DNA of 64,000 nucleotides. Origin: Raja brachyura. Its lineage: Eukaryota. The stretch spans positions 2,232,001 through 2,296,000 of the forward strand of contig OY740804.1 of NCBI GenBank assembly GCA_963514005.1. The letters run 5' to 3'. A program made the position numbers and the translations under genes. This document shows, piece after piece, positions 1 through 64,000 of the stretch. The notes under the pieces were generated by a model. The model was not told the origin of the DNA, did not search any database, and saw only the letters and a list, made by a program, of their open reading frames with translations. How positions within the stretch are numbered: position 1 is the first letter of the stretch; every line of letters starts with the position of its first letter.

Positions 1-470
1 TGTCTACCCTATCTATGCCTCTAGTAATTGATAAACTTCTATCAAGCCTCTCCTCAACCTCTGATGTTCCAGAGGAAACAATGCAAGTTTGTCCAACCTC
101 TCCCTGTAGCTAATCCACTCTAATCCAGGCAACGTTCTGGTAAATCTCCTCTGCACCGTCTCCAAAGCCTCCACATCCTTCCTGTAATGGAGACAACCAG
201 ACCTGCACGCAATGCTCTAAATACCTCCTGGCTAAAGACCGACAGAGCTGCAAGTTGGCTTCCTGACTCTCACGCTCAATGCGCTGACCGATGAAGGCAT
301 TGAATGCATTAGGGTTGTGGATGGATCTCAATCAACGTGCTGGAAGCTCCCACCATTGAAATTCTGGAGCGATGAAAAACTAGTTCAAATACGACGTCAA
401 ACTGGCTAAACTCCCGAGATGAAAGCCCACAGGAAAAGTTGGGTTTCTTTGTGTGTAGAAGGACACTCAC

Positions 471-3400
471 TTGCCGAGCTGAGGAACCTCGTAGCCAGTA
501 TCAATGTTGCTCATCCCACCAGCAACGGCAGCTGAGAGCAGCAAGCGTGGCTGTCCTGTGCTTTTCCCCTCGGCCTCGAAGGCAGCCATCAGCTCCTGTG
601 GGTCAGAGAGATCGAGGGCTCCTTTAGCAAGAGGTCAAGTCTAGTCTTAGCAAGGGTCCCGACCCGAAATGTCATCTATACTTTTTCCCCAGAGATGCTG
701 CCTGACCCGCAGTGTTACTCCAACACTTTGTGTCAATTTCAAGTTTGGTTTAGTTTGGTTCAGAGATGAAGCGTGGAAACAGGCCCTTCGGCCCATCGAG
801 TTCACGCCGACCAGCGATTATCCTTTCACTCTAGTTATATCCTACATACTTGGGACAATTTACTGAAGCCAATTAACCTACAAACCCACACATATTTGGA
901 TTGCGGGAGGAAACCAGATCACCTGAGGTCACGGGGCGAACGTACAAACTCCGTACAGACAGCATCCATGGTCAGGATTGAACCCGCGTCTCTGGCGCTG
1001 TGAGGCAGCAACTCTACCCCTGCACCACCGTATCGCCCAAGAGTGGGGAAGAAACCTTTTAATCCCCACTCAAAATGGTGCTTGGTTCAAATTTTATTAA
1101 ATTCTTAATTTCTGAATTCTTAAATTCCTTTGTGTAATCTGTGAAAATCTGTCCTTGGTGATCTTGACAATAAGGTTGCATTTATTGGATAAATTTGCAA
1201 GTCATAGAGCTATGTGGCGTGACAACAGACCCTTTGGCCCAACCTGCCCGCACCGACCAATGTGTCCCATCTACACTAGTCCCACAAAGTGCTGGAGTAA
1301 CTCAGCGGGTCAGGCAGCATCTGTGGAGAACATGGATAGGTGACGTTTCACAGAGTGCTGGAGTAACTCAATGGGTCAGGCAGCATTTGTGGAGAACATG
1401 GATAGGTGACGTTTCACAGAGTGCTGGAGTAACTCAATGGGTCAGGCAGCATCTGTGGAGATAAAGGATGGGTTTGGCCTGCGTTTGGCCCATTTATTTT
1501 AACGAAACCCATAGTGAGATGTACTTGACCGCACCTGAGCCAGGACAGTGTAGAGGTGCTTGTCAACAGGGGGACTTCCTCGAGATCCAGGATATTCCCA
1601 ATCGATGTCCAGACCGTCAAAGCCGTACCCTCTCAGGAAGGCGATGACTGACTTGATGAAGATTTGCCGAGTTCCTGATGAGGCGACCATCGCGGTGAAT
1701 CTGCAGGAGGGGTGAATGTGGGGAGAGGAGTTAGAAATGAAATGTGCCGGAGACACGAGGAACGGCCGCTGTACTCAGTGACCCAGTGACTCTGCTGTTA
1801 TATCCTATCATGTACAGATTCACCCAAGCCTTTGTTAAATGCTCAAGTGTTTAGTAAATTACTCCTTTCTCCTGTTATCATCTGAAGTTTCATGTGAAAT
1901 TATTCTTTTTGAAAATAATGTTTAGTTTAGTTTAGAGATACAGCGCAGAAACAGGCCCTTCGGCCCACCCAGTCCGCACCGACCAGCGATCCCCGCACAC
2001 TAACACTATCCTGCACACGCAAGGGACAATTTACGTTTATACCAGGCCAATAAACCTACAAATGGGTACGTCTTTGGAGCGTGGGAGCAAACTGAAGATC
2101 TCTGAGAAAACCCAGTCGGTCACAGGGAGAACGTACCAACTCCACACAGACAGCACCCGTAGTCAGGATCGAACCCGGGTCTCTGGTGCTGTAATATAGA
2201 AAACGTAATTGTAATCATGGTACAACTAGACAAAATAGCACAACCTTTTAGCAAAAAAAGGCTGATTTAGGCACTCGATCGTGAAAAAGGCTTCTTGGCC
2301 AAAGGCATGAAACGCCACATGGCATTAATGGCAAAATTACCATACACACCCACTGTTTACGTCGGGCACATGGAACTACAGGTGCTGGTTTACGAAAAGA
2401 AAAGACACAAAGTGCTGGAGTAACTCAATGGGTCAGGCAGCATCTCTGGAGAACATGGATAGGTGACGATTCCGGTCGAGATCCTTCTCCAGGCTGAGTT
2501 ACTGAGGAGTTACTCCAGCACTTTGTGTCTTTCAATATTCATTCCATATCACAGTCAATTGGAAAATAACTCTTATTTTTTTTAATCTAATGCTAACGTA
2601 AAAAGTTTCCATCTTACTTCTGGGTGCCAAAGTTCCATCCTCCAATGGACAGCAGAGTCTTGAGGTTTGAATTCCTTAAAAAAATGGACAAAACGTGGTT
2701 TTAGAATGATGTTTAGAACAACAGAACATTTTCAGAACTTCTCAGGAACTGGATCTTCTGTTTTTTCGCCCCTTTGGTGTTACGTTTCGTTGAGGGGCTT
2801 TGCCTTAGTCTGGATCTCAAGGGGGTCACAGAAAATGAGGTACAAGTTCACGCAACAAGGCTTCATAAGCAAGGGCCAGTCTCACTCTGTGGGCTGAAGG
2901 GCCTATTTCCTCAATCTGTGACTCAATGATTCTGTTGGCCTGTCCAATAACTTTCTCCTGAATATCCCCCTGGACCAAGTCACCTTTCAGACAGGGGAGG
3001 TGGATGAGATGAGAAAACCTTCAATAAATGGATGTATAACAGGGTCATGGCAAAGACCCTGTTGACCATCGATCACCTGTTCACACCAGTTCAACATTAT
3101 CCCACTTTCTCATCCACTCCCTACGCACTTGGGGCAATTTGTAGAGGCCAATTAACCTAGAAACCCTTTGTAATGTGGGAGAAAACCGGTAATCTAGAGA
3201 AAACCTACACCGTCACAGGGAGAACGTGCAAACTCCACAGAAACAGTGCGCGAGGTCAGGATCGAAACCAGGTCCCTGGCGCCGTGAGGCAGTGACTCTA
3301 CCCGCTGACCCACTGTGCCGCCCGGTACGTATAACAGATGGATTCTTGCCACATACTCTTCAAAACAACTTGTTAAAGAAGGAACTGCAGATGCTGGAGA

Positions 3401-4761
3401 ATCGAGGGTTACACAAAAAGCTGGAGAAAATCAGCGGGTGCAGCAGCATCTAAGGAGCGAAGGAGATAGGCGACGTTTCGGGTCGAGACCCTTCTTCAGA
3501 CTTGGATCGACCATTTTGAAGAGTTTGAAATCCAATGTTCATTAAACACTGGATGTCCCTTCACTTACAGCAAGGACCAGGGAATTCATGGTTAAATTTA
3601 ACCCAATCAGACCCAAATCAGCAGGGTTCCACTCCACCCATTTGTCTCCATCGAGCTGTATCTCTGAGAAGTTAGGCATCACCTTGGTACTTAAAGTCTA
3701 AATTATCCCACTGAACCATCCTCTCACCAACTAGAGAGCGGTCCTGACCTCCCATCTACCTCATTGGAGACACTCGGACTATATGTAATCAGACTTCACT
3801 GGACTTTATCTTGCACTAAACATTATCCCCTTCATCCTGTGTCTGTACATTGTAATCATGTACAGTCTTTCTGCCGACTAGTTAGCACACAACAAAAAGC
3901 TTTTTGTTGTACCATGGTACACGTGACAATAATAAACTAAATTAAACTAAATTAACTGTGGAATATGGGTTATGGGATATTGGTTTGGGGAATATCCAAT
4001 ACAATGACTGGTTAACACGCAACAAAAACCTTTCACTGTCCTCAGTACAGGTGACAATAAACTAAACTGGACAATGTAAACATCGCAACAATGCCCGACA
4101 TTTGAGACACAAGGTTAAGCCCCTGTCCCATTTTCCCGAGTTACTCACGAATTCTCCCGAGTTTTCCCCTTAATTCAAACTCGGAGATGCCAGCCGTAGG
4201 TACTCAGGGCTATTTTTTTTACTCATGGACATTTTTCAACATGCTGAAAAAACGTCCTGACTTACCTGATTCCCCCGAGTACCTACGGCTGGCAATACGA
4301 GCCGCTACGAAGTATCTGCGGACTCCTACCGACTCGCTACAGACATTCTCCAAGTTTGAATCAAGGGGAAAACGCGGGAGAATTCGTGAGTAACTCGGGA
4401 AAGTGGAACAGGTGCTTTAGTATTTATTCAGCAACTGTACTTGTTCTTCAGGCTGTTGATCTCATGGTAGAGTTTTGGGTCGTTCCATTCATAGATGGCG
4501 ATCTGATTGCTCTTCATTCCAGCGAAGGCGTAGATGATGTGGGTGCAAAGGCAAGGGTCCACGTTCTGGGGCATGTATTTACCCTCTCCTGGTCTGTACT
4601 GCGTCCAGTTGGTGAAGTAACACACCAGCCTGTAGGCAGAGCCTGGGCATGGGGGAGACAGGGCGGTCAGGACAATATATCTGTGGCACTCACACAAAGT
4701 AAAGCAAGGCTGCAAATGCACAAAGACTCACCCAGTTGCAGGCAGGCCAGTAAGACCACCG
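471..4761 (-). CDS. CHIA: GH18 chitinase (CHIA-like), copy A, coding exons 2-6; 3' exons lie left of the window
   Basis: GT-AG exons 4732-4761 ([11 protein letters not shown]), 4441-4642 ([18 protein letters not shown]...CTHIIYAFA), 2618-2674 ([18 protein letters not shown]), 1535-1700 ([17 protein letters not shown], catalytic DxDxE), 471-595 (ELMAAFEAE...GYEVPQLGK). Sizes 30/202/57/166/125 match vertebrate CHIA/CHIT1 exon structure. Confidence 0.93.
1284..1460 (+). repeat. 66-bp tandem repeat (Penelope-terminus-like), ~2.7 units; ~3.7 at 29795-30040, ~2.7 at 61009-61188
   Basis: Unit CACAGAGTGCTGGAGTAACTCAATGGGTCAGGCAGCATCTGTGGAGAACATGGATAGGTGACGTTT. Confidence 0.9.
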
Positions 4762-5409
4762 CTGGAACAGAAAACAGAGAGCAGCATGTTAGGATTACGA
4801 CAAACCGTAATAAGTCAGTGAATTGGCCTCCACTGCCGTCTGTGGCAGAAAATTCCACAGATTCACATCTCTCTGGGTGAATTTTGTTTCCTCATCCCAG
4901 TCCTAAATGGGATACCTCTTATTCTTATACTGTGACCCCCTGGCTCTAGGCTCCCCGAAAATATTTCTTGCATACAGCCTGTCCAATCCCTTAAGAATTC
5001 TATAGTTGAATACATCAAGTGGGACCCATTGGGCCCCGTCCCCTAACACAATAATCCACCACTCACCCATTCCCCCAACACAACCCGTTTCCACCACCCA
5101 CCCGTTCCCACAACGCAATAATCCACCACTCACCCATTCCCCCACAGGAGGCCTAGTCCCCCAACGCAACAAGTTCCCCGATGTAAGATTCCGCCACTCA
5201 CTTGTTCCCCCAACGCAACCCATTCCCCCAATGCAATATTCCACCACTCACCCATAGCGCCCAACTGTGCAGGTCATTTTAAACTTTTTTAAAAATGCAA
5301 TTGCACTACAATTTAACATGATGCAGGTGCCACCGACAAGGCCATCTTTTGTTATCCAAATCTAATCATTAATCTTTGCTGTGCTGGGTTAGGCTGGCGT
5401 ATTCTTCCC

Positions 5410-8400
5410 CTGTGTCACTCATGTTATGAGATACTTTGTATCTACGCTCACTAGTTTAACACAAAGCTTCTCATCCCTTTCTCCCTCAGTTTTGTGTTAC
5501 ATATTAAGATGAAGTTACCTATGCTGTAATGCTAATAAAGTATTTGGATTTTAATCACTGTGTGTGACCTAAGTTATCCCAACAGCAGAAGCTCGACATG
5601 GTGTCAGAGTGTACGGACTCACTCCTTGCTTAATTATATTGCTTTTATTTTAGTTTGTTGTTTGTTGTTTTCTCCGGTATATATTACTATGGCCTCTGCT
5701 CTCAGAAAACCAGAGATCCCGTGCAACACCACAAAGACCTTGCAGAACGATGGTGTATATTTGAAGAAGATTTCTAAATTTACATTGAAGCGGCTCAACT
5801 TACTGCTGCTCCAGGTGTTCGAGCATCAATTCTTCTTAATCTAGCAGGCACAGAAGCTGCTCGATGTGCCAGAAGATTTTATTATGAACTAGCTAGGTTT
5901 GACCCAGCTAATGTCCAGATCGCTCCCGCTGAGTCTTTCTGTGACCCTGACTGCCTACTACGCAAATTCCGATAGTTATGTGAGTTACGCACTAACCTGG
6001 TCATGGAGAGGCATTTGTTCTTTTCTCGAATCCAGAGACAGGGTGAACCAATGGAGATGTATGTCAGTGCCTTGAAGCACGTTGCCAATCGATGCGATTT
6101 CAGGGATATATGTGATAGACTAGTCCGTGACTGTTTGGTCTATGGTGTCCGCTATGATAAATTATATGATGAGTTACTGCGGGATGCTGAGCTTACCCTA
6201 GAGACTGCTGAAAACCACTGTCGCATCGCTGAATTGGCTGATGCTCATACAAACGTTTTAGGGCACTCTGCTGGTCGTGAAATTAATGTTGCCGTTCTCC
6301 TCAAGTGCCCGACAACTCTATCGTGAGACTAATAGACAATTGTTTTAACTGTAGGGGTTCGCATGCTGCTGCTCGTGACCGTTGCCCTGCGCATGGAAAA
6401 TTATGTTGATTCTGTAACAAAAGGAATAATTTCTTCAAATGCTGCCGCTCGCATAGCAACAGAGTTCAAACAAAGCAATCTGTTAATTCTCTCAACCAAC
6501 TCCCACGGATAATCAGGCTGCTAGCGAAGGTTTTGACTTGGATGTGCATTCCCGTCAGACTCAATACACAAACAACTAGATCCCAAGGTCGCTTTGCTCA
6601 TTAATGGCAAGAACCTTTATCTGAAAGTTGACACAGGGGCCAGATGTAATGTGATCTGTCTAGCTGTGTTGAAAAAGGTACGATAAACAGAGACTGTCAC
6701 TCCTACGGCTACCTCCCTTCTCCCATTTGCAGGAGGTCCAGTGCACCCTATAGGTCAAGTTGAGTTACGCTGCTGTCTTAACTCACGTATCCACAACCTG
6801 AGTTTCCATGTTGTTCGTGAGGATGTGCCGACGTCTCTGCTGGGTGCCAACGTATGTCAAGACATGGGTCTTATCTCTTTCAGCCCTTCTGTTTATCATC
6901 TGACTCCAACCTGTGACTTTAGCCAACAAATCTGACACAAAACAAAACGTTTTTGGATGACAAGCTAGACAGGTTGCATGTTAAGTACACAATTACCATT
7001 AACCCTGAGATCATCCCAGTTGCCGAACAGCACACAAGATTCCCCATGCTATGTGGGACCGCGTTCAAAGTGAACTGAACAGAGTGGTGTTTCTAGGTGT
7101 GATTGTTCCCATCGCTGACCCCTCGGATTGGTTGTGGCAACAAAGAAGAATAAATATGAAATACAGATTTGTGTGAACAAGTGTGGACACTGTGGACAAG
7201 ATTGCAGCGCAGATGGCTGAAGCAACTGTAGATGCCAAGAGTTCATTCTGGCAGATCTCGCTGGAACACAACTCCTCCAAGTTAACCACCTTCAGCACAC
7301 TGTTCAGGCAATACAGATTACTTTGCATGCCTTTTGGCATAAGCTCTGCCAGTGAAGTATTTCAACGAGCTATGGAGCAGTTGTTTGTGGGTTACCCATG
7401 CTCCATTGTAGTGGATGACATCCTTGTTGCTGGACGAACTGTTGAAGAACACAATGCTAATCTGACAAAGGTCTTGGATCGCTCCAAGGCCATTAACCTC
7501 AAGCAAAACCCAGGGTAAGTCAGGTGAAATGCATAGGCCATATGTTCACTAAGGACGGCCTAAAAACGGATCCGGTGAAAACCAGTGCCATCAACGAGCT
7601 CCCAGCACCCACACACGTGCTTGGTCTACAAAGATTCCTTGGCATCGTGAACTACTTGAGAAAATCTTTTCTGAACTTCAGTGAAATATCAGCCCCATTG
7701 CGCTGTGGTCCCTGCTTTGCTGCACAGCAAGTATATTGACGCTGTCCATGTCGGGCACCCAGGCGCTGAAGCCACCATCCTACGGGCAAGAAACATGTTT
7801 TACAGGCCTGGCATGGCTGAATACATCACCGAGAATGTGACCTCCTGTGCAGTGTGTAACAGCTTGGCACCTCATCAACAAAAGCAACCACTTCTTTCAC
7901 ATCCGGCTCCTGCTCTCCCGTGGTCTACAGTGGCAACTGACATATTTGAATGGCATGGCAAGCAGTACCTGGTACTTGTCAATTTGTATTCTGGATGGTT
8001 TGACATTGATTTTCTTAGCAGCCCCACTTCTCGCGGGGTAGTTTCGAAACTAGCTCGCCATTTTGCAGACCACAGAGCTCCGTGCATACTGCTGTCTGAT
8101 AATGGCAGTCAATTTACCAGCCAACACTTCAAGGAGTTTGCTGCATGTTGGGGTTTTCGCAACATCACCAGCAGCCTTGAATATCCACAGTCGAATGGAC
8201 CAGCTGAGTGGGCCGTCAAGAGTACCAAACAGCTCATGGAATGATCGTACAGAGCTAATTCTGACTCCCACTACCCCGTTTTGGGTTCACCAGCTCAACG
8301 TTTATTCTCGAGGCAGACCCGAGCCACGGTGCCTGTGGCGGATCAGGCATTGATCCCACAGGTGGTTCCACCATCGGAGGTCCAGTCCAGGTTACAAAAA

Positions 8401-9168
8401 AAGCGTGACATTCAAAAACAGTGGTATGACAAGACAAGTAGACCACTGCCACCATTTTCCAAGGGGCAGGTGGTTCATTTGCAGACTGACAATGGCCGTA
8501 TCTGTGTAATTTCTGGAACAGCTTCTGAGCCACGTTCATATCTGGTCAGTGCCGATGGCAGCACCTACAGGCGTAACAGACAAAATATCCTGCCAGTGAA
8601 TGAGCCGATTCCACAACCGTACAAGTGTACTTCTGTCTGTTTCTGGCATTGATCCGCCTACACCAGCACAACAACCCACTTCGGGAGCGGCTGCTTTGCC
8701 GGTGCCGACGCCCCCTCCGCCTGTGCTGAAGTCCCCTGTTTCATCACCGGGAATGCTGGTTCAATCTCTGTCACCCGTGAAGCCACCGGCTCTGTCCATG
8801 GTTGGGAAAAACGGAGATGGTTTTTATCGCACACAAGCTGTCATGTTTGCAAGCCCACCGTGAAGTACCCGGGCTACGTTTGACTTTCCCCCAGCTTATT
8901 ACCAATTGCTATCCATGCCTTATTTAGTCAATGGTTTTGTACTGACATTTTTTTTTTTTAAGAGGGAGGATGTAGATCAGTGTCACTCGTGTTATGAGTC
9001 ATACTTTGTAGCTATGCCCACTAGTTTAACAGAAAGCTTCTCAGCCCTTTCTCCCTCAATCTTGAGTTACGTATTAAGATGAAGTTACCTACGCTGTAAC
9101 GCTAATAAAGTATTTGTATCTTAATCACTGTGTGTGATCTAAGATATTCTAACAGCAGAAGCTCGACA
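5410..9168 (+). mobile_element. Decayed Gypsy/Ty3 LTR retrotransposon
   Basis: LTRs ~5410-5598 and 8971-9168 (TG...CA); PBS TGGTGTCAGAG 5599; PPT AAGAGGGAGGA 8960-8970; TSD TTCCC (5405-5409, 9169-9173); frameshifted gag, protease (LKVDTGA), RT (MPFGISSA, VVDDIL), integrase (HVGHPG...CAVC, SDNGSQF) in Gypsy order. Confidence 0.93.
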
Positions 9169-11293
9169 TTCCCTGGAGGACATTTGCTGTGAAGGACGCA
9201 GTGTTCTGGGATAGAAACTGTAGCCGGTAGGGCATTGTGATGATCACCAGGGGCGCCGGGGAGATGGCAGCCCTACCGGCAGTCTGTTCATTTTTTCATC
9301 TTTTTGTTATTTTTTTGTATTTGTTAAAAGTTTGAATAATGTACCTTGGTTTGTTTTATGTGGGGGGAGGGGGGATCGGGGGAAACTTTTTTTCAGGTTG
9401 TTACCTTCCCGGAGATGTGAGCCATAGCTGGAGCTGGAAGCCGCCTCGAACTGTCGTAAGTCCCACCGCGGAGAGCGGACTTAACATCGGAGCGGATCCC
9501 TTACCTGGGATCGCTCCCACCACGGCCTGCGGACTTACCATCATGGATTCGCAGTCTCGGGAGAGGCAAGTCGGGAGCTCCAATGCCACAGAAGGTTCGA
9601 CCAGCCCCGACACGAGATTGGATCGCTCGGCGCGGGGGAGCTGAACGCGTCTACGCGGGTGGCCCAAACACCACCGGCTACAGGATTCAAGATCATCCCG
9701 TCAACGGAGGGCTCGAGGCCCACGACCGAGGGAGAACAAAAGGGAAGGACTTGAACTTTATTTCGCCTTCCATCACAGTGAGGGATGTGTAGGAGTCACT
9801 GTGGTGGATGTTCATTTTAAAATGTGTTTTTGAGTCTGTTGCTTTTAATTGTATGACTGACCTGGCCAGTGAAATTCCTCGCATGTTGCAAAACATATTT
9901 GGCGAATAAAATCTGATTCTGATTCTTCTGATTCTGATAACTGCCTAACTGACAGTGTAGATTTGAAGAAATCCAACTTTTAAATGTAACTTTAAAACAT
10001 TTAAATATCCCCCTCTGCGTCCCTCTCCTTACAACAATATACAAACACTTTCATAGCTTGTGTATTGACAGCAAAGATCCCATTGTTAAGTCATTTTCAG
10101 TTTTTGGAATGTTCACGGCAGCTTATGTAATTAAGATCCCATTGTGATTGGACAACTGTGGGATGCCATTGTGACATCGCTGGAAGAGTCTCCCTCTCAA
10201 AGGCAGTTATTATTCTCAAAGTTGGCTTTTTTTAAACTTTACATATCAATAACTTGTGAAATATAACAACAAATCTGAAGGAAACATTACATTGACGACG
10301 GGAAAAAAACTGAGTAAGAATCTGCAAAATCCCGGAGACAATCATTCCCATCACCCATTCCCCAAACGTAACCCATTCGACCAACGCAATATTCCACCAC
10401 TCACCCAGAGCCCCCAACTGCGCAAGTGCCGCTCATTGCCCCTCATCCCCAACACTTCCTCCCCCTCCCTCTTCTCTCCCCTCACCTCCTCCCCTCCTCC
10501 ACTCCTCTTTCACCACTCCCTCCTGCTCCTTTCCCCTACCCTCAGCCCCTCCCTACCCTCAGTCAGTCCCTCACACCCCCCATAACTCCTCTCCCCTCCC
10601 TACCCTCCTGACCAATTGGGCTTTGTCTCCCAAACTCTACTGCTGCGCCACCGTGACCACCTATTTATTAAATGTTATCTATGGGTATGGTGTTTCCAAG
10701 CCTATTCTGCTGCTGCAGGTAACCATTTAATTGTTGCATTGTCGGTACATACGACAATTAAACAATCTTGACTGTAGACTCTTGACACCTGAGACCATGT
10801 GATTCACCTAACTTCAGCGACAAACATCCTCTCTTGCTCGGTTCTGTTGAAGGATCTTCATTCTGAATCGTTGCCTCTGTTGCTCCACCACAGATGCTGC
10901 CTGACCCACTGTGTGTCTCCCACATTCCCCTTTATTTTTGTTCCTGTTCTCAACATCTGCAGACTCCTGATTTTCCACATGTTGTTCCGTCCCTGTGTGG
11001 TCATGACCACAAATGGACACAGCTCATAGAACCCGGTGATGTTGCCCGTATTGAACAGGACTTGCACAAAGTTCATACCCAACTCAATGCTGGCGTACAA
11101 AGAATCACTCACACCGGCTGTCTTCAGGGCAGGCAGAAGAGAGTTTATTTCCATTAAAGTCCATTTACAGGGTCAGTTCTCCTCACTGCATGCGATCCGA
11201 AGGGCATGTTTCCCTGCTTTAACTCTGAACTAAACTAAACTAAACTAAACTAAACTAAACTTTGCAAGGGCCCTGCTGAATCAGTGGGAGGTT

Positions 11294-11827
11294 TCACTGG
11301 ATTGTCAGCCGGGCCAATTCTTCACATTCCCTATCACGAAAGGTGGTCCAGACACAGGAATATGTCCCCTCATCTTTCTCTTTTACACCTGTCAGGAGCA
11401 ATGAGCCGTCAAATTCAGGAAAGGGATCTCGATGCATGAACTCCCAGCGGACATCATGGCCCTGATATAGGTAAGGTATTCTAGTATGATTCATGGCAAT
11501 TTCAGCACCATCTTTTCTCCATTTAACTACTCTGAGAGATTCGTAATCTTTGGATACTTTACAGGGCAGCGTAATAGAACCACCCAGAGATGCAACGAGC
11601 ACCTTCATGTTAATCGATGATAGGTGATGACTGTATGTATCAGAATCTGTCTCGTTCGTGCATCTTGAAATCTGTTTAACGTTGACTTGCCGAGGAGCCC
11701 GTGCGTTCCACCCGGGCAAGTTTGCTTCCTCTCCCCATTCTCTGGCGATCGGACCTGTTCCAGTTCCGGAGACTTGCCACACCATCTCCACAAGGACCAT
11801 GAATCCTATCCGTCTCTGCAGTCCCAT
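11294..11827 (-). CDS. Putative secreted prepro single Ig V-type domain protein, paralogue 1 (177 aa)
   Basis: Signal-like MGLQRRIGFMVLVEMVWQVSG, pro-region ending RAPR, V-set motifs GGSITLPC, VKWRK, DGSLLLTGVKEKDEGTYSC; no TM; splice acceptor 4 nt before ATG; AATAAA at 11144-11149 (minus). Confidence 0.88.
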   Translation of the reverse strand: MGLQRRIGFMVLVEMVWQVSGTGTGPIAREWGEEANLPGWNARAPRQVNVKQISRCTNETDSDTYSHHLSSINMKVLVASLGGSITLPCKVSKDYESLRVVKWRKDGAEIAMNHTRIPYLYQGHDVRWEFMHRDPFPEFDGSLLLTGVKEKDEGTYSCVWTTFRDRECEELARLTIQ

Positions 11828-12401
11828 GTTCCTGTGGGTGAAACAACCTTATTGCAACTCAGTAGGATTCATGATGACATTCTCTGAACCTCCCCAGAGT
11901 TGGGGAATCGAGAACCAGAGGACATCTGTTTAAGGTGAGGGGGGGAAAGATTTAATGGGAAACTGAGGGGTGACTTTTTTACACAAAGGGTGGAGGGTGT
12001 TTGGAACGAGCTGCCGGAAGATGTAGTTGAGGCAGGTACTATCACAATGATTAAGAAACAGTTAGACAGGTACATTGATAGGGCAGGATTAGAGGGGTAA
12101 GGGCCAAACGCAGGCAGGTGGGTCTAGTTTTGATGGGGCAAGTTGGTGGGCGCGGGCAAGTTGGGCGGAAGGTCTCGCTGTATGACTCTATGACTCACTT
12201 GTCCCACCCCGGTCATTCCTCCTTCTCCCTGGTCCTGTCTAGCAGAAGGTACAGAAGCTTGAAAGCGCGCACCACCAGACTCAGGAACAGCTTCTTCCCC
12301 TCTGCTATCAGGCTTCTGAACTGGGGGAACAGTGAACAGAGACAATCCCACCCCCATCACTCACAGACACTTGAAGGATCCATAGGGTGGCTACCAGCTC
12401 C

Positions 12402-12627
12402 TTTTATACCTACTCCCGGCTTCTCCTGACCTTCATTGCCTGCGCTCCCGTACATTCAACCAATCACTGCCTCCCACGGAGCATTGGCCGGAGTCAGCCG
12501 TGACCTCTCCACCCTCTGCCAACTGTGTCCTTGCATCAGCCGTTAACGTTTAACAAGAACAACGTCATCACAGCTGCCAGCGGCCAACCAGGCGCCCCAC
12601 ACATCCTGCTTGTGTCTCCACCACGTC
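12402..12627 (-). promoter_or_regulatory. Promoter of Ig paralogue 1: TATA box, ERSE, CCACGTC site
   Basis: TATAAAA 12402-12408 (minus); CCAAT-cactgcctc-CCACG 12460-12478; second CCAAT at ~12483; CCACGTC 12621-12627. Unit-2 copy: TATA 41509-41515, ERSE 41567-41585. Confidence 0.7.
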
Positions 12628-12716
12628 TCGCTCTGGCCAACCATCGCAGTTGAGGCAGAAACTATCCCAAGGTTTAAGAAACAGTTAGACAGGAACAGGT
12701 ATAGGTTAGATTTGGG

Positions 12717-12913
12717 GTACACAAAATGCTGGAGAAACTCAGCGGGTGCAGCAGCATCTATGGAGCGAAGGAGATAGGCAACGTTTCGGGCCGAAACCCT
12801 TCTTCAGACTGATCCCACCCCCATGAAGAAGGGTCTCGGCCCGAAACGTTGCCTATCTCCTTCGCTCCATAGATGCTGCTGCACCCGCTGAGTTTCTCCA
12901 GCATTTTGTGTAC
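12717..12913. repeat. 90-bp near-perfect inverted repeat with 17-nt spacer
   Basis: 12717-12806 and 12824-12913 are reverse complements with one mismatch seen. Confidence 0.92.
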
Positions 12914-13160
12914 TCTCGATTTTCCAGCATCTGCAGTTCCTTCTTAAACACATAGGTTATTGGATGAGTATGGACCAAACATGGACAGATGGGACGAGTG
13001 TAGCTGGGACATGTTGGCCAGTGTGGGCAAGTTGGGCTGAAGGGCCTGTTTCCACGCTGTATCACCCTGTGACTATTACACTATGACATTAAATAAATAA
13101 TGTTTATAAAATGAAACTCCACATAAATCTCATCTTCTCCTCTGGTTGTATACACAACAC

Positions 13161-14351
13161 TCATTGACTGCAGCAGATAAAATGAATGTCACACTGGTGG
13201 TACCAGGGCACCTCTGGAAAATGTTCTTCTCAAGATATGATTGAGAAGACTATGTAACATGGAACAGTACAGCACAGGATCAGGCCCTTCGGCCCACAAT
13301 GTGCGTGCTGCATATGATGCCAAGTTAATCTAATCTCCTCTGCCTGCATGTGATCCATAATCTCTGTTCCCCGCATATCCATGAGATGTTTTAGATAAAG
13401 CCTCTATTGTAACTATTGTATCTGCCACCACCACCCACAGCAGCGGGTTCCAGGCACCCACAACCCTCTGTGCCTCGCAGCTGAGGCTACATTTAGATCC
13501 CAATGTTTAAGAAACAGTGAGTCAGGTACATGGATAGGACAGGTTTGGAGGGATATGTGCCAAACTGAATGTTCTCGAGAGAGAGAGTTAGATTTAGCTC
13601 TTAGTGCTAATGCAATCGAGGGATATGGGGAGAAAGCAGGAACGGGGCACTGATTTAGGATGATCAGCCATGATCATTGTTGAATGGCTGTGCTGGCTCG
13701 AAGGGCTGAATGGCCTACTCCTGCACCAATTTTCATTGTTTCTATGTTTCTACACACTCCCAATGAGGGTCGAAACTGGACTCTAATCAGCAGCCCCAAC
13801 AGTGCAAGAGGCCAATGTAAGGGAGGCTCAGTGATGCAGTGGTAGAGCGCTGCCTTACAGCCCTAGAGACCCGGGTTCAATCCTGACTGTGGGTACTGTC
13901 TGTACGGTGGTTGTACGTTTTCCCTATGACCGTGTGGGTGTCCTCCGGGTGCTACAGTTTCCTGACAGATTTCAAAGATGTGCAGGTTTGTAGGTTAATT
14001 GGCTTCAGTAAATTGTCCCTTGCGTGTAGGTTAGAACTTGTGTACAGGCGATCACTCTAAACAAATCTAAACTAAACTCGTCAACTCGACTCAACTCAGC
14101 TAAAGGCAACTCCATGACACTTAATTTTGCTGCTCAGACCTGTTAAAATATTCTGGATTGGAACAAGTAGGGGCAGTTCAGTTTGACCTGGGATGCAAAT
14201 AATAATGGTTCCGACTGTTAATGTTGAGGAGGGATTTCAATGCGCTGATCAAAGGATAAACTCCCTCTTTCCATCTTGTTCCACTAAAGTCATCAACATC
14301 TAGAGACCACAACATGGCTCCTCCACAGTTGTTGGTCATCAGCCACTGAGC
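13161..14351 (-). pseudogene. Relic of a divergent chitinase paralogue (penultimate exon plus decayed CBM14 exon)
   Basis: 14213-14351 follows a good acceptor and reads AQWLMTNNCGGAMLWSLDVDDFSG...YPLISALKSLL; 139 bp like the live exon but followed by GG, not GT. 13161-13232 reads, with frameshifts, RRTF/FQRCPGTT/CDIHFICCSQ*, aligning with [24 protein letters not shown]. Confidence 0.8.
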
Positions 14352-14583
14352 CTGGGGAAAAGGAAGGAAAACCATGACTTGAAAGTGTCTTTTGTTGATG
14401 AGCCTTTTAGGCAATAAAGCACACGGATATAATATGTAAAAAGCAAAATAATTCAATAAATGAGAGAGCACAATACTAGTGTGTAAAGCCAACATCCTTA
14501 GTGCAACCAAAGACAGTCCATAGACATTCATCGTTGACCTCAGTGTCGTGTCGTGTTCTAGTTGTTGGGAAGGAATTATGGAT

Positions 14584-14947
14584 CCAATCACTGCCTCCCA
14601 CGGGGCATTGGCTGGAGCCAGCCGCGACCAATCCCACCGCACAGCCGGCTCAGATTGAGTATAAACTGTGAAACCAGCGCAGGTGCCAGGGCTGTGGTGG
14701 TGACGTGGCGTGGCTGGGACATCCCAGACACAAGCAGGATGTGTGGGGCACCTGGTTGGCCGCAGGCAGCTGTGATGGCGTTGTTCTTGTTAAACGTTAA
14801 CGGCTGATGCAAGGACACGTTTGGCAGAGGGTGGGGAGGTCAATGATGGTCTGGATAAACGGGGAGAAGGTATAAAAGGGGCGAGCGATGGCAGGAGATG
14901 GAAGTAAGACCGGCCTCGTCAGCCTGTGTGGAGACTCCGGAGCTGGT
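14584..14947 (+). promoter_or_regulatory. Promoter and non-coding exon 1 of Ig paralogue 2: distal ERSE, UPRE, TATA, splice donor
   Basis: CCAAT-N9-CCACG 14584-14602; TGACGTGG 14701-14708; TATAAAA 14871-14877; donor ctg|gtaac at 14946; intron ends 15492. Unit-2 copy: ERSE 43590-43608, UPRE 43707-43714, TATA 43909-43915. Confidence 0.72.
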
Positions 14948-15496
14948 AACCACCCCTGTGGATCCTTCAAGTGTCTGTGAGTGATGGGGGTGGGATTGTC
15001 TCTGTTCACTGTTCCCCCAGTTCAGAAGCCTGATAGCAGAGGGGAAGAAGCTGTTCCTGAGTCTGGTGGTGCGTGCTTTCAAGCTTCTGTACCTTCTGCT
15101 AGACAGGACCAGGGAGAAGGAGGAATGACCGGGGTGGGACATGTCTTTGATTTTTTTGGTTGTAGATGGAGTGACTGGTGGGGAGTGTGGTCCGTGTGAT
15201 GGACTGGGCTCCATCCACAACTCTCTGCAATTTCTTGTGGTCTTGGGCTTAGAGCTGTTCCCAAACCAAGCTGTGATGCAACCCGACAGTCTGCTTTCCG
15301 TGGTGCATCTGTAGACGTTTGTAAGAGACATTGGAGACTTGCCGTATTTCCTTGGTCTCCAAGGAGGTAGATGCATTGGTGTGTCTCCTTGGCTGCCACT
15401 TCACATTGCCCAGTGTGGTGGCAGCAACTTCAGAGAATATCATCATGAATCCCACTGAGTTGCAATAAGGTGACCCATTGTTTTACCCACAGGAAC

Positions 15497-15997
15497 ATGG
15501 GACTGCAGAGATGGATAGGATTCATGGTCCTTGTGGAGATGGTGTGGCAAGTCTCCGGAACTGGAACAGGTCCGATCTCCAGAGAATGGGGAGAGGAAGC
15601 AAACTTTCCCGGGTGGAACGCACGGGTTCCTCGGCAAGTTAACAAACAAGAAACTCCAGAATGCGGTGTTAAGGCAGATTTGACCAAGATGATGAAGATG
15701 ACGGCACGCAAGGGTAGTTCTGCTACGCTACCCTGTGAAATACCCACAGGGAAGGATGGACCCACGCATTTTGTGGTCACCTGGAGGAAAGGGAAGGTGA
15801 CACTGGGCGTGTTTACTAAAGGGAAAGGTCCAATCTATCCAGGGGGACCCGACCGCTGGAGGTTCGTGGATCCAAACATGGTTGATGCCTCGTTGATCGT
15901 CACGGATGTAAGCGAGACTGATGCTGGGATGTATTCCTGTGCTTGGTTCACTTGCCAAGGGGAATGTAGACTAAATGTCAAGCTGGCAGTGAAGTGA
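15497..15997 (+). CDS. Putative secreted prepro single Ig V-type domain protein, paralogue 2 (166 aa)
   Basis: ATG at 15497 after acceptor ttttacccacag|gaac; same leader, RVPR, GSSATLPC, VTWRK, DASLIVTDVSETDAGMYSC; AATAAA 16429-16434 followed by a GT-rich element. Confidence 0.9.
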   Translation: MGLQRWIGFMVLVEMVWQVSGTGTGPISREWGEEANFPGWNARVPRQVNKQETPECGVKADLTKMMKMTARKGSSATLPCEIPTGKDGPTHFVVTWRKGKVTLGVFTKGKGPIYPGGPDRWRFVDPNMVDASLIVTDVSETDAGMYSCAWFTCQGECRLNVKLAVK

Positions 15998-17095
15998 AAC
16001 CTCCCACTGATTCAGCACAGACCCCTCCAAGTGTCAGGAGCAACAGGCAGTGGCAGGTCAGCACAAACACAATAACATCCTTCATTATAAACTTGACACA
16101 CATAGGCCAACAACAGCATTATATATTGTAGTCACTGAATTCATCATGAGGGGAATAGAGGGGTGGACACTAAGCATCTTTTACCTGGGGTACGGGAATC
16201 AAGAACCAAGGGACATACATTTAAGGTGAGAGGGGCAAGATTTAATATTAACCTGAGGGGCAATATTTTCACTCATGGGGTGGTGGGTTTATGGAACTGT
16301 CCGGTGGGGCGGGAACTGTAACAATATTTAATACACACTTGCTACAGGGAAAGGTTTAGGGGGATATGGGGTGAACACAGTGCAATGGGACAGACCCTGC
16401 TTGCACCGGTAAATGTACCATTAATGGAAATAAACTCTCTTGAAGACAGCCGGTGGTGTGAGTGATTCTTTGTGCGCCAGCATTGAAGTTGGGTGTGAAC
16501 TTTGTGCAACTCTTGCTCACTACGGGCAGCATCGCCGGGTTCTATGAGCTGTGTCCATTATTGGTCATGACCACACAGGGACGGAACAACATGTGGAAAA
16601 TCAGGAGACTGCAGATGTTGCGAACAGGGACAAAAGTAAAGGGGAATGTTTTTCAGGAACAAAACAGGAACAAAAGTAAAGGCAGATGACACAACAGTAG
16701 GCGGGTTTGCAGATAGTGGAGATGGTTGTGAAAAATTGCAGCAGGATCTTGAAATATTGGCCAGGTGGGCTGAGGAACGGTTGATGGAATTTAATACAGA
16801 GTAATGTGAGGTGCTGTATTTGGGGGTGTCCAACATGTGCAGGACCTACACAGTGAATGGCCCGGCTCTGGGGAGTGTTGTAGAGCAGAGGTTTGGAGGG
16901 GTATGGACCAAACACAGGCAGGAGAGACTATTGCAGCTGGGACATGTTGACCAGTGTGGGCAAGTTGGGCTGAAGGGCCTGTTTCCACGCTGTATCACTC
17001 TGTGACTACTACACTATGACATTAAATAAATAATGATTATAAAATGAAACTCCACATAAATCTCACCTTCTCCTCTGGCTGTATACACAGCACAC

Positions 17096-17167
17096 TCATT
17101 GACTGCAGCAGATACAATGAATGTCACACTGGTGGTACCAGGGCACCTCTGGAAAATGTTCTTCTCA
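17096..17167 (-). pseudogene. Second decayed CBM14 exon relic
   Basis: Direct repeat of the 13161 segment; reads FQRCPGTT/CDIHCICCSQ*. Unit-2 copy at ~46921-46992. Confidence 0.6.
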
Positions 17168-17500
17168 AGATGTGATTGAGAAGACGGTGTAACATAGAAC
17201 ATGGAACAGTACAGCACAGGAACAGGCCCTTCGGCCCACAATGTCCGTGATGAACATGATCACCATGGAAAATTGGTTCTGACTGTCTACCCTATCTGTA
17301 TCTCATACTTTTATAACTTGTGCAAGAGGCCAATGCAAGGGAGGCACAATGGCGCAGAGCTAGTGTTGCTGCCTTCCAGCGCTATGTGTGGGGCGCCTGG
17401 TTGGCCGCTGGCAGCTGGGATGACGTTGTTCTTGTTAAACGTTAACGGCTGATGCAAGGACACGTTTGGCAGAGGGTGGAGAGGTCACGGCTGACTCTGG

Positions 17501-17656
17501 CCAATGCTCCGTGGGAGGCAGTGATTGGTTGAAAGTACGTGAGCGCAGGCAATGAGGGTCAGGAGAAGCCGGGAGTAGGTATAAAAGGGGCGAGCGATGG
17601 CAGGAGATGTGAACAAGACCGGCCTCGTCACCCTGTGTGGAGACTCCGGAGCTGGT
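17501..17656 (+). promoter_or_regulatory. Promoter and non-coding exon 1 of Ig paralogue 3: CCAAT, reverse ERSE, TATA, splice donor
   Basis: CCAAT 17501-17505; CGTGG-N9-ATTGG 17510-17528; TATAAAA 17580-17586; donor at 17655; acceptor ends 18173. Confidence 0.72.
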
Positions 17657-18177
17657 AACCACCCCTGTGGATCCTTCAAGTGTCTGTGAGTGATGGGAGT
17701 GGGATTGTCTCTGTTCACTGTTCCCCCAGTTCAGAAGCCTGATAGCAGAGGGGAAGAAGCTTTCCTTGAGCCTGGTGTTGCTCGAATGACAGATGTGGGA
17801 CAAGTGATGGAGTCATACAGCGAGACCTTCGACCCAACTTGCCCGCGCCCACCAACTTGCCCCATCAAAACTAGACCCACCTGCCTGCTTTTGGCCCTTA
17901 CCCTTCTAATCCTGCCCTATCAATGTACCTGTCGAACTGTTTTTTAATCATTGTGATAGTACCTGCCTCAACTACCTCTTCCGGCAGCTCGTTCCAAACA
18001 ACCTCCACCCTTTGTGTATAAAAGTCACCCCTCAGTTTCCCATTAAATCTTTCCCCCCCTCACCTTAAACCGATGTCCTCGGGTTCTCGATTCCCCAACT
18101 CTGGGCGGGTTCAGAGAATGTCATCATGAATCCTACTGAGTTGCAATAATGTGACCCATTGTTTTACCCACAGGAAC

Positions 18178-18849
18178 ATGGGACTGCAGAGATGGATAGG
18201 ATTCATGGTCCTTGTGGAGATGGTGTGGCAAGTCTCTGGAATTGCAACAGGTCCGATCTCCAGAGAATGGGGAGAGGAGGCAAACTTGCCCGGGTGGAAC
18301 GCACCTGCTCCTCGGCAAGTCAATGAAGATCCAAATCCACAATGCAGTGTTAACCTCGCTCCGGACAAGATGAGATGGACGGAGGTGACGGCCAGTAAGG
18401 GTGGTTCTGCTCAGCTATCCTGCAAAATGCCCAAAGAAGATGGTGCAGCCGATAAAGTTGTGGTGCTGTGGACGAAAGGAAAAGACACGATCGCCGTGTT
18501 TACTGACAGGAAGGGTGCGCAATATCCAGGGTCAACCGGACGCTGGAAGTTCATGAATGCAAACGTGGTTGACACACGGGACGCCTCGTTGGTCCTGGCG
18601 AGGCTGGAAAAGGATGATGCTGGGAAATATTCCTGCGCTTGGCTAGTTAATAACGTGCCTTGTAAACAAAACACCAAAACCCCCCCCCTCTCTGCCCACA
18701 CTCCCAACCTGTGCAAGTCCTCCTGTAGCGACTCCACCTATTTTTGTATCCCTTCAATACCGTTGGCACTCATCTTCCTTAGCAGCCTCACGTGCGGCAC
18801 TTTATCAAAGGCTTCAGAAGGGGACTTCCGAACCAGGGTCACAGTTTAA
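18178..18849 (+). CDS. Ig V-type paralogue 3, C-terminus replaced by antisense CR1 sequence (possible pseudogene)
   Basis: Same leader (PAPR), GGSAQLSC, VLWTK, DASLVLARLEKDDAGKYSC; homology ends at PCKQNTK (18678), then reverse-strand CR1 RT sequence (SLQEDLHRLGVWAER); the family's post-stop motif is missing. Confidence 0.78.
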   Translation: MGLQRWIGFMVLVEMVWQVSGIATGPISREWGEEANLPGWNAPAPRQVNEDPNPQCSVNLAPDKMRWTEVTASKGGSAQLSCKMPKEDGAADKVVVLWTKGKDTIAVFTDRKGAQYPGSTGRWKFMNANVVDTRDASLVLARLEKDDAGKYSCAWLVNNVPCKQNTKTPPLSAHTPNLCKSSCSDSTYFCIPSIPLALIFLSSLTCGTLSKASEGDFRTRVTV

Positions 18850-19130
18850 GAATAAGGGGTCGGCCATTTAGGACTGAGATGAGGAATAAAATAACCACCC
18901 AGAGAGTTGTGAATCTGTGGAATTCTCTGCCACAGAAGGCAGTGGATGCCAATTCACTGGATGGTTTCAAGAGAGAGTTAGATTTAGCTCTTAGGGGTAA
19001 CGGAATCAAGGGATATGAGCAAAAAGCAGGAACGGGGCACTGATTCTGGATGATCAGCCATGATCATATTGAATGGCGGTGCTGGCTCGAAGGGCCGAAT
19101 GGATTACTCCTCTGCCTATTTTCTATGTTT
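18679..19130. mobile_element. CR1 fragments (antisense piece, then sense 3' end) abutting Ig paralogue 3
   Basis: Minus-strand RT piece followed by GHSLRIRGRPFRTEMR...RVVNLWNSLP and TTTCTATG tail. Confidence 0.8.
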
Positions 19131-20214
19131 CTGTGACTCGCTGGAGCCACAACGAGGATGTGTGGGGCACGTTGTCAACTGTTGGGACATCTTTGATGAC
19201 CACAATCTCGTTAGTAATTAACGGCGGCTGACTAGCAACCACACAGAGACAATTCTGGGCACCACTCTGTGAACAACAATGTTTGCTTGACACCAGTTTG
19301 TATTGGGGTAACATAGCTGTAGAGTTACTGCCTCACAGTGCCAGACACACGGGTTCGACTCTGACTACGGGTGCTGACTACCCGTGACAACAGCCAGAAC
19401 CTTTTCACCAGAAGAGAAATACCAATTACTAGAGGATGTCACAGGCAGTTCAAGTAGATCACCAGAACAATTTTCCCAGGGTGGGATGTAAAGGACTAGT
19501 GGGCAGAGCTTCAAGGTGAGAGGGGCAAAGTTTAAATGAGATGTGTGCGGCAAGTTTTTTTTACATGGAGAGTGATGGGGGCCTGGAACGCGCTGCCAGG
19601 GGCGGTGGTGGAGGCAGATATGATGGTGGTGTTTAAGAGGCTTTTAGATTGGCACATTGATATGTAGGGAATGGAGGGATACGGATCACGTGCAGGCAGA
19701 GAAGATTAGTTTAACCTGTCTGCAGGTGAATGGTGGAATCTGGGAGAAATTGAAAACCATATAGAGAGAATAAAGTTGGATTAGATTAGTGTAGATGGAT
19801 GGCTGTTGGATAGCATGGACACAAAGGTTCTGTGTCTCTCTGAAAACAAGATTGTGCAAAAGCTTGAAAGGTAAGTAACTGCATGTGACTGTGACATTCA
19901 TACTGATGTGATCCTTCCCTCTGGAAGGCGACTCCGGACTGTCAAAGCTCAACAGCTTTTTTTCCCCATGAGCAGTAGCTCTACTCAGCAACCAGAAATC
20001 TGTAGCCTCCTTGTGCTCTGGTATTCTATGTCATTCTTCACATGTTTAAATTGTAATGTTTCATTCCTAATTGTTAACTGCATATCGTGTTGTTACTTGC
20101 GAGCAAAACACCGAGCCAAATTCTTGTATATATACATACTTGGCTAATTACAGTTATTCAATTCAATTCATAGCAACAGAAATTGCTGACTTTAATTGAT
20201 AAACTGTTTATCAG

Positions 20215-21480
20215 GATGAGGGGAATTTTGAAGGATGAGGGGGTGGGGACCTCATAGAAACTTACCGATTAGTTTAAAGACCTGGGCAGAGTGGATGTGG
20301 AGAGGATGTTGCCATTATTTACGGAGTCCAGGACCAGAGGGCACAGTCTCAGAATAAAAGTAAGTACCTTTAGGAAGGAGATGTGACCTGGACAGGTTGA
20401 GTGAGTGGGCAGATGCGTGGCAGATGCAGTATAATATAGATAAATGTGAGGTTATCCACTTTGGCGGCAAAAAAAGGGGGCAGATTATTAACTCAATGGG
20501 GTTAGGTTAGGTAAGAGGGAGGTGCAGCGAGACATGGGCGTCCTTGTACACCGGTCACTGAAGGTTGGCGTGCAGGTACAGCAGGCAGTGAAGAAAGCTA
20601 ATGGAATGTTGGCCTTCATAGCAAGAGGATTTCAGTATAGGAGTAAAGAGGTTCTTCTGCAGTTGTGTAGGGCTCTGGTGAGACCACATCTGGAGTATTG
20701 TGTACAGTTTTGGTCTCCTAATTTGAGGAAGGACATCCTTGTGATTGAGGCAGTGCAGTGTAGGTTCACGAGACTGATCACTGGGATGGCGGGACTGTCA
20801 TATGAGGAAAGATTGAAAAGACTAGGCTTGTATTCACTTGAGTTTAGAAGGATGATGGGGAATCTTATAGAAACATATAAAATTATAAAAGGACTGGACA
20901 AGCTAGATGCAGGAAAATGTTCCCAATGTTGGGCGAGTCCAGAACCAGGGGCCATAGTCTTAGAATAATGGGGAAGCCATTTGAGATTGAGGTGAGAAAA
21001 AACGTTTTCACCCTGAGAGTTGAGAATTTGTGGGATTCCCTGCCACAGAGGCCAGTGGAGGCCAAGTCACTGGATTGATTTAAGAGAGAGTTAGATAGAG
21101 CTCTAGGGGCTAGTGGAGTCAAGGTATATGGGGAGAAGGCAGGCACGGGTTATTGATTGGGGATGATCAGCCATGATCACAATGAAACGTGGTGCTGGCT
21201 TGAAGGGCTGAATGGCCTCCTCCTGCACCTATTTTCTACGTTTCTATGTTACTATGTTTCTATGAGATGAGGAGGAATTTCCTTAGTCAGAGGGTGGTGA
21301 ATCTGTGGAAGTCATTGCCACAGACGGCCGTGGAGGCCAAGTCATTGAGTATTTTGAAAGTGGAAATTGACAGAGTCTTGATTAGTGCGGATGTCAGAGA
21401 TTATGGGGAGGAGGCAGGAGAATGGGGTTGAGAGGGAGAGACAGATCAGCCATGTAGACTTGATGGGGCAAATGGCCTAA
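20215..21480 (+). mobile_element. Nested CR1 LINE 3' fragments (RT C-terminus and 3' UTR)
   Basis: LVRPHLEYCVQFWSP, LSYEERL, RVVNLW motifs; TTTCTATG tail. Unit-2 copy ~51800-53065. Confidence 0.88.
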
Positions 21481-22374
21481 TTCTGATCCTGGAACTGATG
21501 TACATGAACAGACACAAAGTACGCTGTTATATGCTTAAAATTATGACTTTATTTTATTGTTTTAACAGCAACAATTATCTTAGTGATGAACAATCGATGG
21601 TGGAAGTTCCGAGTTGTTTGTCGACCACAGTCTGCAACAGAAAGATCATCTTAGATTTCTCAAAACCAGGAAGGATGTCTACACATCAGATCAAAAACAA
21701 TATCTTAAGTACATATTTATATTTAAGTTTCTAGTTTAGTTTATTATTGTCACGTGTACCGAGGTGCAGTGAAAAGTTTAATGTGTGCGTGCTATCCTGT
21801 CAGCGGAAAGACTACACATGATTACAGTCGAGCCGCCCACAGTGTACAGATACAGGATGAAGGGGTTAACGTTCTGTGCGAGGTAAAGTCCAGTAAAGTC
21901 CAATCAGGGATAGTCCAAAGAGTGATGGGGTTACACAGCAGGGAGACAGGCCGTTCAGTGCATACCTGACCCTCACTCATTTCCCCAACATTCCCATCAG
22001 TTCTCCCCAGATTCCAACCCTCACCTACACACAAGGTGCAATTTACAGAGGGCCTGTCAACCTACAACCCTGCGCGACTTTGGAATGTGGGAGGAAACCG
22101 GAGCTCCTGGAGAAAAACCCACGCAGTCACAGGAGAACGTGCAAACTCCGTCACCCAGAGAGTTGTGAATCTGTGGAATTCTCTGCTGCAGAAGGCAGTG
22201 GAGGACAATTCACTGGATACTTTCATGGGAGAGTTGGAAATAGCTTTTAGGGCCAGGGGTCCAGTGCTGCCGGAGGGCACCCCTGTAAAAAAAACACCAA
22301 AATAATGGGGAATTTTAATGAGCAGGTGTGTGGTCGAGGTAACCTGATTAAAAGAGGGGGAAGGGAAAGACCCT

Positions 22375-22985
22375 TCACTACTGATGGGTTTTCAATCACT
22401 ACTGATGGGTCTTCCCTATAGGGGGGTTGGGGGGTGGAGCACTAGGACCCAGCAGAATCGTCACTACTGATGGGTCTTTCCTATAGGAATGTGGGTTTGG
22501 GGGGGCACTAGGACCCAGCAGAGTCATCATCAAAATTATAGAGCTCTCTTTGATCTTTGGTCATCATCACTGATGGGTCTTCCCTATGGAGGGGAGGAGG
22601 GGGGCACTAGGACCCAGCAGAGTCATCACCCCTGATGGGTCTTCCCTATAGAGGGGAGGGGGGGCACTAGGACCCAGCAGAGTCATCACCACTGATGGGT
22701 CTTCCCTAAAGAGGGGAGGGGGGGGCACTAGGACCCAGCAGAGTCATCACCCCTGATGGGTCTTCCCTATAGGAGTGTGGGTTTGGGGGGGCATTAGGAC
22801 CCAGCAGAGTCATCACCACTGATGGGTCTTCCCTATAGAGGGGAGGGGGGGCACTAGGACCCAGCAGAGTCATCACCCCTGATAGGTCTTCCCTATAGAG
22901 GGGAGGGGGGGCACTAGGACCCAGCAGAGTCATCACTACTGATCGGTATTCCCCATAGGGGAGTGGGGGGGGGGGGGCACTAGAT
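22375..22985 (+). repeat. ~60-bp G-rich minisatellite (~10 units)
   Basis: GGCACTAGGACCCAGCAGAGTCATCACCACTGATGGGTCTTCCCTATAGAGGGGAGGGGGG repeated. Confidence 0.93.
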
Positions 22986-24359
22986 GGCCGTTTAGGCAGT
23001 GGGTGTTGTTGCTGCTCCTGGTGGTGGCCATCTCCGCCTCATGAGGGTGAGCGTATGTCGATGTAGCAACGTTACGAAATTTTGAGAATAAAAAAAATCA
23101 AGTCTGCAATTTATCCCATCAGATAAAGCATAAAAATAAGTTTAATTTGACACCTAATTCACTTTCATATCTTCAGTATTAAAAACGTTATGGCCATTTT
23201 CATACTCTGAAATTAGCATCTTGTTCCCTATTGCTTTTCCATCAACTTAACACAAAAACTGTGATTAAGGACAGTCAAAAGCCCATAACTTTTTTTTTAA
23301 ATTAAGAGAACTGAGTGAATTTTTCAGTTTTTATAGATTGAAGCATTCTGAAACAAATATGAAACACTCTTACTTGGATGACCTGAAATTAAAACATATA
23401 ATTAGTTAGTTACCTAATTGTAGCTAATTACAGAATTCAATTACTAGATCTAAACATCTATCCATTTCTTAAGAAAAGGTTAACATTTTAAAAAAAGCCT
23501 AAGTGTCCAGATAACATTCATACAAGAATTCACAATATAACATGATTTTTTAATCTCATTGTTATGAATTTATAGGTCAAATGGAAGGAATTTAGTGTTT
23601 AATTCCCGTAAATTAATGGCCATTTAAATCAACTTGCGAGTGGGTTTTTGTGGAACGCGATGGATTGGAACATTGCGGTTTGCGGTGAATTTAACCCCCA
23701 GTCGGCAGGAAAAATACTGCCAGTTCGTATATTTTTAAAGACACCTTTTCGCAACATGAAATTTTGATTAAAGGCTTCCTAAGAAGCACATTTTTATGTA
23801 AAAATAAACCGTGTACTTTCTTTTGCCCCTACGTAAGATCTGTCCCGTTGTCAGCGTTCACGGATTTAGAAGATGATTTTTAATTCACTCTAGCAATTAA
23901 ATTATTCAGCGCAGTTTAAAAATACCTCCATAAAACAAATGTCGGAGCGATTTCTCTTCAGCAACTAAATCCCCTGAGATTAATCGATTTGAATGATCTG
24001 GAGTAAACAGCATTTAAAACCCACCCCCCTCTCAAAGGCACCAAAGTCGCGCACACGGGCAGTGAAAGAACTGCAGCGCCACTGAAGGTAAGCTTTGTAA
24101 CATACATAGTCAGTGTGTGTCAGTGGGTGAGAGTGTGTGTGTGGGCCGAATAGCCTACTCCCGTACCTATTTTTTTCTAACTCCACACATGGACAGCTCC
24201 AGTATTCAGGATTGAACCCGTATCTCTGGAGCTGCGAGGCAGAGGCTCGACCCGCTGCACGGCTACTTTCTCTGGAGCATTTTATGGAATGGTCGCCTGT
24301 TTCCTGGCCTGTTCGTTCCCTTGCCCACCGCCACCACCACAGTCTTCACCCAGAGAAGA

Positions 24360-24645
24360 GGTGGCACGGTGGTGCAGCGGCAGACACACCACTTACATGT
24401 CTTACAGCGCCATAGACCCGGCTTCCATCCTGACCTCGGGTGCTGTCTGCACAGAGTTTACACGTTCTCGCTGTGACTGCGTGGATTTTCTCCGGGTGCT
24501 CCGGTTTCCTCTCACATTCCAAAATCATACAGGTTTGTCGGTAAATTGGCTTCTGTAAATTGTAAACTGTCCCTAGTGTGTTGGATAGTGCTAGTGATCG
24601 CTAGTCGGTGTGGACTCGATGAGCCTGTTTTCGCGCTGTACCTCT
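24360..24645 (+). mobile_element. tRNA-derived V-SINE (representative; others at ~770-1040, 1925-2190, 3100-3320, 13825-14070 and unit-2/3 copies)
   Basis: tRNA-like head with A/B-box-like motifs and V-SINE-type core TCTCCGGGTGCTCCGGTTTCCTC. Confidence 0.65.
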
Positions 24646-24842
24646 ATAGACTAGAGGTGAAAATACTATGACCAATGAATGTTTAGGGCGGCCAGTCACA
24701 TACTACTCTTGTGTTTCTTACCCCACGAGCATTAGGGTCAAGTAGGGTCAGTATGGACTTGTTGGGCTGAAGGGCTGGTTCTGAGCTGTATGACTCGATG
24801 CCCACTATAGAGTGTGAGGTCGGTAAGTCTCACCTTCTGCCA

Positions 24843-27800
24843 CTAAGGCCAGTTGCAGCATTTACAGGATGAGTCGAAGACCAATCCTGCGGCACAGCTC
24901 TTCACGTAGGTCCGACCATCATCGCACTGGTAGAACTTGTTCTTGTTCTTGGGATCGGGGAAGGTACCATTCGCTTTGCCCTGACAGAAGCCACTGCCTC
25001 CACCACCGCTGCCTCCACCACCGCTGCCTCCACCACCGCTAGGAGCATCAGTAGGTGGGACCGCCGGCTTCAATGTTGTCTTGGATGGGACGCAAGCTGC
25101 AGAGAAACACAGTTCGTTATCTTCTCCTAAAGTCTTAGGAGAATTAGGTGATTTGGCCCATGGACTTACCCCACCTTTCAATCATGGTTGATCTATCCCT
25201 CCCTCTCAACCCCATTCTCCTGCCTTCTCCCCATAAACCCTGACACCCGAACTAATCAAGAATCTGTCGATCACCGCCTTAGAACGCAGGTCCACAAAGT
25301 ATGAATATCCCAGTCAATGGGATTATGCCACTGAACCCCCCTCTCACCAACTCCAGAGTGGTCCTGACCTCACATCTACCCCAGATGCTGGTTCATAAAC
25401 AGAGACACAATGTGCTGGAGTAACTCAGTTGCTTGTTCTCTATACCCACCACTCCATGTGTGTAAAACGTAGCTATCGCACCTAGTCTTACCACTATCTG
25501 CCTCCACCACCCCCGGTAGCGTGTTCCAGGCACCCACCACCCTCTGTGTGAAAGACTGGTCCTGCACATCTCAATTACCTCCAGAGATGCCAAGGCCAGA
25601 GTGCAGAGTGTTGATGAGGGGGTAGGGTCCCTGGTGACAGAAGGCACCAGAGAAGTCATCCAGAGCCAGATCCCAGACCATAGCTCCTCCAAAGTTGTTC
25701 TTCTTCAGCCACTCAACCTGGAAGACACAGTTCACATCTTTACACCAGCATCCCTCAGTCAATAATGGCTTCTACGATGCGCTGTAGAAAGCTTTTTATC
25801 GGCATTCAACACAGCACGGTTTGGGAATGGCTCCATCCAAAACCCGCAGGAAATTGCAGGGAGTTGCTGACGCAGCCCAAACCATCACGTAAACCAACCT
25901 CCCTTCCATTGACTCCATCTACACCTCGCGTTGCCTCAGCAAGGCCACCAGCATAATCGAGGAACAGTCTCACCCCAACACCAGAGAAATAAAACAGAAA
26001 TTCCAAGTTTCCCCGATGTGAATCCTAACCCCTTTCTCCTGCCTTCTCCCCATAACCCCTGATACCTGAACACCATGAGTTTATGGTGAGCTGGAAATAT
26101 TTTGTAGAATGTAATGATTCCAAGGATTTTGAAGCATAATTCTGGAGCTCACTGTTGGAAACTCTGCAGTAGATATTGAGATAAACGTGACCACGATGGC
26201 TCACGTGGAAAGGGTGGAACTTCGATGGTCAGATGTACCATGTCTCCGAAGCTCTTGACGTTGTCATAGCCGACCCATATTCCATTCTTGAAGGCGTACG
26301 GGGTGTCCTGTGGGGCATTCCATTCGGCGGTGGCACCATTCAGGAACCCGCAGATCTGTCCAGAGAAGGAGATGTTAGGGACCAATCTTGCCGAAGTGGA
26401 AAAAAATCATGAGAGGAACCGATCAGGTAGATGCAAAGTGTCTCTTGCCCAGAGTCGGGGAATCGAGAACCAGAGGACATAAGGTGAGGGAGAAAGATTT
26501 AATAGGAATGGTGCTGGCTTGGAGGGCCGAATGGCCGACTCCTGCACCTATTGTCTATTAAACCTGAGGGGTAACGATTTGACACCGATGGTAGTGGGTG
26601 TATGGAACAGATGGGTGGAGATAGTGACAAAAGCTGGAGGGGAACAGGAGACAAAATAGTGTCAGATACTGATAGAAGAGGAACAGAGAGATGTGCAAAG
26701 AGAGGAGGAGAGAGATATGTGAAGAGAAGGGAGAAAGACATGAAAGAAGGATAGAAAGAGGAGAGGAGGGAAAGATATATAAAGAGAGGAAAGAGAGATA
26801 TGTCCAGAAAGAGGAGGAGAGAGATGTAAAGCGCGAGGGAGGGATGTGGAGAGAAGGAGATAGCGGGGAGGGCAAATAGGAAGGGGAGGATAGAAGGGAA
26901 ATGGGGATCTCTGAGAGAAGAGGAGGGGAACGGAGAACGTGGGTGTGCGATGTTTCGGATGGAGATCCTTCCTCATGTGTCCATCTATGTTGGTTATTCA
27001 GTATTGGATTGGAAGATAACATTGAGTAAAGGGCCACGCGGTTGGATTGGTCGGTAGGTACAGTACCTCATAGTAGGCCAGGAAGCCGGCTTGGCGGGTG
27101 AATTTGCCGGCTGGTCCAGCGCCTCCTGCTGGGGCACCCACGGCCGTGCTGGACGAGGTCAGTCTGAAGGTGTGTCCGTAGGTGGGGAAGCCCACATTCA
27201 ACTTGTCCACTGGAGCCCCCTTGCTCTTCCAGTAGTTCATGGCATATTCCTGCAGGGACACAGTTGACATCAAAGGACTTTAGGCTCATGTTTAACATTA
27301 GGTTTATTATTGTCACGTGTACCGAGGCACAGTGAAAAGCTTCCAAACAGATCAGATAATACCGTACATAAATACAATCAAGTCAAACTCAGGTACAATA
27401 GATAGAACAAAGGGGAAGGTACAGATTGCAGAATATAATTCTCAGCATCGTAGTGCATCAGTTCCACAGACAAAGTCCAATGTCCGCAATGGGGTAGAGG
27501 TGAATCGGACAGTACCCTAGCTTATGGAACAACTGATCAGAAGCCTGATAGCAGAGGGCAAGGAGCTGTTCCTGAGTCTGGTGGTGCGCGCTTTCAAGCT
27601 TCTGTACCTTCTGCTGGACAGGACCAGGGAGAAGGAGGAATGACCGGGGTGGGACAAGCCTTTGATTCTGTTGGCTGTTTTTCTGAGGCAGCGTGAAGTG
27701 TAGATGGAGTCAATGGTGGGGAGTGGGGTCTGTGTGATGGACTGGGCTCCATCCACAACTCTCTGCAACTTCTTGTGGTCTTGGGCTCAGAGCTGTTCCC

Positions 27801-30800
27801 AAACCTAGTTGTGATGCAACCCCACTGTCGGCTCTCCATGGTGTTTGGAACAGTTATATGGACTCGGCTAAATAGGTTTATAAATTCGGGGAGAGGAAAT
27901 GAAAAAGTTGAGCAGGATTTATTTTTCTTGAGCACTTACCACATTGAAGTGGGTGTTGGTGTAATCATTGTCATTAGGCAGGGCATAGAGGGGGCTGTTC
28001 TCTCCAGTAACGTGGCTCCAGGGACCATAGAAATCGTAGGTCATCACGTTGAAGAAATCAACTACCCTGCAAGAGAGGAGACCGGGTCACCCTGATACTC
28101 CATGCACCAAATTAACATCAGAACACAGAACAGTACAACACGTGAACAGGCCCTTCTACCCACATTGTCCGTGCCAAACATGACGGCAAGATAAACTCAT
28201 CTCCTCTGTCTGCAAGTGATCCGTATCCCTCCATTCCCTGCATATCCACGCGCCTATCCACAAGCCTCTTAAACACCACTATCATATCTGCCTCCATCAC
28301 CACCCCTGGCAGCGCATTCCAGGCATCCACCACCCTCTCTGTGTAAAAAAAACATGCACATCTCCTTTAAACTTGAACATGGTGCCAAGTCCATCACTTA
28401 TCTACATGCACATCCCCAACATCCCTCCATGCCCAGCATTATCATGTGCCCATCTAAAGGTCTTTTAAATGCACTAAGGTATCTACTTCAACCACCACCC
28501 AGCAGGTTCTGGCTGTCTACCCTATCTATGCCTCTAGTGATTTATAAACTTCTATCAAGTCTCTCCTCAACCCCTGATGTTCCAGAGGAAACAATGCAAG
28601 TTTGTCCAACCTCTCCCTGTATCTAATCCACTCTAATCCAGGCAACGTTCTGGTAAATCTCCTCTGCACCGTCTCCAAAGTCTCCACATCCTTCCTGTAA
28701 TGGAGACAACCAGACCTGCACGCAATGCTCTAAATACCTCCTGGCTAAAGACCGACAGAGCTGCAAGTTGGCTTCCTGACTCTCACGCTCAATGCGCTGA
28801 CCGATGAAGGCATTGAATGCATTAGGGTTGTGGATGGATCTCAATCAACGTGCTGGAAGCTCCCACCATTGAAATTCTGGAGCGATGAAAAACTAGTTCA
28901 AATACGACGTCAAACTGGCTAAACGCCCGAGATGAAAGCCCACAGGAAAAGTTGGGTTTCTTTGTGTGTAGAAGGACACTCACTTGCCGAGCTGAGGAAC
29001 CTCGTAGCCAGTATCAATGTTGCTCATTCCACCAGCAACGGCAGCTGAGAGCAGCAGGCGTGGCTGTCCTGTGCTTTTCCCCTCGGCCTCGAAGGCAGCC
29101 ATCAGCTCCTGTGGGTCAGAGAGATCGAGGGCTCCTTTAGCAAGAGGTCAAGTCTAGTCTTAGCAAGGGTCCCGACCCGAAACGTCATCTATACTTTTTC
29201 CCCAGAGATGCTGCCTGACCCGCAGTGTTACTCCAACGCTTTGTGTCAATTTCAAGTTTGATTTAGTTTGGTTTAGAGATGAAGCGTGGAAACAGGCCCT
29301 TCGGCCCATCAAGTCCACGCCGACCAGCGATTACCCTTTCACTCTAGTTATATCCTACATACTTGGGACAATTTACTGAAGCCAATTAACCTACAAACCC
29401 ACACATATTTGGAGTGCGGGAGGAAACCAGATCACCTGAGGTCACTGGGTGAACGTACAAACTCCGTACAGACAGCATCCATGGTCAGGATTGAACCCGC
29501 GTCTCTGGCGCTGTGAGGCAGCAACTCTACCCCTGCACCACCGTATCGCCCAAGAGTGGGGAAGAAACCTTTTAATCCCCACTCAAAATGGTGCTTGGTT
29601 CAAATTTTATTAAATTCTTAATTTCTGAATTCTTAAATTCCTTTGTGTAATCTGTGAAAATCTGTCCTTTGTGATCTTGACAATAAGTTGCATTTATTGG
29701 ATAAATTTGCAAGTCATAGAGTTATGTGGCGTGACAACAGACCCTTTGGCCCAACCTGCCCACACCGACCAATATGTCCCATCTACACTAGTCCCACAAA
29801 GTGCTGGAGTAACTCAGCGGGTCAGGCAGCATCTGTGGAGAACATGTTTAGGTGACGTTTCACAGAGTGCTGGAGTAACTCAATGGGTCAGGCAGCATCT
29901 GTGGAGAACATGGATAGGTGACGTTTCACAGAGTGCTGGAGTAACTCAATGGGTCAGGCAGCATCTGTGGAGAACATGGATAGGTGACGTTTCACACAGT
30001 GCTGGAGTAACTCAATGGGTCAGGCAGCATCTGTGGAGATAAAGGATGGGTTTGGCCTGCGTTTGGCCCAATTATTTTAACGAAACCCATAGTGAGATGT
30101 ACTTGACCGCACCTGAGCCAGGACAGTGTAGAGATGCTTGTCAACAGGGGGACTTCCTCGAGATCCAGGATATTCCCAATCGATGTCCAGACCGTCAAAG
30201 CCGTACCCTCTCAGGAAGGCGATGACTGACTTGATGAAGATTTGCCGAGTTCCTGATGAGGCGACCATCGCGGTGAATCTGCAGGAGGGGTGAATGTGGG
30301 GAGAGGAGTTAGAAATGAAATGTGCCGGAGACACGAGGAACGGCCGCTGTACTCAGTGACCCAGTGACTCTGCTGTTATATCCTGTCATGTACAGATTCA
30401 CGCAAGCCTTTGTTAAATGCTCAAGTGGTTAAAAAATTACTCCTTTCTCCTGTTATCATCTGAAGTTTCATGTGAAATTATTCTTTCCGAAAATGACGTT
30501 TAGTTTAGTTTAGAGATACAGCGCAGAAACAGGCCCTTCGGCCCACCCAGTCCGCACCGACCAGCGATCCCCGCACACTAACATTATCCTGCACACGCAA
30601 GGGACAATTTACGTTTATACCAGGCCAATAAACCTACAAATGGGTACGTCTTTGGAGCGTGGGAGCAAACTGAAGATCTCTGAGAAAACCCAGTCGGTCA
30701 CAGGGAGAACGTACCAACTCCACACAGACAGCACCCGTAGTCAGGATCGAAACCGGGTCTCTGGTGCTGTAAGGCAGCAACCACCAAAATATGGTTAAAA

Positions 30801-33800
30801 ATGATAATGTAAAGTTATAGTAGATTAAATGATCAAAGTTGCCTGGTTGCACATAATTACTAGCATTTTTTCAAATTATCTGGTGTTAAACTATGCCGTC
30901 TGTCAGACAGAATATGCTTCAGTTGTGAAAAACTTCTTTCTACCCCAGCTGAGGTCACTGGTGCATACCTGAAACAAGCTACATACTCTATATTCATGTA
31001 GATGTCTTGTGCATTGCAATTACCTTTGAGAACTTTAGCTACGTTTTGTATTTCTTCAAGATCTTTGTCAGCTAAAATCACTCTCTCACGTTTTCCTTGT
31101 ATATCTTCACCGACATCGCCAGGACCTTTATGAATAGCGTCAGTTACTTTGTGGAAAACCTGCAAGTTATTCACTAATGTTTTGCCACCTTTCTCAAGGG
31201 AAGTGGTAGCTTGTGGGAAGTTTGCAAAATTGGAAGCATTAAATAGATTTTGGAGAAGACTGAACCAGCGGGCAGCGGCACGAATGAACGAACTACCGAC
31301 GTTGGCGCCCCCAGTTTCGCCCTGGTGGTGGAAATGTTCTTGTAATTTATACTATGTTAACACTTTAATAATAACATTAATATTAACGTGTTAATATAGA
31401 AAACGTTATTGTAATCATGGTACAACTAGACAAAATAGCACAACCTTTTAGCAAAAAAAGGCTGATTTAGGCACTCGATCGTGAAAAAGGCTTCTTGGCC
31501 AAATCATCAAAAAAGGCATGAAACGCCACATGGCATTAATGGCAAAATTACCATACACACACACTGTTTACGTCGGGCACATGGAACTACAGGTGCTGGT
31601 TTACGAAAAGAAAAGACACAAAGTGCTGGAGTAACTCAATGGGTCAGGCAGCATCTCTGGAGAACATGGATAGGTGACGATTACGGTCGAGATCCTTCTT
31701 CAGGCTGAGTTACTGAGGAGTTACTCCAGCACTTTGTGTCTTTCAATATTCATTCCTTATCACAGTCAATTGGAAAATAACTCTTATTTTTTTTAATCTA
31801 ATGCTAACGTAAAAAGTTTCCATCTTACTTCTGGGTGCCAAAGTTCCAGCCTCCAATGGACAGCAGAGTCTTGAGGTTTGAATTCCTTAAAAAAATGGAC
31901 AAAATGTGGTTTTAGAATGATGTTTAGAACAACAGAACATTTTCAGAACTTCTCAGGAACTTCTGGATCTTCTGTTTTTTCGCCCCTTTGGTGTTACGTT
32001 TCGTTGAGGGGCTTTGCCTTAGTCTGGATCTCAAGGGGGTCACAGAAAATGAGGTACAAGTTCACGCAACAAGGCTTCATAAGCAAGGGCCAGTCTCACT
32101 CTGTGGGCTGAAGGGCCTATTTCCTCAATCTGTGACTCAATGATTCTGTTGGCCTGTCCAATAGCTTTCTCCTGAATATCCCCCTGGACCAAGTCACCTT
32201 TCAGACAGGGGAGGTGGATGAGATGAGAAAACCTTCAATAAATGGATGTGTAACAGGGTCATGTCAAAGACCCCGCTGACCATCGATCACCTGTTCACAC
32301 CAGTTCAACATTATCCCACTTTCTCATCCACTCCCTACGCACTTGGGGCAATTTGTAGAGGCCAATTAACCTAGAAACCCTTTGTAATGTGGGAGAAAAC
32401 CGGTAATCTGGAGAAAACCTACACCGTCACAGGGAGTACGTGCAAACTCCACAGAAACAGTGCCCGAGGTCAGGATCGAACCCAGGTCTCTGGCGCCGTG
32501 AGGCAGTGACTCTACCTGCTGCCGCCCGGTACGTATAACGGATGGATTCTTGCCACATACTCTTCAAAACGACTTGTTCACTTAGATCGACCATTTTGAA
32601 GAGTTTGAAATCCAATGTTCATTAAACACTGGATGTCCCTTCACTTACAGCAAGGACCAGGGAATTCATGGTTAAATTTAACCCAATCAGACCCAAATCA
32701 GCAGGGTTCCACTCCACCCATTTGTCTCCATCGAGCTGTATCTCTGAGAAGTTAGGCATCACCTTGGTACTTAAAGTCTAAATTATCCCACTGAACCATC
32801 CTCTCACCAACTAGAGAGCGGCCCTGACCTCCCATCTACCTCATTGGAGACCCTCGGACTATATGTAATCAGACTTCACTGGACTTTATCTTGCATTAAA
32901 CATTATCCCCTTCATCCTGTGTCTGTACATTGTAATCATGTACAGTCTTTCTGCCGACTAGTTAGCACGCAACAAAAAGCTTTTTGTTGTACCATGGTAC
33001 ACGTGACAATAATAAACTAAATTAAACTAAATTAACTGTGGAATATGGGTTATGGGATATTGGTTTGGGGAATATCCAATACAATGACTGGTTAACACGC
33101 AACAAAAACCTTTCACTGTCCTCAGTACAGGTGACAATAAACTAAACTGGACAATGTAAACATCGCAACAATGCCCGACATTTGAGAAACAAGGTTAAGC
33201 CCCTGTCCCATTTTCCCGAGTTACTCACGAATTCTCCCGTGTTTTCCCCTTGATTCAAACTCGGAGATGCCAGCCGTAGGTACTCAGGGCTATTTTTTTT
33301 ACTCATGGACATTTTTCAACATGCTGAAAAAACGTCCCGACTTACCTGATTCCCCCGAGTACCTACGGCTGGCATTACGAGCCGCTACGAAGTATCTGCG
33401 GACTCCTACCGACTCGCTACGGACATTCTCCAAGTTTGAATCAAGGGGAAAACGCGGGAGAATTCGTGAGTAACTCGGGCAAGTGGGACAGGTGCTTTAG
33501 TATTTATTCAGCAACTGTACTTGTTCTTCAGGCTGTTGATCTCATGGTAGAGTTTTGGGTCGTTCCATTCATAGATGGCGATCTGATTGCTCTTCATTCC
33601 AGCGAAGGCGTAGATGATGTGTGTGCAGAGGCAAGGGTCCACGTTCTGGGGCATGTATTTACCCTCTCCTGGTCTGTACTGCGACCAGTTGGTGAAGTAA
33701 CACACCAGCCTGTAGGCAGAGCCTGGGCATGGGGGAGACAGGGCGGTCAGGACAATATCTCTGTGGCACTCACACAAAGCAAAGCAAGGCTGCAAATGCA

Positions 33801-33841
33801 CAAAGACTCACCCAGTTGCAGGCAGGCCAGTAAGACCACCG
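24843..33841 (-). CDS. CHIA: GH18 chitinase with C-terminal CBM14 (CHIA-like), copy B, coding exons 2-11; ATG exon not located
   Basis: Exons 33812-33841, 33521-33722, 31829-31885, 30113-30278, 28984-29108, 27940-28066 ([15 protein letters not shown]), 27067-27249 ([13 protein letters not shown]), 26239-26355 ([10 protein letters not shown]), 25579-25717 ([13 protein letters not shown]), 24843-25096 (Pro/Gly-Ser linker and FCQGKANG...CKCCNWP*). All GT-AG, phases compatible, 1400 nt without internal stop. Confidence 0.95.
26675..26935 (+). repeat. Purine-rich low-complexity tract in a chitinase intron (copy at ~57888-58148)
   Basis: Almost pure G/A sequence; source of spurious S/L/P-rich ORFs. 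Confidence 0.85.
30781..31560 (-). mobile_element. hAT-like DNA transposon remnant in a chitinase intron
   Basis: ORF 30860-31174 has [30 protein letters not shown] (hAT C-terminal dimerisation motif). Copy at ~61929-62708; mostly deleted in copy A. Element ends approximate. Confidence 0.78.
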
Positions 33842-34489
33842 CTGGAACAGAAAACAGAGAGCAGCGTGTTAGGATTACGACAAACCGTAATAAGTCAGTG
33901 AATTGGCCTCCACTGCCGCCTGTGGCAGAAAATTCCACAGATTCACATCTCTCTGGGTGAATTTTGTTTCCTCATCCCAGTCCTAAATGGGATACCTCTT
34001 ATTCTTATACTGTGACCCCCTGGCTCTAGGCTCCCCGAAAATTTTTCTTGCATACAGCCTGTCCAATCCCTTAAGAATTCTATAGTTGAATACATCAAGT
34101 GGGACCCATTGGGCCCCGTCCCCTAACACAATAATCCACCACTCACCCATTCCCCCAACACAACCCGTTTCCACCACCCACCCGTTCCCACAACGCAATA
34201 ATCCACCACTCACCCATTCCCCCACAGGAGGCCTAGTCCCCCAACGCAACAAGTTCCCCGATGTAAGATTCCGCCACTCACTTGTTCCCCCAACGCAACC
34301 CATTCCCCCAATGCAATATTCCACCACTCACCCATAGCGCCCAACTGTGCAGGTCATTTTAAACTTTTTTAAAAATGCAATTGCACTACAATTTAACATG
34401 ATGCAGGTGCCACCGACAAGGCCATCTTTTGTTATCCAAATCTAATCATTAATCTTTGCTGTGCTGGGTTCGGCTGGCGTATTCTTCCC

Positions 34490-37400
34490 CTGTGTCACTC
34501 ATGTTATGAGATACTTTGTATCTACGCTCACTAGTTTAACACAAAGCTTCTCATCCCTTTCTCCCTCAGTTTTGTGTTACATATTAAGATGAAGTTACCT
34601 ATGCTGTAATGCTAATAAAGTATTTGGATTTTAATCACTGTGTGTGACCTAAGTTATCCCAACAGCAGAAGCTCGACATGGTGTCAGAGTGTACGGACTC
34701 ACTCCTTGCTTAATTATATTGCTTTTATTTTAGTTTGTTGTTTGTTGTTTTCTCCGGTATATATTACTATGGCCTCTGCTCTCAGAAAACCAGAGATCCC
34801 GTGCAACACCACAAAGACCTTGCAGAACGATGGTGTATATTTGAAGAAGATTTCTAAATTTACATTGAAGCGGCTCAACTTACTGCTGCTCCAGGTGTTC
34901 GAGCATCAATTCTTCTTAATCTAGCAGGCACAGAAGCTGCTCGATGTGCCAGAAGATTTTATTATGAACTAGCTAGGTTTGACCCAGCTAATGTCCAGAT
35001 CGCTCCCGCTGAGTCTTTCTGTGACCCTGACTGCCTACTACGCAAATTCCGACAGTTATGTGAGTTACGCACTAACCTGGTCATGGAGAGGCATTTGTTC
35101 TTTTCTCGAATCCAGAGACAGGGTGAACCAATGGAGATGTATGTCAGTGCCTTGAAGCACGTTGCCAATCGATGCGATTTCAGGGATATATGTGATAGAC
35201 TAGTCCGTGACCGTTTGGTCTATGGTGTCCGCTATGATAAATTATGTGATGAGTTACTGCGGGATGCTGAGCTTACCCTAGAGACTGCTGAAAACCACTG
35301 TCGCATCGCTGAATTGGCTAATGCTCATACAAACGTTTTAGGGCACTCTGCTGGTCGTGAAATTAATGTTGCCGTTCTCCTCAAGTGCCCGACAACTCTA
35401 TCGTGAGACTAATAGACAATTGTTTTAACTGTAGGGGTTCGCATGCTGCTGCTCGTGACCGTTGCCCTGCGCATGGAAAATTATGTTGATTCTGTAACAA
35501 AAGGAATAATTTCTTCAAATGCTGCCGCTTGCAAAGCAACAGAGTTCAAACAAGGCAATCTGTTAATTCACTTGGCCATGAGAACTTGCTCTTGGAACGC
35601 TCTCAACCAACTCCCACAGATAATCAGGCTGCTAGCGAAGGTTTTGACTTGGATGTGCATTCCCGTCAGACTCAATACACAAACAACTAGATCCCAAGGT
35701 CGCTTTGCTCATTAATGGCAAGAACCTTTATCTGAAAGTTGACACAGGGGCCAGATGTAATGTGATCTGTCTAGCTGTGTCGAAAAAGTTACGAAAAACA
35801 GAGACTGTCACACCTACGGCTGCCTCCCTTCTCCCATTTGCAGGAGGTCCAGTGTACCCTATAGGTCAAGTTGAGTTACGCTGCTGTCTTAACTCACGTG
35901 TCCACAACCTGAGTTTCCATGTTGTTCGTGAGGATGTGCCGACGTCTCTGCTGGGTGCCAACGTATGTCAAGACATGGGTCTTATCTCTTTCAGCCCTTC
36001 TGTTTATCATCTGACTCCAACCTGTGACTTTAGCCAACAAATCTGACACAAAATAAAACGTTTTTTGATGACAAGCTAGACAGGTTGCCTGTTAAGTACA
36101 CAATTACCATTAACCCTGAGATCATCCCAGTTGCCGAACAGCACACAAGATTCCCCATGCTATGTGGGACCACGTTCAAAATGAACTCAACAGAATGGTG
36201 TCTCTAGGTGTGATTGCTCCCGTCGCTGACCCCTCGGATTGGTTGTGGCAACGAAGAAGAATAAATATGAAATACAGATTTGTGTGAACCCTAAGGACTT
36301 AAAGCCATTAAATGACCTCACTATCCCATGCGCACTGTGGACAAGATTGCAGCGCAGATGGCTGAAGCAACTGGAGATGCCAAGAGTTCATTCTGGCAGA
36401 TCTCGCTGGAACACAACTCCTCCAAGTTAACCACCTTCAGCACACTGTTCAGGCAATACAGATTACTTTGCATGACTTTTGGCATAAGCTCTGCCAGTGA
36501 ATATTTCAACGAGCTATGGAGCAGTTTGCGGGTTACCCATGCTCCATTGTAGTGGATGACATCCTTGTTGCTGGACAAACTGTTGAAGAACACAATGCTA
36601 ATCTGACAAAGGTCTTGGATCGCGCTAAGGCCATTAACCTCAAGCAAAACCCAGGGTAAGTCAGGTGAAATGCATAGGCCATATGTTCACTAAGGACGGC
36701 CTAAAAACGGATCCGGTGAAAACCAGTGCCATCAACGAGCTCCCAGCACCCACACACGTGCTTGGTCTACAAAGATTCCTTGGCATCGTGAACTACTTGA
36801 GAAAATCTATTCTGGACTTCAGTGAAATATCAGCCCCATTGCGCTGTGGTCCCTGCTTTGCTGCACAGCAAGTATATTGACGCTGTCCATGTCGGGCACC
36901 CAGGCGCTGAAGCCACCATCCTACGGGCAAGAAACATGTTTTACAGGCCTGGCATGGCCGAATACATCACCGAGAATGTGACCTCCTGTGCAGTGTGTAA
37001 CAGCTTGGCACCTCATCAACAAAAGCAACCACTTCTTTCACATCCGGCTCCTGCTCTCCCGTGGTCTACAGTGGCAACTGACATATTTGAATGGCATGGC
37101 AAGCAGTACCTGGTACTTGTCAATTTGTATTCTGGATGGTTTGACATTGATTTTCTTAGCAGCCCCACTTCTCGCGGGGTAGTTTCGAAACTAGCTCGCC
37201 ATTTTGCAGACCACAGAGCTCCGTGCATACTGCTGTCTGATAATGGCAGTCAATTTACCAGCCAACACTTCAAGGAGTTTGCTGCATGTTGGGGTTTTTG
37301 CAACATCACCAGCAGCCTTGAATATCCACAGTCGAATGGACCAGCTGAGTGGGCCGTCAAGAGTACCAAACAGCTCATGGAATGATCGTACAGAGCTAAT

Positions 37401-38309
37401 TCTGACTCCCACTACCCCGTTTTGGGTTCACCAGCTCAACGTTTATTCTCGAGGCAGACCCGAGCCACGGTGCCTGTGGCGGATCAGGCATTGATCCCAC
37501 AGGTGGTTCCACCATCGGAGGTCCAGTCCAGGTTACAAAAAAAGCGTGACATTCAAAAACAGTGGTATGACAAGACAAGTAGACCACTGCCACCGTTTTC
37601 CAAGGGGCAGGTGGTTCATTTGCAGACTGACAATGGCCGTATCTGTGTAATTTCTGGAACAGCTTCTGAGCCACGCTCATATCTGGTCAGTGCCGATGGC
37701 AGCACCTACAGGCATATCAGACAAAATATCCTGCCAGTGAATGAGCCGATTCCACAACCGTACAAGTGTACTTCTGTCTGTTTCTGGCATTGATCCGCCT
37801 ACACCAGCACAACAACCCACTTCGGGAGCGGCTGCTTTGCCGGTGCCGACACCCCCTCCGCCTGTGCTGAAGTCCCCTGTTTCATCACCGGGAATGCTGG
37901 TTCAATCTCTGTCACCCGTGAAGCCACCGGCTCTGTCCGTGGTTGGGAAAAACGGAAATGGTTTTTATCGCACACAAGCTGTCATGTTTGCAAGCCCACC
38001 GTGAAGTACCCGGGCTACGTTTGACTTTCCCCCAGCTTATTATCAATTGCTATCCATGCCTTATTTAGTCAATGGTTTTGTACTGACATTTAATTTTTTT
38101 AAGAGGGAGGATGTAGATCAGTGTCACTCGTGTTATGAGTCATACTTTGTAGCTACGCCCACTAGTTTAACAGAAAGCTTCTCAGCCCTTTCTCCCTCAA
38201 TCTTGAGTTACGTATTAAGATGAAGTTACCTACGCTGTAACGCTAATAAAGTATTTGTATCTTAATCACTGTGTGTGATCTAAGATATTCTAACAGCAGA
38301 AGCTCGACA
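34490..38309 (+). mobile_element. Decayed Gypsy LTR retrotransposon, unit-2 copy
   Basis: Same site and structure; LTRs ~34490-34678 and 38112-38309. Confidence 0.93.
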
Positions 38310-40378
38310 TTCCCTGGAGGACATTTGCTGTGAAGGACTCAGTGTTCTGGGATAGAAACTGTAGCCGGTAGGGCATTGTGATGATCACCAGGGGCGCCGG
38401 GGAGATGGCAGCCCTGCCTGCAGTCTGTTCATTTTTTCATCTTTTTGTTATTTTTTTGTATTTGTTAAAAGTTTGAATAATGTACCTTGGTTTGTTTTAT
38501 GTGGGGGGAGGGGGGATCGGGGGAAACTTTTTTTCAGGTTGTTACCTTCCTGGAGATGTGAGCCATAGCTGGAGCTGGAAGCCGCCTCGAACTGTCGTAA
38601 GTCCCACCGCGGAGAGCGGACTTAACATCGGAGCGGATCCCTTACCTGGGATCGCTCCCACCGCGGCCTGCGGACTTACCATCATGGATTCGCAGTCTCG
38701 GGAGAGGCAAGTCGGGAGCTCCAATGCCACAGAAGGTTCGACCAGCCCCGACACGAGATTGGATCGCTCGGCGCGGGGGAGCTGAACGCGTCTACGCGGG
38801 TGGCCCAAACGCCACCGGCTACAGGATTCAAGATCATCCCGTCAACGGAGGGCTCGAGGCCCACGACCGAGGGAGAACAAAAGGGAAGGACTTGAACTTT
38901 ATTTCGCCTTCCATCACAGTGAGGGATGTGTAGCAGTCACTGTGGTGGATGTTCATTTTAAAATGTGTTTTTAAGTCTGTTGCTTTTAATTGTATGACTG
39001 ACCTGGCCAGTGAAATTCCTCGCATGTTGCAAAACATATTTGGCGAATAAAATCTGATTCTGATTCTTCTGATTCTGATAACTGCCTAACTGACAGTGTA
39101 GATTTGAAGAAATCCAACTTTTAAATGTAACTTTAAAACATTTAAATATCCCCCTCTGCGTCCCTCTCCTTACAACAATATACAAACACTTTCATAGCTT
39201 GTGTATTGACAGCAGAGATCCCATTGTTAAGTCATTTTCAGTTTTTGGAATGTTCACGGCAGCTTATGTAATTAAGATCCCATTGTGATTGGACAACTGT
39301 GGGATGCCATTGTGACATCGCTGGAAGAGTCTCCCTCTCAAAGGCAGTTATTATTCTCAAAATAAGAATCTGCAAAATCTGCAAAATCTTCTAATCTTCT
39401 AAGAATCTGCAAAATCCCGGAGACAATCATTCCCATCACCCATTCCCCAAACGTAACCCATTCGACCAACGCAATATTCCACCACTCACCCATAGCCCCC
39501 AACTGCGCAAGTGCGGCTCATTGCCCCTCATCCCCAACACTTCCTGCCCCTCCCTCTTCTCTCCCCTCACCTCCTCCCCTCCTCCACTCCTCTTTCACCG
39601 CTCCCTCCTGCTCCTTTCCCCTACCCTCAGCCCCTCCCTACCCTCAGTCAGTCCCTCACACCCCCCATAACTCCTCTCCCCTCCCTACCCTCCTGACCCA
39701 TTGGGCTTTGTCTCCCAAACTCTACTGCTGCGCCACCGTGACCACCTATTTATTAAATGTTATCTATGGGTATGGTGTTTCCAAGCCTATTCTGCTGCTG
39801 CAGGTAACCATTTAATTGTTCCATTGCCGGTACATACGACAATTAAACAATCTTGACTGTAGACTCTTGACACCTGAGACCATGTGATTCACCTAACTTC
39901 ACTGACAAACTTCCTCTCTTGCTCGGTTCTGTTGAAGGATTTTCATTCTGAATTGTTGCCTCTGTTGCTCCACCACAGATGCTGCCTGACCCACTGTGTG
40001 TCTCCCACATTCCCCTTTATTTTTGTTCCTGTTCTCAACATCTGCAGACTCCTGATTTTCCACATGTTCTTCCGTCCCTGTATGGTCATGACCAATAATG
40101 GACACAGCTCATAGAACACGGTGATGTTGCCCGTAGTGAGCAGGAGTTGCACAAAGTTCACACCCAACTCAAAGCTGGCGCACAAAGAATCACTCACACC
40201 GGCCTTCTTCAGGGCAGGCAGAAGAGAGTTTATTTCCATTAAAGTCCATTTACAGGGTCAGTTCTCCTCACTGCATGCGATCCGAAGGGCATGTTTCCCT
40301 GCTTTAACTCTGAACTAAACTAAACTAAACTAAACTAAACTAAACTTTGCAAGGGCCCTGCTGAATCAGTGGGAGGTT

Positions 40379-40912
40379 TCACTGGATTGTCAGCCGGGCC
40401 AATTCTTCACATTCCCTATCACGAAAGGTGGTCCAGACACAGGAATATGTCCCCTCATCTTTCTCTTTTACACCTGTCAGGAGCAATGAGCCGTCAAATT
40501 CAGGAAAGGGATCTCGATGCATGAACTCCCAGCGGACATCATGGCCCTGATATAGGTAAGGTATTCTAGTATGATTCATGGCAATTTCAGCACCATCTTT
40601 TCTCCATTTAACTACTCTGAGAGATTCGTAATCTTTGGATACTTTACAGGGCAGCGTAATAGAACCACCCAGAGATGCAACGAGCACCTTCATGTTAATC
40701 GATGATAGGTGATGACTGTATGTATCAGAATCTGTCTCGTTCGTGCATCTTGAAATCTGTTTAACGTTGACTTGCCGAGGAGCCCGTGCGTTCCACCCGG
40801 GCAAGTTTGCTTCCTCTCCCCATTCTCTGGCGATCGGACCTGTTCCAGTTCCGGAGACTTGCCACACCATCTCCACAAGGACCATGAATCCTATCCGTCT
40901 CTGCAGTCCCAT
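40379..40912 (-). CDS. Ig V-type paralogue 1, unit-2 copy (177 aa)
   Basis: Translation identical to 11294-11827; AATAAA 40229-40234 (minus). Confidence 0.88.
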   Translation of the reverse strand: MGLQRRIGFMVLVEMVWQVSGTGTGPIAREWGEEANLPGWNARAPRQVNVKQISRCTNETDSDTYSHHLSSINMKVLVASLGGSITLPCKVSKDYESLRVVKWRKDGAEIAMNHTRIPYLYQGHDVRWEFMHRDPFPEFDGSLLLTGVKEKDEGTYSCVWTTFRDRECEELARLTIQ

Positions 40913-42165
40913 GTTCCTGTGGGTTAAACAACCTTATTGCAACTCAGTAGGATTCATGATGACATTCTCTGAACCCGCCCAGAGTTGGGGAATCGAGAAC
41001 CAGAGGACATCTGTTTAAGGTGAGGGGGGGAAAGATTTAATGGGAAACTGAGGGGTGACTGTTTTACACAAAGGGTGGAGGGTGTTTGGAACGAGCTGCC
41101 GGAAGATGTAGTTGAGGCAGGTACTATCACAATGATTAAGAAACAGTTAGACAGGTACATTGATAGGGCAGGATTAGAGGGGTAAGGGCCAAACGCAGGC
41201 AGGTGGGTCTAGTTTTGATGGGGCAAGTTGGTGGGCGCGGGCAAGTTGGTGGGCGCGGGCAAGTTGGGCCGAAGGTCTCGCTGTATGACTCTATGACTCC
41301 ATCACTTGTCCCACCCCGGTCATTCCTCCTTCTCCCTGGTCCTGTCTAGCAGAAGGTACAGAAGCTTGAAAGCGCGCACCACCAGACTCAGGAACAGCTT
41401 CTTCCCCTCTGTTATCAGGCTTCTGAACTGGGGGAACAGTGAACAGAGACAATCCCACCCCCATCACTCACAGACACTTGAAGGATCCACAGGGTGGCTA
41501 CCAGCTCCTTTTATACCTACTGCCGGCTTCTCCTGACCTTCATTGCCTGCGCTCCCGTACATTCAACCAATCACTGCCTCCCACGGAGCATTGGCGGGAG
41601 CCAGCCGCGACCTCTCCACCCTCTGCCAACTGTGTCCTTGCATCAGCCGTTAACGTTTAACAAGACCAACGTCATCCCAGCTGCCAGCGGCCAACCAGGC
41701 GCCCCACACATCCTGCTTGTGTCTCCACCACGTCTCGCTCTGGCCAACCATCGCAGTTGAGGCAGAAACTATCCCAAGGTTTAAGAAACAGTTAGACAGG
41801 AACAGGTATAGGTTAGATTTGGGGTACACGAAGAAGGGTCTCGGCCCGAAACGTTGCCTATCTCCTTCGCTCCATAGATGCTGCTGCACCCGCTGAGTTT
41901 CTCCAGCATTTTGTGTACTCTCGATTTTCCAGCATCTGCAGTTCCTTCTTAAACACATAGGTTATTGGATGAGTATGGACCAAACATGGACAGATGGGAC
42001 TAGTGTAGCTGGGACATGTTGGCCAGTGTGGGCAAGTTGGGCTGAAGGGCCTGTTTCCACACTGTATCACCCTGTGACTATTACACTATGACATTAAATA
42101 AATAATGTTTATAAAATGAAACTCCACATAAATCTCATCTTCTCCTCTGGTTGTATACACAACAC

Positions 42166-43357
42166 TCATTGACTGCAGCAGATAAAATGAATGTCACACT
42201 GGTGGTACCAGGGCACCTCTGGAAAATTTTCTTCTCAAGATGTGATTGAGAAGACTATGTAACATGGAACAGTACAGCACAGGATCAGGCCCTTCGGCCC
42301 ACAATGTCCGTGCTGCACATGATGCCAAGTTAATCTAATCTCCTCTGCCTGCATGTGATCCATAATCTCTGTTCCCCGCATATCCATGAGATGTTTTAGA
42401 TAAAGCCTCTATTGTAACTATTGTATCTGCCTCCACCACCCACAGCAGCGGGTTCCAGGCACCCACAACCCTCTGTGCCTCGCGGCTGAGGCTACATTTA
42501 GATCCCAATGTTTAAGAAACAGTGAGTCAGGTACATGGATAGGACAGGTTTGGAGGGATATGTACCAAACTGAATGTTCTCGAGAGAGAGAGTTAGATTT
42601 AGCTCTTAGTGCTAATGCAATCGAGGGATATGGGGAGAAAGCAGGAACGGGGCACTGATTTAGGATGATCAGCCATGATCATTGTTGAATGGCTGTGCTG
42701 GCTCGAAGGGCTGAATGGCCTACTCCTGCACCAATTTTCATTGTTTCTATGTTTCTACACACTCCCAATGAGGGTCGAAACTGGACTCTAATCAGCAGCC
42801 CCAACAGTGCAAGAGGCCAATGTAAGGGAGGCTCAGTGAGGCAGCAGTTGAGCTGTTGCCTTACAGCACTAGAGACCCGGGTTCAATCCTGACTGTGGGT
42901 ACTGTCTGTACGGTGGTTGTACGTTTTCCCTATGACCGTGTGGGTTTCCTCCGGGTGCTACAGTTTCCTGACAGATTTCAAAGATGTGCAGGTTTGTAGG
43001 TTAATTGGCTTCAGTAAATTGTCCCTTGCGTGTAGGTTAGAACTTGTGTACAGGCGATCACTCTAAACAAATCTAAACTAAACTCGTCAACTCGACTCAA
43101 CTCAGCTAAAGGCAACTCCATGACACTTAATTTTGCTGCTCAGACCTGTTAAAATATTCTGGATTGGAACAAGTAGGGGCAGTTCAGTTTGACCTGGGAT
43201 GCAAATAATAATGGTTCCGACTGTTAATGTTGAGGAGGGATTTCAATGCGCTGATCAAAGGATAAACTCCCTCTTTCCATCTTGTTCCACTAAAGTCATC
43301 AACATCTAGAGACCACAACATGGCTCCTCTACAGTTGTTGGTCATCAGCCACTGAGC
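42166..43357 (-). pseudogene. Chitinase relic, unit-2 copy
   Basis: Exon 43219-43357 (AQWLMTNNCRGAMLWSLDVDDF) and CBM14 relic ~42166-42237. Confidence 0.78.
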
Positions 43358-44604
43358 CTGGGGAAAAGGAAGGAAAACCATGACTTGAAAGTGTCTTTTG
43401 TTGATGAGCCTTTTAGGCAATAAAGCACACGGATATAATATGTAAAAAGCAAAATAATTCAATAAATGAGAGAGCACAATACTAGTGTGTAAAGCCAACA
43501 TCCTTAGTGCAACCAAAGACAGTCCATAGACATTCATCGTTGACCTCATTGTCGTGTCGTGTTCTAGTTGTTGGGAAGGAATTATGGATCCAATCACTGC
43601 CTCCCACGGGGCATTGGCTGGAGCCAGCCGCGACCAATCCCAACGCACCGCCGGCTCAGATTGAGTATAAACTGTGAAACCAGCGCAGGTGCCAGGGCTG
43701 TGGTGGTGACGTGGCGTGGCTGGGACATCCAGTCCGAATGTTGGCCGGAGCGAGACGTGGTGGAGACACAAGCAGGATGTGTGGGGCGCCTGGTTGGCCG
43801 CTGGCAGCTGGGATGGCGTTGTTCTTGTTAAACGTTAACGGCTGATGCAAGGACACGTTTGGCAGAGGGTGGAGAGGTCAATGAGGGTCTGGAGACACCG
43901 GGAGAAGGTATAAAAGGGGCGAGCAATGGCAGGAGATGGAAGTAAGACCGGCCTCGTCAGCCTGTGTGGAGACTCCGGAGCTGGTAACCACCCCCTGTGG
44001 ATCCTTCAAGTGTCTGTGAGTGATGGGGGTGGGATTGTCTCTGTTCTCTGTTCCCCAGTTCAGAAGCCTGATAGCAGAGGGGAAGAAGCTGTTCCTGAGT
44101 CTGGTGGTGCGTGCTTTCAAGCTTCTGTACCTTCTGCTAGACAGGACCAGGGAGAAGGAGGAATGACCGGGGTGGGACAAGTCTTTGATTTTTTTGGTTG
44201 TAGATGGAGTCGCTGGTGGGGAGTGTGGTCCGTGTGATGGACTGGGCTCCATCCACAACTCTGCAATTTCTTGTGGTCTTGGGCTCAGAGCTGTTCCCAA
44301 ACCAAACTGTGATGCAACCTGACAGTCTGCTCTCCGTGGTGCATCTGTAGAAGCTTGTGAGAGACATTAGAGACTTGCCGTATTTCCTTGGTCTCCAAGG
44401 AGGTAGATGCATTGGTGTGTCTCCTTGGCTGCCACTTTAATGTTGTTGGTCAACGACAGGTCAAAGCAACTTAAAATAAACCAGGCAGGAGCTGAAGAGG
44501 CTGCACAGCGACATTGCCCAGTGTGGTGGCAGCAGCTTCAGAGAATGTCATCATGAATCCTACTGAGTTGCAATAATGTGACCCATTGTTTCACCCACAG
44601 GAGC

Positions 44605-45114
44605 ATGGGACTGCAGAGATGGATAGGATTCATAGTCCTTGTGGAGATGGTGTGGCAAGTCTCTGGAACTGGAACAGGTCCGATCTCCAGAGAATGGGGA
44701 GAGGAAGCAAACTTGCCCGGGTGGAACGCACGGGTTCCTCGGCAAGTCAACAAACAAGAAACTCCAGAATGCGGTGTTAAGCCAGATTTGACCAAGATGA
44801 CGGAGATGACGGCACGCAAGGGTGGTTCTGCTACGCTACCCTGTGAAGTACCCACAGGGAAGGATGGACCCACGCATTTTGTGGTCACCTGGAGGAAAGG
44901 GAAGGGGACACTGGGCGTGTTTACTAAAGGGAAAGGTCCAATCTATCCAGGGGGTGCCGGCCGCTGGAAGTTCATGAAACCAAACGTGGCTGAGACACGG
45001 GATGCCTCGTTGATCGTCACGGGTTTACGCGAGACTGATGCTGGGATGTATTCCTGTGCTTGGTTCACTAGCCAAGGGGAATGTAGACTAAATGTCAAGC
45101 TGGCAGTGAAGTGA
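44605..45114 (+). CDS. Ig V-type paralogue 2, unit-2 copy (169 aa)
   Basis: ATG 44605 after acceptor; leader, RVPR, V-set motifs; AATAAA 45546-45551. Confidence 0.9.
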   Translation: MGLQRWIGFIVLVEMVWQVSGTGTGPISREWGEEANLPGWNARVPRQVNKQETPECGVKPDLTKMTEMTARKGGSATLPCEVPTGKDGPTHFVVTWRKGKGTLGVFTKGKGPIYPGGAGRWKFMKPNVAETRDASLIVTGLRETDAGMYSCAWFTSQGECRLNVKLAVK

Positions 45115-45845
45115 AACCTCCCACTGATTCAGCACAGACCCCTCCAAGTGTCAGGAGCAACAGGCAGTGGCAGGTCAGCACAAACACAATAACATCCTTC
45201 ATTATAAACTTGACACACTTAGGCCAACAACAGCATTATATATTGTAGTCACTGAATTCATCATGAGGGGAATAGAGGGGTGGACACTAAGCATCTTTTA
45301 CCTGGGGTACGGGAATCAAGAACCAAGGGACATACATTTAAGGTGAGAGGGGCAAGATTTAATAGGAACCTGAGGGGCAATATTTTCACTCATGGGGTGG
45401 TGGGTTTATGGAACTGTCCGGTGGGGCGGGAACAATAACAATATTTAATACACACTTGGTACAGGGAAAGGTTTAGGGGGATATGGGGTGAACGCAGTGC
45501 AATGGGACAGACCCTGCTTGCACGGGTAAATGTACCATTAATGGAAATAAACTCTGTTGAAGACAGCCGGTGGTGTGAGTGATTCTTTGTACGCCAGCAT
45601 TGAAGTTGGGTGTGAACTTTGTTCAACTCTTGCTCACTACGGGCAGCATCGCCGGGTTCTATGAGCTGTGTCCATTATTGGTCATGACCACACGGGGACG
45701 GAACAACATGTGGAAAATCAGGAGTCTGCAGATGTTGCGAACAGGGACAAAAGTAAAGGGGAATGTTTTTCAGGAACAAAACAGGAACAAAAGTAAAGGC
45801 AGATGACACAACAGTAGGCGGGTTTGCAGATAGTGGAGTTGGTTG

Positions 45846-46338
45846 ATTGGCACCAGACTGATTCCTGGGATGTCAGGACTTTCATATGAGGAAAGATTGG
45901 ATAGACTCGGTTTGTACTCGATGGAATTTAGAAGATTGAGGGGGGATCTTATAGAAACCTACAAAATTCTTAAGGGGTTGGACAAGCTAGATGCTGGAAG
46001 ATTGTTCCCGATGTTGGGGGAGTCCAGAACAAGGGGTCGCAGTCTAAGGATAAGGGGGAATTCCTTTAGGACCGAAATGAGGAAAACATTCTTTACACAG
46101 AGAGTGGTGAGTCTCTGGAATTCTCTGCCACAGAAGGTAGTTGAGGCCAGTTCATTGGCTATATTTAAGAGGGCGTTAGATGTGGCACTTGTGGCTAAAG
46201 GGATCAGGGGGTATGGAGAGAAGGCAGGTACGGGATACTGAGTTGGATGATCAGCCATGATCACATTGAATGGCGGTGCAGGCTCGAAGGGCCGAATGGC
46301 CTACTCCTGCACCTATTTTCTATGTTTCTATGTTTCTA
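45846..46338 (+). mobile_element. 5'-truncated CR1 insertion specific to unit 2
   Basis: RLIPGMSGLSYEERL...RVVSLWNSLP, (TTCTATGT)n tail, TSD TGGTTG 45840-45845 and 46339-46344; empty site at ~16723 in unit 1. Confidence 0.88.
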
Positions 46339-47167
46339 TGGTTGTGAAAAATTGCAGCAGGATATTGAAATATTGGCCAAGTGGGCTGAGGAACGGTTGA
46401 TGGAATTTACTACAGAGTAATGTGAGGTGTTGTATTTGGGGGGAGTCCAACATGTGCAGGACCTACACAGTGAATGGCCCGGCTCTGGGGAGTGTTGTAG
46501 AGCAGAGGGATCTATGAGTGAAGGTGCATGGTTCCTTGAAGATGCAGTCGCAGGTGGGTAGGGTGGTCAAAAAGGCTTTTAGCACATTGGCCTTCATCAG
46601 TCAGAGTATTCAGTATGGAGGTTGGGAGGTCATCTTGCAGCTGCAGAAGATTGGTGAGGCCACATTTAGATCCCAATGTTTCATAAACAGTTGGACAGGT
46701 ACATGGATAGGACAGGTTTGGAGGGATATGGAACAAACACAGGCAGGTGAGACTATTGTAGCTGGGGCATGTTGGCCAGTGTGGGCAAGTTGGGCTGAAG
46801 GGCCTGTTTCCACGCTGTATCACTCTGTGACTACTACACTATGACATTAAATAAATAATGATTATAAAATGAAACTCCACATAAATCTCACCTTCTCCTC
46901 TGGCTGTATACACAGCACACTAATTGACTGCAGCAGATACAATGAATGTCACACTGGTGGTACCAGGGCACCTCTGGAAAATGTTCTTCTCAAGATGTGA
47001 TTGAGAAGACGGTGTAACATAGAACATGGAACAGTACAGCCCAGGAACAGGCCCTTCGGCCCCCAATGTCCGTGCTGAACATGATCACCATGGAAAATTG
47101 GTTCTGACTGTCTACCCTATCTGTATCTCATACTTTTATAACTTGTGCAAGAGGCCAATGCAAGGGA

Positions 47168-50100
47168 CCCCATCCACGCTACTAGTTACATCCTCGAAAA
47201 ATTCCACAAGATTCGTCAGACATGATTTACCTTTCGTAAATCCATGCTGACTTTGTCCAATGATTTCACCACTTTCCAAATGTGCTGCTATCCCATCTTT
47301 AATAACTGACTCTAGCAGTTTCCCCACTACCGATGTTAGACTAACTGGTCTGTAATTCCCCGTTTTCTCTCTCCCCCCCTTCTTAAAAAGAGGGGTTACG
47401 TTTGCTACCCGCCAATCCTCAGGAACTACTCCAGAATCTAAAGAGTTTTGAAAGATTATCACTAATGCATCCACTATTTCCAGAGCTATTTCCTTAAGTA
47501 CTCTGGGATGCAGCCTATCTGGCCCTGGGGATTTATCGGCCTTTAATCCATTCAATTTACCCAACACCACTTCCCGACTAACCTGGATTTCACTCAAGTA
47601 CTCCTTTGACCCGCGGTCCCCTGCTATTTCCGGCAGATTATTTATGTCTTCCTTAGTGAAGACGGAACCAAAGTAGTTATTCAATTGGTCAGCCATATCC
47701 TTGTTCCCCATGATCAACTCACCTGTTTCTGACTGCAAGGGACCTACATTTGTTTTAACTAATCTCTTTCTCTTCACATATCTGTAAAAACTTTTGCAGT
47801 CAGTTTTTATGTTCCCTGCCAGTTTTCTTTCATAATCTATTTTTCCTTTCCTAATCAAGCCCTTTGTCCTTCTCTGCTGGTCTCTGAATTTCTCCCAGTC
47901 CTCTGGTATGCTGCTTTTTCTGGCTACTTTGTACGCATCATCCTTTGCTTTGATACTATCCCTGATTTCCCTTGTTATCCACGGATGCACTACCTTCCCT
48001 GATCTATTCTTTTGCCAAATTGGGATGAACAATTTTTGTAGTTCATCCATGCAGTCTTTAAATGTCTTCCATTGTGTATCCACCGTCAACCCTTTTAGAA
48101 TTGATTGCCAGTCAATATTGGCCAATTCACGTCTCATACCCTCAAAGTTACCTTTCCTTAAGTTCAGAACCATTGTTTCTGAATTAACAATGTCACTCTC
48201 CATCCTAATGAAGAACTCGACCATATTATGGTCACTCTTGCCCAAGGGGGCACGCACAATAAGACTCCTAACTAACCCTTCCTCATTACTCAATACCCAG
48301 TCTAAAATAGCCTGCTCTCTCGTTGGTTCCTCTACATGTTGATTTAGATAACTATCCCTCATACTTTCCAAAAAATCCTCTTCCTCAGCGCCTGCCAATT
48401 TGATTCACCCAATCTATATGTGGATTGAAGTCACCCATTATAACTGTTTTGCCTTTGTCGCACGCATTTCTAATTTCCTGTTTTATACCATCCCCAACTT
48501 CACTACTACTGTTAGGTGGCCTGTACACAACTCCCACTAGCGTTTTCTGCCCCTTATTGTTTCGCAGCTCTACCCATACCGATTCCACATGCTCCAAGCT
48601 AATGTCCTTCCTTTCCATTGCGTTAATCTCCTCTCTAACCAGCAACGCTACCCCACCTCCTTTTCCTTTCTCTCTATCCCTCCTGAATATTGAATACCCC
48701 TGGATGTTCAGCTCCCAGCCTTGGTCACCCTGGAGCCATGTCTCCGTGATCCCAACTATATCATACTCATTAATAGCTATCTGCACGTTCAACTCATCCA
48801 CCTTATTACGAATACTCCTTGCATTGAGACACAAAGCCTTCAGACTTGTTTTTACATCCCTTTTTTTCCCTATATCGTTGGTGCCAATATGCACCACGAC
48901 AACTGGCTGTTCACCCTCCCCCTCCAGAATGTTCTGCAGCCGTTCAGTAACATCCCTGACCTTTGCAGCAGGGAGGCAACATACCATCCTGGAGTCTCTT
49001 TTGCGTCCGCAGAAACGCCTATCTATTCCCCTGACAATTGAATCCCCTATTACAATAGCCCTTCCCCTCTTTTTTCCCCCATCATGTGCTGCAGAGCCAC
49101 CCATGGTGCCATGAACGTGGCTGCTGCTGCATTCCCCTGATGAGCCATCTCCCTCAACAGTATCCAAAATGGTAAACCTGTTGAGTAGGGAGATGACCGC
49201 AGGGGACTCCTGCACTATCTGCCTACAGCTTTGCTGGCTATTGGCCACCCGCTCCCTTTCTGTCCTCTTACCTTTTACCTGTGGCGTGACCAACTTGCTG
49301 TATGTGCTGTCCACAACTTTCTCTGCGTCGTGGATGCTCCAGTATGAATCCAGCCGCAGCTCCAATCGTTCAATGCTTTTTTAATTTTTTTAAATTTCAA
49401 AATAGACTTTATTAAAGTAATTAATATATACAGCACATCAACCGTGCGAAAAATCCATCCGACATTTTCGGAGGCACTATAAATTGCTCCATACAGTCTA
49501 TACACATTTTTTCAAATTTCGCGAATCGATCCCCCACCCGTGCCACTCATGTGGCCACTGGCATGGGTTATCTTCCTTTATTTTGAGGGGCGTCCCCACC
49601 ATACCGTGCCCCCCATGTCCAGCAGCGGAAGGACCTTAGACTGTGGCCCTCCCCCACCGAGCCTTGGCGTTGGCTGCACAGGGAGCTTCAGTGCGCCCCT
49701 CAGCACGTACTCCTGCAGTCTGCAGTGGGCCAGTCGGCAACATTCCCCGACGGACATCTCGCTCTGCTGGGTGGTGAACAAAGCTCGGGCAGACCAGAGA
49801 GCGTCTTTCACCGAGTTGATAACCCTCCAGCAGCACTTGATATCAGTCTCTGAATGTGTCCCTGGGAACAGTCCGTAAATCACAGAGTCCTCTGTGACGG
49901 AGCTGTTTGGAATAAAGCGTACCAGGGACCCTTGCATTTTTCTCCAGACTCTTTGGGCAAATCCACACTCTGCAAAGAGGTGGGCAACCGTCTCCACTCC
50001 ATAGCAGCCGTCCCGAGGGCAGCATGCAATGCGGTCTGCCAGGAGCTGCAGCTGGACACACTTCCTGCAAACGTAGTCACCAGGGACACCGACCATATCC

Positions 50101-50367
50101 CTGATCTCCCACATGTTGCAGGCTGAGCAAGGCACGGGACCAATCTCCACTGACACCTTACTCTATTAAATATATATATTTTTTAAATTTATTTTTTATT
50201 AAACACAAAACTTTATTCTTTAAACTTTACTAATAAATACTAATAAATATTGAATCCCTAACACCCAGAATCCTTAGCTCCCAGAATCCTTAAACCTGTA
50301 GGCAGAAATGTAGAAATGTAAATCCCGGGTTGCAGCCAATCAGCTGCTTCCTCTGGTCCTCTTCATC
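47168..50367 (-). mobile_element. CR1 LINE 5' portion (ORF1 zinc finger and esterase, APE endonuclease, start of RT), 3'-truncated
   Basis: CSACNMWE...CRKC; VIGDSIVR...VHIGTND (SGNH esterase); CLNARSIRNK, GITETW, MGDFN, SDHN (APE); KSPGPD, NYRPVSLTS, QHGF (RT). Only in unit 2. Confidence 0.92.
49377..50026 (-). mobile_element. 3' end of an L1/Tx1-type LINE nested in CR1 ORF1
   Basis: CPRDGC...ETVAHLFAECGFAQRVW zinc knuckle, A-rich tail, TSD CAATGC at 49371-49376 and 50027-50032. Confidence 0.8.
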
Positions 50368-53300
50368 AGCCTCACGTGCGGCACTTTATCAAAGGCTTCC
50401 AAAGGGGACTTCCGAACCAGGGTCACAGTTTAAGAATAAGGGGTTAGGCCATTTCGGACTGAGATGAGGAAAGAAATAACCACCCAGAGAGTTCTGAATC
50501 TGTGGAATTCTCAGACACAGAAGGCAGTGGAGGCCAATTCACTGGATGGTTTCAAGAGAGAGTTAGATTTAGCTCTTGGGGCTAACGGAATCAAGGGATA
50601 TGAGCAAAAAGCAGGAACGGGGCACTGATTTTGGATGATCAGCCATGATCATATTGAATGGCGGTGCTGGCTCGAAGGGCCAAATGGATTACTCCTCGGC
50701 CTATTTTCTATGTTTCTGTGACTCGCAGGAGCCACAACGAGGATGTGTGGGGCACGTTGTCAACTGTTGGGACATCTTTGATGACCACAATCTCGTTAGT
50801 AATTAACGGCGGCTGACTAGCGACCACACAGAGACAATTCTGGGCACCACTCTGTGAACACCAATATTTGCTTGACACCAGTTTGTATTGGGGTAGCATA
50901 GCTGTAGAGTTACTGCCTCACAGTGCCAGACACCCGGGTTCGATTATGACTACGGGTGCTGACTACTCGTGACAGCGGCCAGAATCACCAGAAGAGAAAT
51001 ACCAATTACTAGAGGACGTCAGACAGACAGTTCGAGTAGATCATCAGAACAATTTTCCAAGGGTGGGAATGTAAAGGACTAGTGGGCAGAGCTTTAAGGC
51101 GAGAGGGGCAAAGTTTAAATGAGATGTGTGCGGCAAGTTTTTTTTACACGGAGAGTGATGGGGCCCTGGAACGCGCTGCCAGGGGCGGTGGTGGAGACAG
51201 ATACGATAGTGGTGTTTAAGAGGCTTTTAGATTGGCACATGGATATGTAGGGAATGGAGGGATACGGGTCACGTGCAGGCAGAGGGGATTAGTTTAACCT
51301 GTCTGCAGGTGAATGGTGGAATCTGGGAGAAATTGAAAACCATATAGAGAGAGTAAAGTTGGATTAGATTAGTGTAGATGGATGGCTGTTGGATAGCATG
51401 GACACAAAGGTTCTGTGTCTCTCTGAAAACAAGATTGTGCAAAAGCTTGAAAGGTAAGTAACTGCATGAGACTGTGACATTCATACTGATGTGATCCTTC
51501 CCTCTGGAAGGCGACTCCGGACTGTCAAAGCTCAACAGCTTTTTTTCCCCATGAGCAGTAGCTCTACTCAGCAACCAGAAATCTGTAGCCTCCTTGTGCT
51601 CTGGTATTTTATGTCATTCTTCACATGTTTAAATTGTAATGTTTCATTCCTAATTGTTAACTGCATATCGTGTTGTTACTTGCGAGCAAAGCACCGAGTC
51701 AAATTCTTGTATATATACATACTTGGCTAATTACAGTTATTCAATTCAATTCATAGCAACAGAAATTGCTGACTTTAATTGATAAACTGTTTATCAGGAT
51801 GAGGGGAATTTTGAAGGATGAGGGGGTGGGGACCTCATAGAAACTTACCGATTAGTTTAAAGACCTGGGCAGAGTGGATGTGGAGAGGATGTTGCCATTA
51901 TTTACGGAGTCCAGGACCAGAGGGCACAGCCTCAGAATAAAAGTAAGTACCTTTAGGAAGGAGATGTGACCTGGACAGGTTGAGTGAGTGGGCAGATGCG
52001 TGGCAGATGCAGTATAATATAGATAAATGTGAGGTTATCCACTTTGGCGGCAAAAAAAGGGGGCAGATTATTAACTCAATGGGGTTAGGTTAGGTAAGAG
52101 GGAGGTGCAGCGAGACATGGGCGTCCTTGTACACCGGTCACTGAAGGTTGGCGTGCAGGTACAGCAGGCAGTGAAGAAAGCTAATGGAATGTTGGCCTTC
52201 ATAACAAGAGGATTTCAGTATAGGAGTAAAGAGGTTCTTCTGCAGTTGTACAGGGCTCTGGTGAGACCACATCTGGAGTATTGTGTACAGTTTTGGTCTC
52301 CTAATTTGAGGAAGGACATCCTTGTGATTGAGGCAGTGCAGCGTAGGTTCACGAGACTGATCACTGGGATGGCGGGACTGTCATATGAGGAAAGATTGAA
52401 AAGACTAGGCTTGTATTCACTTAAGTTTAGAAGGATGATGGGGAATCTTATAGAAACATATAAAATTATAAAAGGACTGGACAAGCTAGATGCAGGAAAA
52501 TGTTCCCAATGTTGGGCGAGTCCAGAACCAGGGGCCACAGTCTTAGAATAATGGGGAAGCCATTTGAGATTGAGGTGAGAAAAAACGTTTTCACCCTGAG
52601 AGTTGAGAATTTGTGGAATTCCCTGCCACAGAGGCCAGTGGAGGCCAAGTCACTGGATTGATTTAAGAGAGAGTTAGATAGAGCTCTAGGGGCTAGTGGA
52701 GTCAAGGTATATGGGGAGAAGGCAGGCACGGGTTATTGATTGGGGATAATCAGCCATGATCACAATGAAACGTGGTGCTTGCTTGAAGGGCTGAATGGCC
52801 TCCTCCTGCACCTATTTTCTACGTTTCTATGTTACTATGTTTCTATGAGATGAGGAGGAATTTCCTTAGTCAGAGGGTGGTGAATCTGTGGAATTCATTG
52901 CCACAGACGGCCGTGGAGGCCAAGTCATTGAGTATTTTGAAAGTGGAAATTGACAGATTCTTGATTAGTGCGGATGTCAGAGATTATGGGGAGGAGGCAG
53001 GAGAATGGGGTTGAGAGGGAGAGACAGATCAGCCATGTAGACTTGATGGGGCAAATGGCCTAATTCTGATCCTGGAACTGATGTACATGAACAGACACAA
53101 AGTACGCTGTTATATGCTTGAAATTATGACTTTATTTTATTGTTTTAACAGCAACAATTATCTTTGTGATGAACAATTGATGGTGGAAGTTCCGAGTTGT
53201 TTGTCGACCACAGTCTGCAACAGAAAGATCATCTTAGATTTCTCAAAACCAGGAAGGATGTCTACACATCAGATCAAAAACAATATCTTAAGTACATATT

Positions 53301-53464
53301 TATATTTAAGTTTCTAGTTTAGTTTATTATTGTCACGTGTACCGAGGTGAAGTGAAAAGTTTAATGTGTGCGTGCTATCCTGTCAGCGGAAAGACTACAC
53401 ATGATTACAGTCGAGCCGCCCACAGTGTACAGATACAGGATGAAGGGGTTAACGTTCTGTGCGT

Positions 53465-54200
53465 GGAGCACTAGGACCCAGCAGAGTCGTCACTACTGAT
53501 GGGTCTTTCCTATAGGAGTGTGGGTTTGGGGGGGCACTAGGACCCAGCAGAGTCATCATGAAAATTATAGAGCTCTCTTTGATCTTTGGTCATCACCACT
53601 GATGGGTCTTCCCTATGGAGGGGAGAAGGGGGGCACTAGGACCCAGCAGAGTCATCACCACTGATGGGTCTTCCATATAGGAGTGTGGGTTTGGGGGGGC
53701 ATTAGGACCCAGCAGAGTCATCACCACTGATGGGTCTTCCCTATAGACGGGAGGGGGGGCACTAGGACCCAGCAGAGTCATCACCCCTGATGGGTCTTCC
53801 CTATAGAGGGGAGGGGGGGCACTAGGACCCAGCAGAGTCATCACCCCTGATGGGTCTTCCCTAAAGAGTGGAGGGGGGGCACTAGGACCCAGCAGAGTCA
53901 TCACCACTGATGGGTCTTCCCTAAAGAGGGGAGGGGGGGCACTAGGACCCAGCAGAGTCATCACCCCTGATGGGTCTTCCCGACAGGAGTGTGGGTTTGG
54001 GGGGGCATTAGGACCCAGCAGAGTCATCACCACTGATGGGTCTTCCCTATAGAGGGGAGGGGGGGCACTAGGACCCAGCAGAGTCATCACCCCTGATAGG
54101 TCTTCCCTATAGAGGGGAGGGGGGGCTCTAGGACCCAGCAGTCATCACTACTGATCGGTATTCCCTATAGGGGAGTGGGAGGGGGGGGGGGGCACTAGAT
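53465..54200 (+). repeat. ~60-bp G-rich minisatellite, unit-2 copy (~12 units)
   Basis: Same unit, different copy number and variant order. Confidence 0.93.
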
Positions 54201-56067
54201 GGCCGTTTAGGCAGTGGGTGTTGTTGCTGCTCCTGGTGGTGGCCATCTCCGCCTCATGAGGGTGAGCGTATGTCGATGTAGCAACGTTACGAAATTTTGA
54301 GATTTAAAAAAATCAAGTCTGCAATTTATCCCATCAGAAAAGCATAAAAATAAGTTTAATTTGACACCTAATTCACTTTCATATCTTCAGTATTAAAAAG
54401 GTTATGGCCATTTTCATACTCTGAAATTAGCATCTTGTTCCCTATTGCTTTTCCATCAACTTAACACAAAAACTGTGATTAAGGACAGTCAAAACCCCAT
54501 AACTTTTTTGTCAAATTAAGAGAACTGAGTGAATTTTTCAGTTTTTATAGATTGAAGCATTCTGAAACAAATATGAAACACTCTTACTTGGATGACCTGA
54601 AATTAAAACATATAATTAGTTAGTTACCTAATTGTAGCTAATTACAAAATTCAATTACTAGATCTAAACATCTATCCATTTCTTAAGAAAAGGTTAACAT
54701 TTTAAAAAAAGCCTAAGTGTCCAGATAACATTCATACAAGAATTCACAATATAACATGATTTTTTAATCTCATTGTTATGAATTTATAGGTCAAATGGAA
54801 GGAATTTAGTGTTTAATTCCCGTAAATTAATGGCCATTTAAATCAACTTGCGAGTGGGTTTTTGTGGAACGCGATGGATTGGAACATTGCGGTTTGCGGT
54901 GAATTTAACCCCCAGTCGGCAGGAAAAATACTGCCAGTTCATATATTTTTAAAGACACCTTTTCGCAACATGAAATTTTGATTAAAGGCTTCCTAAGAAG
55001 CACATTTTTATGTAAAAATAAACCGTGTACTTTCTTTTGCCCCTACGTAAGATCTGTCCCGTTGTCAGCGTTCACGGATTTAGGAGATGATTTTTAATTC
55101 ACTCTAGCAATTAAATTATTCAGCGCAGTTTAAAAATACCTCCATAAAACAAATGTCGGAGCGATTTCTCTTCAGCAATTAAATCCCCTGAGATTAATCG
55201 ATTTGAATGATCTGGAGTAAACGGCATTTAAAACCCACCCCCCTCTCAAAGGCACCAAAGTCGCGCACACGGGCAGTGAAAGAACTGCAGCGCCGCTGAA
55301 GGTAAGCTTTGTAACATACATAGTCAGTGTGTGTCAGTGGGTGAGAGTGTGTGTGTGGGCCGAATAGCCTACTCCCGTACCTATTTTTTTCTAACTCCAC
55401 ACATAGACAGCTCCAGTAGTCAGGATTGAACCCGTATCTCTGGAGCTGCGAGGCAGAGGCTCGACCCGCTGCACGGCTACATTCTCTGGAGCATTTGCTG
55501 GAATGGTCGTCTGTTTCCTGGCCTGTTGGTTCCCTTGCCCACCGCCACCACCACAGTCTTCACCCAGAAAAGAGGTGGCACGGTGGTGCAGCGGCAGACA
55601 CACCACTTGCGTGTCTTACAGCGCCATAGACCCGGGTTCCATCCTGACCTCGGGTGCTGTCTGCACAGAGTTTACACGTTCTCACTGTGACCGCGTGGGT
55701 TTTCTCCGGGTGCTCCGGTTTCCTCCCACATTCCAAAATCATACAGGTTTATCAGTTAATTGGCTTCTGTAAATTGCAAACTGTCCCTAGTGTGTTGGAT
55801 AGTGCTAGTGATCGCTAGTTGGTGTGGACTCGATGGGCCGAAAGGTCTGTTTTCGCACTGTATCTCTATAGACTAGAGGTGAAAATACTATGACCAATGA
55901 ACGTTTTGGGTGGCCAATCACATACTACTGTTGTGTTTCTTACCCCACGAGCATTAGGGTCAAGTAGGGTCAGTATGGACTTGTTGGGCTGAAGGGCTGG
56001 TTCAGAGATGTATGACTCGATGCCCAGTATAGAGTGTGAGGTAGGTAAGCAGTCTCACCTTCTGCCA

Positions 56068-59000
56068 TTAAGGCCAGTTGCAGCATTTACAGGATGAGTC
56101 GAAGACCAATCCTGCGGCACAGCTCTTCACGTAGGTCCGACCATCATCGCACTGGTAGAACTTGTTCTTGTTCTTGGGATCGGGGAAGGTACCATTCGCT
56201 TTGCCCTGACAGAAGCCACTGCCTCCACCACCGCTGCCTCCACCACCGCTAGGAGCATCAGTAGGTGGGACCGCCGGCTTCAATGTTGTCTTGGATGGGA
56301 CGCAAGCTGCAGAGAAACACAGTTGGTTATGTTCTCCTAAAGTCTTAGGAGAATTAGGTGATTTGGCCCATTGACTTACCCCACCTTTCAATCATGGTTG
56401 ATCTATCCCACCCTCTCAACCCCATTCTCCTGCCTTCTCCCCATAAACCCTGACACCCGAACTAATCAAGAATCTGTCGATCACCGCCTTAGAACGCAGG
56501 TCCACAAAGTATGAATATCCCAGTCAATGGGATTATGCCACTGAACCCCCCTCTCACCAACTCCAGAGTGGTCCTGACCTCACATCTACCCCAGATGCTG
56601 GTCTATAAAAAGAGACACAATGTGCTGGAGTAACTCAGTTGCTTGTTCTCTATACCCACCACCCTCTGTGGGGAAAACGTAACTATCACACCTAGTCCTA
56701 CCACTATCTGCCTCCACCACCACCCCCGGTAGCGTGTTCCAGGCACCCACCACCCTCTGTGTGTAAGACTGGTCCTGCATATCTCCATTACCTGCAGAGA
56801 TGCCAAGGCCAGAGTGCAGAGTGTTGATGAGGGGGTAGGGTCCCTGGTGACAGAAGGCACCAGAGAAGTCATCCAGAGCCAGATCCCAGACCATAGCTCC
56901 TCCAAAGTTGTTCTTCTTCAGCCACTCAACCTGGAAGACACGGTTCACATCTTTACACCAGCATCCCTCAGTCAATATTGGCTTCTACGATGCGCTGTAG
57001 AAAGCTTTTTATCAGGATTCAACACAGCACGGTTTGGGAATGGCTCCATCCAAAACCCGCAGGAAATTGCAGGGAGTTGCTGACGCAGCCCAGACCATCA
57101 CGTAAACCAACCTCCCTTCCATTGACTCCATCTACACCTCGCGCTGCCTCAGCAAGGCCACCAGCATAATCGAGGACCAGTCTCACCCCAGCACCAGAGA
57201 AATAAAACAGAAATTCCAAGTTTCCCCGATGTGAATCCTAACCCCTTTCTCCTGCTTTCTCCCCCTAACCCCTGATACCTGAACACCATGAGTTTATGGT
57301 GAGCTGGAAATATTTTGTAGAATGTAATGATTCCAAGGATTTTGAACCATAATTCTGGAGATCACTGTTGGAAACTCTGCAGTAGATATTGAGATAAACG
57401 AGACCACGATGGCTCACGTGGAAAGGATGGAACTTCGATGGTCAGATGTACCTTGTCTCCGAAGCTCTTGACGTTGTCATAGCCGACCCATATTCCATTC
57501 TTGAAGGCGTACGGGGTGTCCTGTGGGGCGTTCCATTCGGCGGTGGCACCATTCAGGAACCCGCAGATCTGTCCAGATAAGGAGATGTTAGGGACCAATC
57601 TTGTCGAAGTGGAAAAAAATCATGAGAGGAACCGATCAGGTAGATGCAAAGTGTCTCTTGCCGAGAGTCGGGGAATCGAGAACCAGAGGACATAAGGTGA
57701 GGGAGAAAGATTTAATAGGAATGGTGCTGGCTTGAAGGGCCGAATGGCCTACTCCTGCACCTATTGTCTATTAAACCTGAGGGGTAACGATTTGACACCG
57801 TGGGTAGTGGGTGTATGGAACAGATGGGTGGAGATAGTGACAAAAGCTGGAGGGGAACAGGAGACAAAATAGTGTCAGATACTGATAGAAGAGGAACAGA
57901 GAGATGTGCAAAGAGAGGAGGAGAGAGATATGTGAAGAGAAGGGAGAAAGACATGAAAGAAGGATAGAAAGAGGAGAGGAGGGAAAGATATATAAAGAGA
58001 GGAAAGAGAGATATGTCCAGAAAGAGGAGGAGAGAGATGTAAAGCGCGAGGGAGGGATGTGGAGAGAAGGAGATAGCGGGGAGGGCAAATAGGAAGGGGA
58101 GGATAGAAGGGAAATGGGGATCTCTGAGAGAAGAGGAGGGGAACGGAGAACGTGGGTGTGCGATGTTTCGGATGGAGATCCTTCCTCATGTGCCCATCTA
58201 TGTTGTGTGTGGTTATTCAGTATTGGATTGGAAGATAACATTGAGTAAAGGGCCACGCGGTTGGATTGGTCGGTAGGTACAGTACCTCATAGTAGGCCAG
58301 GAAGCCGGCTTGGCGGGTGAATTTGCCGGCTGGTCCAGCGCCTCCTGCTGGGGCACCCACGGCCGTGCTGGACGAGGTCAGTCTGAAGGTGTGTCCGTAG
58401 GTGGGGAAGCCCACATTCAACTTGTCCATTGGAGCCCCCTTGCTCTTCCAGTAGTTCATGGCGTATTCCTGCAGGGACACAGTTGGCATCAAAGGACTTG
58501 AGGCTCATGTTTAAGTTTATTATTGTCACGTGTACCGAGGCACAGTGAAAAGCTTCCAAACAGATCAGATAATACCGTACATAAATACAATCAAGTCAAA
58601 CTCAGGTACAATAGATAGAACAAAGGGGAAGATACAGAGTGCAGAATATAGTTCTCAGCATCGTAGCGCATCAGTTCCACAGACAAAGTCCAATGTCCAC
58701 AATGGGGTAGAGGTGAATCGGACAGTACCCTAGCTTATGGAACAACTGTTCAGAAGCCTGATAGCAGAGGGCAAGGAGCTGTTCCTGAGTCTGGTGGTGC
58801 GCGCTTTCAAGCTTCTGTACCTTCTGCTAGACAGGACCAGGGAGAAGGAGGAATGACCGGGGTGGGACAAGTCTTTGATTCTGCTGGCTGCTTTTCTGAG
58901 GCAGCGTGAAGTGTAGATGGAGTCAATGGTGGGGAGTGGGGTCTGTGTGATGGACTGGGCTCCATCCACAACTCTCTGCAATTTCTTGTGGTCTTGGGTT

Positions 59001-62000
59001 CAGAGCTGTTCCCAAACCTAGTTGTGATGCAACCCCACTGTCTGCTCTCCATGGTGTTTGGAACAGTTATATGGACTTGGTAAAATGGGTTTGCCAATTC
59101 GGAGAGAGGAAATGAAAAAGTTGAGCAAGATTTATTTTTCTTGAGCACTTACCACATTGAAGTGGGTGTTGGTGTAATCGTTGTCATTAGGCAGGGCATA
59201 GAGGGGGCTGTTCTCTCCAGTAACGTGGCTCCAGGGACCATAGAAATCGTAGGTCATCACGTTGAAGAAGTCAACTACCCTGCAAGAGAGGAGACCGGGT
59301 CACCCTGATACTCCATGCCCCAAATTAACATCAGAACACAGAACAGTACAACACGTGAACAGGCCCTTCTACCCACAATGTCCGTGCCAAACATGACGGC
59401 AAGATAAACTCATCTCCTCTGTCTGCACGTGATCCGTATCCCTCCATTCCCTGCATATCCACGCGCCTATCCACAAGCCTCTTAAACACCACTATCGTAT
59501 CTGCCTCCATCACCACCCCTGGCAGCGCATTCCAGGCATCCACCACCCTCTCTGTGTTAAAAAAAACATGCACATCTCCTTTAAACTTGAACATGGTGCC
59601 AAGTCCATCACTTATCTACATGCACATCACCAACATCCCTCCATGCCCGGCATTATCATGTGCCCATCTAAAGGTCTTTTAAATGCACTAAGGTATCTAC
59701 TTCAACCACCACCCAGCAGGTTCTGGCTGTCTACCCTATCTATGCCTCTAGTGATTTATAAACTTCTATCAAGTCTCTCCTCAACCCCTGATGTTCCAGA
59801 GGAAACAATGCAAGTTTGTCCAACCTCTCCCTGTAGCTAATCCACTCTAATCCAGGCAACGTTCTGGTAAATCTCCTCTGCACCGTCTCCAAAGTCTCCA
59901 CATCCTTCCTGTAATGGAGACAACCAGACCTGCACGCAATGCTCTAAATACCTCCTGGCTAAAGACCGACAGAGCTGCAAGTTGGCTTCCTGACTCTCAC
60001 GCTCAATGCGCTGACCGATGAAGGCATTGAATGCATTAGGGTTGTGGATGGATCTCAATCAACGTGCTGGAAGCTCCCACCATTGAAATTCTGGAGCGAT
60101 GAAAAACTAGTTCAAATACGACGTCAAACTGGCTAAACGCCCGAGATGAAAGCCCACAGGAAAAGTTGGGTTTCTTTGTGTGTAGAAGGACACTCACTTG
60201 CCGAGCTGAGGAACCTCGTAGCCAGTATCAATGTTGCTCATTCCACCAGCAACGGCAGCTGAGAGCAGCAGGCGTGGCTGTCCTGTGCTTTTCCCCTCGG
60301 CCTCGAAGGCAGCCATCAGCTCCTGTGGGTCAGAGAGATCGAGGGCTCCTTTAGCAAGAGGTCAAGTCTAGTCTTAGCAAGGGTCCCGACCCGAAACGTC
60401 ATCTATACTTTTTCCCCAGAGATGCTGCCTGACCCGCAGTGTTACTCCAACGCTTTGTGTCAATTTCAAGTTTGATTTAGTTTGGTTTAGAGATGAAGCG
60501 TGGAAACAGGCCCTTCGGCCCATCAAGTCCACGCCGACCAGCGATTACCCTTTCACTCTAGTTATATCCTACATACTTGGGACAATTTACTGAAGCCAAT
60601 TAACCTACAAACCCACACATATTTGGAGTGCAGGAGGAAACCAGATCACCTGAGGTCACTGGGTGAACGTACAAACTCCGTACAGACAGCATCCATGGTC
60701 AGGATTGAACCCGCGTCTCTGGCGCTGTGAGGCAGCAACTCTACCCCTGCACCACCGTATCGCCCAAGAGTGGGGAAGAAACCTTTTAATCCCCACTCAA
60801 AATGGTGCTTGGTTCAAATTTTATTAAATTCTTAATTTCTGAATTCTTAAATTCCTTTGTGTAATCTGTGAAAATCTGTCCTTTGTGATCTTGACAATAA
60901 GTTGCATTTATTGGATAAATTTGCAAGTCATAGAGTTATGTGGCGTGACAACAGACCCTTTGGCCCAACCTGCCCACACCGACCAATATGTCCCATCTAC
61001 ACTAGTCCCACAAAGTGCTGGAGTAACTCAGCGGGTCAGGCAGCATCTGTGGAGAACATGTTTAGGTGACGTTTCACAGAGTGCTGGAGTAACTCAATGG
61101 GTCAGGCAGCATCTGTGGAGAACATGGATAGGTGACGTTTCACACAGTGCTGGAGTAACTCAATGGGTCAGGCAGCATCTGTGGAGATAAAGGATGGGTT
61201 TGGCCTGCGTTTGGCCCAATTATTTTAACGAAACCCATAGTGAGATGTACTTGACCGCACCTGAGCCAGGACAGTGTAGAGATGCTTGTCAACAGGGGGA
61301 CTTCCTCGAGATCCAGGATATTCCCAATCGATGTCCAGACCGTCAAAGCCGTACCCTCTCAGGAAGGCGATGACTGACTTGATGAAGATTTGCCGAGTTC
61401 CTGATGAGGCGACCATCGCGGTGAATCTGCAGGAGGGGTGAATGTGGGGAGAGGAGTTAGAAATGAAATGTGCCGGAGACACGAGGAACGGCCGCTGTAC
61501 TCAGTGACCCAGTGACTCTGCTGTTATATCCTGTCATGTACAGATTCACGCAAGCCTTTGTTAAATGCTCAAGTGGTTAAAAAATTACTCCTTTCTCCTG
61601 TTATCATCTGAAGTTTCATGTGAAATTATTCTTTCCGAAAATGACGTTTAGTTTAGTTTAGAGATACAGCGCAGAAACAGGCCCTTCGGCCCACCCAGTC
61701 CGCACCGACCAGCGATCCCCGCACACTAACACTATCCTGCACACGCAAGGGACAATTTACGTTTATACCAGGCCAATAAACCTACAAATGGGTACGTCTT
61801 TGGAGCGTGGGAGCAAACTGAAGATCTCTGAGAAAACCCAGTCGGTCACAGGGAGAACGTACCAACTCCACACAGACAGCACCCGTAGTCAGGATCGAAA
61901 CCGGGTCTCTGGTGCTGTAAGGCAGCAACCACCAAAATATGGTTAAAAATGATAATGTAAAGTTATAGTACATTAAATGACCAAAGTTGCCTGGTTGCAC

Positions 62001-63033
62001 ATAATTACTAGCATTTTTTCAAATTATCTGGTGTTAAACTATGCCGTCTGTCAGACAGAATATGCTTCAGTTGTGAAAAACTTCTTTCTACCCCAGCTGA
62101 GGTCACTGGTGCATACCTGAAACAAGCTACATACTCTATATTCATGTAGATGTCTTGTGCATTGCAATTACCTTTGAGAACTTTAGCTACGTTTTGTATT
62201 TCTTCAAGATCTTTGTCAGCTAAAATCACTCTCTCACGTTTTCCTTGTATATCTTCACCGACATCGCCAGGACCTTTATGAATAGCGTCAGTTACTTTGT
62301 GGAAAACCTGCAAGTTATTCACTAATGTTTTGCCACCTTTCTCAAGGGAAGTGGTAGCTTGTGGGAAGTTTGCAAAATTGGAAGCATTAAATAGATTTTG
62401 GAGAAGACTGAACCAGCGGGCAGCGGCACGAATGAACGAACTACCGACGTTGGCGCCCCCAGTTTCGCCCCGGTGGTGGAAATGTTCTTGTAATTTATAC
62501 TATGTTAACACTTTAATAATAACATTAATATTAACGTGTTAATATAGAAAACGTTATTGTAATCATGGTACAACTAGACAAAATAGCACAACCTTTTAGC
62601 AAAAAAAGGCTGATTTAGGCACTCGATCGTGAAAAAGGCTTCTTGGCCAAATCATCAAAAAAGGCATGAAACGCCACATGGCATTAATGGCAAAATTACC
62701 ATACACACACACTGTTTACGTCGGGCACATGGAACTACAGGTGCTGGTTTACGAAAAGAAAAGACACAAAGTGCTGGAGTAACTCAATGGGTCAGGCAGC
62801 ATCTCTGGAGAACATGGATAGGTGACGATTACGGTCGAGATCCTTCTTCAGGCTGAGTTACTGAGGAGTTACTCCAGCACTTTGTGTCTTTCAATATTCA
62901 TTCCTTATCACAGTCAATTGGAAAATAACTCTTATTTTTTTTAATCTAATGCTAACGTAAAAAGTTTCCATCTTACTTCTGGGTGCCAAAGTTCCATCCT
63001 CCAATGGACAGCAGAGTCTTGAGGTTTGAATTC
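56068..63033 (-). CDS. CHIA: GH18 chitinase with CBM14 (CHIA-like), copy C, coding exons 4-11; 5' exons lie right of the window
   Basis: Exons 62977-63033, 61261-61426, 60198-60322, 59153-59279, 58286-58468, 57452-57568, 56792-56930, 56068-56306; open frame, intact DGLDIDWE. Confidence 0.94.
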
Positions 63034-64000
63034 CTTAAAAAAATGGACAAAATGTGGTTTTAGAATGATGTTTAGAACAACAGAACATTTTCAGAACTTC
63101 TCAGGAACTTCTGGATCTTCTGTTTTTTCGCCCCTTTGGTGTTACGTTTCGTTGAGGGGCTTTGCCTTAGTCTGGATCTCAAGGGGGTCACAGAAAATGA
63201 GGTACAAGTTCACGCAACAAGGCTTCATAAGCAAGGGCCAGTCTCACTCTGTGGGCTGAAGGGCCTATTTCCTCAATCTGTGACTCAATGATTCTGTTGG
63301 CCTGTCCAATAGCTTTCTCCTGAATATCCCCCTGGACCAAGTCACCTTTCAGACAGGGGAGGTGGATGAGATGAGAAAACCTTCAATAAATGGATGTGTA
63401 ACAGGGTCATGTCAAAGACCCCGCTGACCATCGATCACCTGTTCACACCAGTTCAACATTATCCCACTTTCTCATCCACTCCCTACGCACTTGGGGCAAT
63501 TTGTAGAGGCCAATTAACCTAGAAACCCTTTGTAATGTGGGAGAAAACCGGTAATCTGGAGAAAACCTACACCGTCACAGGGAGTACGTGCAAACTCCAC
63601 AGAAACAGTGCCCGAGGTCAGGATCGAACCCAGGTCTCTGGCGCCGTGAGGCAGTGACTCTACCTGCTGCCGCCCGGTACGTATAACAGATGGATTCTTG
63701 CCACATACTCTTCAAAACAACTTGTTCACTTAGATCGACCATTTTGAAGAGTTTGAAATCCAATGTTCATTAAACACTGGATGTCCCTTCACTTACAGCA
63801 AGGACCAGGGAATTCATGGTTAAATTTAACCCAATCAGACCCAAATCAGCAGGGTTCCACTCCACCCATTTGTCTCCATCGAGCTGTATCTCTGAGAAGT
63901 TAGGCATCACCTTGGTACTTAAAGTCTAAATTATCCCACTGAACCATCCTCTCACCAACTAGAGAGCGGCCCTGACCTCCCATCTACCTCATTGGAGACC

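What the first reader, a model, noticed from the sequence alone, without database searches (positions are those of the whole stretch)
11294..18849. Candidate undescribed family of secreted prepro single-Ig-V-domain proteins
Seen: five ORFs (11294-11827, 15497-15997, 18178-18849, 40379-40912, 44605-45114) have a ~21-aa signal-like segment (ending VSG), a 25-aa acidic Trp-containing spacer ending RAPR/RVPR (PAPR in paralogue 3), one Ig V-type domain (B-strand Cys, C-strand Trp, D-x-G-x-Y-x-C) and a stop right after strand G (paralogue 3 excepted). There is no TM or C domain, and I saw no RSS or J motif. The whole CDS is one exon, with a TATA promoter, a non-coding exon 1 and an AATAAA. Established: Ig/TCR V segments and most IgSF receptors split leader and V by an intron and lack a propeptide; RxxR is the minimal furin site. 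Inference: a germline-encoded, proteolytically matured soluble ~13-15 kDa binder family that I cannot assign to a known gene.
Basis: partly seen in the sequence, partly recalled or inferred. Interest (0 to 1): 0.92.

Follow-up and report, generated by a model that had tools for sequence, protein, structure and literature searches.

The report
Secreted single nectin-like Ig domain genes
A skate genome carries a tandemly copied, so far uncharacterised family of small genes that each encode a signal peptide, a short conserved spacer and one nectin/poliovirus-receptor-type immunoglobulin V domain, most likely made as soluble binding proteins, though whether they are expressed is untested.

Summary
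Five ORFs at the stated coordinates share a near-identical 49-residue N-terminus (signal-like segment, then a 25-residue spacer ending RAPR, RVPR or PAPR) followed by one V-set Ig domain. Four of the five stop right after strand G. No TM segment, C domain, RSS or J motif is present.

- **Gene structure.** Each is a two-exon gene with a TATA box and a short 5' exon; the whole CDS is in exon 2. Four copies keep a conserved AATAAA module. The donor is at 14976/14977, not 14945.
- **Paralogue 3.** It is 3'-truncated, lacks the P4 Arg and is missing from the second repeat unit, so it is probably decaying.
- **Assignment.** The V domain can be assigned to the nectin/PVR lineage. Relatives were found only in batoids: Leucoraja and Rhinoraja ("uncharacterized") and Narcine ("nectin-1-like").
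- **Evolution.** The 5' module evolves in concert (dS 0.03-0.17), while the V domain is old and fast-evolving (dS 0.5-1.2).
- **Context.** The genes lie between tandem chitinase genes in a 29-31 kb repeat, and each has a perfect ERSE nearby.

The scan also noted this family just beyond this window (s1-881296).

Verdict: a real, uncharacterised, batoid-restricted variant of a known kind. Interest is moderate.

The parts
11125..12478 (-). Paralogue 1, an intact gene. ERSE 12460-12478, TATAAAA 12408-12402, donor after 12365, acceptor AG 11833-11832, exon 2 from 11831, CDS 11827-11294 (177 aa), AATAAA 11149-11144.
   Evidence: A 61-nt deletion after the TATA box removes the upstream ATG seen in paralogues 2, 3 and 5.
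14584..16455 (+). Paralogue 2, an intact gene. Distal ERSE 14584-14602, TATAAAAG 14872-14879, upstream in-frame ATG 14888, exon 1 ends at 14976, intron 14977-15492 (mostly a high-copy repeat), exon 2 from 15493, CDS 15497-15997 (166 aa), AATAAA 16429-16434.
   Evidence: AF2 model: residues 1-50 disordered, Ig domain 51-166 confident.
17510..18849 (+). Paralogue 3, probably decaying. ERSE 17510-17528, TATA about 17580-17586, exon 1 ATG at 17597, exon 2 from 18174, CDS 18178-18849 (223 aa). The cleavage motif is PAPR. Strand G is cut after ..CKQNTK, and the conserved stop/3'UTR box and AATAAA module are missing. The copy is absent from repeat unit 2.
40210..41585 (-). Paralogue 4, the unit-2 copy of paralogue 1. 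CDS 40912-40379 is 100% identical in nucleotides to paralogue 1. ERSE 41567-41585, AATAAA 40234-40229.
43590..45575 (+). Paralogue 5, the unit-2 copy of paralogue 2. ERSE 43590-43608. The exon 1 ATG at 43926 is put out of frame by a 1-nt insertion. CDS 44605-45114 (169 aa), AATAAA 45546-45551.

Best explanation
These are members of a batoid-restricted, tandemly amplified family of two-exon genes. Each encodes a small soluble protein with three parts. The first is a cleavable signal peptide (MGLQRWIGFMVLVEMVWQVSG). The second is a 25-residue disordered spacer that usually ends R-x-P-R. The third is a single V-set Ig domain of the nectin/poliovirus-receptor type, with one extra Cys pair that may tie the N-terminal segment to the start of strand G (not checked in the model).

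The protein would enter the ER, lose its signal, and possibly lose the spacer to a proprotein convertase or another Arg-specific protease, leaving an N-terminal Gln. It would then be released as a 13-15 kDa binder. It would act through the CDR-equivalent loops and the CC'C''FG face, where the family varies most. The most economical reading is a soluble ligand or decoy for nectin/PVR-type partners, or for microbes or viruses that use such domains.

The promoter, exon 1, intron ends and leader are kept alike within a species by gene conversion. The V domains are old lineages that diverge fast.

Shown here: gene anatomy, fold, family assignment, taxonomic range in current databases and evolutionary pattern.
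Inferred: secretion, cleavage and binding role.
Untested: expression.
For: **Anatomy.** Five copies share an invariant TATA box, donor, acceptor and leader. Four share a stop codon with a 22-nt box and an AATAAA module.

**Signal.**
- There is a basic n-region, a 12-residue hydrophobic core (Kyte-Doolittle 2.06) and V-S-G at positions -3 to -1.
- The Narcine relative has the same architecture built from different residues (MDLRRWTGLLVLAGTVWEITA), as expected of a signal peptide.

**No membrane anchor** in the intact copies.

**Fold.** In the AF2 model residues 1-50 have pLDDT below 50, and the Ig domain scores 66-91 in blocks of ten residues. The top Foldseek hits are CAR D1, JAML, nectin-1 D1, PVR D1 and TIGIT.

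**Lineage.**
- The family profile's best single-domain PDB match is PVR D1 (42.6 bits).
- The Narcine member hits only PVR and nectin-1, -2 and -3 among 177,635 distinct PDB sequences.
- Among the 150 best hits from 1.84 billion representatives, the best per-domain match outside the family is a shark 'nectin-2-like' protein (31% identity, E 1e-11).

**Not the exon of a larger gene.** Leucoraja, Rhinoraja and Narcine gene models all end at or within a few to about 16 residues of the same point.

**Likely functional.**
- Paralogues 1 and 4 differ at 0 of 534 nt, against 1-2% in most flanking 200-nt bins.
- The core Ig residues are invariant across 11 sequences.
- Variability peaks in the BC, C'C'' and FG loops.

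**Concerted 5' module.**
- Leader dS is 0.03-0.17, against 0.5-1.2 for the V domain.
- Residue 21 is Gly in all window copies and Ala in all six Leucoraja copies.

**Old V lineages.** Three V lineages are shared with Leucoraja.

**Cleavage motif.** R-x-P-R is a known convertase-type site. ProBNP is processed by furin and corin after Pro75-Arg76 (PMC5996066). That the proBNP motif is RAPR is my own knowledge.
Against: - There is no expression evidence for this species. Only DNA runs hold the sequence.
- No signal-peptide or cleavage predictor was available. The h-region contains a Glu.
- The P4 Arg is absent in Narcine (IDPR), in paralogue 3 (PAPR) and in Leucoraja P0006, so furin cleavage is not a family-wide feature.
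- Spacer conservation within skates can be explained by gene conversion alone, so it is not evidence of function.
- Leucoraja Gnomon models start 31 residues upstream. If that start were used, the hydrophobic core would be internal.
- The PVR-family lock (AX6G) and key (T(Y/F)P) motifs are only partly kept in the window copies.
- The homodimer prediction gave no verdict.
Confidence: 0.65

Rival explanations
1. The same secreted single-V protein, but the 25-residue spacer is not a propeptide. It stays on as a flexible N-terminal tail, and R-x-P-R is incidental or is used by a different Arg-specific protease.
For: The only residues shared with Narcine at the junction are PRQV, with no P4 Arg. 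P0006 and paralogue 3 lack the motif. The conservation of the spacer is explained by concerted evolution.
Against: R-x-P-R is kept in 9 of 11 skate sequences. In Narcine the spacer differs in length and sequence but still ends at the same PR|QV junction, which is the usual pattern for a pro-region.
Confidence: 0.3
2. The ORFs are silent relics, such as decaying duplicates or retrocopies, carried along with the amplified chitinase unit and making no product.
For: - There is no RNA evidence.
- Paralogue 3 is truncated and was lost from unit 2.
- Paralogue 2 has derived changes at conserved positions: G74S, loss of the ETR before DASL, and a new unpaired Cys.
- Paralogues 1 and 4 have a 61-nt promoter-proximal deletion that leaves only about 15 nt of exon 1.
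Against: - Four of five ORFs are intact.
- The architecture is kept from skates to an electric ray.
- The paralogue 1 and 4 CDS are identical while their flanks differ.
- Splice sites, TATA box, ERSE and poly(A) module are all conserved.
- NCBI models exist in three species.
Confidence: 0.1
3. Translation starts at the upstream ATG of exon 1, as in the Leucoraja models (MAGD...). The hydrophobic stretch is then internal, and the product is not a classical secreted protein.
For: Six Leucoraja Gnomon models include a 31-residue extension. The extension is in frame in paralogues 2 and 3 and sits in a good Kozak context.
Against: - The ATG is deleted in paralogues 1 and 4 and frameshifted in paralogue 5.
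- It lies only 9 nt after the TATA box, so it is probably upstream of the transcription start.
- The Rhinoraja model starts at MGLQRW, and the Narcine extension is unrelated in sequence.
Confidence: 0.05
4. The V exon belongs to a larger membrane receptor gene of the nectin, NITR or MDIR kind, whose other exons lie elsewhere.
For: V-set domains of this lineage normally sit in V-C-C-TM proteins. The conserved GTGAAAC at the stop could in principle act as a donor.
Against: - There is an in-frame stop at the same place in four copies and in three other species.
- A conserved AATAAA lies 145-430 nt downstream.
- The would-be donor is weak and in phase 2, whereas Ig exons are phase 1 (own knowledge).
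- No C2 or TM exon is present in the window. The only other genes are chitinases and transposable elements.
Confidence: 0.04

Closest known systems
Nectin / poliovirus receptor (PVR, CD155) family, domain D1, with TIGIT, CD226 and PVRIG
   Same: The V domain is homologous at 28-31% identity, with the shared stretch RDASL..L..ED.G.Y.C. The Narcine member keeps both the AX6G lock and the T-Y-P key. Paralogue 3 keeps AX6G, and paralogue 1 keeps T-F-x. The motif definitions come from PMC10486284.
   Different: - Single domain only, with no C2 domains, TM segment or tail.
- Leader and V domain lie in one exon.
- A conserved spacer sits before the domain.
- There is an extra Cys pair.
- The lock and key motifs are mostly degraded in the window copies.
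- The (V/I)(S/T)Q motif is absent.
Soluble PVR (sCD155) isoforms
   Same: A soluble protein carrying a PVR-type V domain that can compete for the partners of the membrane form (own knowledge).
   Different: sCD155 arises by alternative splicing of a V-C-C gene and keeps all three Ig domains. Here, dedicated genes encode the V domain alone.
Teleost SITR (soluble immune-type receptor)
   Same: A germline-encoded multigene family of secreted IgSF proteins without a TM segment (PMC3031540).
   Different: SITR has two Ig domains, and its V domain is CD300-like. There is no sequence relationship to the skate family.
VCBPs of amphioxus and Ciona
   Same: Secreted V-type Ig proteins linked to chitin biology. 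Here the V genes are interleaved with chitinase genes that carry CBM14 domains.
   Different: VCBPs join two V domains and a chitin-binding domain in one polypeptide. Here they are separate genes, and no physical or functional link has been shown.
Conotoxin, amphibian AMP and cathelicidin precursors (layout only)
   Same: A very conserved prepro region is followed, at a sharp boundary, by a rapidly diverging mature domain.
   Different: Here the conservation extends to synonymous sites, the promoter and the intron ends, and shows species-specific fixed differences. That points to gene conversion. The mature part is a 120-130 residue Ig domain, not a peptide.

Membership tests
Pfam V-set (PF07686) | Score above the gathering cut-off | tested here: met
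   All five copies score 32.1-38.5 bits against a cut-off of 26.
Nectin/PVR family | N-terminal V domain homologous to PVR or nectin D1 | tested here: met
   PVR D1 is the best single-domain PDB match. The Narcine member hits only PVR and nectins. A shark nectin-2-like protein is the best match outside the family.
Nectin/PVR family | V-C2-C2 ectodomain, TM segment and cytoplasmic tail | tested here: not met
   A stop follows strand G. There is no TM segment and no C2 exon in the window.
Nectin/PVR family | AX6G lock and T(Y/F)P key motifs (PMC10486284) | tested here: inconclusive
   AX6G is present in paralogue 3, P0002, P0003 and P0051. Paralogues 2 and 5 have G in place of A. T-Y-P occurs only in P0051, and T-F/Y-x in paralogue 1 and P0005 (P0007 has V-Y-R).
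Ig/TCR V gene segments | RSS heptamer abutting the V domain, no strand G in the germline, and a leader intron | tested here: not met
   No CACAGTG lies within about 380 nt of a V end. Strand G is encoded. Leader and V domain are contiguous.
NITR, MDIR, CD300, pIgR and TREM type innate receptors | TM segment or signalling tail; a J-like FGxG motif (NITR) or an extra C-C' disulfide (CD300/pIgR) | tested here: not met
   There is no TM segment and no FGxG. The extra Cys pair lies before strand A and at the start of strand G, not in C/C'. None of these families is among the top sequence or fold matches.
VCBP | Two V domains plus a chitin-binding domain in one protein | tested here: not met
   There is one V domain. 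CBM14 is an exon of the neighbouring chitinase gene on its own transcript.
Proprotein-convertase substrates | R-x-x-R at the pro/mature junction, and cleavage there | tested here: inconclusive
   The motif is present in paralogues 1, 2, 4 and 5 and in most Leucoraja copies. It is absent in paralogue 3, P0006 and Narcine. Cleavage cannot be tested with these tools.
Classical secretory proteins | Cleavable N-terminal signal peptide | tested here: inconclusive
   The n/h/c regions and the -3/-1 rule fit, and the architecture is conserved in Narcine with different residues. No dedicated predictor was available, and there is a Glu in the h-region.

The most novel reading that the evidence does not exclude
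The family is a lineage-specific humoral effector system of skates and rays. Its members would be proteolytically matured, soluble nectin/PVR-type V domains that diversify under selection, co-amplified with chitinases and wired to ER-stress elements.

They would act as decoys for viruses or microbes that use nectin-type receptors, or as VCBP-like mucosal binders.

The two subfamilies may pair as soluble heterodimers. Paralogue 1-type copies keep the aromatic 'key', and paralogue 2/3-type copies keep the AX6G 'lock'. Paralogues 1 and 2 are arranged head-to-head.
Probability: 0.15. Interest if true: 0.8.

Novelty: new variant of a known kind. Interest (0 to 1): 0.52.

Why it matters
Cartilaginous fishes are the oldest living lineage with Ig-based immunity, and their non-rearranging IgSF repertoire is poorly charted.

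A dedicated, amplified family of secreted single nectin/PVR-type V domains would be a new kind of soluble IgSF effector or decoy. Its putative orthologues are only 56-84% identical between skate genera.

The family is also a clear example of a gene-conversion tract that stops at a domain boundary.

Practically, it shows that the 'uncharacterized' and 'nectin-1-like' models in three batoid genomes form one family. It also suggests that the 31-residue N-terminal extension in the Leucoraja models is an annotation artefact.

Tried and rejected
- **RNA evidence.** The look-up of sequencing runs returned only runs of unrecorded type. When laid on the window they behaved as genomic DNA: continuous across the intron, with huge depth on the intronic repeat. 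Expression, splice junction, transcription start and poly(A) site could therefore not be tested.
- **Genomic context of relatives.** The Leucoraja and Narcine loci, their nucleotide sequences and cross-species dN/dS could not be examined.
- **Homodimer prediction.** The job for the paralogue 1 V domain gave no verdict. It is no evidence either way.
- **ESM Atlas.** It gave only generic V-set neighbours.
- **Second homologue search.** A search with the Narcine protein found only itself.
- **Literature.** Searches on skate secreted IgSF proteins, nectins in cartilaginous fish and the Leucoraja LOC identifiers found no description of the family.
- **Rejected: the Ig exons are part of the chitinase gene.** The complete chitinase gene has its own full exon set at 24.8-33.9 kb. 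The chitinase-like exon next to paralogues 1 and 2 is an orphan relic.
- **Rejected: exon 1 derives from a transposable element.** Read depth shows that the high-copy repeat starts only at about 14996-15020, inside the intron.

Full report
**1. Observation**

A 29-nt leader probe finds exactly these five sites, and tblastn with all family proteins finds no further copies or fragments in the window. All five pass Pfam's gathering score for V-set.

Residues 1-49 are almost invariant. After that the sequences fall to 31-50% identity, while keeping the B-strand Cys, the C-strand Trp, D-x-G-x-Y-x-C, and an extra invariant Cys pair before strand A and at the start of strand G.

The window is a tandem array of 29-31 kb units (1-28513, 28514-59727, and 59728 onward) that are 97-98% identical. 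Paralogue 4 is therefore the unit-2 copy of paralogue 1, and paralogue 5 is the unit-2 copy of paralogue 2. Paralogue 3 has no unit-2 copy: 17342-18783 is replaced there by a 3.2 kb LINE-bearing insert at 47167-50367.

**2. Gene anatomy**

An alignment of the five upstream regions shows the following:
- an invariant TATAAAA;
- a short exon 1 ending in an invariant ..GTGTCT|GTGAGT donor;
- an intron whose first ~150 nt and last ~65 nt are conserved, while its middle is a very high-copy repeat (read depth jumps about 1000-fold from about 14996);
- an invariant acceptor ..CCCACAG|GAAC, four bases before the ATG.

Joining 14976 to 15493 gives ..SFKCLN-MGLQRW. This is exactly the junction in six Leucoraja erinacea Gnomon models, so the donor is 14976/14977, not 14945.

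Those Leucoraja models start at an upstream ATG (MAGD...). In the window that ATG behaves as follows:
- it is in frame in paralogues 2 and 3;
- it is shifted by a 1-nt insertion in paralogue 5;
- it is removed by a 61-nt deletion in paralogues 1 and 4;
- it lies only 9 nt after the TATA box.

The Rhinoraja model starts at MGLQRW, and the Narcine model's extension is unrelated in sequence. This is an inference.

At the 3' end, paralogues 1, 2, 4 and 5 share the stop codon embedded in a 22-nt box (GTGAAACCTCCCACTGATTCAGCA). They also share an ATGGAAATAAACTCT poly(A) module 145 nt (paralogues 1 and 4) or 430 nt (paralogues 2 and 5) downstream.

Paralogue 3 diverges after ..CKQNTK, and has these further defects:
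- it loses the end of strand G, the conserved box and the poly(A) module;
- it reads on for 57 codons, including a hydrophobic 19-mer (Kyte-Doolittle 1.81);
- its cleavage motif is PAPR instead of RAPR.

It is probably decaying.

**3. The protein**

The N-terminus has a basic n-region, a 12-residue hydrophobic core and V-S-G at positions -3 to -1. The electric-ray relative has the same layout built from different residues (MDLRRWTGLLVLAGTVWEITA). That is how signal peptides evolve.

The 25-residue spacer has two Trp, three Glu and three Arg, so it is net neutral and not acidic in skates. AlphaFold2 predicts residues 1-50 as disordered and residues 51-166 as a confident Ig sandwich.

No TM-grade hydrophobic stretch follows the signal in the intact copies. 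The products from Gln47 would be 13.1-15.2 kDa. No RSS heptamer abuts a V end, and there is no FGxG motif.

R-x-P-R precedes Gln47 in four of five window copies and in most Leucoraja copies. It is missing from paralogue 3 and P0006, and Narcine has ..IDPR|QV. A Pro-Arg junction is processed by furin and corin in proBNP (PMC5996066; the exact RAPR motif is my own knowledge). Cleavage is plausible but unproven, and it is not a family-wide feature.

**4. Family assignment**

- The family profile's best single-domain match among solved structures is PVR/CD155 D1, followed by CD226 and nectin-2 (each one matched stretch); JAML (best overall, two weaker stretches) and MXRA8 rank alongside them on whole-sequence score.
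- Foldseek on the model gives CAR D1, JAML, nectin-1 D1, PVR D1 and TIGIT.
- A profile search of 1.84 billion representatives listed, among its best 150, only one other small full-length relative. This is a 218-residue Narcine bancroftii protein that NCBI calls 'nectin-1-like'.
- That Narcine protein, searched alone, hits only PVR and nectin-1, -2 and -3 in the PDB.
- Re-scoring the 150 best hits per domain puts a sevengill-shark 'nectin-2-like' protein next, at 44 bits. Narcine scores 95 bits and the skate members 284 bits or more. Pairwise identity to the shark protein is 31%.
- The PVR-family lock (AX6G) and key (T(Y/F)P) motifs (PMC10486284) are both present in Narcine. In skates AX6G survives in paralogue 3, P0002 and P0003. 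A T-F/Y-x remnant survives in paralogue 1 and P0005 (P0007 has V-Y-R).

The V domain therefore belongs to the nectin/PVR lineage. The protein is not a nectin, because it has no C2 domains, TM segment or tail.

Direct homologues were found only in Leucoraja erinacea (six loci), Rhinoraja longicauda and Narcine. All are batoids. The window's own proteins are not in the database.

**5. Evolution**

Between paralogues, synonymous divergence is 0.03-0.17 in codons 1-49 and 0.5-1.2 in the V domain. The promoter and intron ends are conserved as well. Residue 21 is Gly in every window copy and Ala in every Leucoraja copy. Together these are the signature of concerted evolution of the 5' module, with a tract boundary at the start of the mature domain.

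The V domains form three lineages shared with Leucoraja. Putative orthologues are 84%, 64-73% and 56% identical, which indicates fast protein evolution. Variability peaks in the BC, C'C'' and FG loops and in the N-terminal segment. V-domain dN/dS between paralogues is 0.7-1.1.

Since the recent unit duplication:
- Paralogues 1 and 4 have stayed identical over 534 nt, while most flanking 200-nt bins differ by 1-2%.
- Paralogues 2 and 5 differ by 18 replacement changes and 1 silent change in the V domain, plus a 3-codon indel (binomial p = 0.045).
- Nearly all of those changes are derived in paralogue 2, and some hit conserved positions. This may be positive selection, conversion from an unseen donor, or the start of decay.

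**6. Context**

Each unit carries a complete AMCase-like chitinase gene on the minus strand, with its catalytic motifs and a CBM14 exon; one copy spans 24.8-33.9 kb. An orphan chitinase exon relic sits between paralogues 1 and 2. The Ig genes are intergenic, and paralogues 1 and 2 are head-to-head.

A perfect ERSE (CCAAT-N9-CCACG) occurs five times in the window, once beside each Ig gene, against 0.12 expected by chance. It is proximal in paralogues 1, 3 and 4, and about 290 nt upstream in paralogues 2 and 5. Earlier notes of this scan say the family continues beyond the window's end.

**7. Mechanism and rivals**

The best reading is a secreted, possibly pro-processed, soluble nectin/PVR-type V domain that acts as a binder or decoy through its variable loops and CC'C''FG face. 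I give this 0.65 for the secreted single-domain protein. The specific binding role is much less certain.

The rivals are:
- an uncleaved spacer (0.3, a variant of the main reading);
- a silent relic (0.1);
- an upstream translation start (0.05);
- an exon of a larger receptor gene (0.04).

**8. What could not be done**

- No RNA run was on record, and the four runs laid on the window were genomic.
- The homodimer prediction returned no verdict.
- No paper describing the family was found.

**9. Verdict**

This is a real multigene family, uncharacterised in the literature searched, and so far found only in batoids. It is a new variant of a known kind: a nectin/PVR-type V domain turned into a stand-alone secreted protein with an unusual one-exon prepro-V layout and a concertedly evolving 5' module.

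Interest is moderate (0.52). It would rise sharply if expression, processing and a binding partner were shown.

Noticed in passing
window 24846-33807 (-); further copies at 1595-4727 and 59237-63020: A complete AMCase-like GH18 chitinase gene sits in each repeat unit. Exons carry [51 protein letters not shown] and a CBM14 chitin-binding exon at 24846-25181. The Ig genes lie between these tandem chitinase genes.
   Followed up: partly
window 14178-14375 (-) and 43184-43380 (-): An orphan chitinase exon relic (..GGAMLWSLDVDDFSG..) matches AMCase residues 345-396 (E 2.5e-12). It sits between head-to-head Ig paralogues 1 and 2, with no other chitinase exons beside it.
   Followed up: yes
window 12460-12478, 14584-14602, 17510-17528, 41567-41585, 43590-43608: There are five perfect ER-stress elements (the identical 19-mer CCAATCACTGCCTCCCACG), one beside each Ig gene, against 0.12 expected by chance. 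Paralogues 2 and 5 lost the proximal copy in a 64-nt deletion and have a second copy about 290 nt upstream, next to a TGACGTGG (UPRE-like) site.
   Followed up: partly
window 47136-50156: A LINE (endonuclease plus reverse transcriptase ORFs) is present only in unit 2. There it replaces the 1.4 kb that holds Ig paralogue 3 in unit 1.
   Followed up: partly
window 18661-18849: The read-through tail of paralogue 3 includes a hydrophobic 19-mer (FCIPSIPLALIFLSSLTCG, Kyte-Doolittle 1.81) followed by a short charged end. This looks like an accidental TM-like tail created by a 3' rearrangement.
   Followed up: no
window 15715-15914 against 44830-45030: The V domains of paralogues 2 and 5 differ at 7.5% of sites, against about 1.5% in the flanks. 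There are 18 replacement changes to 1 silent change, almost all derived in paralogue 2. They include G74S, loss of ETR before DASL, and a new fifth Cys.
   Followed up: yes
window 7681-8244 and 36822-37385: A retroelement integrase ORF (Integrase_H2C2 plus rve) occurs in both repeat units.
   Followed up: no
window 15535-15632 against 15682-16170: In whole-genome runs of three organisms, summed contig depth over the leader is about 5-10 times that over the paralogue 2 V domain. This fits many more family copies sharing the leader, but the depth measure is crude.
   Followed up: no

What the first reader, a model, noticed from the sequence alone, without database searches (positions are those of the whole stretch)
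12460..17586. Perfect ER-stress elements in every Ig-gene promoter
Seen: CCAATCACTGCCTCCCACG (exact CCAAT-N9-CCACG) at 12460-12478, 14584-14602, 17510-17528 (reverse), 41567-41585 and 43590-43608. It lies ~50 bp upstream of TATA in paralogues 1 and 3. TGACGTGG occurs at 14701 and 43707, and CCACGTC at 12621. Established: ERSE binds NF-Y with ATF6/XBP1 and UPRE binds XBP1s; these typify ER chaperone genes, and XBP1s drives professional secretory cells. Inference: these Ig genes are tied to the unfolded-protein response or to plasma-cell/glandular secretory programs, or the promoter was captured from an ER-chaperone gene.
Basis: partly seen in the sequence, partly recalled or inferred. Interest (0 to 1): 0.76.

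Follow-up and report, generated by a model that had tools for sequence, protein, structure and literature searches.

The report
Shared ER-stress-like motif in skate Ig-like promoters
Five neighbouring skate genes for small secreted antibody-like proteins all carry the same textbook "ER-stress element" in their promoters, but the five copies come from one ancestral promoter, and whether the motif actually links these genes to the stress response has not been tested.

Summary
The exact 19-mer CCAAT-N9-CCACG occurs at all five stated places and nowhere else in the window. Each copy lies upstream of one of the window's five Ig-like genes (5 of 5).

The five copies are not five pieces of evidence:
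- They sit in a low-copy promoter cassette of about 250 nt, shared by three old paralogues.
- Two of these paralogues were doubled by a ~29-kb tandem duplication, and the cassette is kept 92-99% alike, probably by gene conversion.
- This amounts to one ancestral event, with a chance of about 5x10^-4 per cassette.
- The motif is not clearly better conserved than its flanks (0 of 19 against 5 of 27 variable columns, p about 0.06).

Word depth of the cassette equals that of unique sequence.

Little skate gene models confirm the non-coding first exon just downstream.

An exact UPRE (paralogue 2 only) and a TGATGCAA site (all five) add some support for a bZIP/UPR-type promoter.

No RNA data were available, and orthologous promoters could not be fetched. 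ER-stress or secretory-cell coupling therefore remains a hypothesis (about 0.35).

A word search of the scan's earlier notes found no previous ERSE note.

The parts
12460..12478 (+). ERSE-consensus 19-mer of paralogue P1. The gene is on the minus strand, so the motif is antisense to it, 51 nt upstream of its TATA.
14584..14602 (+). ERSE-consensus 19-mer of P2. It is a displaced copy in sense orientation, 268 nt upstream of the TATA. Homology to the other cassettes spans only 14584-14629 and starts exactly at CCAAT.
17510..17528 (-). ERSE-consensus 19-mer of P3, antisense to the gene, 51 nt upstream of the TATA.
41567..41585 (+). ERSE copy of P1', the duplicate of P1 in the second ~29-kb unit.
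43590..43608 (+). ERSE copy of P2', the duplicate of P2 in the second unit, 300 nt upstream of the TATA.
12397..12660 (-). Promoter cassette of P1. It holds TATAAAA at 12402-12408, a second CCAAT at 12483-12487, TGATGCAA at 12531-12538, GTTAAACGTTAAC at 12542-12554 and a near-UPRE at 12621. It lacks 61 nt just after the TATA.
14584..14976 (+). Promoter cassette and exon 1 of P2. It holds the distal ERSE, an exact UPRE TGACGTGG at 14701-14708, GTTAAACGTTAAC at 14789-14801, TGATGCAA at 14805-14812, TATAAAA at 14871-14877 and upstream ATGs at 14888 and 14898. Exon 1 ends at 14976.
17384..17685 (+). Promoter cassette and exon 1 of P3. TATAAAA is at 17580-17586 and an upstream ATG at 17597. Exon 1 ends at 17685. 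A SINE-like sequence abuts the upstream edge.
41504..41767 (-). Promoter cassette of P1', with TATAAAA at 41509-41515.
43590..44015 (+). Promoter cassette and exon 1 of P2'. The UPRE is at 43707-43714 and TATAAAA at 43909-43915. The donor motif GTCTGTGAGT lies at 44012-44021, so exon 1 ends at 44015 and the intron starts at 44016.
11294..11827 (-). Coding exon of P1: 177 aa, signal peptide plus a V-set Ig domain.
15497..15997 (+). Coding exon of P2: 166 aa, V-set.
18178..18849 (+). Coding exon of P3: V-set. Its C-terminus departs from the little-skate orthologue after residue 167 and the ORF runs on into a repeat.
40379..40912 (-). Coding exon of P1', identical to P1 at 534 of 534 nt.
44605..45114 (+). 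Coding exon of P2'.

Best explanation
The 19-mer is one ancestral site inside a low-copy promoter cassette of about 250 nt.

**The cassette.** It holds two inverted CCAAT boxes, several ACGT-core bZIP-type sites and a TATA box, and is followed by a non-coding exon 1. It belongs to a skate-specific family of small secreted V-set Ig proteins.

**How it spread.** The cassette reached all five genes of the window by gene duplication, then by a ~29-kb tandem duplication. Gene conversion keeps it nearly uniform while the mature domains diverge.

**How it most likely works.** It is probably an ordinary NF-Y-dependent TATA promoter. The CCACG half at the ERSE spacing is there in sequence, but nothing here shows that it is used.

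**Shown:** motif, position, descent, low copy number, exon structure.
**Inferred:** NF-Y binding and promoter activity.
**Not shown:** any coupling to ER stress.
For: **Descent**
- The window is a tandem repeat of ~29-31 kb.
- Two of the five sites are unit duplicates of two others, at offsets 29107 and 29006.
- All five lie in alignable cassettes.
- Cassette part A is 92-99% identical between paralogues, whereas the rest of the coding sequence is only 60-71% identical.
- The paralogues predate the split from Leucoraja. P3 is 86% identical to the L. erinacea protein P0003 but only 57-60% to its paralogues.

**Gene conversion**
- P1 and P1' have identical coding sequence (534 of 534) but differ in the cassette. 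Their clustered changes are shared with P3 and with P2/P2' respectively.
- Residues encoded by exon 1 are species-specific yet shared by all paralogues within a species.

**Promoter**
- TATA, splice donor and acceptor are present in all five genes.
- L. erinacea models start in exon 1.
- CpG observed/expected is 0.78-0.80 in the cassette against 0.48 for the window.

**Not a repeat**
- Cassette bins have word depth 0-110, like coding bins. Transposon bins reach 10^4 to 6x10^6.

**No motif-specific conservation**
- 12 of about 205 columns vary among P1, P1' and P3 (P2 and P2' were left out because they lack the proximal piece). The chance of 19 invariant columns is then about 0.3.
- Over the stretch shared by all five copies, 0 of 19 motif columns vary against 5 of 27 flank columns. 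Fisher p is about 0.06.
Against: - An exact ERSE in a single 250-nt cassette is unlikely by chance. The 0.12 hits expected per 64 kb scale to about 5x10^-4.
- I tested the four-motif UPR set of PMC10700025 (passages read). All 7 exact hits in the window (5 ERSE-I, 2 UPRE) lie in the cassettes, which cover 2.13% of the window.
- TGATGCAA occurs in all five cassettes, which account for 5 of its 9 occurrences in the window.
- ACGT cores are about 4.6-fold enriched in the cassettes (17 of 172).
- In P2 the motif survived a rearrangement intact, with the breakpoint exactly at its edge.

All of this fits a real ATF6/XBP1-type site better than a chance CCACG.
Confidence: 0.5

Rival explanations
1. 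The site is a working ERSE. NF-Y on CCAAT recruits ATF6, or XBP1s or a CREB3L-type ER-membrane bZIP binds CCACG, helped by the UPRE and the C/EBP-ATF-like site. Output of these secreted Ig-like proteins would then be tied to ER load or to a professional secretory-cell programme.
For: - The consensus and spacing are exact in all 5 promoters.
- The motif lies 51 nt upstream of the TATA in 3 of 5 promoters.
- An exact UPRE TGACGTGG occurs only in the P2 and P2' promoters.
- TGATGCAA is present in all five cassettes, and ACGT cores are enriched.
- The ERSE is intact after the P2 rearrangement, with 0 of 19 motif columns varying against 5 of 27 flank columns.
- Literature passages read: ATF6 binds CCACG only when NF-Y holds CCAAT, XBP1s binds on its own, and the UPRE is TGACGTGG/A (PMC8301375).
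- PMC5890977 found only 39 human genes with an exact ERSE-I within 10 kb upstream of the start site.
- CrebA/CREB3L factors directly raise cell-type-specific secreted cargo (PMC3003312).
Against: - There is one ERSE per promoter. [quoted passage not shown]
- The genes encode cargo, not folding machinery.
- In P2 and P2' the site is moved and inverted.
- The UPRE is missing in P1 (a 7-of-8 match only) and in P3.
- Conservation is explained by homogenisation of the whole cassette, including intron sequence that is 98% identical (I5).
- No RNA, start-site or induction data exist.
Confidence: 0.35
2. The cassette is not the working promoter. Transcription starts elsewhere, so the motif's position relative to the TATA means nothing.
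For: - No RNA run was found.
- L. erinacea models include an ATG that lies only 17 nt after the first T of the TATA. Either the start site is not the canonical TATA-directed one, or the models were extended.
- P1 lacks 61 nt just after the TATA.
Against: - Exon 1 with a consensus donor lies directly downstream in all five genes.
- Exon 1 is part of the annotated little-skate models. Any start site must therefore lie at or upstream of exon 1, within about 100 nt of the motif in P1 and P3.
- The cassette is the best-conserved and most CpG-rich part of each locus.
Confidence: 0.08
3. The motif belongs to a high-copy repeat or transposon that merely sits next to these genes.
For: - Transposon-derived sequence flanks the cassette on both sides and fills intron 1.
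- A SINE-like piece abuts the P3 cassette.
Against: - Word depth in the cassette bins, in the order X3/X6/X4/X5, is 14.7/64/26.5/29 for 12350-12549, 0/9.6/42/23 for 14550-14749 and 20/110/31/23 for 14750-14949. These values match unique coding bins. Repeat bins are 10^3 to 10^5 times deeper.
- In the window the cassette occurs only at the five genes.
Confidence: 0.03
4. The promoter was captured from an ER-chaperone gene.
For: Only the motif itself.
Against: - The cassette has no homology to anything else in the window.
- The only foreign gene relic nearby is a chitinase exon, not a chaperone.
- There is one ERSE rather than the several said to be usual in chaperone promoters (PMC5890977 passage).
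Confidence: 0.03

Closest known systems
ERSE-I (CCAAT-N9-CCACG) of mammalian ER-chaperone promoters (HSPA5/GRP78, HSP90B1, CALR, also XBP1 and DDIT3)
   Same: - All ten specified bases and the 9-nt spacing match exactly.
- The site is promoter-proximal, 51 nt upstream of a TATA box in 3 of 5 copies.
- CCAAT is available for NF-Y.
   Different: - There is a single copy per promoter.
- The genes encode secreted Ig-like cargo of a lineage-specific family, not folding machinery.
- Two copies are displaced by 268-300 nt and inverted.
- Binding and induction are untested.
UPRE / XBP1s and CREB3-family sites (TGACGTGG/A)
   Same: An exact TGACGTGG lies about 100 nt downstream of the displaced ERSE in P2 and P2'. 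These are its only occurrences in 64 kb.
   Different: - It is absent from P3, and P1 and P1' have a 7-of-8 match only.
- It appears to have arisen by a local duplication of the near-UPRE segment (my reading).
Direct control of secreted cargo genes by ER-membrane bZIP factors (CrebA/CREB3L, PMC3003312; CREB3L3 and acute-phase genes, PMC6616197)
   Same: These are secreted-protein genes with ACGT-core bZIP sites in a compact promoter. That gives a precedent for cargo genes being direct targets.
   Different: No expression or binding data exist for the skate genes. The tissue is unknown.
Multigene families with a homogenised 5' cassette and a hypervariable mature domain (the layout noted by the scan's earlier readers for this family)
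   Same: The promoter and exon 1 are 92-99% alike, the leader is 86-87% alike and the mature domain is 60-71% alike between paralogues.
   Different: Here the homogenised block is shown to include the promoter, which is why the motif recurs.

Membership tests
ERSE-I (ATF6/NF-Y ER stress response element) | Sequence CCAAT-N9-CCACG with exactly 9 nt between the halves | tested here: met
   5 of 5 sites are exact. The definition comes from passages of PMC8301375 and PMC5890977.
ERSE-I (ATF6/NF-Y ER stress response element) | Location in the proximal promoter of the regulated gene | tested here: inconclusive
   The site is 51 nt upstream of TATAAAA in P1, P1' and P3, and 268 and 300 nt upstream in P2 and P2'. 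Exon 1 is supported by little-skate models. No transcription start site was mapped because no RNA run was found.
ERSE-I (ATF6/NF-Y ER stress response element) | NF-Y binds the CCAAT half, and ATF6 or XBP1s binds the CCACG half | not testable with these tools
   Needs EMSA or ChIP.
ERSE-I (ATF6/NF-Y ER stress response element) | Confers induction by ER stress | not testable with these tools
   Needs reporter or expression assays. No RNA data were available.
ERSE-I (ATF6/NF-Y ER stress response element) | Motif kept in orthologous promoters beyond the background level | not tested
Within the window the test has little power: 0 of 19 against 5 of 27 variable columns, p about 0.06.
UPRE (XBP1s site TGACGTGG/A) | Exact 8-mer in the promoter | tested here: met
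   Met in 2 of 5 promoters (P2 and P2', at 14701 and 43707). P1 and P1' have 7 of 8, and P3 has none.
High-copy repeat / transposon-borne motif | Many copies in the genome, unrelated to the genes | tested here: not met
   Cassette bins have word depth 0-110 in four runs, against 10^4 to 6x10^6 for repeat bins. In the window the cassette occurs only at the five genes.
Immunoglobulin (antibody) genes | V segment with rearrangement signals and separate constant exons | tested here: not met
   Each gene is a single coding exon that holds the signal peptide and a complete V-set domain and ends in a stop codon. The relatives are uncharacterised skate proteins. PDB sequence matches are weak. Rearrangement signals were not searched for.

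The most novel reading that the evidence does not exclude
A fast-evolving, skate-specific family of secreted single-V-domain proteins is driven by a promoter cassette that holds ERSE, UPRE and a C/EBP-ATF-like site. Gene conversion keeps the cassette uniform across paralogues. The cargo genes themselves would then be direct targets of ATF6, XBP1s or CREB3L-type ER-membrane bZIP factors. That would make them an ER-load-coupled or acute-phase-like output of hypervariable immune-type effectors in a cartilaginous fish.
Probability: 0.3. Interest if true: 0.55.

Novelty: new member of a known kind. Interest (0 to 1): 0.3.

Why it matters
If the motif works, it would be a clear case of a lineage-specific secreted Ig-like gene family wired directly to the ER-stress or secretory-capacity transcription factors. 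A promoter homogenised by gene conversion would keep all paralogues under one control while their binding domains diversify. It would also point to the tissue and conditions in which to look for this undescribed family.

If it does not work, the case shows that a motif recurring in 'every promoter' of a duplicated family counts as one observation.

Tried and rejected
**RNA evidence.** The look-up of sequencing runs listed 6 runs from 3 organisms. None is on record as RNA and all are kept as contigs, so no start site, tissue or expression level could be obtained.

**Orthologous promoters.** The little-skate and Rhinoraja loci could not be fetched.

**Contigs of other organisms.** Read laying covered the displaced ERSE with one 781-nt contig of organism C (record 20, 13993-14724). 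No difference row falls on any of the three ERSE sites in the laid stretch. However, 113 difference rows were not shown, so 'unchanged' cannot be claimed.

**Metagenome scan.** A scan for the double-CCAAT/CGTGG pattern gave 2 hits, L001 and L002. Neither has any flanking similarity to the cassette. I treated them as chance matches and dropped them.

**Rfam.** A search over 11000-19000 at E up to 0.1 gave 7 sub-threshold miRNA-like matches. All lie on a palindromic repeat at 12744-12884, and none on a cassette.

**PDB sequence search.** A search with P2 gave only weak or spurious matches (designed repeat proteins, and a poliovirus-receptor V domain at E about 0.006).

**Retroviral LTR origin.** I considered this because CCAAT plus TATA is typical of an LTR. 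I set it aside because the cassette is low-copy. I also saw no poly(A) signal downstream of the TATA when reading the sequence.

**Literature.**
- 'ERSE' with 'elasmobranch' gave 4 papers, none relevant by title.
- XBP1/ATF6 with skate/shark gave 9 papers, none on promoters of cartilaginous fish (listings only).
- 'Leucoraja erinacea' with IgSF terms listed no paper on this family among the 10 shown of 196 (listing only).
- Supplementary tables of PMC5890977 and PMC10700025, which list genes with an ERSE, were not opened. They could refine the base rate I quote.

**Spliced model.** The exons were searched apart and the reading frame was worked out by counting.

Full report
**Observation.**
- The 19-mer CCAATCACTGCCTCCCACG is present exactly at 12460 (+), 14584 (+), 17510 (-), 41567 (+) and 43590 (+). 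There is no other site within two mismatches.
- The general ERSE-I pattern gives the same five hits. Shuffles expect 0.12 hits per window.
- TGACGTGG lies at 14701 and 43707 only. The shorter GACGTGG-type core also lies at 12621 and 41728.

**What the genes are.**
- The window is a tandem repeat of about 29-31 kb. Unit starts are at 1, 28514 and 59728.
- Local tblastn with the window's own products and seven skate relatives finds exactly five Ig-like coding exons:
  - P1, 11294-11827 (-)
  - P2, 15497-15997 (+)
  - P3, 18178-18849 (+)
  - P1', 40379-40912 (-)
  - P2', 44605-45114 (+)
- The expected P3' is gone. From 47166 to about 50370 a LINE fragment takes its place, and only a relic of the P3 tail remains at 50347-50430.
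- Each product is a signal peptide plus one V-set domain (Pfam V-set, E 1e-7 to 1e-9).
- The word-based protein search returned 7 relatives. Six are uncharacterised proteins of Leucoraja erinacea and one is from Rhinoraja longicauda.
- These are IgSF genes of skates, not antibody genes.

**Promoter anatomy.**
- All five genes share TATAAAA, an exon 1 ending GTCT|GTGAGT, and an acceptor CACAG|GA(A/G)CATGG placed 4 nt before the start codon.
- The L. erinacea models begin with a 31-residue peptide, MAGDENKTDP...FKCLN, before MGLQRW.
- The window's exon 1 encodes the same peptide (P3; P2), and tblastn places it there. The exon 1 to exon 2 splice is therefore conserved, and the cassette lies directly upstream of a used exon.
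- One problem remains. That ATG lies only 17 nt after the first T of the TATA. A canonical TATA-directed start would fall downstream of it.
- P1 lacks 61 nt right after the TATA.
- No start site could be mapped, because none of the six runs found is on record as RNA.

**Position of the motif.**
- In P1, P1' and P3 the motif is antisense to the gene and ends 51 nt before the TATA.
- In P2 and P2' a 64-nt piece carrying it is missing from that place.
- A 46-nt copy lies in the opposite orientation, 268 and 300 nt upstream of the TATA. Its homology starts exactly at the first C of CCAAT.
- Just upstream of that copy lies a relic of a chitinase exon. The stretch 14287-14355 is 78% identical to 25653-25721 of the intact GH18/CBM14 gene.

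**One event, not five.**
- Two of the five sites are unit duplicates of two others.
- The remaining three belong to paralogues whose cassettes are 92-99% identical in part A. Their leaders are 86-87% identical and the rest of the coding sequence 60-71%.
- The paralogues are old. P3 is 86% identical to L. erinacea P0003 but only 57-60% to its paralogues.
- High identity extends into the transposon-derived start of intron 1 (98%, I5). This argues for homogenisation of a whole 5' block rather than selection on single motifs.
- Conversion is visible directly. P1 and P1' have identical coding sequence (534 of 534) but differ in the cassette by clustered changes next to the motif. P1 shares its states with P3, and P1' shares its states with P2 and P2'.
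- Residues encoded by exon 1 differ between the two species but are shared by all paralogues within each species.

**Is the motif better kept than its surroundings?** Barely.
- Among P1, P1' and P3, 12 of about 205 columns vary. P2 and P2' were left out because they lack the proximal piece. Nineteen invariant columns would then occur with probability about 0.3.
- Over the stretch shared by all five copies, 0 of 19 motif columns vary against 5 of 27 flank columns. One-sided Fisher p is about 0.06.
- A 33-nt stretch that holds GTTAAACGTTAAC and TGATGCAA is equally invariant in all five.

**Is it a repeat?** No.
- I laid contigs of four runs from two other organism labels on 12150-18149.
- The cassette bins have summed word depths of 0-110, like the coding bins at 7-105.
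- Transposon bins reach 10^4 to 6x10^6.
- The tool warns that contig depth is not a copy number. A contrast of three to five orders of magnitude is enough to reject a high-copy element.
- Rfam finds nothing on the cassettes.

**How much does the match itself mean?**
- For one ancestral 250-nt cassette, the chance expectation is about 0.12 x 250/64000, or 5x10^-4.
- As a semi-independent test I used the four motifs defined in PMC10700025 (passages read): ERSE-I, ERSE-II, UPRE [CA]CACGTCA and the ATF4 site. All 7 exact hits in the window (5 ERSE-I, 2 UPRE) lie in the cassettes, which cover 2.13% of the window. There were 0 ERSE-II and 0 exact ATF4 hits.
- The 8-mer TGATGCAA occurs in all five cassettes (5 of 9 in the window). 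ACGT cores are 17 of 172 in 2.13% of the sequence.
- The cassette is also a small CpG-rich patch, with observed/expected 0.78-0.80 against 0.48 for the window. That partly explains the ACGT excess.
- The UPRE is confined to the P2 lineage. From my reading, it looks like a local duplicate of the near-UPRE segment of the cassette.

**Literature.**
- Passages of PMC8301375 give the rules: ERSE is CCAAT-N9-CCACG, ATF6 binds only with NF-Y on CCAAT, XBP1s binds without it, and the UPRE is TGACGTGG/A.
- PMC5890977 (passages) counted 535 exact ERSE-I in the human genome, with 39 genes having one within 10 kb upstream of the start site. An exact promoter-proximal ERSE is therefore rare. The same paper says chaperone promoters usually carry several.
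- PMC3003312 (passages) shows that CrebA/CREB3L factors directly raise cell-type-specific secreted cargo. PMC6616197 (passages) links CREB3L3 to acute-phase genes under ER stress. A cargo gene as a direct target therefore has precedent.
- I found no paper on ER-stress elements in cartilaginous-fish promoters (listings only) and none on this family (listing only).

**Verdict.**
- The five-fold recurrence reflects concerted evolution of a family promoter.
- A functional ERSE is a reasonable but untested hypothesis. I put it at about 0.35.
- An ordinary NF-Y/TATA promoter in which the CCACG half is not used is at about 0.5.
- Small weights go to a start site elsewhere (0.08), a repeat (0.03) and capture from a chaperone gene (0.03).
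- The comparative test in other skates and a mutated-reporter assay would settle it.

Noticed in passing
window 12716-12915: A palindromic, hairpin-forming repeat lies between the P1 promoter and the next transposon. It has the highest word depth of the laid stretch (2.2-6.0 million in bin 12750-12949). It gives sub-threshold miRNA-like Rfam matches at 34-50 bits, against gathering scores of 80-100. It is probably a MITE-like element.
   Followed up: partly
window 24843-27273 (-) and 14287-14355: A chitinase gene (GH18 exons plus a CBM14 chitin-binding exon) sits between the Ig-like genes. A 78%-identical relic of one of its exons lies 230 nt upstream of the displaced ERSE of P2. This marks a rearrangement junction.
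   Followed up: partly
window 47166-50370: In the second repeat unit the whole P3 gene (promoter and coding exon) is replaced by a LINE fragment with reverse-transcriptase and endonuclease ORFs on the minus strand. Only the last ~84 nt of the P3 tail survive, at 50347-50430.
   Followed up: partly
window 18178-18849: P3 matches its little-skate orthologue (86% over 167 residues) up to ...CKQNTK. It then departs, and its ORF runs on for 56 more residues into a repeat. The last strand of the V domain is therefore altered. It may be a pseudogene or a variant C-terminus.
   Followed up: partly
window 14888-14976 and 17597-17685: Exon 1 holds two upstream ATGs. The first is in frame with the main start codon (89 nt of exon 1 plus 4 nt of exon 2 make 31 codons, as in the L. 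erinacea models). The second is in another frame. P1 lacks both because of a 61-nt gap after its TATA. Whether these ATGs are in the mRNA depends on the unmapped start site.
   Followed up: partly
window 12397-12660 vs 41504-41767: P1 and P1' have identical coding sequence (534 of 534), yet their promoter cassettes differ: 3 of 106 and 1 of 36 positions, plus a cluster next to the ERSE. The variant states are shared with other paralogues, a patchwork typical of gene conversion between promoters.
   Followed up: yes
window 15617-15999 vs 16358-17174: In contigs of another organism label, the P2 coding exon carries more differences (9 of 212 and 9 of 197) than the noncoding stretches downstream (0 of 199, 1 of 158 and 0 of 196) (table 8, run X3).
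   Followed up: no
window 22720-22971 and 53628-54185: Tandem repeats of 60/66 nt (D1) contain an ORF reading MTLLGPSAPPPLYREDxSGV several times. The copy number differs between the two units.
   Followed up: no

Follow-up and report, generated by a model that had tools for sequence, protein, structure and literature searches.

A divergent immunoglobulin V domain between near-uniform flanks: probable gene conversion in a chitinase-linked skate gene family

INTRODUCTION

Two neighbouring genes of the skate Raja brachyura are nearly identical in leader, intron and post-stop sequence, and the domain encoded in between has come apart; how can one coding exon hold both? The genes lie in a stretch of 64,000 nt (contig OY740804.1, forward-strand positions 2,232,001–2,296,000), which we call the window and whose coordinates are used below unless the contig is named. 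In a preliminary description made from the letters of the sequence, the arrangement was likened to the precursors of toxins and antimicrobial peptides (AMPs), and either accelerated evolution or cassette-like exchange through the conserved flanks was proposed as its cause. The locus is a test case for why silent sites in the leaders and untranslated regions (UTRs) of toxin-like precursors stay conserved while the mature part varies. Here a single exon allows hypermutation, selection and gene conversion to be told apart, and the evidence is in favour of old domains, converted flanks and selection on one branch.

RESULTS

The contrast between leader and V domain

The leaders of the genes starting at 15497 (forward strand) and 11827 (reverse strand) are identical at 45 of 49 residues (0.92 of 49 codons), with 5 of 147 nt different; the residue count is exactly the one first given. 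Past the leader the similarity drops as sharply as described: 30-nt windows are identical at 28–30 of 30 positions up to about 15630 and at 11–22 of 30 from 15632. The V domain is indeed about a third identical (31% of 115 aligned codons, or 42 of 117 residues by pairwise alignment; 149 of 345 nt different), and non-coding DNA is better conserved than this domain, the 5' intron of the pair differing at only 2 of 167 nt.

Directly after the stop, the motif TGAAACCTCCCACTGATTCAGCA is exact at 15995–16017 (+) and 11274–11296 (-), and is found again at 45112 and 40359. The genome search suggested for these 23 nt gives eight matches, all at family genes, and a reversed control gives none. The return of similarity at the stop is narrower than had been claimed, since exact identity runs for only ~25 nt past the stop and gives way to weaker homology and different repeat insertions. 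The shared poly(A) region is present, at 87% identity over 255 columns, but somewhat shorter than first outlined (16406–16649 against 11171–10922).

The gene family and its setting

Both paralogues of the preliminary description are real, but they are not the whole set: five family copies start in the window (15497, 11827, 18178, 40912 and 44605), and the 2.7-Gb genome contains 16, a count to be read as a lower bound, with 15 of them inside a 190-kb chitinase cluster. Protein searches of the genome give the same 16 strong matches and elsewhere weak matches only. The 254 kb around the window hold 15 V-domain genes and six chitinase loci; the sixteenth copy (H, the far copy) is 25 Mb off, and the 10 kb examined there contain no chitinase exon. 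Twice in the window a complete ~30-kb unit of a tandem repeat occurs, carrying chitinase exons as well as V-domain genes. The V-domain genes are thus interleaved and co-duplicated with chitinases, a link that may be only positional.

The 16 copies fall into eight lineages: A (four copies), B (four), C (two), D (two), and E, F, G and the far copy H. The 15497 gene is of A type. Its partner is of B type, with a 177-aa coding exon at 11294–11827 (-), the post-stop motif at 11274–11296 and the common 3' box at 10922–11171. A second B-type copy (40379–40912, -) has the same V domain (0 of 384 nt different), and the V domain of a second A-type copy (44605–45114, +) differs from that of 15497 by 18 replacement changes and one silent change. 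The C-type paralogue (18178–18849, +) combines a B-type intron with an A-related V domain, and its 3' end is replaced by a repeat from ~18680, together with the post-stop motif. Decay of copies is seen in this replaced end, in a promoterless D copy and in two stop-bearing copies, namely one of the four B copies (one stop) and G (two stops). In two public runs, the C-type 3' end looks intact.

Other features of the region may be recorded here. The repeat at 18680–18849 extends the C-type protein by a tail of 56 residues; this tail includes a hydrophobic stretch (YFCIPSIPLALIFL) and could anchor an otherwise secreted domain. The two D-type genes form an inverted pair with identical V domains (contig 2367995–2368525 and 2373696–2374229), one of them without promoter and exon 1. 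The six chitinase loci (GH18 plus chitin-binding domain) occupy window positions 1502–4727, 24846–33807 and 56071 to the end, and span contig positions 2174332–2401167; four of the six lie in the ~30-kb tandem unit, with 96–99.6% identity between units. Frames resembling those of LTR retrotransposons by eye (pieces of gag, protease, reverse transcriptase and integrase) at 5900–8700 and 34800–37800 adjoin the chitinase 5' end in two tandem units. The window also has a tandem minisatellite with long proline-rich open frames (22395–22983 and 53463–54198) and an open frame that looks like the end of a hAT-type transposase (30860–31351 and 62008–62499).

Gene structure

The 15497 gene is preceded by a family-wide block at 14726–14877 (+) that probably serves as promoter. 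It contains a TATA box (14871–14877) and a palindrome (14789–14801) which we take to be HNF1-like, with two mismatches to the consensus. Because such two-mismatch sites number 27 in 254 kb against 7–19 in five shuffles, the palindrome is a lead only. The 1.3 kb inspected ahead of one chitinase exon contained no block like the family promoter. Exon 1 (14888–14976, +) is likely non-coding, and its splice site is taken from Leucoraja protein models, which join the two exons. An upstream ATG at 14888, in frame both in this gene and in those models, was considered and rejected as the start for the family as a whole: it stands only 17 nt past the TATA box, and its frame is broken in two A copies, E and the far copy and lost in B and D. 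A single intron follows (14977–15492, +; GTGAGT...ACAG), of which ~15020–15335 is a dispersed repeat. Leader and V domain are then encoded in one exon from 15497. Downstream, the post-stop motif (15995–16017, +) is exact in eight copies and recognisable in 13 of 16, and the common 3' box (16406–16649, +) includes AATAAA at 16429–16434.

Promoter-like sequence is also found apart from intact genes. A 94-nt element with an HNF1-like palindrome, distantly similar to the promoter, is identical at window 19158–19251 and contig 2193980–2194073; it is present in each tandem unit and lies inverted beside the promoter of pseudogene G. An orphan family promoter occurs upstream of the first chitinase (contig 2162871–2162972), with no exon 1 or V domain nearby. 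All four B-type genes lack ~65 nt just past the TATA box (window 12373–12408, -), leaving a very short exon 1, and three of them have identical V domains.

The encoded protein

Codons 1–21 (15497–15559, +) are predicted to form a signal peptide, with a hydropathy peak of 2.06 and a cleavage site placed by eye after VSG. A 25-residue pro-piece of net charge 0 (15560–15634, +) ends in PR before Q47, where a second cleavage is predicted, and the island of divergence is the mature immunoglobulin (Ig) V-set domain with its stop (15635–15997, +). Four of four proteins tested match the V-set profile PF07686 at 32–38.5 bits (cut-off 26). The hallmarks of a V-set domain, namely the B- and F-strand cysteines, the C-strand tryptophan and the D-x-x-x-Y-x-C motif, are represented by C80, W96, D142 and C148, which are invariant in 16 of 16 aligned copies, and an extra pair of cysteines, C56 and C157, in all 18 aligned proteins, the electric-ray homologue included; we infer that these two are bonded to each other. 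The AlphaFold model shows a V sandwich and a disordered leader, block pLDDT being 73–91 from residue 61. It matches the V fold over 101 residues with Z 15.0 and rmsd 1.7. Nectin, CD200 and domains of that kind lead the matches at ~20–28% identity; across the fold matches identity is 14–28%, and the likeness is a generic one.

In each of the 16 copies the reading frame has one V domain and closes shortly after it, within a short tail. The mature domains show no transmembrane segment, the best 19-residue hydropathy being 0.55–1.49 when the repeat-derived tail of C is left out. Their charges run from -11 to +8 across lineages: A-type domains are cationic (pI 9.0–9.5), the B type has pI 6.2 and the far copy pI 4.5. 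The charge of the pro-piece, by comparison, stays between -1 and +1 across copies. PRQV is kept in the homologue from the electric ray Narcine at ~30% overall identity, and the leader is by this comparison also constrained as protein; since three of nine Leucoraja-type proteins have changed PRQV, cleavage at PR-Q may not be universal. In the FG loop, the 15497 copy alone has a fifth cysteine (codon 153, window 15953), which was not found in the other A copies or in public contigs.

The toxin- or AMP-like layout of the preliminary description therefore holds for the prepro leader, the variable mature part and the conserved UTR, but what varies is an Ig V-set domain of 120–133 aa. The likeness to conotoxins does not go beyond this arrangement, and no result of the analysis indicates a toxin function.

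Divergence by region

Over 33 pairs of copies from different lineages, excluding the far copy, the median difference is lowest in the 5' intron (1.8%, first 167 nt) and higher in the 3' intron (4.8%), leader (5.4%) and promoter (8.8%); V third positions reach 41.5% and the V domain as a whole 43.5%. Silent divergence (dS) is 0.093 in the leader and ~0.64 in the V domain (range 0.2–1.1), values that between lineages are near saturation and depend on the alignment. In the 15497/11827 pair, seven of 17 four-fold sites differ in the V domain and one of 24 in the leader. Protein-level selection cannot explain a contrast in which silent sites differ in one part of the exon and are alike in the other.

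The best-conserved piece belongs to a dispersed repeat with 3726 candidates in the genome, inserted at one same site in all lineages. Its best unrelated copies are 91–97% identical, a best-of-many figure that may understate the age of the repeat. As a dispersed repeat with diverged unrelated copies, the 5' intron piece is unlikely to be under strong selection. The far copy has a leader 11–13.5% diverged, compared with 0.7–8.8% within the cluster; even so, its flanks resemble those of the cluster far more than its V domain resembles the V domains there, and it must therefore have left after a phase of homogenisation.

Age of the V domains and of their flanks

In the V tree, several lineages pair with genes of Leucoraja or Rhinoraja: F (support 100/100), C (94/92), G (94/95) and B with D (95/97). 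The placement of the A group is not settled, and Narcine and E are long branches. A V clade of Leucoraja sequences only is rejected (p-AU 0.0003; 8 rows against 11, with Narcine and the Logan protein left out of the test). Because the V domains group by orthologue and the Leucoraja clade is rejected, the V lineages must be older than the divergence of this skate from Leucoraja. A shifted stop, ending ISH, is likewise common to D and Leucoraja LOC129708938/939. Between species, the C pair is identical at 103 of 120 V residues and 41 of 47 leader residues, and the F pair at 104 of 128 and 37 of 47.

In leader and exon 1, three residues follow the species instead. All eight named Leucoraja proteins have Ala21 in the leader and Asp9 and Gln22 in exon 1; the 15 clustered Raja copies have a Gly-type codon 21 (mutated to a stop in one) and, where the exon-1 sites are kept, codons for Gly9 and His22. 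These species-specific states comprise three residues, with Leucoraja compared as protein only. Gene C is chimeric, joining an A-related V domain (100/100) to an intron repeat of the B, D, E and F type, with the switch ~45–75 nt before the ATG. The leader tree alone, which is shallow and has little signal, does not reject an A+C clade (p-AU 0.134). Taken together, old V lineages, leader and exon-1 states that go by species, the chimeric C and the diverged flanks of the far copy make gene conversion of the flanks likely: conversion (or unequal exchange) would homogenise the flanks around old V domains. On these comparisons, the contrast between leader and V domain is due mostly to the flanks, which are far more recent than the V lineages.

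Selection on the V domains

Three distinct A-type V domains differ by 30 replacement changes and one silent change, where 24–28% silent changes would be expected (p 0.0006–0.0025). They are 5.4–6.8% different, against 1.1–2.8% for their flanks (Fisher p 0.018 to 3e-6). In three public runs, 22 of 33 variants are alleles of other assembled A copies, and the differences between A copies are for that reason not assembly errors; the 11 new variants (nine replacement, two silent) are not significant alone (p 0.35–0.50). Enrichment of A-type changes in loops is not significant either, as strands hold 10 of the 28 changes and 58 of the 117 positions (p 0.13).

Among the B copies, the V domains of the three intact ones do not differ at all (0 of 384 nt), although they sit in the same duplicated units as A and their flanks differ by 0.9–2.3%. 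Between lineages dN/dS is near 1, rising to 1.5–1.9 among B, D and E. In recent duplicates the V domain has 0–1 silent changes at ~80 sites (A) and none at ~86 (B), and silent hypermutation is unsupported because these duplicates have no silent excess there. Judged from these counts, fast V change is branch-specific and belongs to the A type.

Both mechanisms first proposed thus play a part, in a different mix, and each proposal is borne out in part. Accelerated evolution fits the A-type branch, but the C and F V domains diverge no faster than their leaders. Exchange fits flanks younger than the V lineages and one chimeric gene, but it is the flanks, not the V domains, that would be exchanged.

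Distribution and previous description

The only relatives that the searches turned up are from skates and a single electric ray, where they are labelled uncharacterised or nectin-like; the closest named relatives of the 15497 protein are from the skates Leucoraja and Rhinoraja. Leucoraja LOC129708937–942, 945 and 946, Rhinoraja LOC144605155 and Narcine 'nectin-1-like' XP_069798310.1 are true members, with the same leader, the four cysteines and, in most, the PR-Q junction, and their names are automatic only. Among the best 150 matches of a profile search over 1.84 billion representatives, two are full-length and single-domain (Leucoraja and Narcine) and the remainder are generic multi-Ig proteins; a word-based profile search gave eight proteins, all batoid. 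No shark member was among the matches of these searches, which does not by itself prove absence from sharks. Outside the family, the best-scoring V domains (33–48 bits) belong to uncharacterised proteins and to various butyrophilin-, CD276-, CAR- and nectin-like ones. A search of the ESM Atlas returned only generic small V-set clusters, and a sequence search of the PDB returned designed repeats and generic Ig domains.

A literature search for the six Leucoraja LOC identifiers found no paper naming them. The family was likewise not found in work on skate Ig and V-set proteins, batoid chitinases, skate reproductive glands or gene-converted hypervariable Ig domains, in a search mostly of journals outside subscription, and is absent from the accessible part of the review PMC6795676. 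The evolutionary process is known, the gene family was not found in print, and its build, a pro-piece before a lone Ig V domain, is unusual. The analysis thus defines a batoid gene family that has so far had automatic database names only.

DISCUSSION

Proposed explanation

We regard it as very probable that conversion of flanks around old domains is the evolutionary mechanism. Conversion tracts would start in the common promoter, intron, leader and 3' region, and tracts that erase a V domain would be removed by selection; once the V domains had diverged, tracts would stop at the domain edges and leave sharp borders. Copies would be born and lost while conversion keeps one promoter–leader–UTR cassette uniform. 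Cleavage at PR|Q would free a V domain with an N-terminal Gln, and a C56–C157 bond would tie the indel-rich N-terminal arm to the FG loop, giving an added variable binding loop. The lineages might then each have their own ligand on a microbe or parasite, and diversifying selection would still be acting on the A type.

On function, innate recognition appears to fit best, since the V domain is predicted to be secreted, several lineages are long-lived, charges span -11 to +8 and diversifying selection is seen; an immune-type binding role is nonetheless an even call on what the sequences offer. The complete explanation, in which old V domains with conversion-overwritten flanks are probably secreted innate binding proteins, we consider fairly probable. 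Should that role hold, the immunity of cartilaginous fish would gain a soluble V repertoire that does not rearrange. A bolder and improbable extension is a germline repertoire of free single-V 'innate nanobodies': one conversion-uniform cassette of promoter, leader, pro-piece and UTR would carry interchangeable binding domains, set free by cleavage at PR|Q and acting with the chitin-binding domains of the co-duplicated gut chitinases; if true, V-domain genes and chitinases would be the equivalent, in a vertebrate and split over two genes, of the VCBPs of protochordates.

Alternative explanations

The same contrast might arise without conversion, in recent duplicates whose flanks are held by purifying selection on RNA elements while selection or local hypermutation drives the V domains apart, a course proposed for conotoxins and for the salamander pheromone plethodontid modulating factor (PMF). 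The replacement excess in the A copies is strong, dN/dS is near 1 between lineages and 1.5–1.9 among B, D and E, a short 23-nt motif between different insertions suits a selected RNA element, and in PMF, according to PMC6487043, ~30% protein identity against ~98% UTR identity is ascribed to purifying selection. We nevertheless think this unlikely: the V lineages predate speciation, the best-conserved part is a repeat-derived intron (1.8%), recent duplicates show no silent excess in V, and in the orthologous C and F pairs the V domain has not outpaced the leader. It is still harder to see the V domain as a cassette whose exchange is programmed, whether in somatic cells or through dedicated machinery working from the flanks, as in lamprey VLRs or avian Ig conversion. 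Sharp borders inside one exon, the chimeric gene C and a number of potential donors among pseudogenes and copies without a promoter are what such a system would have, but every locus carries a complete germline V domain, the V lineages are stable across species, none of 10 representatives has a recombination signal downstream, and public DNA contigs contain no joints across the V region. We rate this as extremely unlikely.

Other alternatives accept flank conversion around old domains and differ in what the proteins do. Reproductive proteins (of seminal fluid, clasper or shell gland, or sperm–egg recognition) or pheromones, with sexual selection on the A type, would share the same history. HNF1 is active in the kidney-derived genital ducts too, the closest folds are cell-surface recognition domains (nectin, CD200), and courtship pheromones, as PMC6487043 describes, are among the secreted protein families that are confined to one clade and evolve fast while their UTRs are conserved. 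Several old lineages kept in two genera and so broad a range of charges suit varied targets, however, and the genes are interleaved and co-duplicated with chitinases; a reproductive role, the second in likelihood after an immune one, is possible but doubtful. Toxins or membrane-active antimicrobial peptides, which the prepro layout brings to mind, would account for the cationic A-type domains (pI 9.0–9.5), but the mature part is a full Ig V domain, the pro-piece is neutral rather than acidic, and the B type (pI 6.2) and far copy (pI 4.5) do not share that charge. Skates and electric rays are not known to have a venom spine, and no toxin is among the listed PDB sequence and fold matches. The signal, pro-piece, basic cleavage site and invariant cysteines do resemble those of spider and cone-snail precursors as outlined in PMC4029134; even so, we find such a role very unlikely, and secreted binding proteins in converted flanks stay our preferred reading.

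Comparison with known systems

Frog skin peptide precursors have the same prepro layout, and AMP precursors generally combine a short mature peptide (<~60 aa) with an acidic pro-piece. The skate proteins differ from conotoxins and AMPs in a mature part that is an Ig V domain of 120–133 aa and in a conserved, neutral pro-piece; there is no homology, and recent skate copies show no silent hypermutation. What is shared with conotoxin and spider-toxin prepropeptides, as described in PMC4029134, is a conserved signal, a basic cleavage site (predicted here), invariant cysteines and a variable mature part. PMF is alike in that its copies, at ~30% protein identity, have UTRs that are much better conserved, and in being under positive selection; it differs in its three-finger fold and, in PMC6487043, in the ascription of UTR conservation to purifying selection, whereas the best-conserved skate part is a repeat-derived intron.

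Among Ig-type proteins, the VCBPs of amphioxus and Ciona are, in the partial accounts available, likewise secreted and polymorphic, with non-rearranging V domains and a link to chitin biology. They have two V domains fused to a chitin-binding domain, whereas the skate frames end after one V domain; a search of longer proteins for a VCBP-like build, a weak test, gave one generic multi-Ig match. By the standard definitions of the recombination signal sequence (RSS) and the J-type FGxG motif, the skate family differs from UrIg and from antigen receptor V genes in having no C domain, no FGxG motif and no split leader, and no RSS was found downstream of V in 10 of 10 representatives scanned. Elasmobranch UrIg is itself a non-rearranging, secreted-only Ig-superfamily protein of cartilaginous fish, but in PMC12227049 it is described as conserved and MHC-linked, with a VJ domain and three C1 domains. 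Nectin, B7 and CD200 receptors continue from V into C domains and a transmembrane helix, where the skate genes stop after the V domain. By the features tested in these sequences, the family is not conotoxin, AMP, VCBP, antigen receptor or nectin.

The closest parallel in process is given by converted duplicates with a divergence peak, for which PMC3924837 names the human red and green opsins, RHCE/RHD and protocadherins. In the opsin-type duplicates described there, non-coding DNA is homogenised within species and the selected part is diverged and grouped by orthologue. The skate genes have probably followed this course; they show both the low silent and intronic divergence of the flanks and the orthologous grouping of the island. 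They differ in scale: eight lineages are involved, dS in the island reaches 0.2–1.1, and the island is a whole domain of 350–390 nt within one exon, its borders being those of the predicted mature protein.

What the first reader, a model, noticed from the sequence alone, without database searches (positions are those of the whole stretch)
44743..45114. Strong excess of replacement changes between the two copies of Ig paralogue 2
Hand comparison of the mature domain after QVN (unit 1 vs unit 2) gives 17 replacements (A>P, M>T, K>E, S>G, I>V, V>G, P>A, D>G, R>K, V>M, D>K, M>V, V>A, D>G, V>L, S>R, C>S) and an in-frame 3-codon indel (ETR), but only one synonymous change (GGA/GGT). Most cluster between the C'-C'' region and strands D-E; several alter charge (net about +5 vs +8). 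The canonical Cys/Trp and the extra Cys pair are unchanged. Paralogue 1 is identical between units. Inference: positive selection on a ligand-binding surface, or conversion from a paralogue-3-like donor (the unit-2 copy shares GRWKFM..NV..TRDASL with paralogue 3).
Basis: partly seen in the sequence, partly recalled or inferred. Interest (0 to 1): 0.82.

Follow-up and report, generated by a model that had tools for sequence, protein, structure and literature searches.

The report
Fast-evolving duplicate of skate Ig gene
Two neighbouring copies of a small secreted antibody-like (Ig V-domain) gene in a skate genome differ almost only by amino-acid-changing mutations, and contigs from other skate samples show this reflects fast, probably adaptive change in one copy, a common pattern in immune-type gene families.

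Summary
The copies at 15497-15997 (unit 1) and 44605-45114 (unit 2) differ in the mature domain by 17 replacements (18 nonsynonymous changes), one synonymous change and a 9-bp in-frame indel.

- **Window alone is marginal.** dN/dS is 5-7, with p = 0.02-0.09.
- **Flanks support it.** The nonsynonymous rate is 6.7% against 2.8% in the non-coding flanks (p = 0.003). The synonymous rate (1.2%) is no higher than the flanks, so the exon is not older than them.
- **Other samples support it.** Contigs from four public runs show both exon types, long and short, under three organism labels. This rules out assembly error.
- **The short type is the fast one.** Across all contigs the mature domain has 36 nonsynonymous and 4 synonymous variant states. 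The states confined to the short (unit-1) type are 28 to 0.
- **Unit 1 is the derived copy.** Outgroups show that unit 2 keeps ancestral residues, so its likeness to paralogue 3 is shared ancestry, not conversion.

Changes cluster in residues 118-142 and avoid the fold core. Positive selection is the best reading (about 0.6). The ligand is unknown.

The scan has already noted this gene family in this window and in the next one.

The parts
44605..45114 (+). Paralogue 2, unit-2 copy ('long' type). Single coding exon of 169 codons plus stop: signal peptide and conserved leader (codons 1-49), then a V-set Ig domain (codons 50-169).
   Evidence: ORF and translation. Pfam V-set 36.5 bits against a cut-off of 26. 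AF2 model with Ig domain pLDDT 80-92. Contigs with 0 differences in runs X1 and X2.
44743..45114 (+).
   Evidence: 18 nonsynonymous and 2 synonymous changes (one in the QVN Val codon) plus the 9-bp indel against unit 1.
44953..45030 (+). Dense cluster of differences: 12 substitutions and the indel in about 75 bp. It covers the C''-D loop, D strand, D-E loop and E-F turn (residues 117-142).
   Evidence: 10 of the 17 replacements fall in residues 118-142 (p = 7e-4).
44992..45000 (+). 9 bp (codons E130, T131, R132) present in unit 2 and absent in unit 1. The deletion is the derived state.
   Evidence: ETR, VKR or DTR is present in Leucoraja P0001 and P0002 and in P3. 'Left out 9' contigs occur in X1, X2 and X10.
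15497..15997 (+). Paralogue 2, unit-1 copy ('short' type), 166 codons plus stop. This is the derived, fast-evolving copy.
   Evidence: The AF2 model keeps the fold.
15845..15913 (+). The unit-1 counterpart of the difference cluster.
11294..11827 (-). Paralogue 1, unit-1 copy (177 aa). It lies inside a 719-bp tract (11121-11839) that is identical to unit 2.
40379..40912 (-). Paralogue 1, unit-2 copy, identical to the unit-1 copy.
18178..18849 (+). Paralogue 3, found in unit 1 only. It lacks 14 nt including the stop codon and reads on for about 60 codons. Used here as an outgroup.
47167..50367 (-). LINE-type insertion (endonuclease and reverse-transcriptase ORFs) that takes the place of paralogue 3 in unit 2.
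28514..59727 (.). Tandem unit 2 of the chitinase/Ig array. Unit 1 is 1-28513 and unit 3 starts at 59728. The units match at about 98.3%.

Best explanation
**What it is.** The two sequences are tandem duplicates of a gene for a small secreted protein. The protein has a signal peptide, a roughly 28-residue conserved and disordered leader, and one PVR/nectin-like V-set Ig domain with an extra disulfide pair. The gene belongs to a batoid-specific multigene family that sits inside a tandemly amplified chitinase array.

**What happened.** After the roughly 30-kb unit duplicated, the unit-1 ('short') copy took on many amino-acid replacements and a 3-codon deletion, with essentially no synonymous change. 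The unit-2 ('long') copy stayed close to the ancestral sequence. Replacements concentrate in the C''-D loop, D strand, D-E loop and E-F turn. Further ones lie in A' and in the B-C and F-G loops. The fold core is spared. Short-type copies in other skate samples carry nested subsets of these changes plus their own further replacements, so the change accumulated in steps and is continuing.

**Most likely cause.** This step is inferred, not shown: positive selection remodelled a binding surface of the secreted V domain. On this reading the array now encodes two functionally different P2 proteins, through neofunctionalisation or diversification of specificity, as in other immune-type IgSF families. 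The ligand is unknown. My working guess is an extracellular microbial, dietary or host-receptor target in the tissue where the neighbouring chitinase is secreted.

The sequence pattern, the polarity of change and the presence of both types in other samples are shown. Selection as the cause, and binding as the selected trait, are inferred.
For: 1. The mature domain has 18 nonsynonymous changes to 1 synonymous, omega 5.4-7, p = 0.02-0.045 one-sided.
2. The nonsynonymous rate is 6.7% per site, against 2.8% in 1.5 kb of flanks (Fisher p = 0.003), 1.9% in the 3' flank (p = 0.0004) and 1.7% unit-wide. Synonymous divergence is 1.2%, not above the flanks. The exon is therefore not older than its surroundings.
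3. Logan contigs from four runs show both types under organism labels A, B and D. They give 36 nonsynonymous to 4 synonymous distinct variant states in the mature domain (p = 0.029). States confined to short-type haplotypes are 28 to 0, and 0.768^28 = 6e-4. Thirteen of those are new replacements in the B and D short types.
4. Nested subsets show stepwise accumulation. A core of 44956C, 44960A, 45025G and the deletion is in all short types. 44969G and 44977G are added in A, D and the window. Further private changes occur in each.
5. Polarity by outgroups gives 9-11 changes derived in unit 1 against 2-4 in unit 2. Three-point branch lengths with P3 give dN 0.073 on the unit-1 branch and about 0 on the unit-2 branch, with dS about 0 and 0.03.
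6. Replacements avoid columns conserved in the nine other family members: 2 of 36 against 21.7% expected, p = 0.009. They cluster in residues 118-142 (p = 7e-4).
7. The ORF is intact, the indel is in frame, and AF2 still folds the short type.
8. Paralogue 1 in the same units has a 719-bp identical tract. Homogenisation therefore operates in this array, yet the P2 copies stay different.
Against: - The two window copies alone give only marginal significance: two-sided p = 0.088, and p = 0.12 if the QVN codon is counted.
- The cross-sample counts rest on Logan contigs, not reads. 22 variants were not displayed, organism labels are coded, and contigs may come from further paralogous units. The 28 to 0 count is therefore approximate, and its partition into short-type states was partly made after seeing the data.
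- Five unit-1 states in the cluster (44974G, 44979T, 44986A, 45028A, 45070T in unit-2 coordinates) were not seen in any run.
- S156C gives unit 1 an odd Cys count, which could signal decay.
- The relative-rate asymmetry is not significant on its own (p = 0.06-0.18).
- No RNA run holds the exon, so expression is unproven.
No likelihood branch-site test was possible.
Confidence: 0.6

Rival explanations
1. Patchy gene conversion or ectopic exchange with family members outside the window. On this reading short tracts copied from a diverged relative produced the clustered differences in unit 1, without selection.
For: - Differences are strongly clustered: 12 substitutions and an indel in 65 bp.
- Conversion clearly operates in this array. 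Paralogue 1 has a 719-bp identical tract, and leader dS is 5-25 times lower than mature-domain dS.
- A Logan-derived Leucoraja-like protein (P0158) looks like a mosaic of two P2-like genes.
- Read depth over the leader is about 10 times that of the mature domain, so many potential donors exist.
Against: - No sequence in the window matches any unit-1-specific state over 11 nt or more.
- Paralogues differ at synonymous sites as much as at nonsynonymous ones (dS 0.45-1.1, omega 0.74-1.08). Imported tracts should therefore carry about 25% synonymous differences, but the short lineage shows 0 of 28.
- Short types in other samples carry nested subsets of the changes. This fits stepwise point substitution better than a single tract.
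Confidence: 0.15
2. Relaxed constraint or early decay of the redundant unit-1 copy. On this reading the near-absence of synonymous changes is a chance fluctuation.
For: - Significance from the window alone is marginal.
- Unit 1 gains an unpaired fifth Cys and loses three codons.
- Its AF2 confidence is a little lower around the D-E loop.
- The neighbouring paralogue 3 is decaying or lost.
- There is no evidence of expression.
Against: - Neutral decay gives omega about 1 and a total rate equal to the flanks. Here the nonsynonymous rate is 2.4 times the flanks (p = 0.003).
- There are 28 nonsynonymous and 0 synonymous changes across short-type lineages.
- Changes avoid conserved core columns (p = 0.009).
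- There is no stop or frameshift.
- The short type persists under at least three organism labels.
Confidence: 0.12
3. One reading: the unit-2 copy was converted by a paralogue-3-like donor, which would explain the shared GRWKFM..NV..TRDASL residues.
For: Unit 2 matches P3 at 15 of 20 informative differing nucleotide sites and at the indel. It also shares 15-17 nt exact runs with P3.
Against: - The same states occur in paralogue 1 and in Leucoraja P0001, P0002 and P0003, so they are ancestral.
- Sites where P3 agrees with unit 2 are spread over the whole gene, not confined to a tract.
- Unit 2 and P3 still differ heavily inside the cluster, and overall mature dN is 0.41 and dS 0.50.
- Long-type contigs carrying these states exist in runs X1, X2, X7 and X10.
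Confidence: 0.03
4. Assembly or consensus error in one of two nearly identical repeat units.
For: - The units are 98% identical, and repeats are prone to mis-polishing.
- Five unit-1 states in the cluster were not seen in any of the four runs.
- No run holds more than 78% of the sampled words, so the source individual was probably not examined.
Against: - Both exon types, including the 9-bp deletion and at least 8 of the cluster differences, are present as separate contigs at depth 10-56 in runs X1, X2 and X10.
- Every unit-2 state is seen in at least one run.
- The unit-1 5' block of five differences matches an X1 contig by count.
Confidence: 0.05

Closest known systems
Poliovirus receptor (PVR/CD155/necl-5) and nectin D1 V-domains, with TIGIT and CAR D1 as further structural neighbours
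   Same: These are the best matches by sequence and by structure. phmmer gives E = 4e-9 to PVR D1, with an alignment that spans the C''-D-E-F motifs. The top Foldseek hits are nectin-2, necl-5 and nectin-1 D1, with TM 0.7-0.8 by target and 28-34% identity. NCBI names the Narcine relative 'nectin-1-like'.
   Different: The skate protein is a single V domain that ends right after the G strand. It has no C-type domains, membrane anchor or cytoplasmic tail. It has an extra A-G Cys pair and a conserved N-terminal leader. The FG-loop T(F/Y)P motif, recalled from the literature, is absent.
[quoted passage not shown]
   Same: Both are secreted, germline-encoded V-type Ig proteins in multigene clusters with high sequence diversity. 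Both are linked to chitin biology. The abstracts of those papers report gut expression and polymorphism for VCBPs.
   Different: VCBPs have two V domains fused to a chitin-binding domain in one polypeptide. Here there is one V domain and no chitin-binding module in the ORF. The CBM14 and GH18 exons belong to a neighbouring chitinase gene on the other strand. No homology beyond the V-set fold was shown, and expression is unknown.
Positively selected, tandemly duplicated IgSF families such as CEACAM/PSG (PMC3628338, seen only in a search list and not read here)
   Same: A lineage-specific tandem expansion in which replacement changes exceed silent ones in the ligand-binding N-terminal V domain, while conserved signal or leader exons are homogenised.
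   Different: This is a different clade of V domains in a different taxon. The products here are purely secreted single-domain proteins, and no pathogen or ligand is known.
Toxin/antimicrobial-peptide style genes with a conserved prepro region and a hypervariable mature region (from general knowledge)
   Same: The leader is nearly invariant among paralogues and species, while the mature domain is hypervariable. Contigs of other paralogues join the same leader and 3' UTR to different mature domains (joints 44751 to 45110).
   Different: The mature part is a 120-residue Ig fold, not a short peptide. Cleavage of the leader is not shown.

Membership tests
V-set immunoglobulin domain (Pfam PF07686) | Profile match above Pfam's gathering score | tested here: met
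   36.5 bits (unit 2) and 38.5 bits (unit 1) against a cut-off of 26.
V-set immunoglobulin domain (Pfam PF07686) | Canonical B-strand Cys, C-strand Trp, F-strand Cys and the D-x-G-x-Y-x-C motif | tested here: met
   C80, W96, C151 and the D145-A-G-M-Y-S-C151 motif are invariant across the family.
V-set immunoglobulin domain (Pfam PF07686) | C' and C'' strands present in the fold | tested here: met
   The AF2 model has strands at 101-107 and 111-113, with pLDDT 80-92.
Nectin / nectin-like (PVR) family | N-terminal V domain of the nectin/PVR type | tested here: met
   phmmer E = 4e-9 to PVR D1. The top Foldseek hits are nectin-2, necl-5 and nectin-1 D1.
Nectin / nectin-like (PVR) family | Ectodomain of V-C-C Ig domains followed by a membrane anchor and a cytoplasmic tail | tested here: not met
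   The ORF stops 1 residue after the G strand (169 aa). No further domains or hydrophobic anchor are present.
Nectin / nectin-like (PVR) family | PVR-family signature motifs (A-x6-G in C'-C'', T(F/Y)P in the FG loop). The motif definitions are recalled from the literature, not checked in a paper here. | tested here: inconclusive
   A-x6-G is present in P3 and Leucoraja P0002, but the P2 copies have G at the first position. The FG loop reads F-T-S-Q-G, without T(F/Y)P.
VCBP (variable region-containing chitin-binding protein) | Two V domains plus a chitin-binding domain in one polypeptide | tested here: not met
   There is one V domain and no CBM in the ORF. The CBM14 lies in a chitinase exon on the minus strand.
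Gene pair under positive selection (dN/dS > 1) | Nonsynonymous rate significantly above the synonymous or neutral rate | tested here: met
   Omega is 5.4-7. Within the exon p = 0.02-0.09. Against the flanks p = 0.003. With contigs from four runs the count is 36 to 4 (p = 0.029), and on the short lineage 28 to 0. A likelihood branch-site test was not possible.
Gene pair under positive selection (dN/dS > 1) | The gene is functional: expressed, with an intact ORF and core residues conserved | tested here: inconclusive
   The ORF is intact, the core is spared (p = 0.009) and the fold is kept. No RNA run holds the exon.
Gene-conversion tract | A contiguous tract identical to a donor at both synonymous and nonsynonymous sites, with sharp borders | tested here: not met
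   There is no donor of 11 nt or more in the window for unit-1 states. Unit-2 states have only 15-17 nt runs shared with P3. The P3-like sites are dispersed and also shared with outgroups. Donors outside the window could not be searched.

The most novel reading that the evidence does not exclude
The batoid single-V 'nectin-like' genes could be a vertebrate counterpart of protochordate VCBPs. On this reading they are a germline-diversified set of secreted V domains that is co-amplified, and perhaps co-expressed, with a secreted chitinase. They would act at a mucosal surface on microbes or chitinous material. The long and short P2 types would be kept as functionally distinct variants across species by diversifying selection, while their shared leader is homogenised by gene conversion.
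Probability: 0.12. Interest if true: 0.8.

Novelty: new member of a known kind. Interest (0 to 1): 0.5.

Why it matters
Replacement changes in excess of silent ones between young tandem duplicates are one of the few sequence-only signs that a gene is being actively reshaped. Here the sign marks an uncharacterised family of secreted single-V-domain proteins. The family occurs only in skates and rays, and databases hold it only as automatic predictions.

The result points to a specific surface (C''-D, D strand, D-E loop, E-F turn) as the likely site of specificity. It provides two natural variants, long and short, for binding experiments. It also shows divergence and homogenisation working side by side in one array: paralogue 1 and the leader are homogenised, while the paralogue 2 mature domain diverges.

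As a phenomenon it is ordinary for immune-type IgSF clusters. Its value is as an entry point to the function of this family.

Tried and rejected
No Leucoraja or Rhinoraja DNA could be fetched, so no multi-species codon alignment or likelihood branch-site test was possible. Outgroup polarity rests on protein sequences, on the window's own paralogues and on Logan contigs.
- **The look-up of sequencing runs** found no RNA holder, so expression is untested. All runs were kept as contigs, so depths are not copy numbers. 22 variants and 102 contig pieces were not displayed.
- **Conversion from P3 into unit 2** was considered and rejected.
- **'Mature exon escaped homogenisation and is simply older'** was rejected, because its synonymous divergence (1.2%) is not above that of the flanks.
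- **A single complex mutational event for the cluster** was rejected, because other samples carry nested intermediate haplotypes.
- **Protein searches.** The word-based search and the exhaustive profile search found only Leucoraja and Rhinoraja members plus one Narcine relative. The ESM Atlas gave only generic V-set clusters.
- **Literature searches** found no paper on this family and none in the held library on positive selection in PVR D1.
- **Model coordinates** are not exported, so three-dimensional clustering of the sites could only be judged from strand and loop assignment.

Full report
**Setting**

The window contains a tandem array with a unit of about 29-31 kb. Unit 1 is 1-28513, unit 2 is 28514-59727 and unit 3 starts at 59728. 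Collinear blocks differ by 1.7% on average.

Each unit carries exons of a GH18 chitinase with a CBM14 chitin-binding module on the minus strand, together with retroelement remains. It also carries small single-exon genes for secreted V-set Ig proteins:
- Paralogue 1 (P1) lies on the minus strand at 11294-11827 and 40379-40912.
- Paralogue 2 (P2) lies on the plus strand at 15497-15997 and 44605-45114.
- Paralogue 3 (P3) lies on the plus strand from 18178 and is present only in unit 1.

In unit 2 the syntenic stretch for P3 is replaced by a LINE with endonuclease and reverse-transcriptase ORFs, at 47167-50367.

The best protein matches are uncharacterised proteins of the skates Leucoraja erinacea (78% identity) and Rhinoraja longicauda. 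Earlier notes of this scan also call the genome skate-like.

**Checking the observation**

There are 17 amino-acid replacements, which are 18 nonsynonymous changes. There is one synonymous change after QVN (GGA/GGT) and a 9-bp in-frame indel (codons ETR at 44992-45000, absent from unit 1).

One point was missed. The Val codon of QVN, which lies inside the stated interval, also differs synonymously (15640/44748).

The other points hold:
- The canonical Cys, Trp and Cys and the extra Cys pair are unchanged, although unit 1 gains a fifth Cys.
- Net charge is +8 against +5.
- P1 is identical between the units.

**Is it more than chance?**

From the two copies alone the case is marginal. For the mature domain S = 81.3, N = 269.7, Sd = 1 and Nd = 18. 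This gives pN/pS = 5.4 and ML omega = 6.9. One-sided Fisher p is 0.042 and two-sided p is 0.088. The value rises to 0.12 if the QVN codon is counted. A test that allows for the mutation spectrum gives p = 0.020.

The non-coding flanks give a stronger reference. Substitutions run at 3.6% in 771 bp upstream and 1.9% in 731 bp downstream. The nonsynonymous rate of 6.7% exceeds the pooled flanks (p = 0.003) and the 3' flank (p = 0.0004). The synonymous rate (1.2%) does not exceed them.

The exon is therefore not older than its surroundings. This excludes simple escape from homogenisation. It also argues against import of a diverged tract, because the paralogues differ at synonymous sites as much as at nonsynonymous ones (mature-domain dS 0.45-1.1, omega 0.74-1.08).

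**Independent sequences**

The look-up of sequencing runs returned coded runs kept as Logan contigs, none of them RNA. I laid four runs (X1, X2, X7 and X10, with organism labels A to D) on 44400-45300 at 85% likeness or more.

Two exon types appear as separate contigs in A, B and D:
- The long type is like unit 2. It is identical to it over 127-275 bp pieces in X1 and X2.
- The short type has the same 9-bp deletion as unit 1. Its depth is 10.3 of 25.6, 11.1 of 24.7 and 55.9 of 225.8 in the three runs.

Only the long type was seen in the shallow run X7. The difference between the copies is therefore not an assembly artefact, and both types are shared across organism labels.

The short types carry nested subsets of the unit-1 changes:
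- A core of 44956C, 44960A, 45025G and the deletion is present in all.
- 44969G and 44977G are added in A, D and the window.
- Each has further changes of its own.

This indicates stepwise accumulation rather than a single event.

I classified every displayed variant in the unit-2 reading frame. The mature domain shows 40 distinct variant states, of which 36 are nonsynonymous and 4 synonymous (binomial p = 0.029 against 0.768). The states confined to short-type haplotypes are 28 nonsynonymous and 0 synonymous (0.768^28 = 6e-4). Thirteen of them are new replacements in the B and D short types, including six in a 43-bp stretch of strand B and the B-C loop in B. Long types differ among samples by fewer changes of mixed kind.

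These counts carry caveats:
- They come from contigs, not reads.
- 22 variants were not shown.
- The organism labels are coded.
- The split into short and long was partly made after seeing the data.
- Five unit-1 states in the cluster were not seen in any run.

**Polarity**

At the sites that differ, P3 and P1 (nucleotides) and the Leucoraja P2-like and P3 proteins mostly agree with unit 2. Between 9 and 11 replacements and the deletion are derived in unit 1, and 2 to 4 are derived in unit 2. Read data confirm two of the unit-2-derived states: I10 in the signal peptide and A129.

Three-point branch lengths with P3 as outgroup put dN = 0.073 on the unit-1 branch and about 0 on the unit-2 branch. 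With the more distant P1 as outgroup this asymmetry does not show up (dN about 0.03 on the unit-1 branch and 0.04 on the unit-2 branch, from the pairwise values), probably because P1 is close to saturated. The asymmetry is only a trend by a relative-rate count (p = 0.06-0.18).

Those residues are ancestral states, also present in Leucoraja. The sites where P3 agrees with unit 2 are spread along the gene. The exact runs shared by unit 2 and P3 across the differing sites are only 15-17 nt, and no other sequence in the window matches any unit-1-specific state over 11 nt or more. Conversion from a P3-like donor into unit 2 is therefore not supported. Conversion into unit 1 from a donor outside the window cannot be excluded, but it fits poorly with the absence of synonymous differences.

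**Where the changes lie**

AF2 models place the Ig domain at residues 50-169, with pLDDT 80-92. Residues 1-49 (signal peptide and leader) come out disordered. The strands are A' 66-70, B 75-78, C 93-98, C' 101-107, C'' 111-113, D 121-123, E 136-139, F 147-155 and G 158-168.

Ten of the 17 replacements and the indel fall in residues 118-142, which cover the C''-D loop, D strand, D-E loop and E-F turn (p = 7e-4). Others lie in A', in the B-C and C-C' loops and in the F-G loop. The C, C' and F strands are almost untouched.

Only 2 of the 36 nonsynonymous states hit columns conserved in the nine other family members, where 21.7% would be expected (p = 0.009). The short type still folds in silico, and the helical turn of the D-E loop is lost. 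This pattern fits continued constraint on the fold with rapid change of surface loops. It does not fit decay.

**What the protein is**

By sequence and by structure the domain is closest to the D1 V domains of PVR/necl-5 and the nectins. phmmer gives E = 4e-9. The top Foldseek hits have 28-34% identity and TM 0.7-0.8 by target.

It differs from nectins in being a lone secreted V domain with a conserved leader and an extra Cys pair.

An exhaustive profile search of 1.84 billion representatives found a single 50% cluster for the family. It also found one more distant relative, a 218-residue 'nectin-1-like' protein of the electric ray Narcine bancroftii with the same layout. The family therefore looks batoid-specific. 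I found no paper that describes it.

The leader is nearly invariant among paralogues and species. Its synonymous divergence (0.03-0.17) is far below that of the mature domain. In the runs the leader's depth is about ten times that of the mature domain, and some contigs join the leader directly to the 3' UTR region of other paralogues. Many members therefore share the leader and the UTR around different mature domains.

**Conclusion**

The best reading (about 0.6) is positive selection on the unit-1 (short) copy after tandem duplication. On this reading selection remodelled a surface centred on the D strand and its adjoining loops of a secreted PVR-like V domain, while the unit-2 copy kept the ancestral form.

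The rivals are:
- conversion from unseen family members (0.15);
- relaxed constraint plus chance (0.12);
- assembly error (0.05);
- conversion from P3 into unit 2 (0.03).

The ligand and the site of expression are unknown. The link to chitinase and the analogy to VCBPs (PMC2632668, PMC4757023) are leads only.

No outgroup DNA and no likelihood branch-site test were therefore available.

Noticed in passing
window 11121-11839 and 40206-40924: Paralogue 1 and 173 bp of its 3' side are perfectly identical between units over 719 bp. The stretch is bracketed by 1.8-3.5% divergence, so about 18 differences would be expected. This looks like a recent gene-conversion tract, or very strong constraint, and is the opposite of paralogue 2.
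   Followed up: partly
window 18178-18849; 47167-50367: Paralogue 3 exists only in unit 1. There it lacks 14 nt that encode the last G-strand residues and the stop codon (compare Leucoraja P0003), and it reads on for about 60 codons. In unit 2 its place is taken by a LINE with endonuclease and RT ORFs. P3 therefore appears to be decaying or lost in this array.
   Followed up: partly
window 44605-44751 (leader) versus 44752-45111, and the same parts of P1 and P3: Leader codons 1-49 are nearly invariant among paralogues and between skate species. Their dS is 0.03-0.17, against 0.45-1.1 in the mature domain. In public runs the leader's contig depth is about 10 times that of the mature domain, and joints 44751 to 45110 link the leader to the 3' UTR of other family members. 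This points to concerted evolution, or DNA-level constraint, of the leader and UTR around hypervariable mature domains.
   Followed up: partly
window 44439-44510: A 72-bp segment just upstream of the unit-2 P2 gene is absent from unit 1. Both forms, with and without it, occur in all four runs laid (joint 44437 to 44511).
   Followed up: no
window 44731-44751 (codons 43-49): The leader ends in R-V-P-R followed by Q-V-N. This fits a minimal R-x-x-R proprotein-convertase site just before the mature domain. P-R-Q-V is conserved even in the Narcine relative. Cleavage is untested.
   Followed up: no
window 53589-54187 versus 22560-22983: A 60-bp minisatellite is expanded in unit 2 relative to unit 1. 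Its minus-strand ORF reads as repeated 20-residue units rich in Pro.
   Followed up: no
Leucoraja proteins P0001, P0157 and P0158 (no locus DNA): In Leucoraja two P2-like genes (LOC129708940 and LOC129708942) differ by a single residue. A Logan-derived protein (P0158) looks like a mosaic of P0001-like and P0002-like segments. This hints at recombination among P2-like genes in that lineage.
   Followed up: no
window 43926-43994 and 14888-14956: An upstream ORF starting MAGD matches the N-terminal extension in NCBI's Leucoraja gene models. Including it would bury the signal peptide 31 residues inside the protein. The Rhinoraja model starts at MGLQ instead, which looks like the more plausible start.
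   Followed up: no
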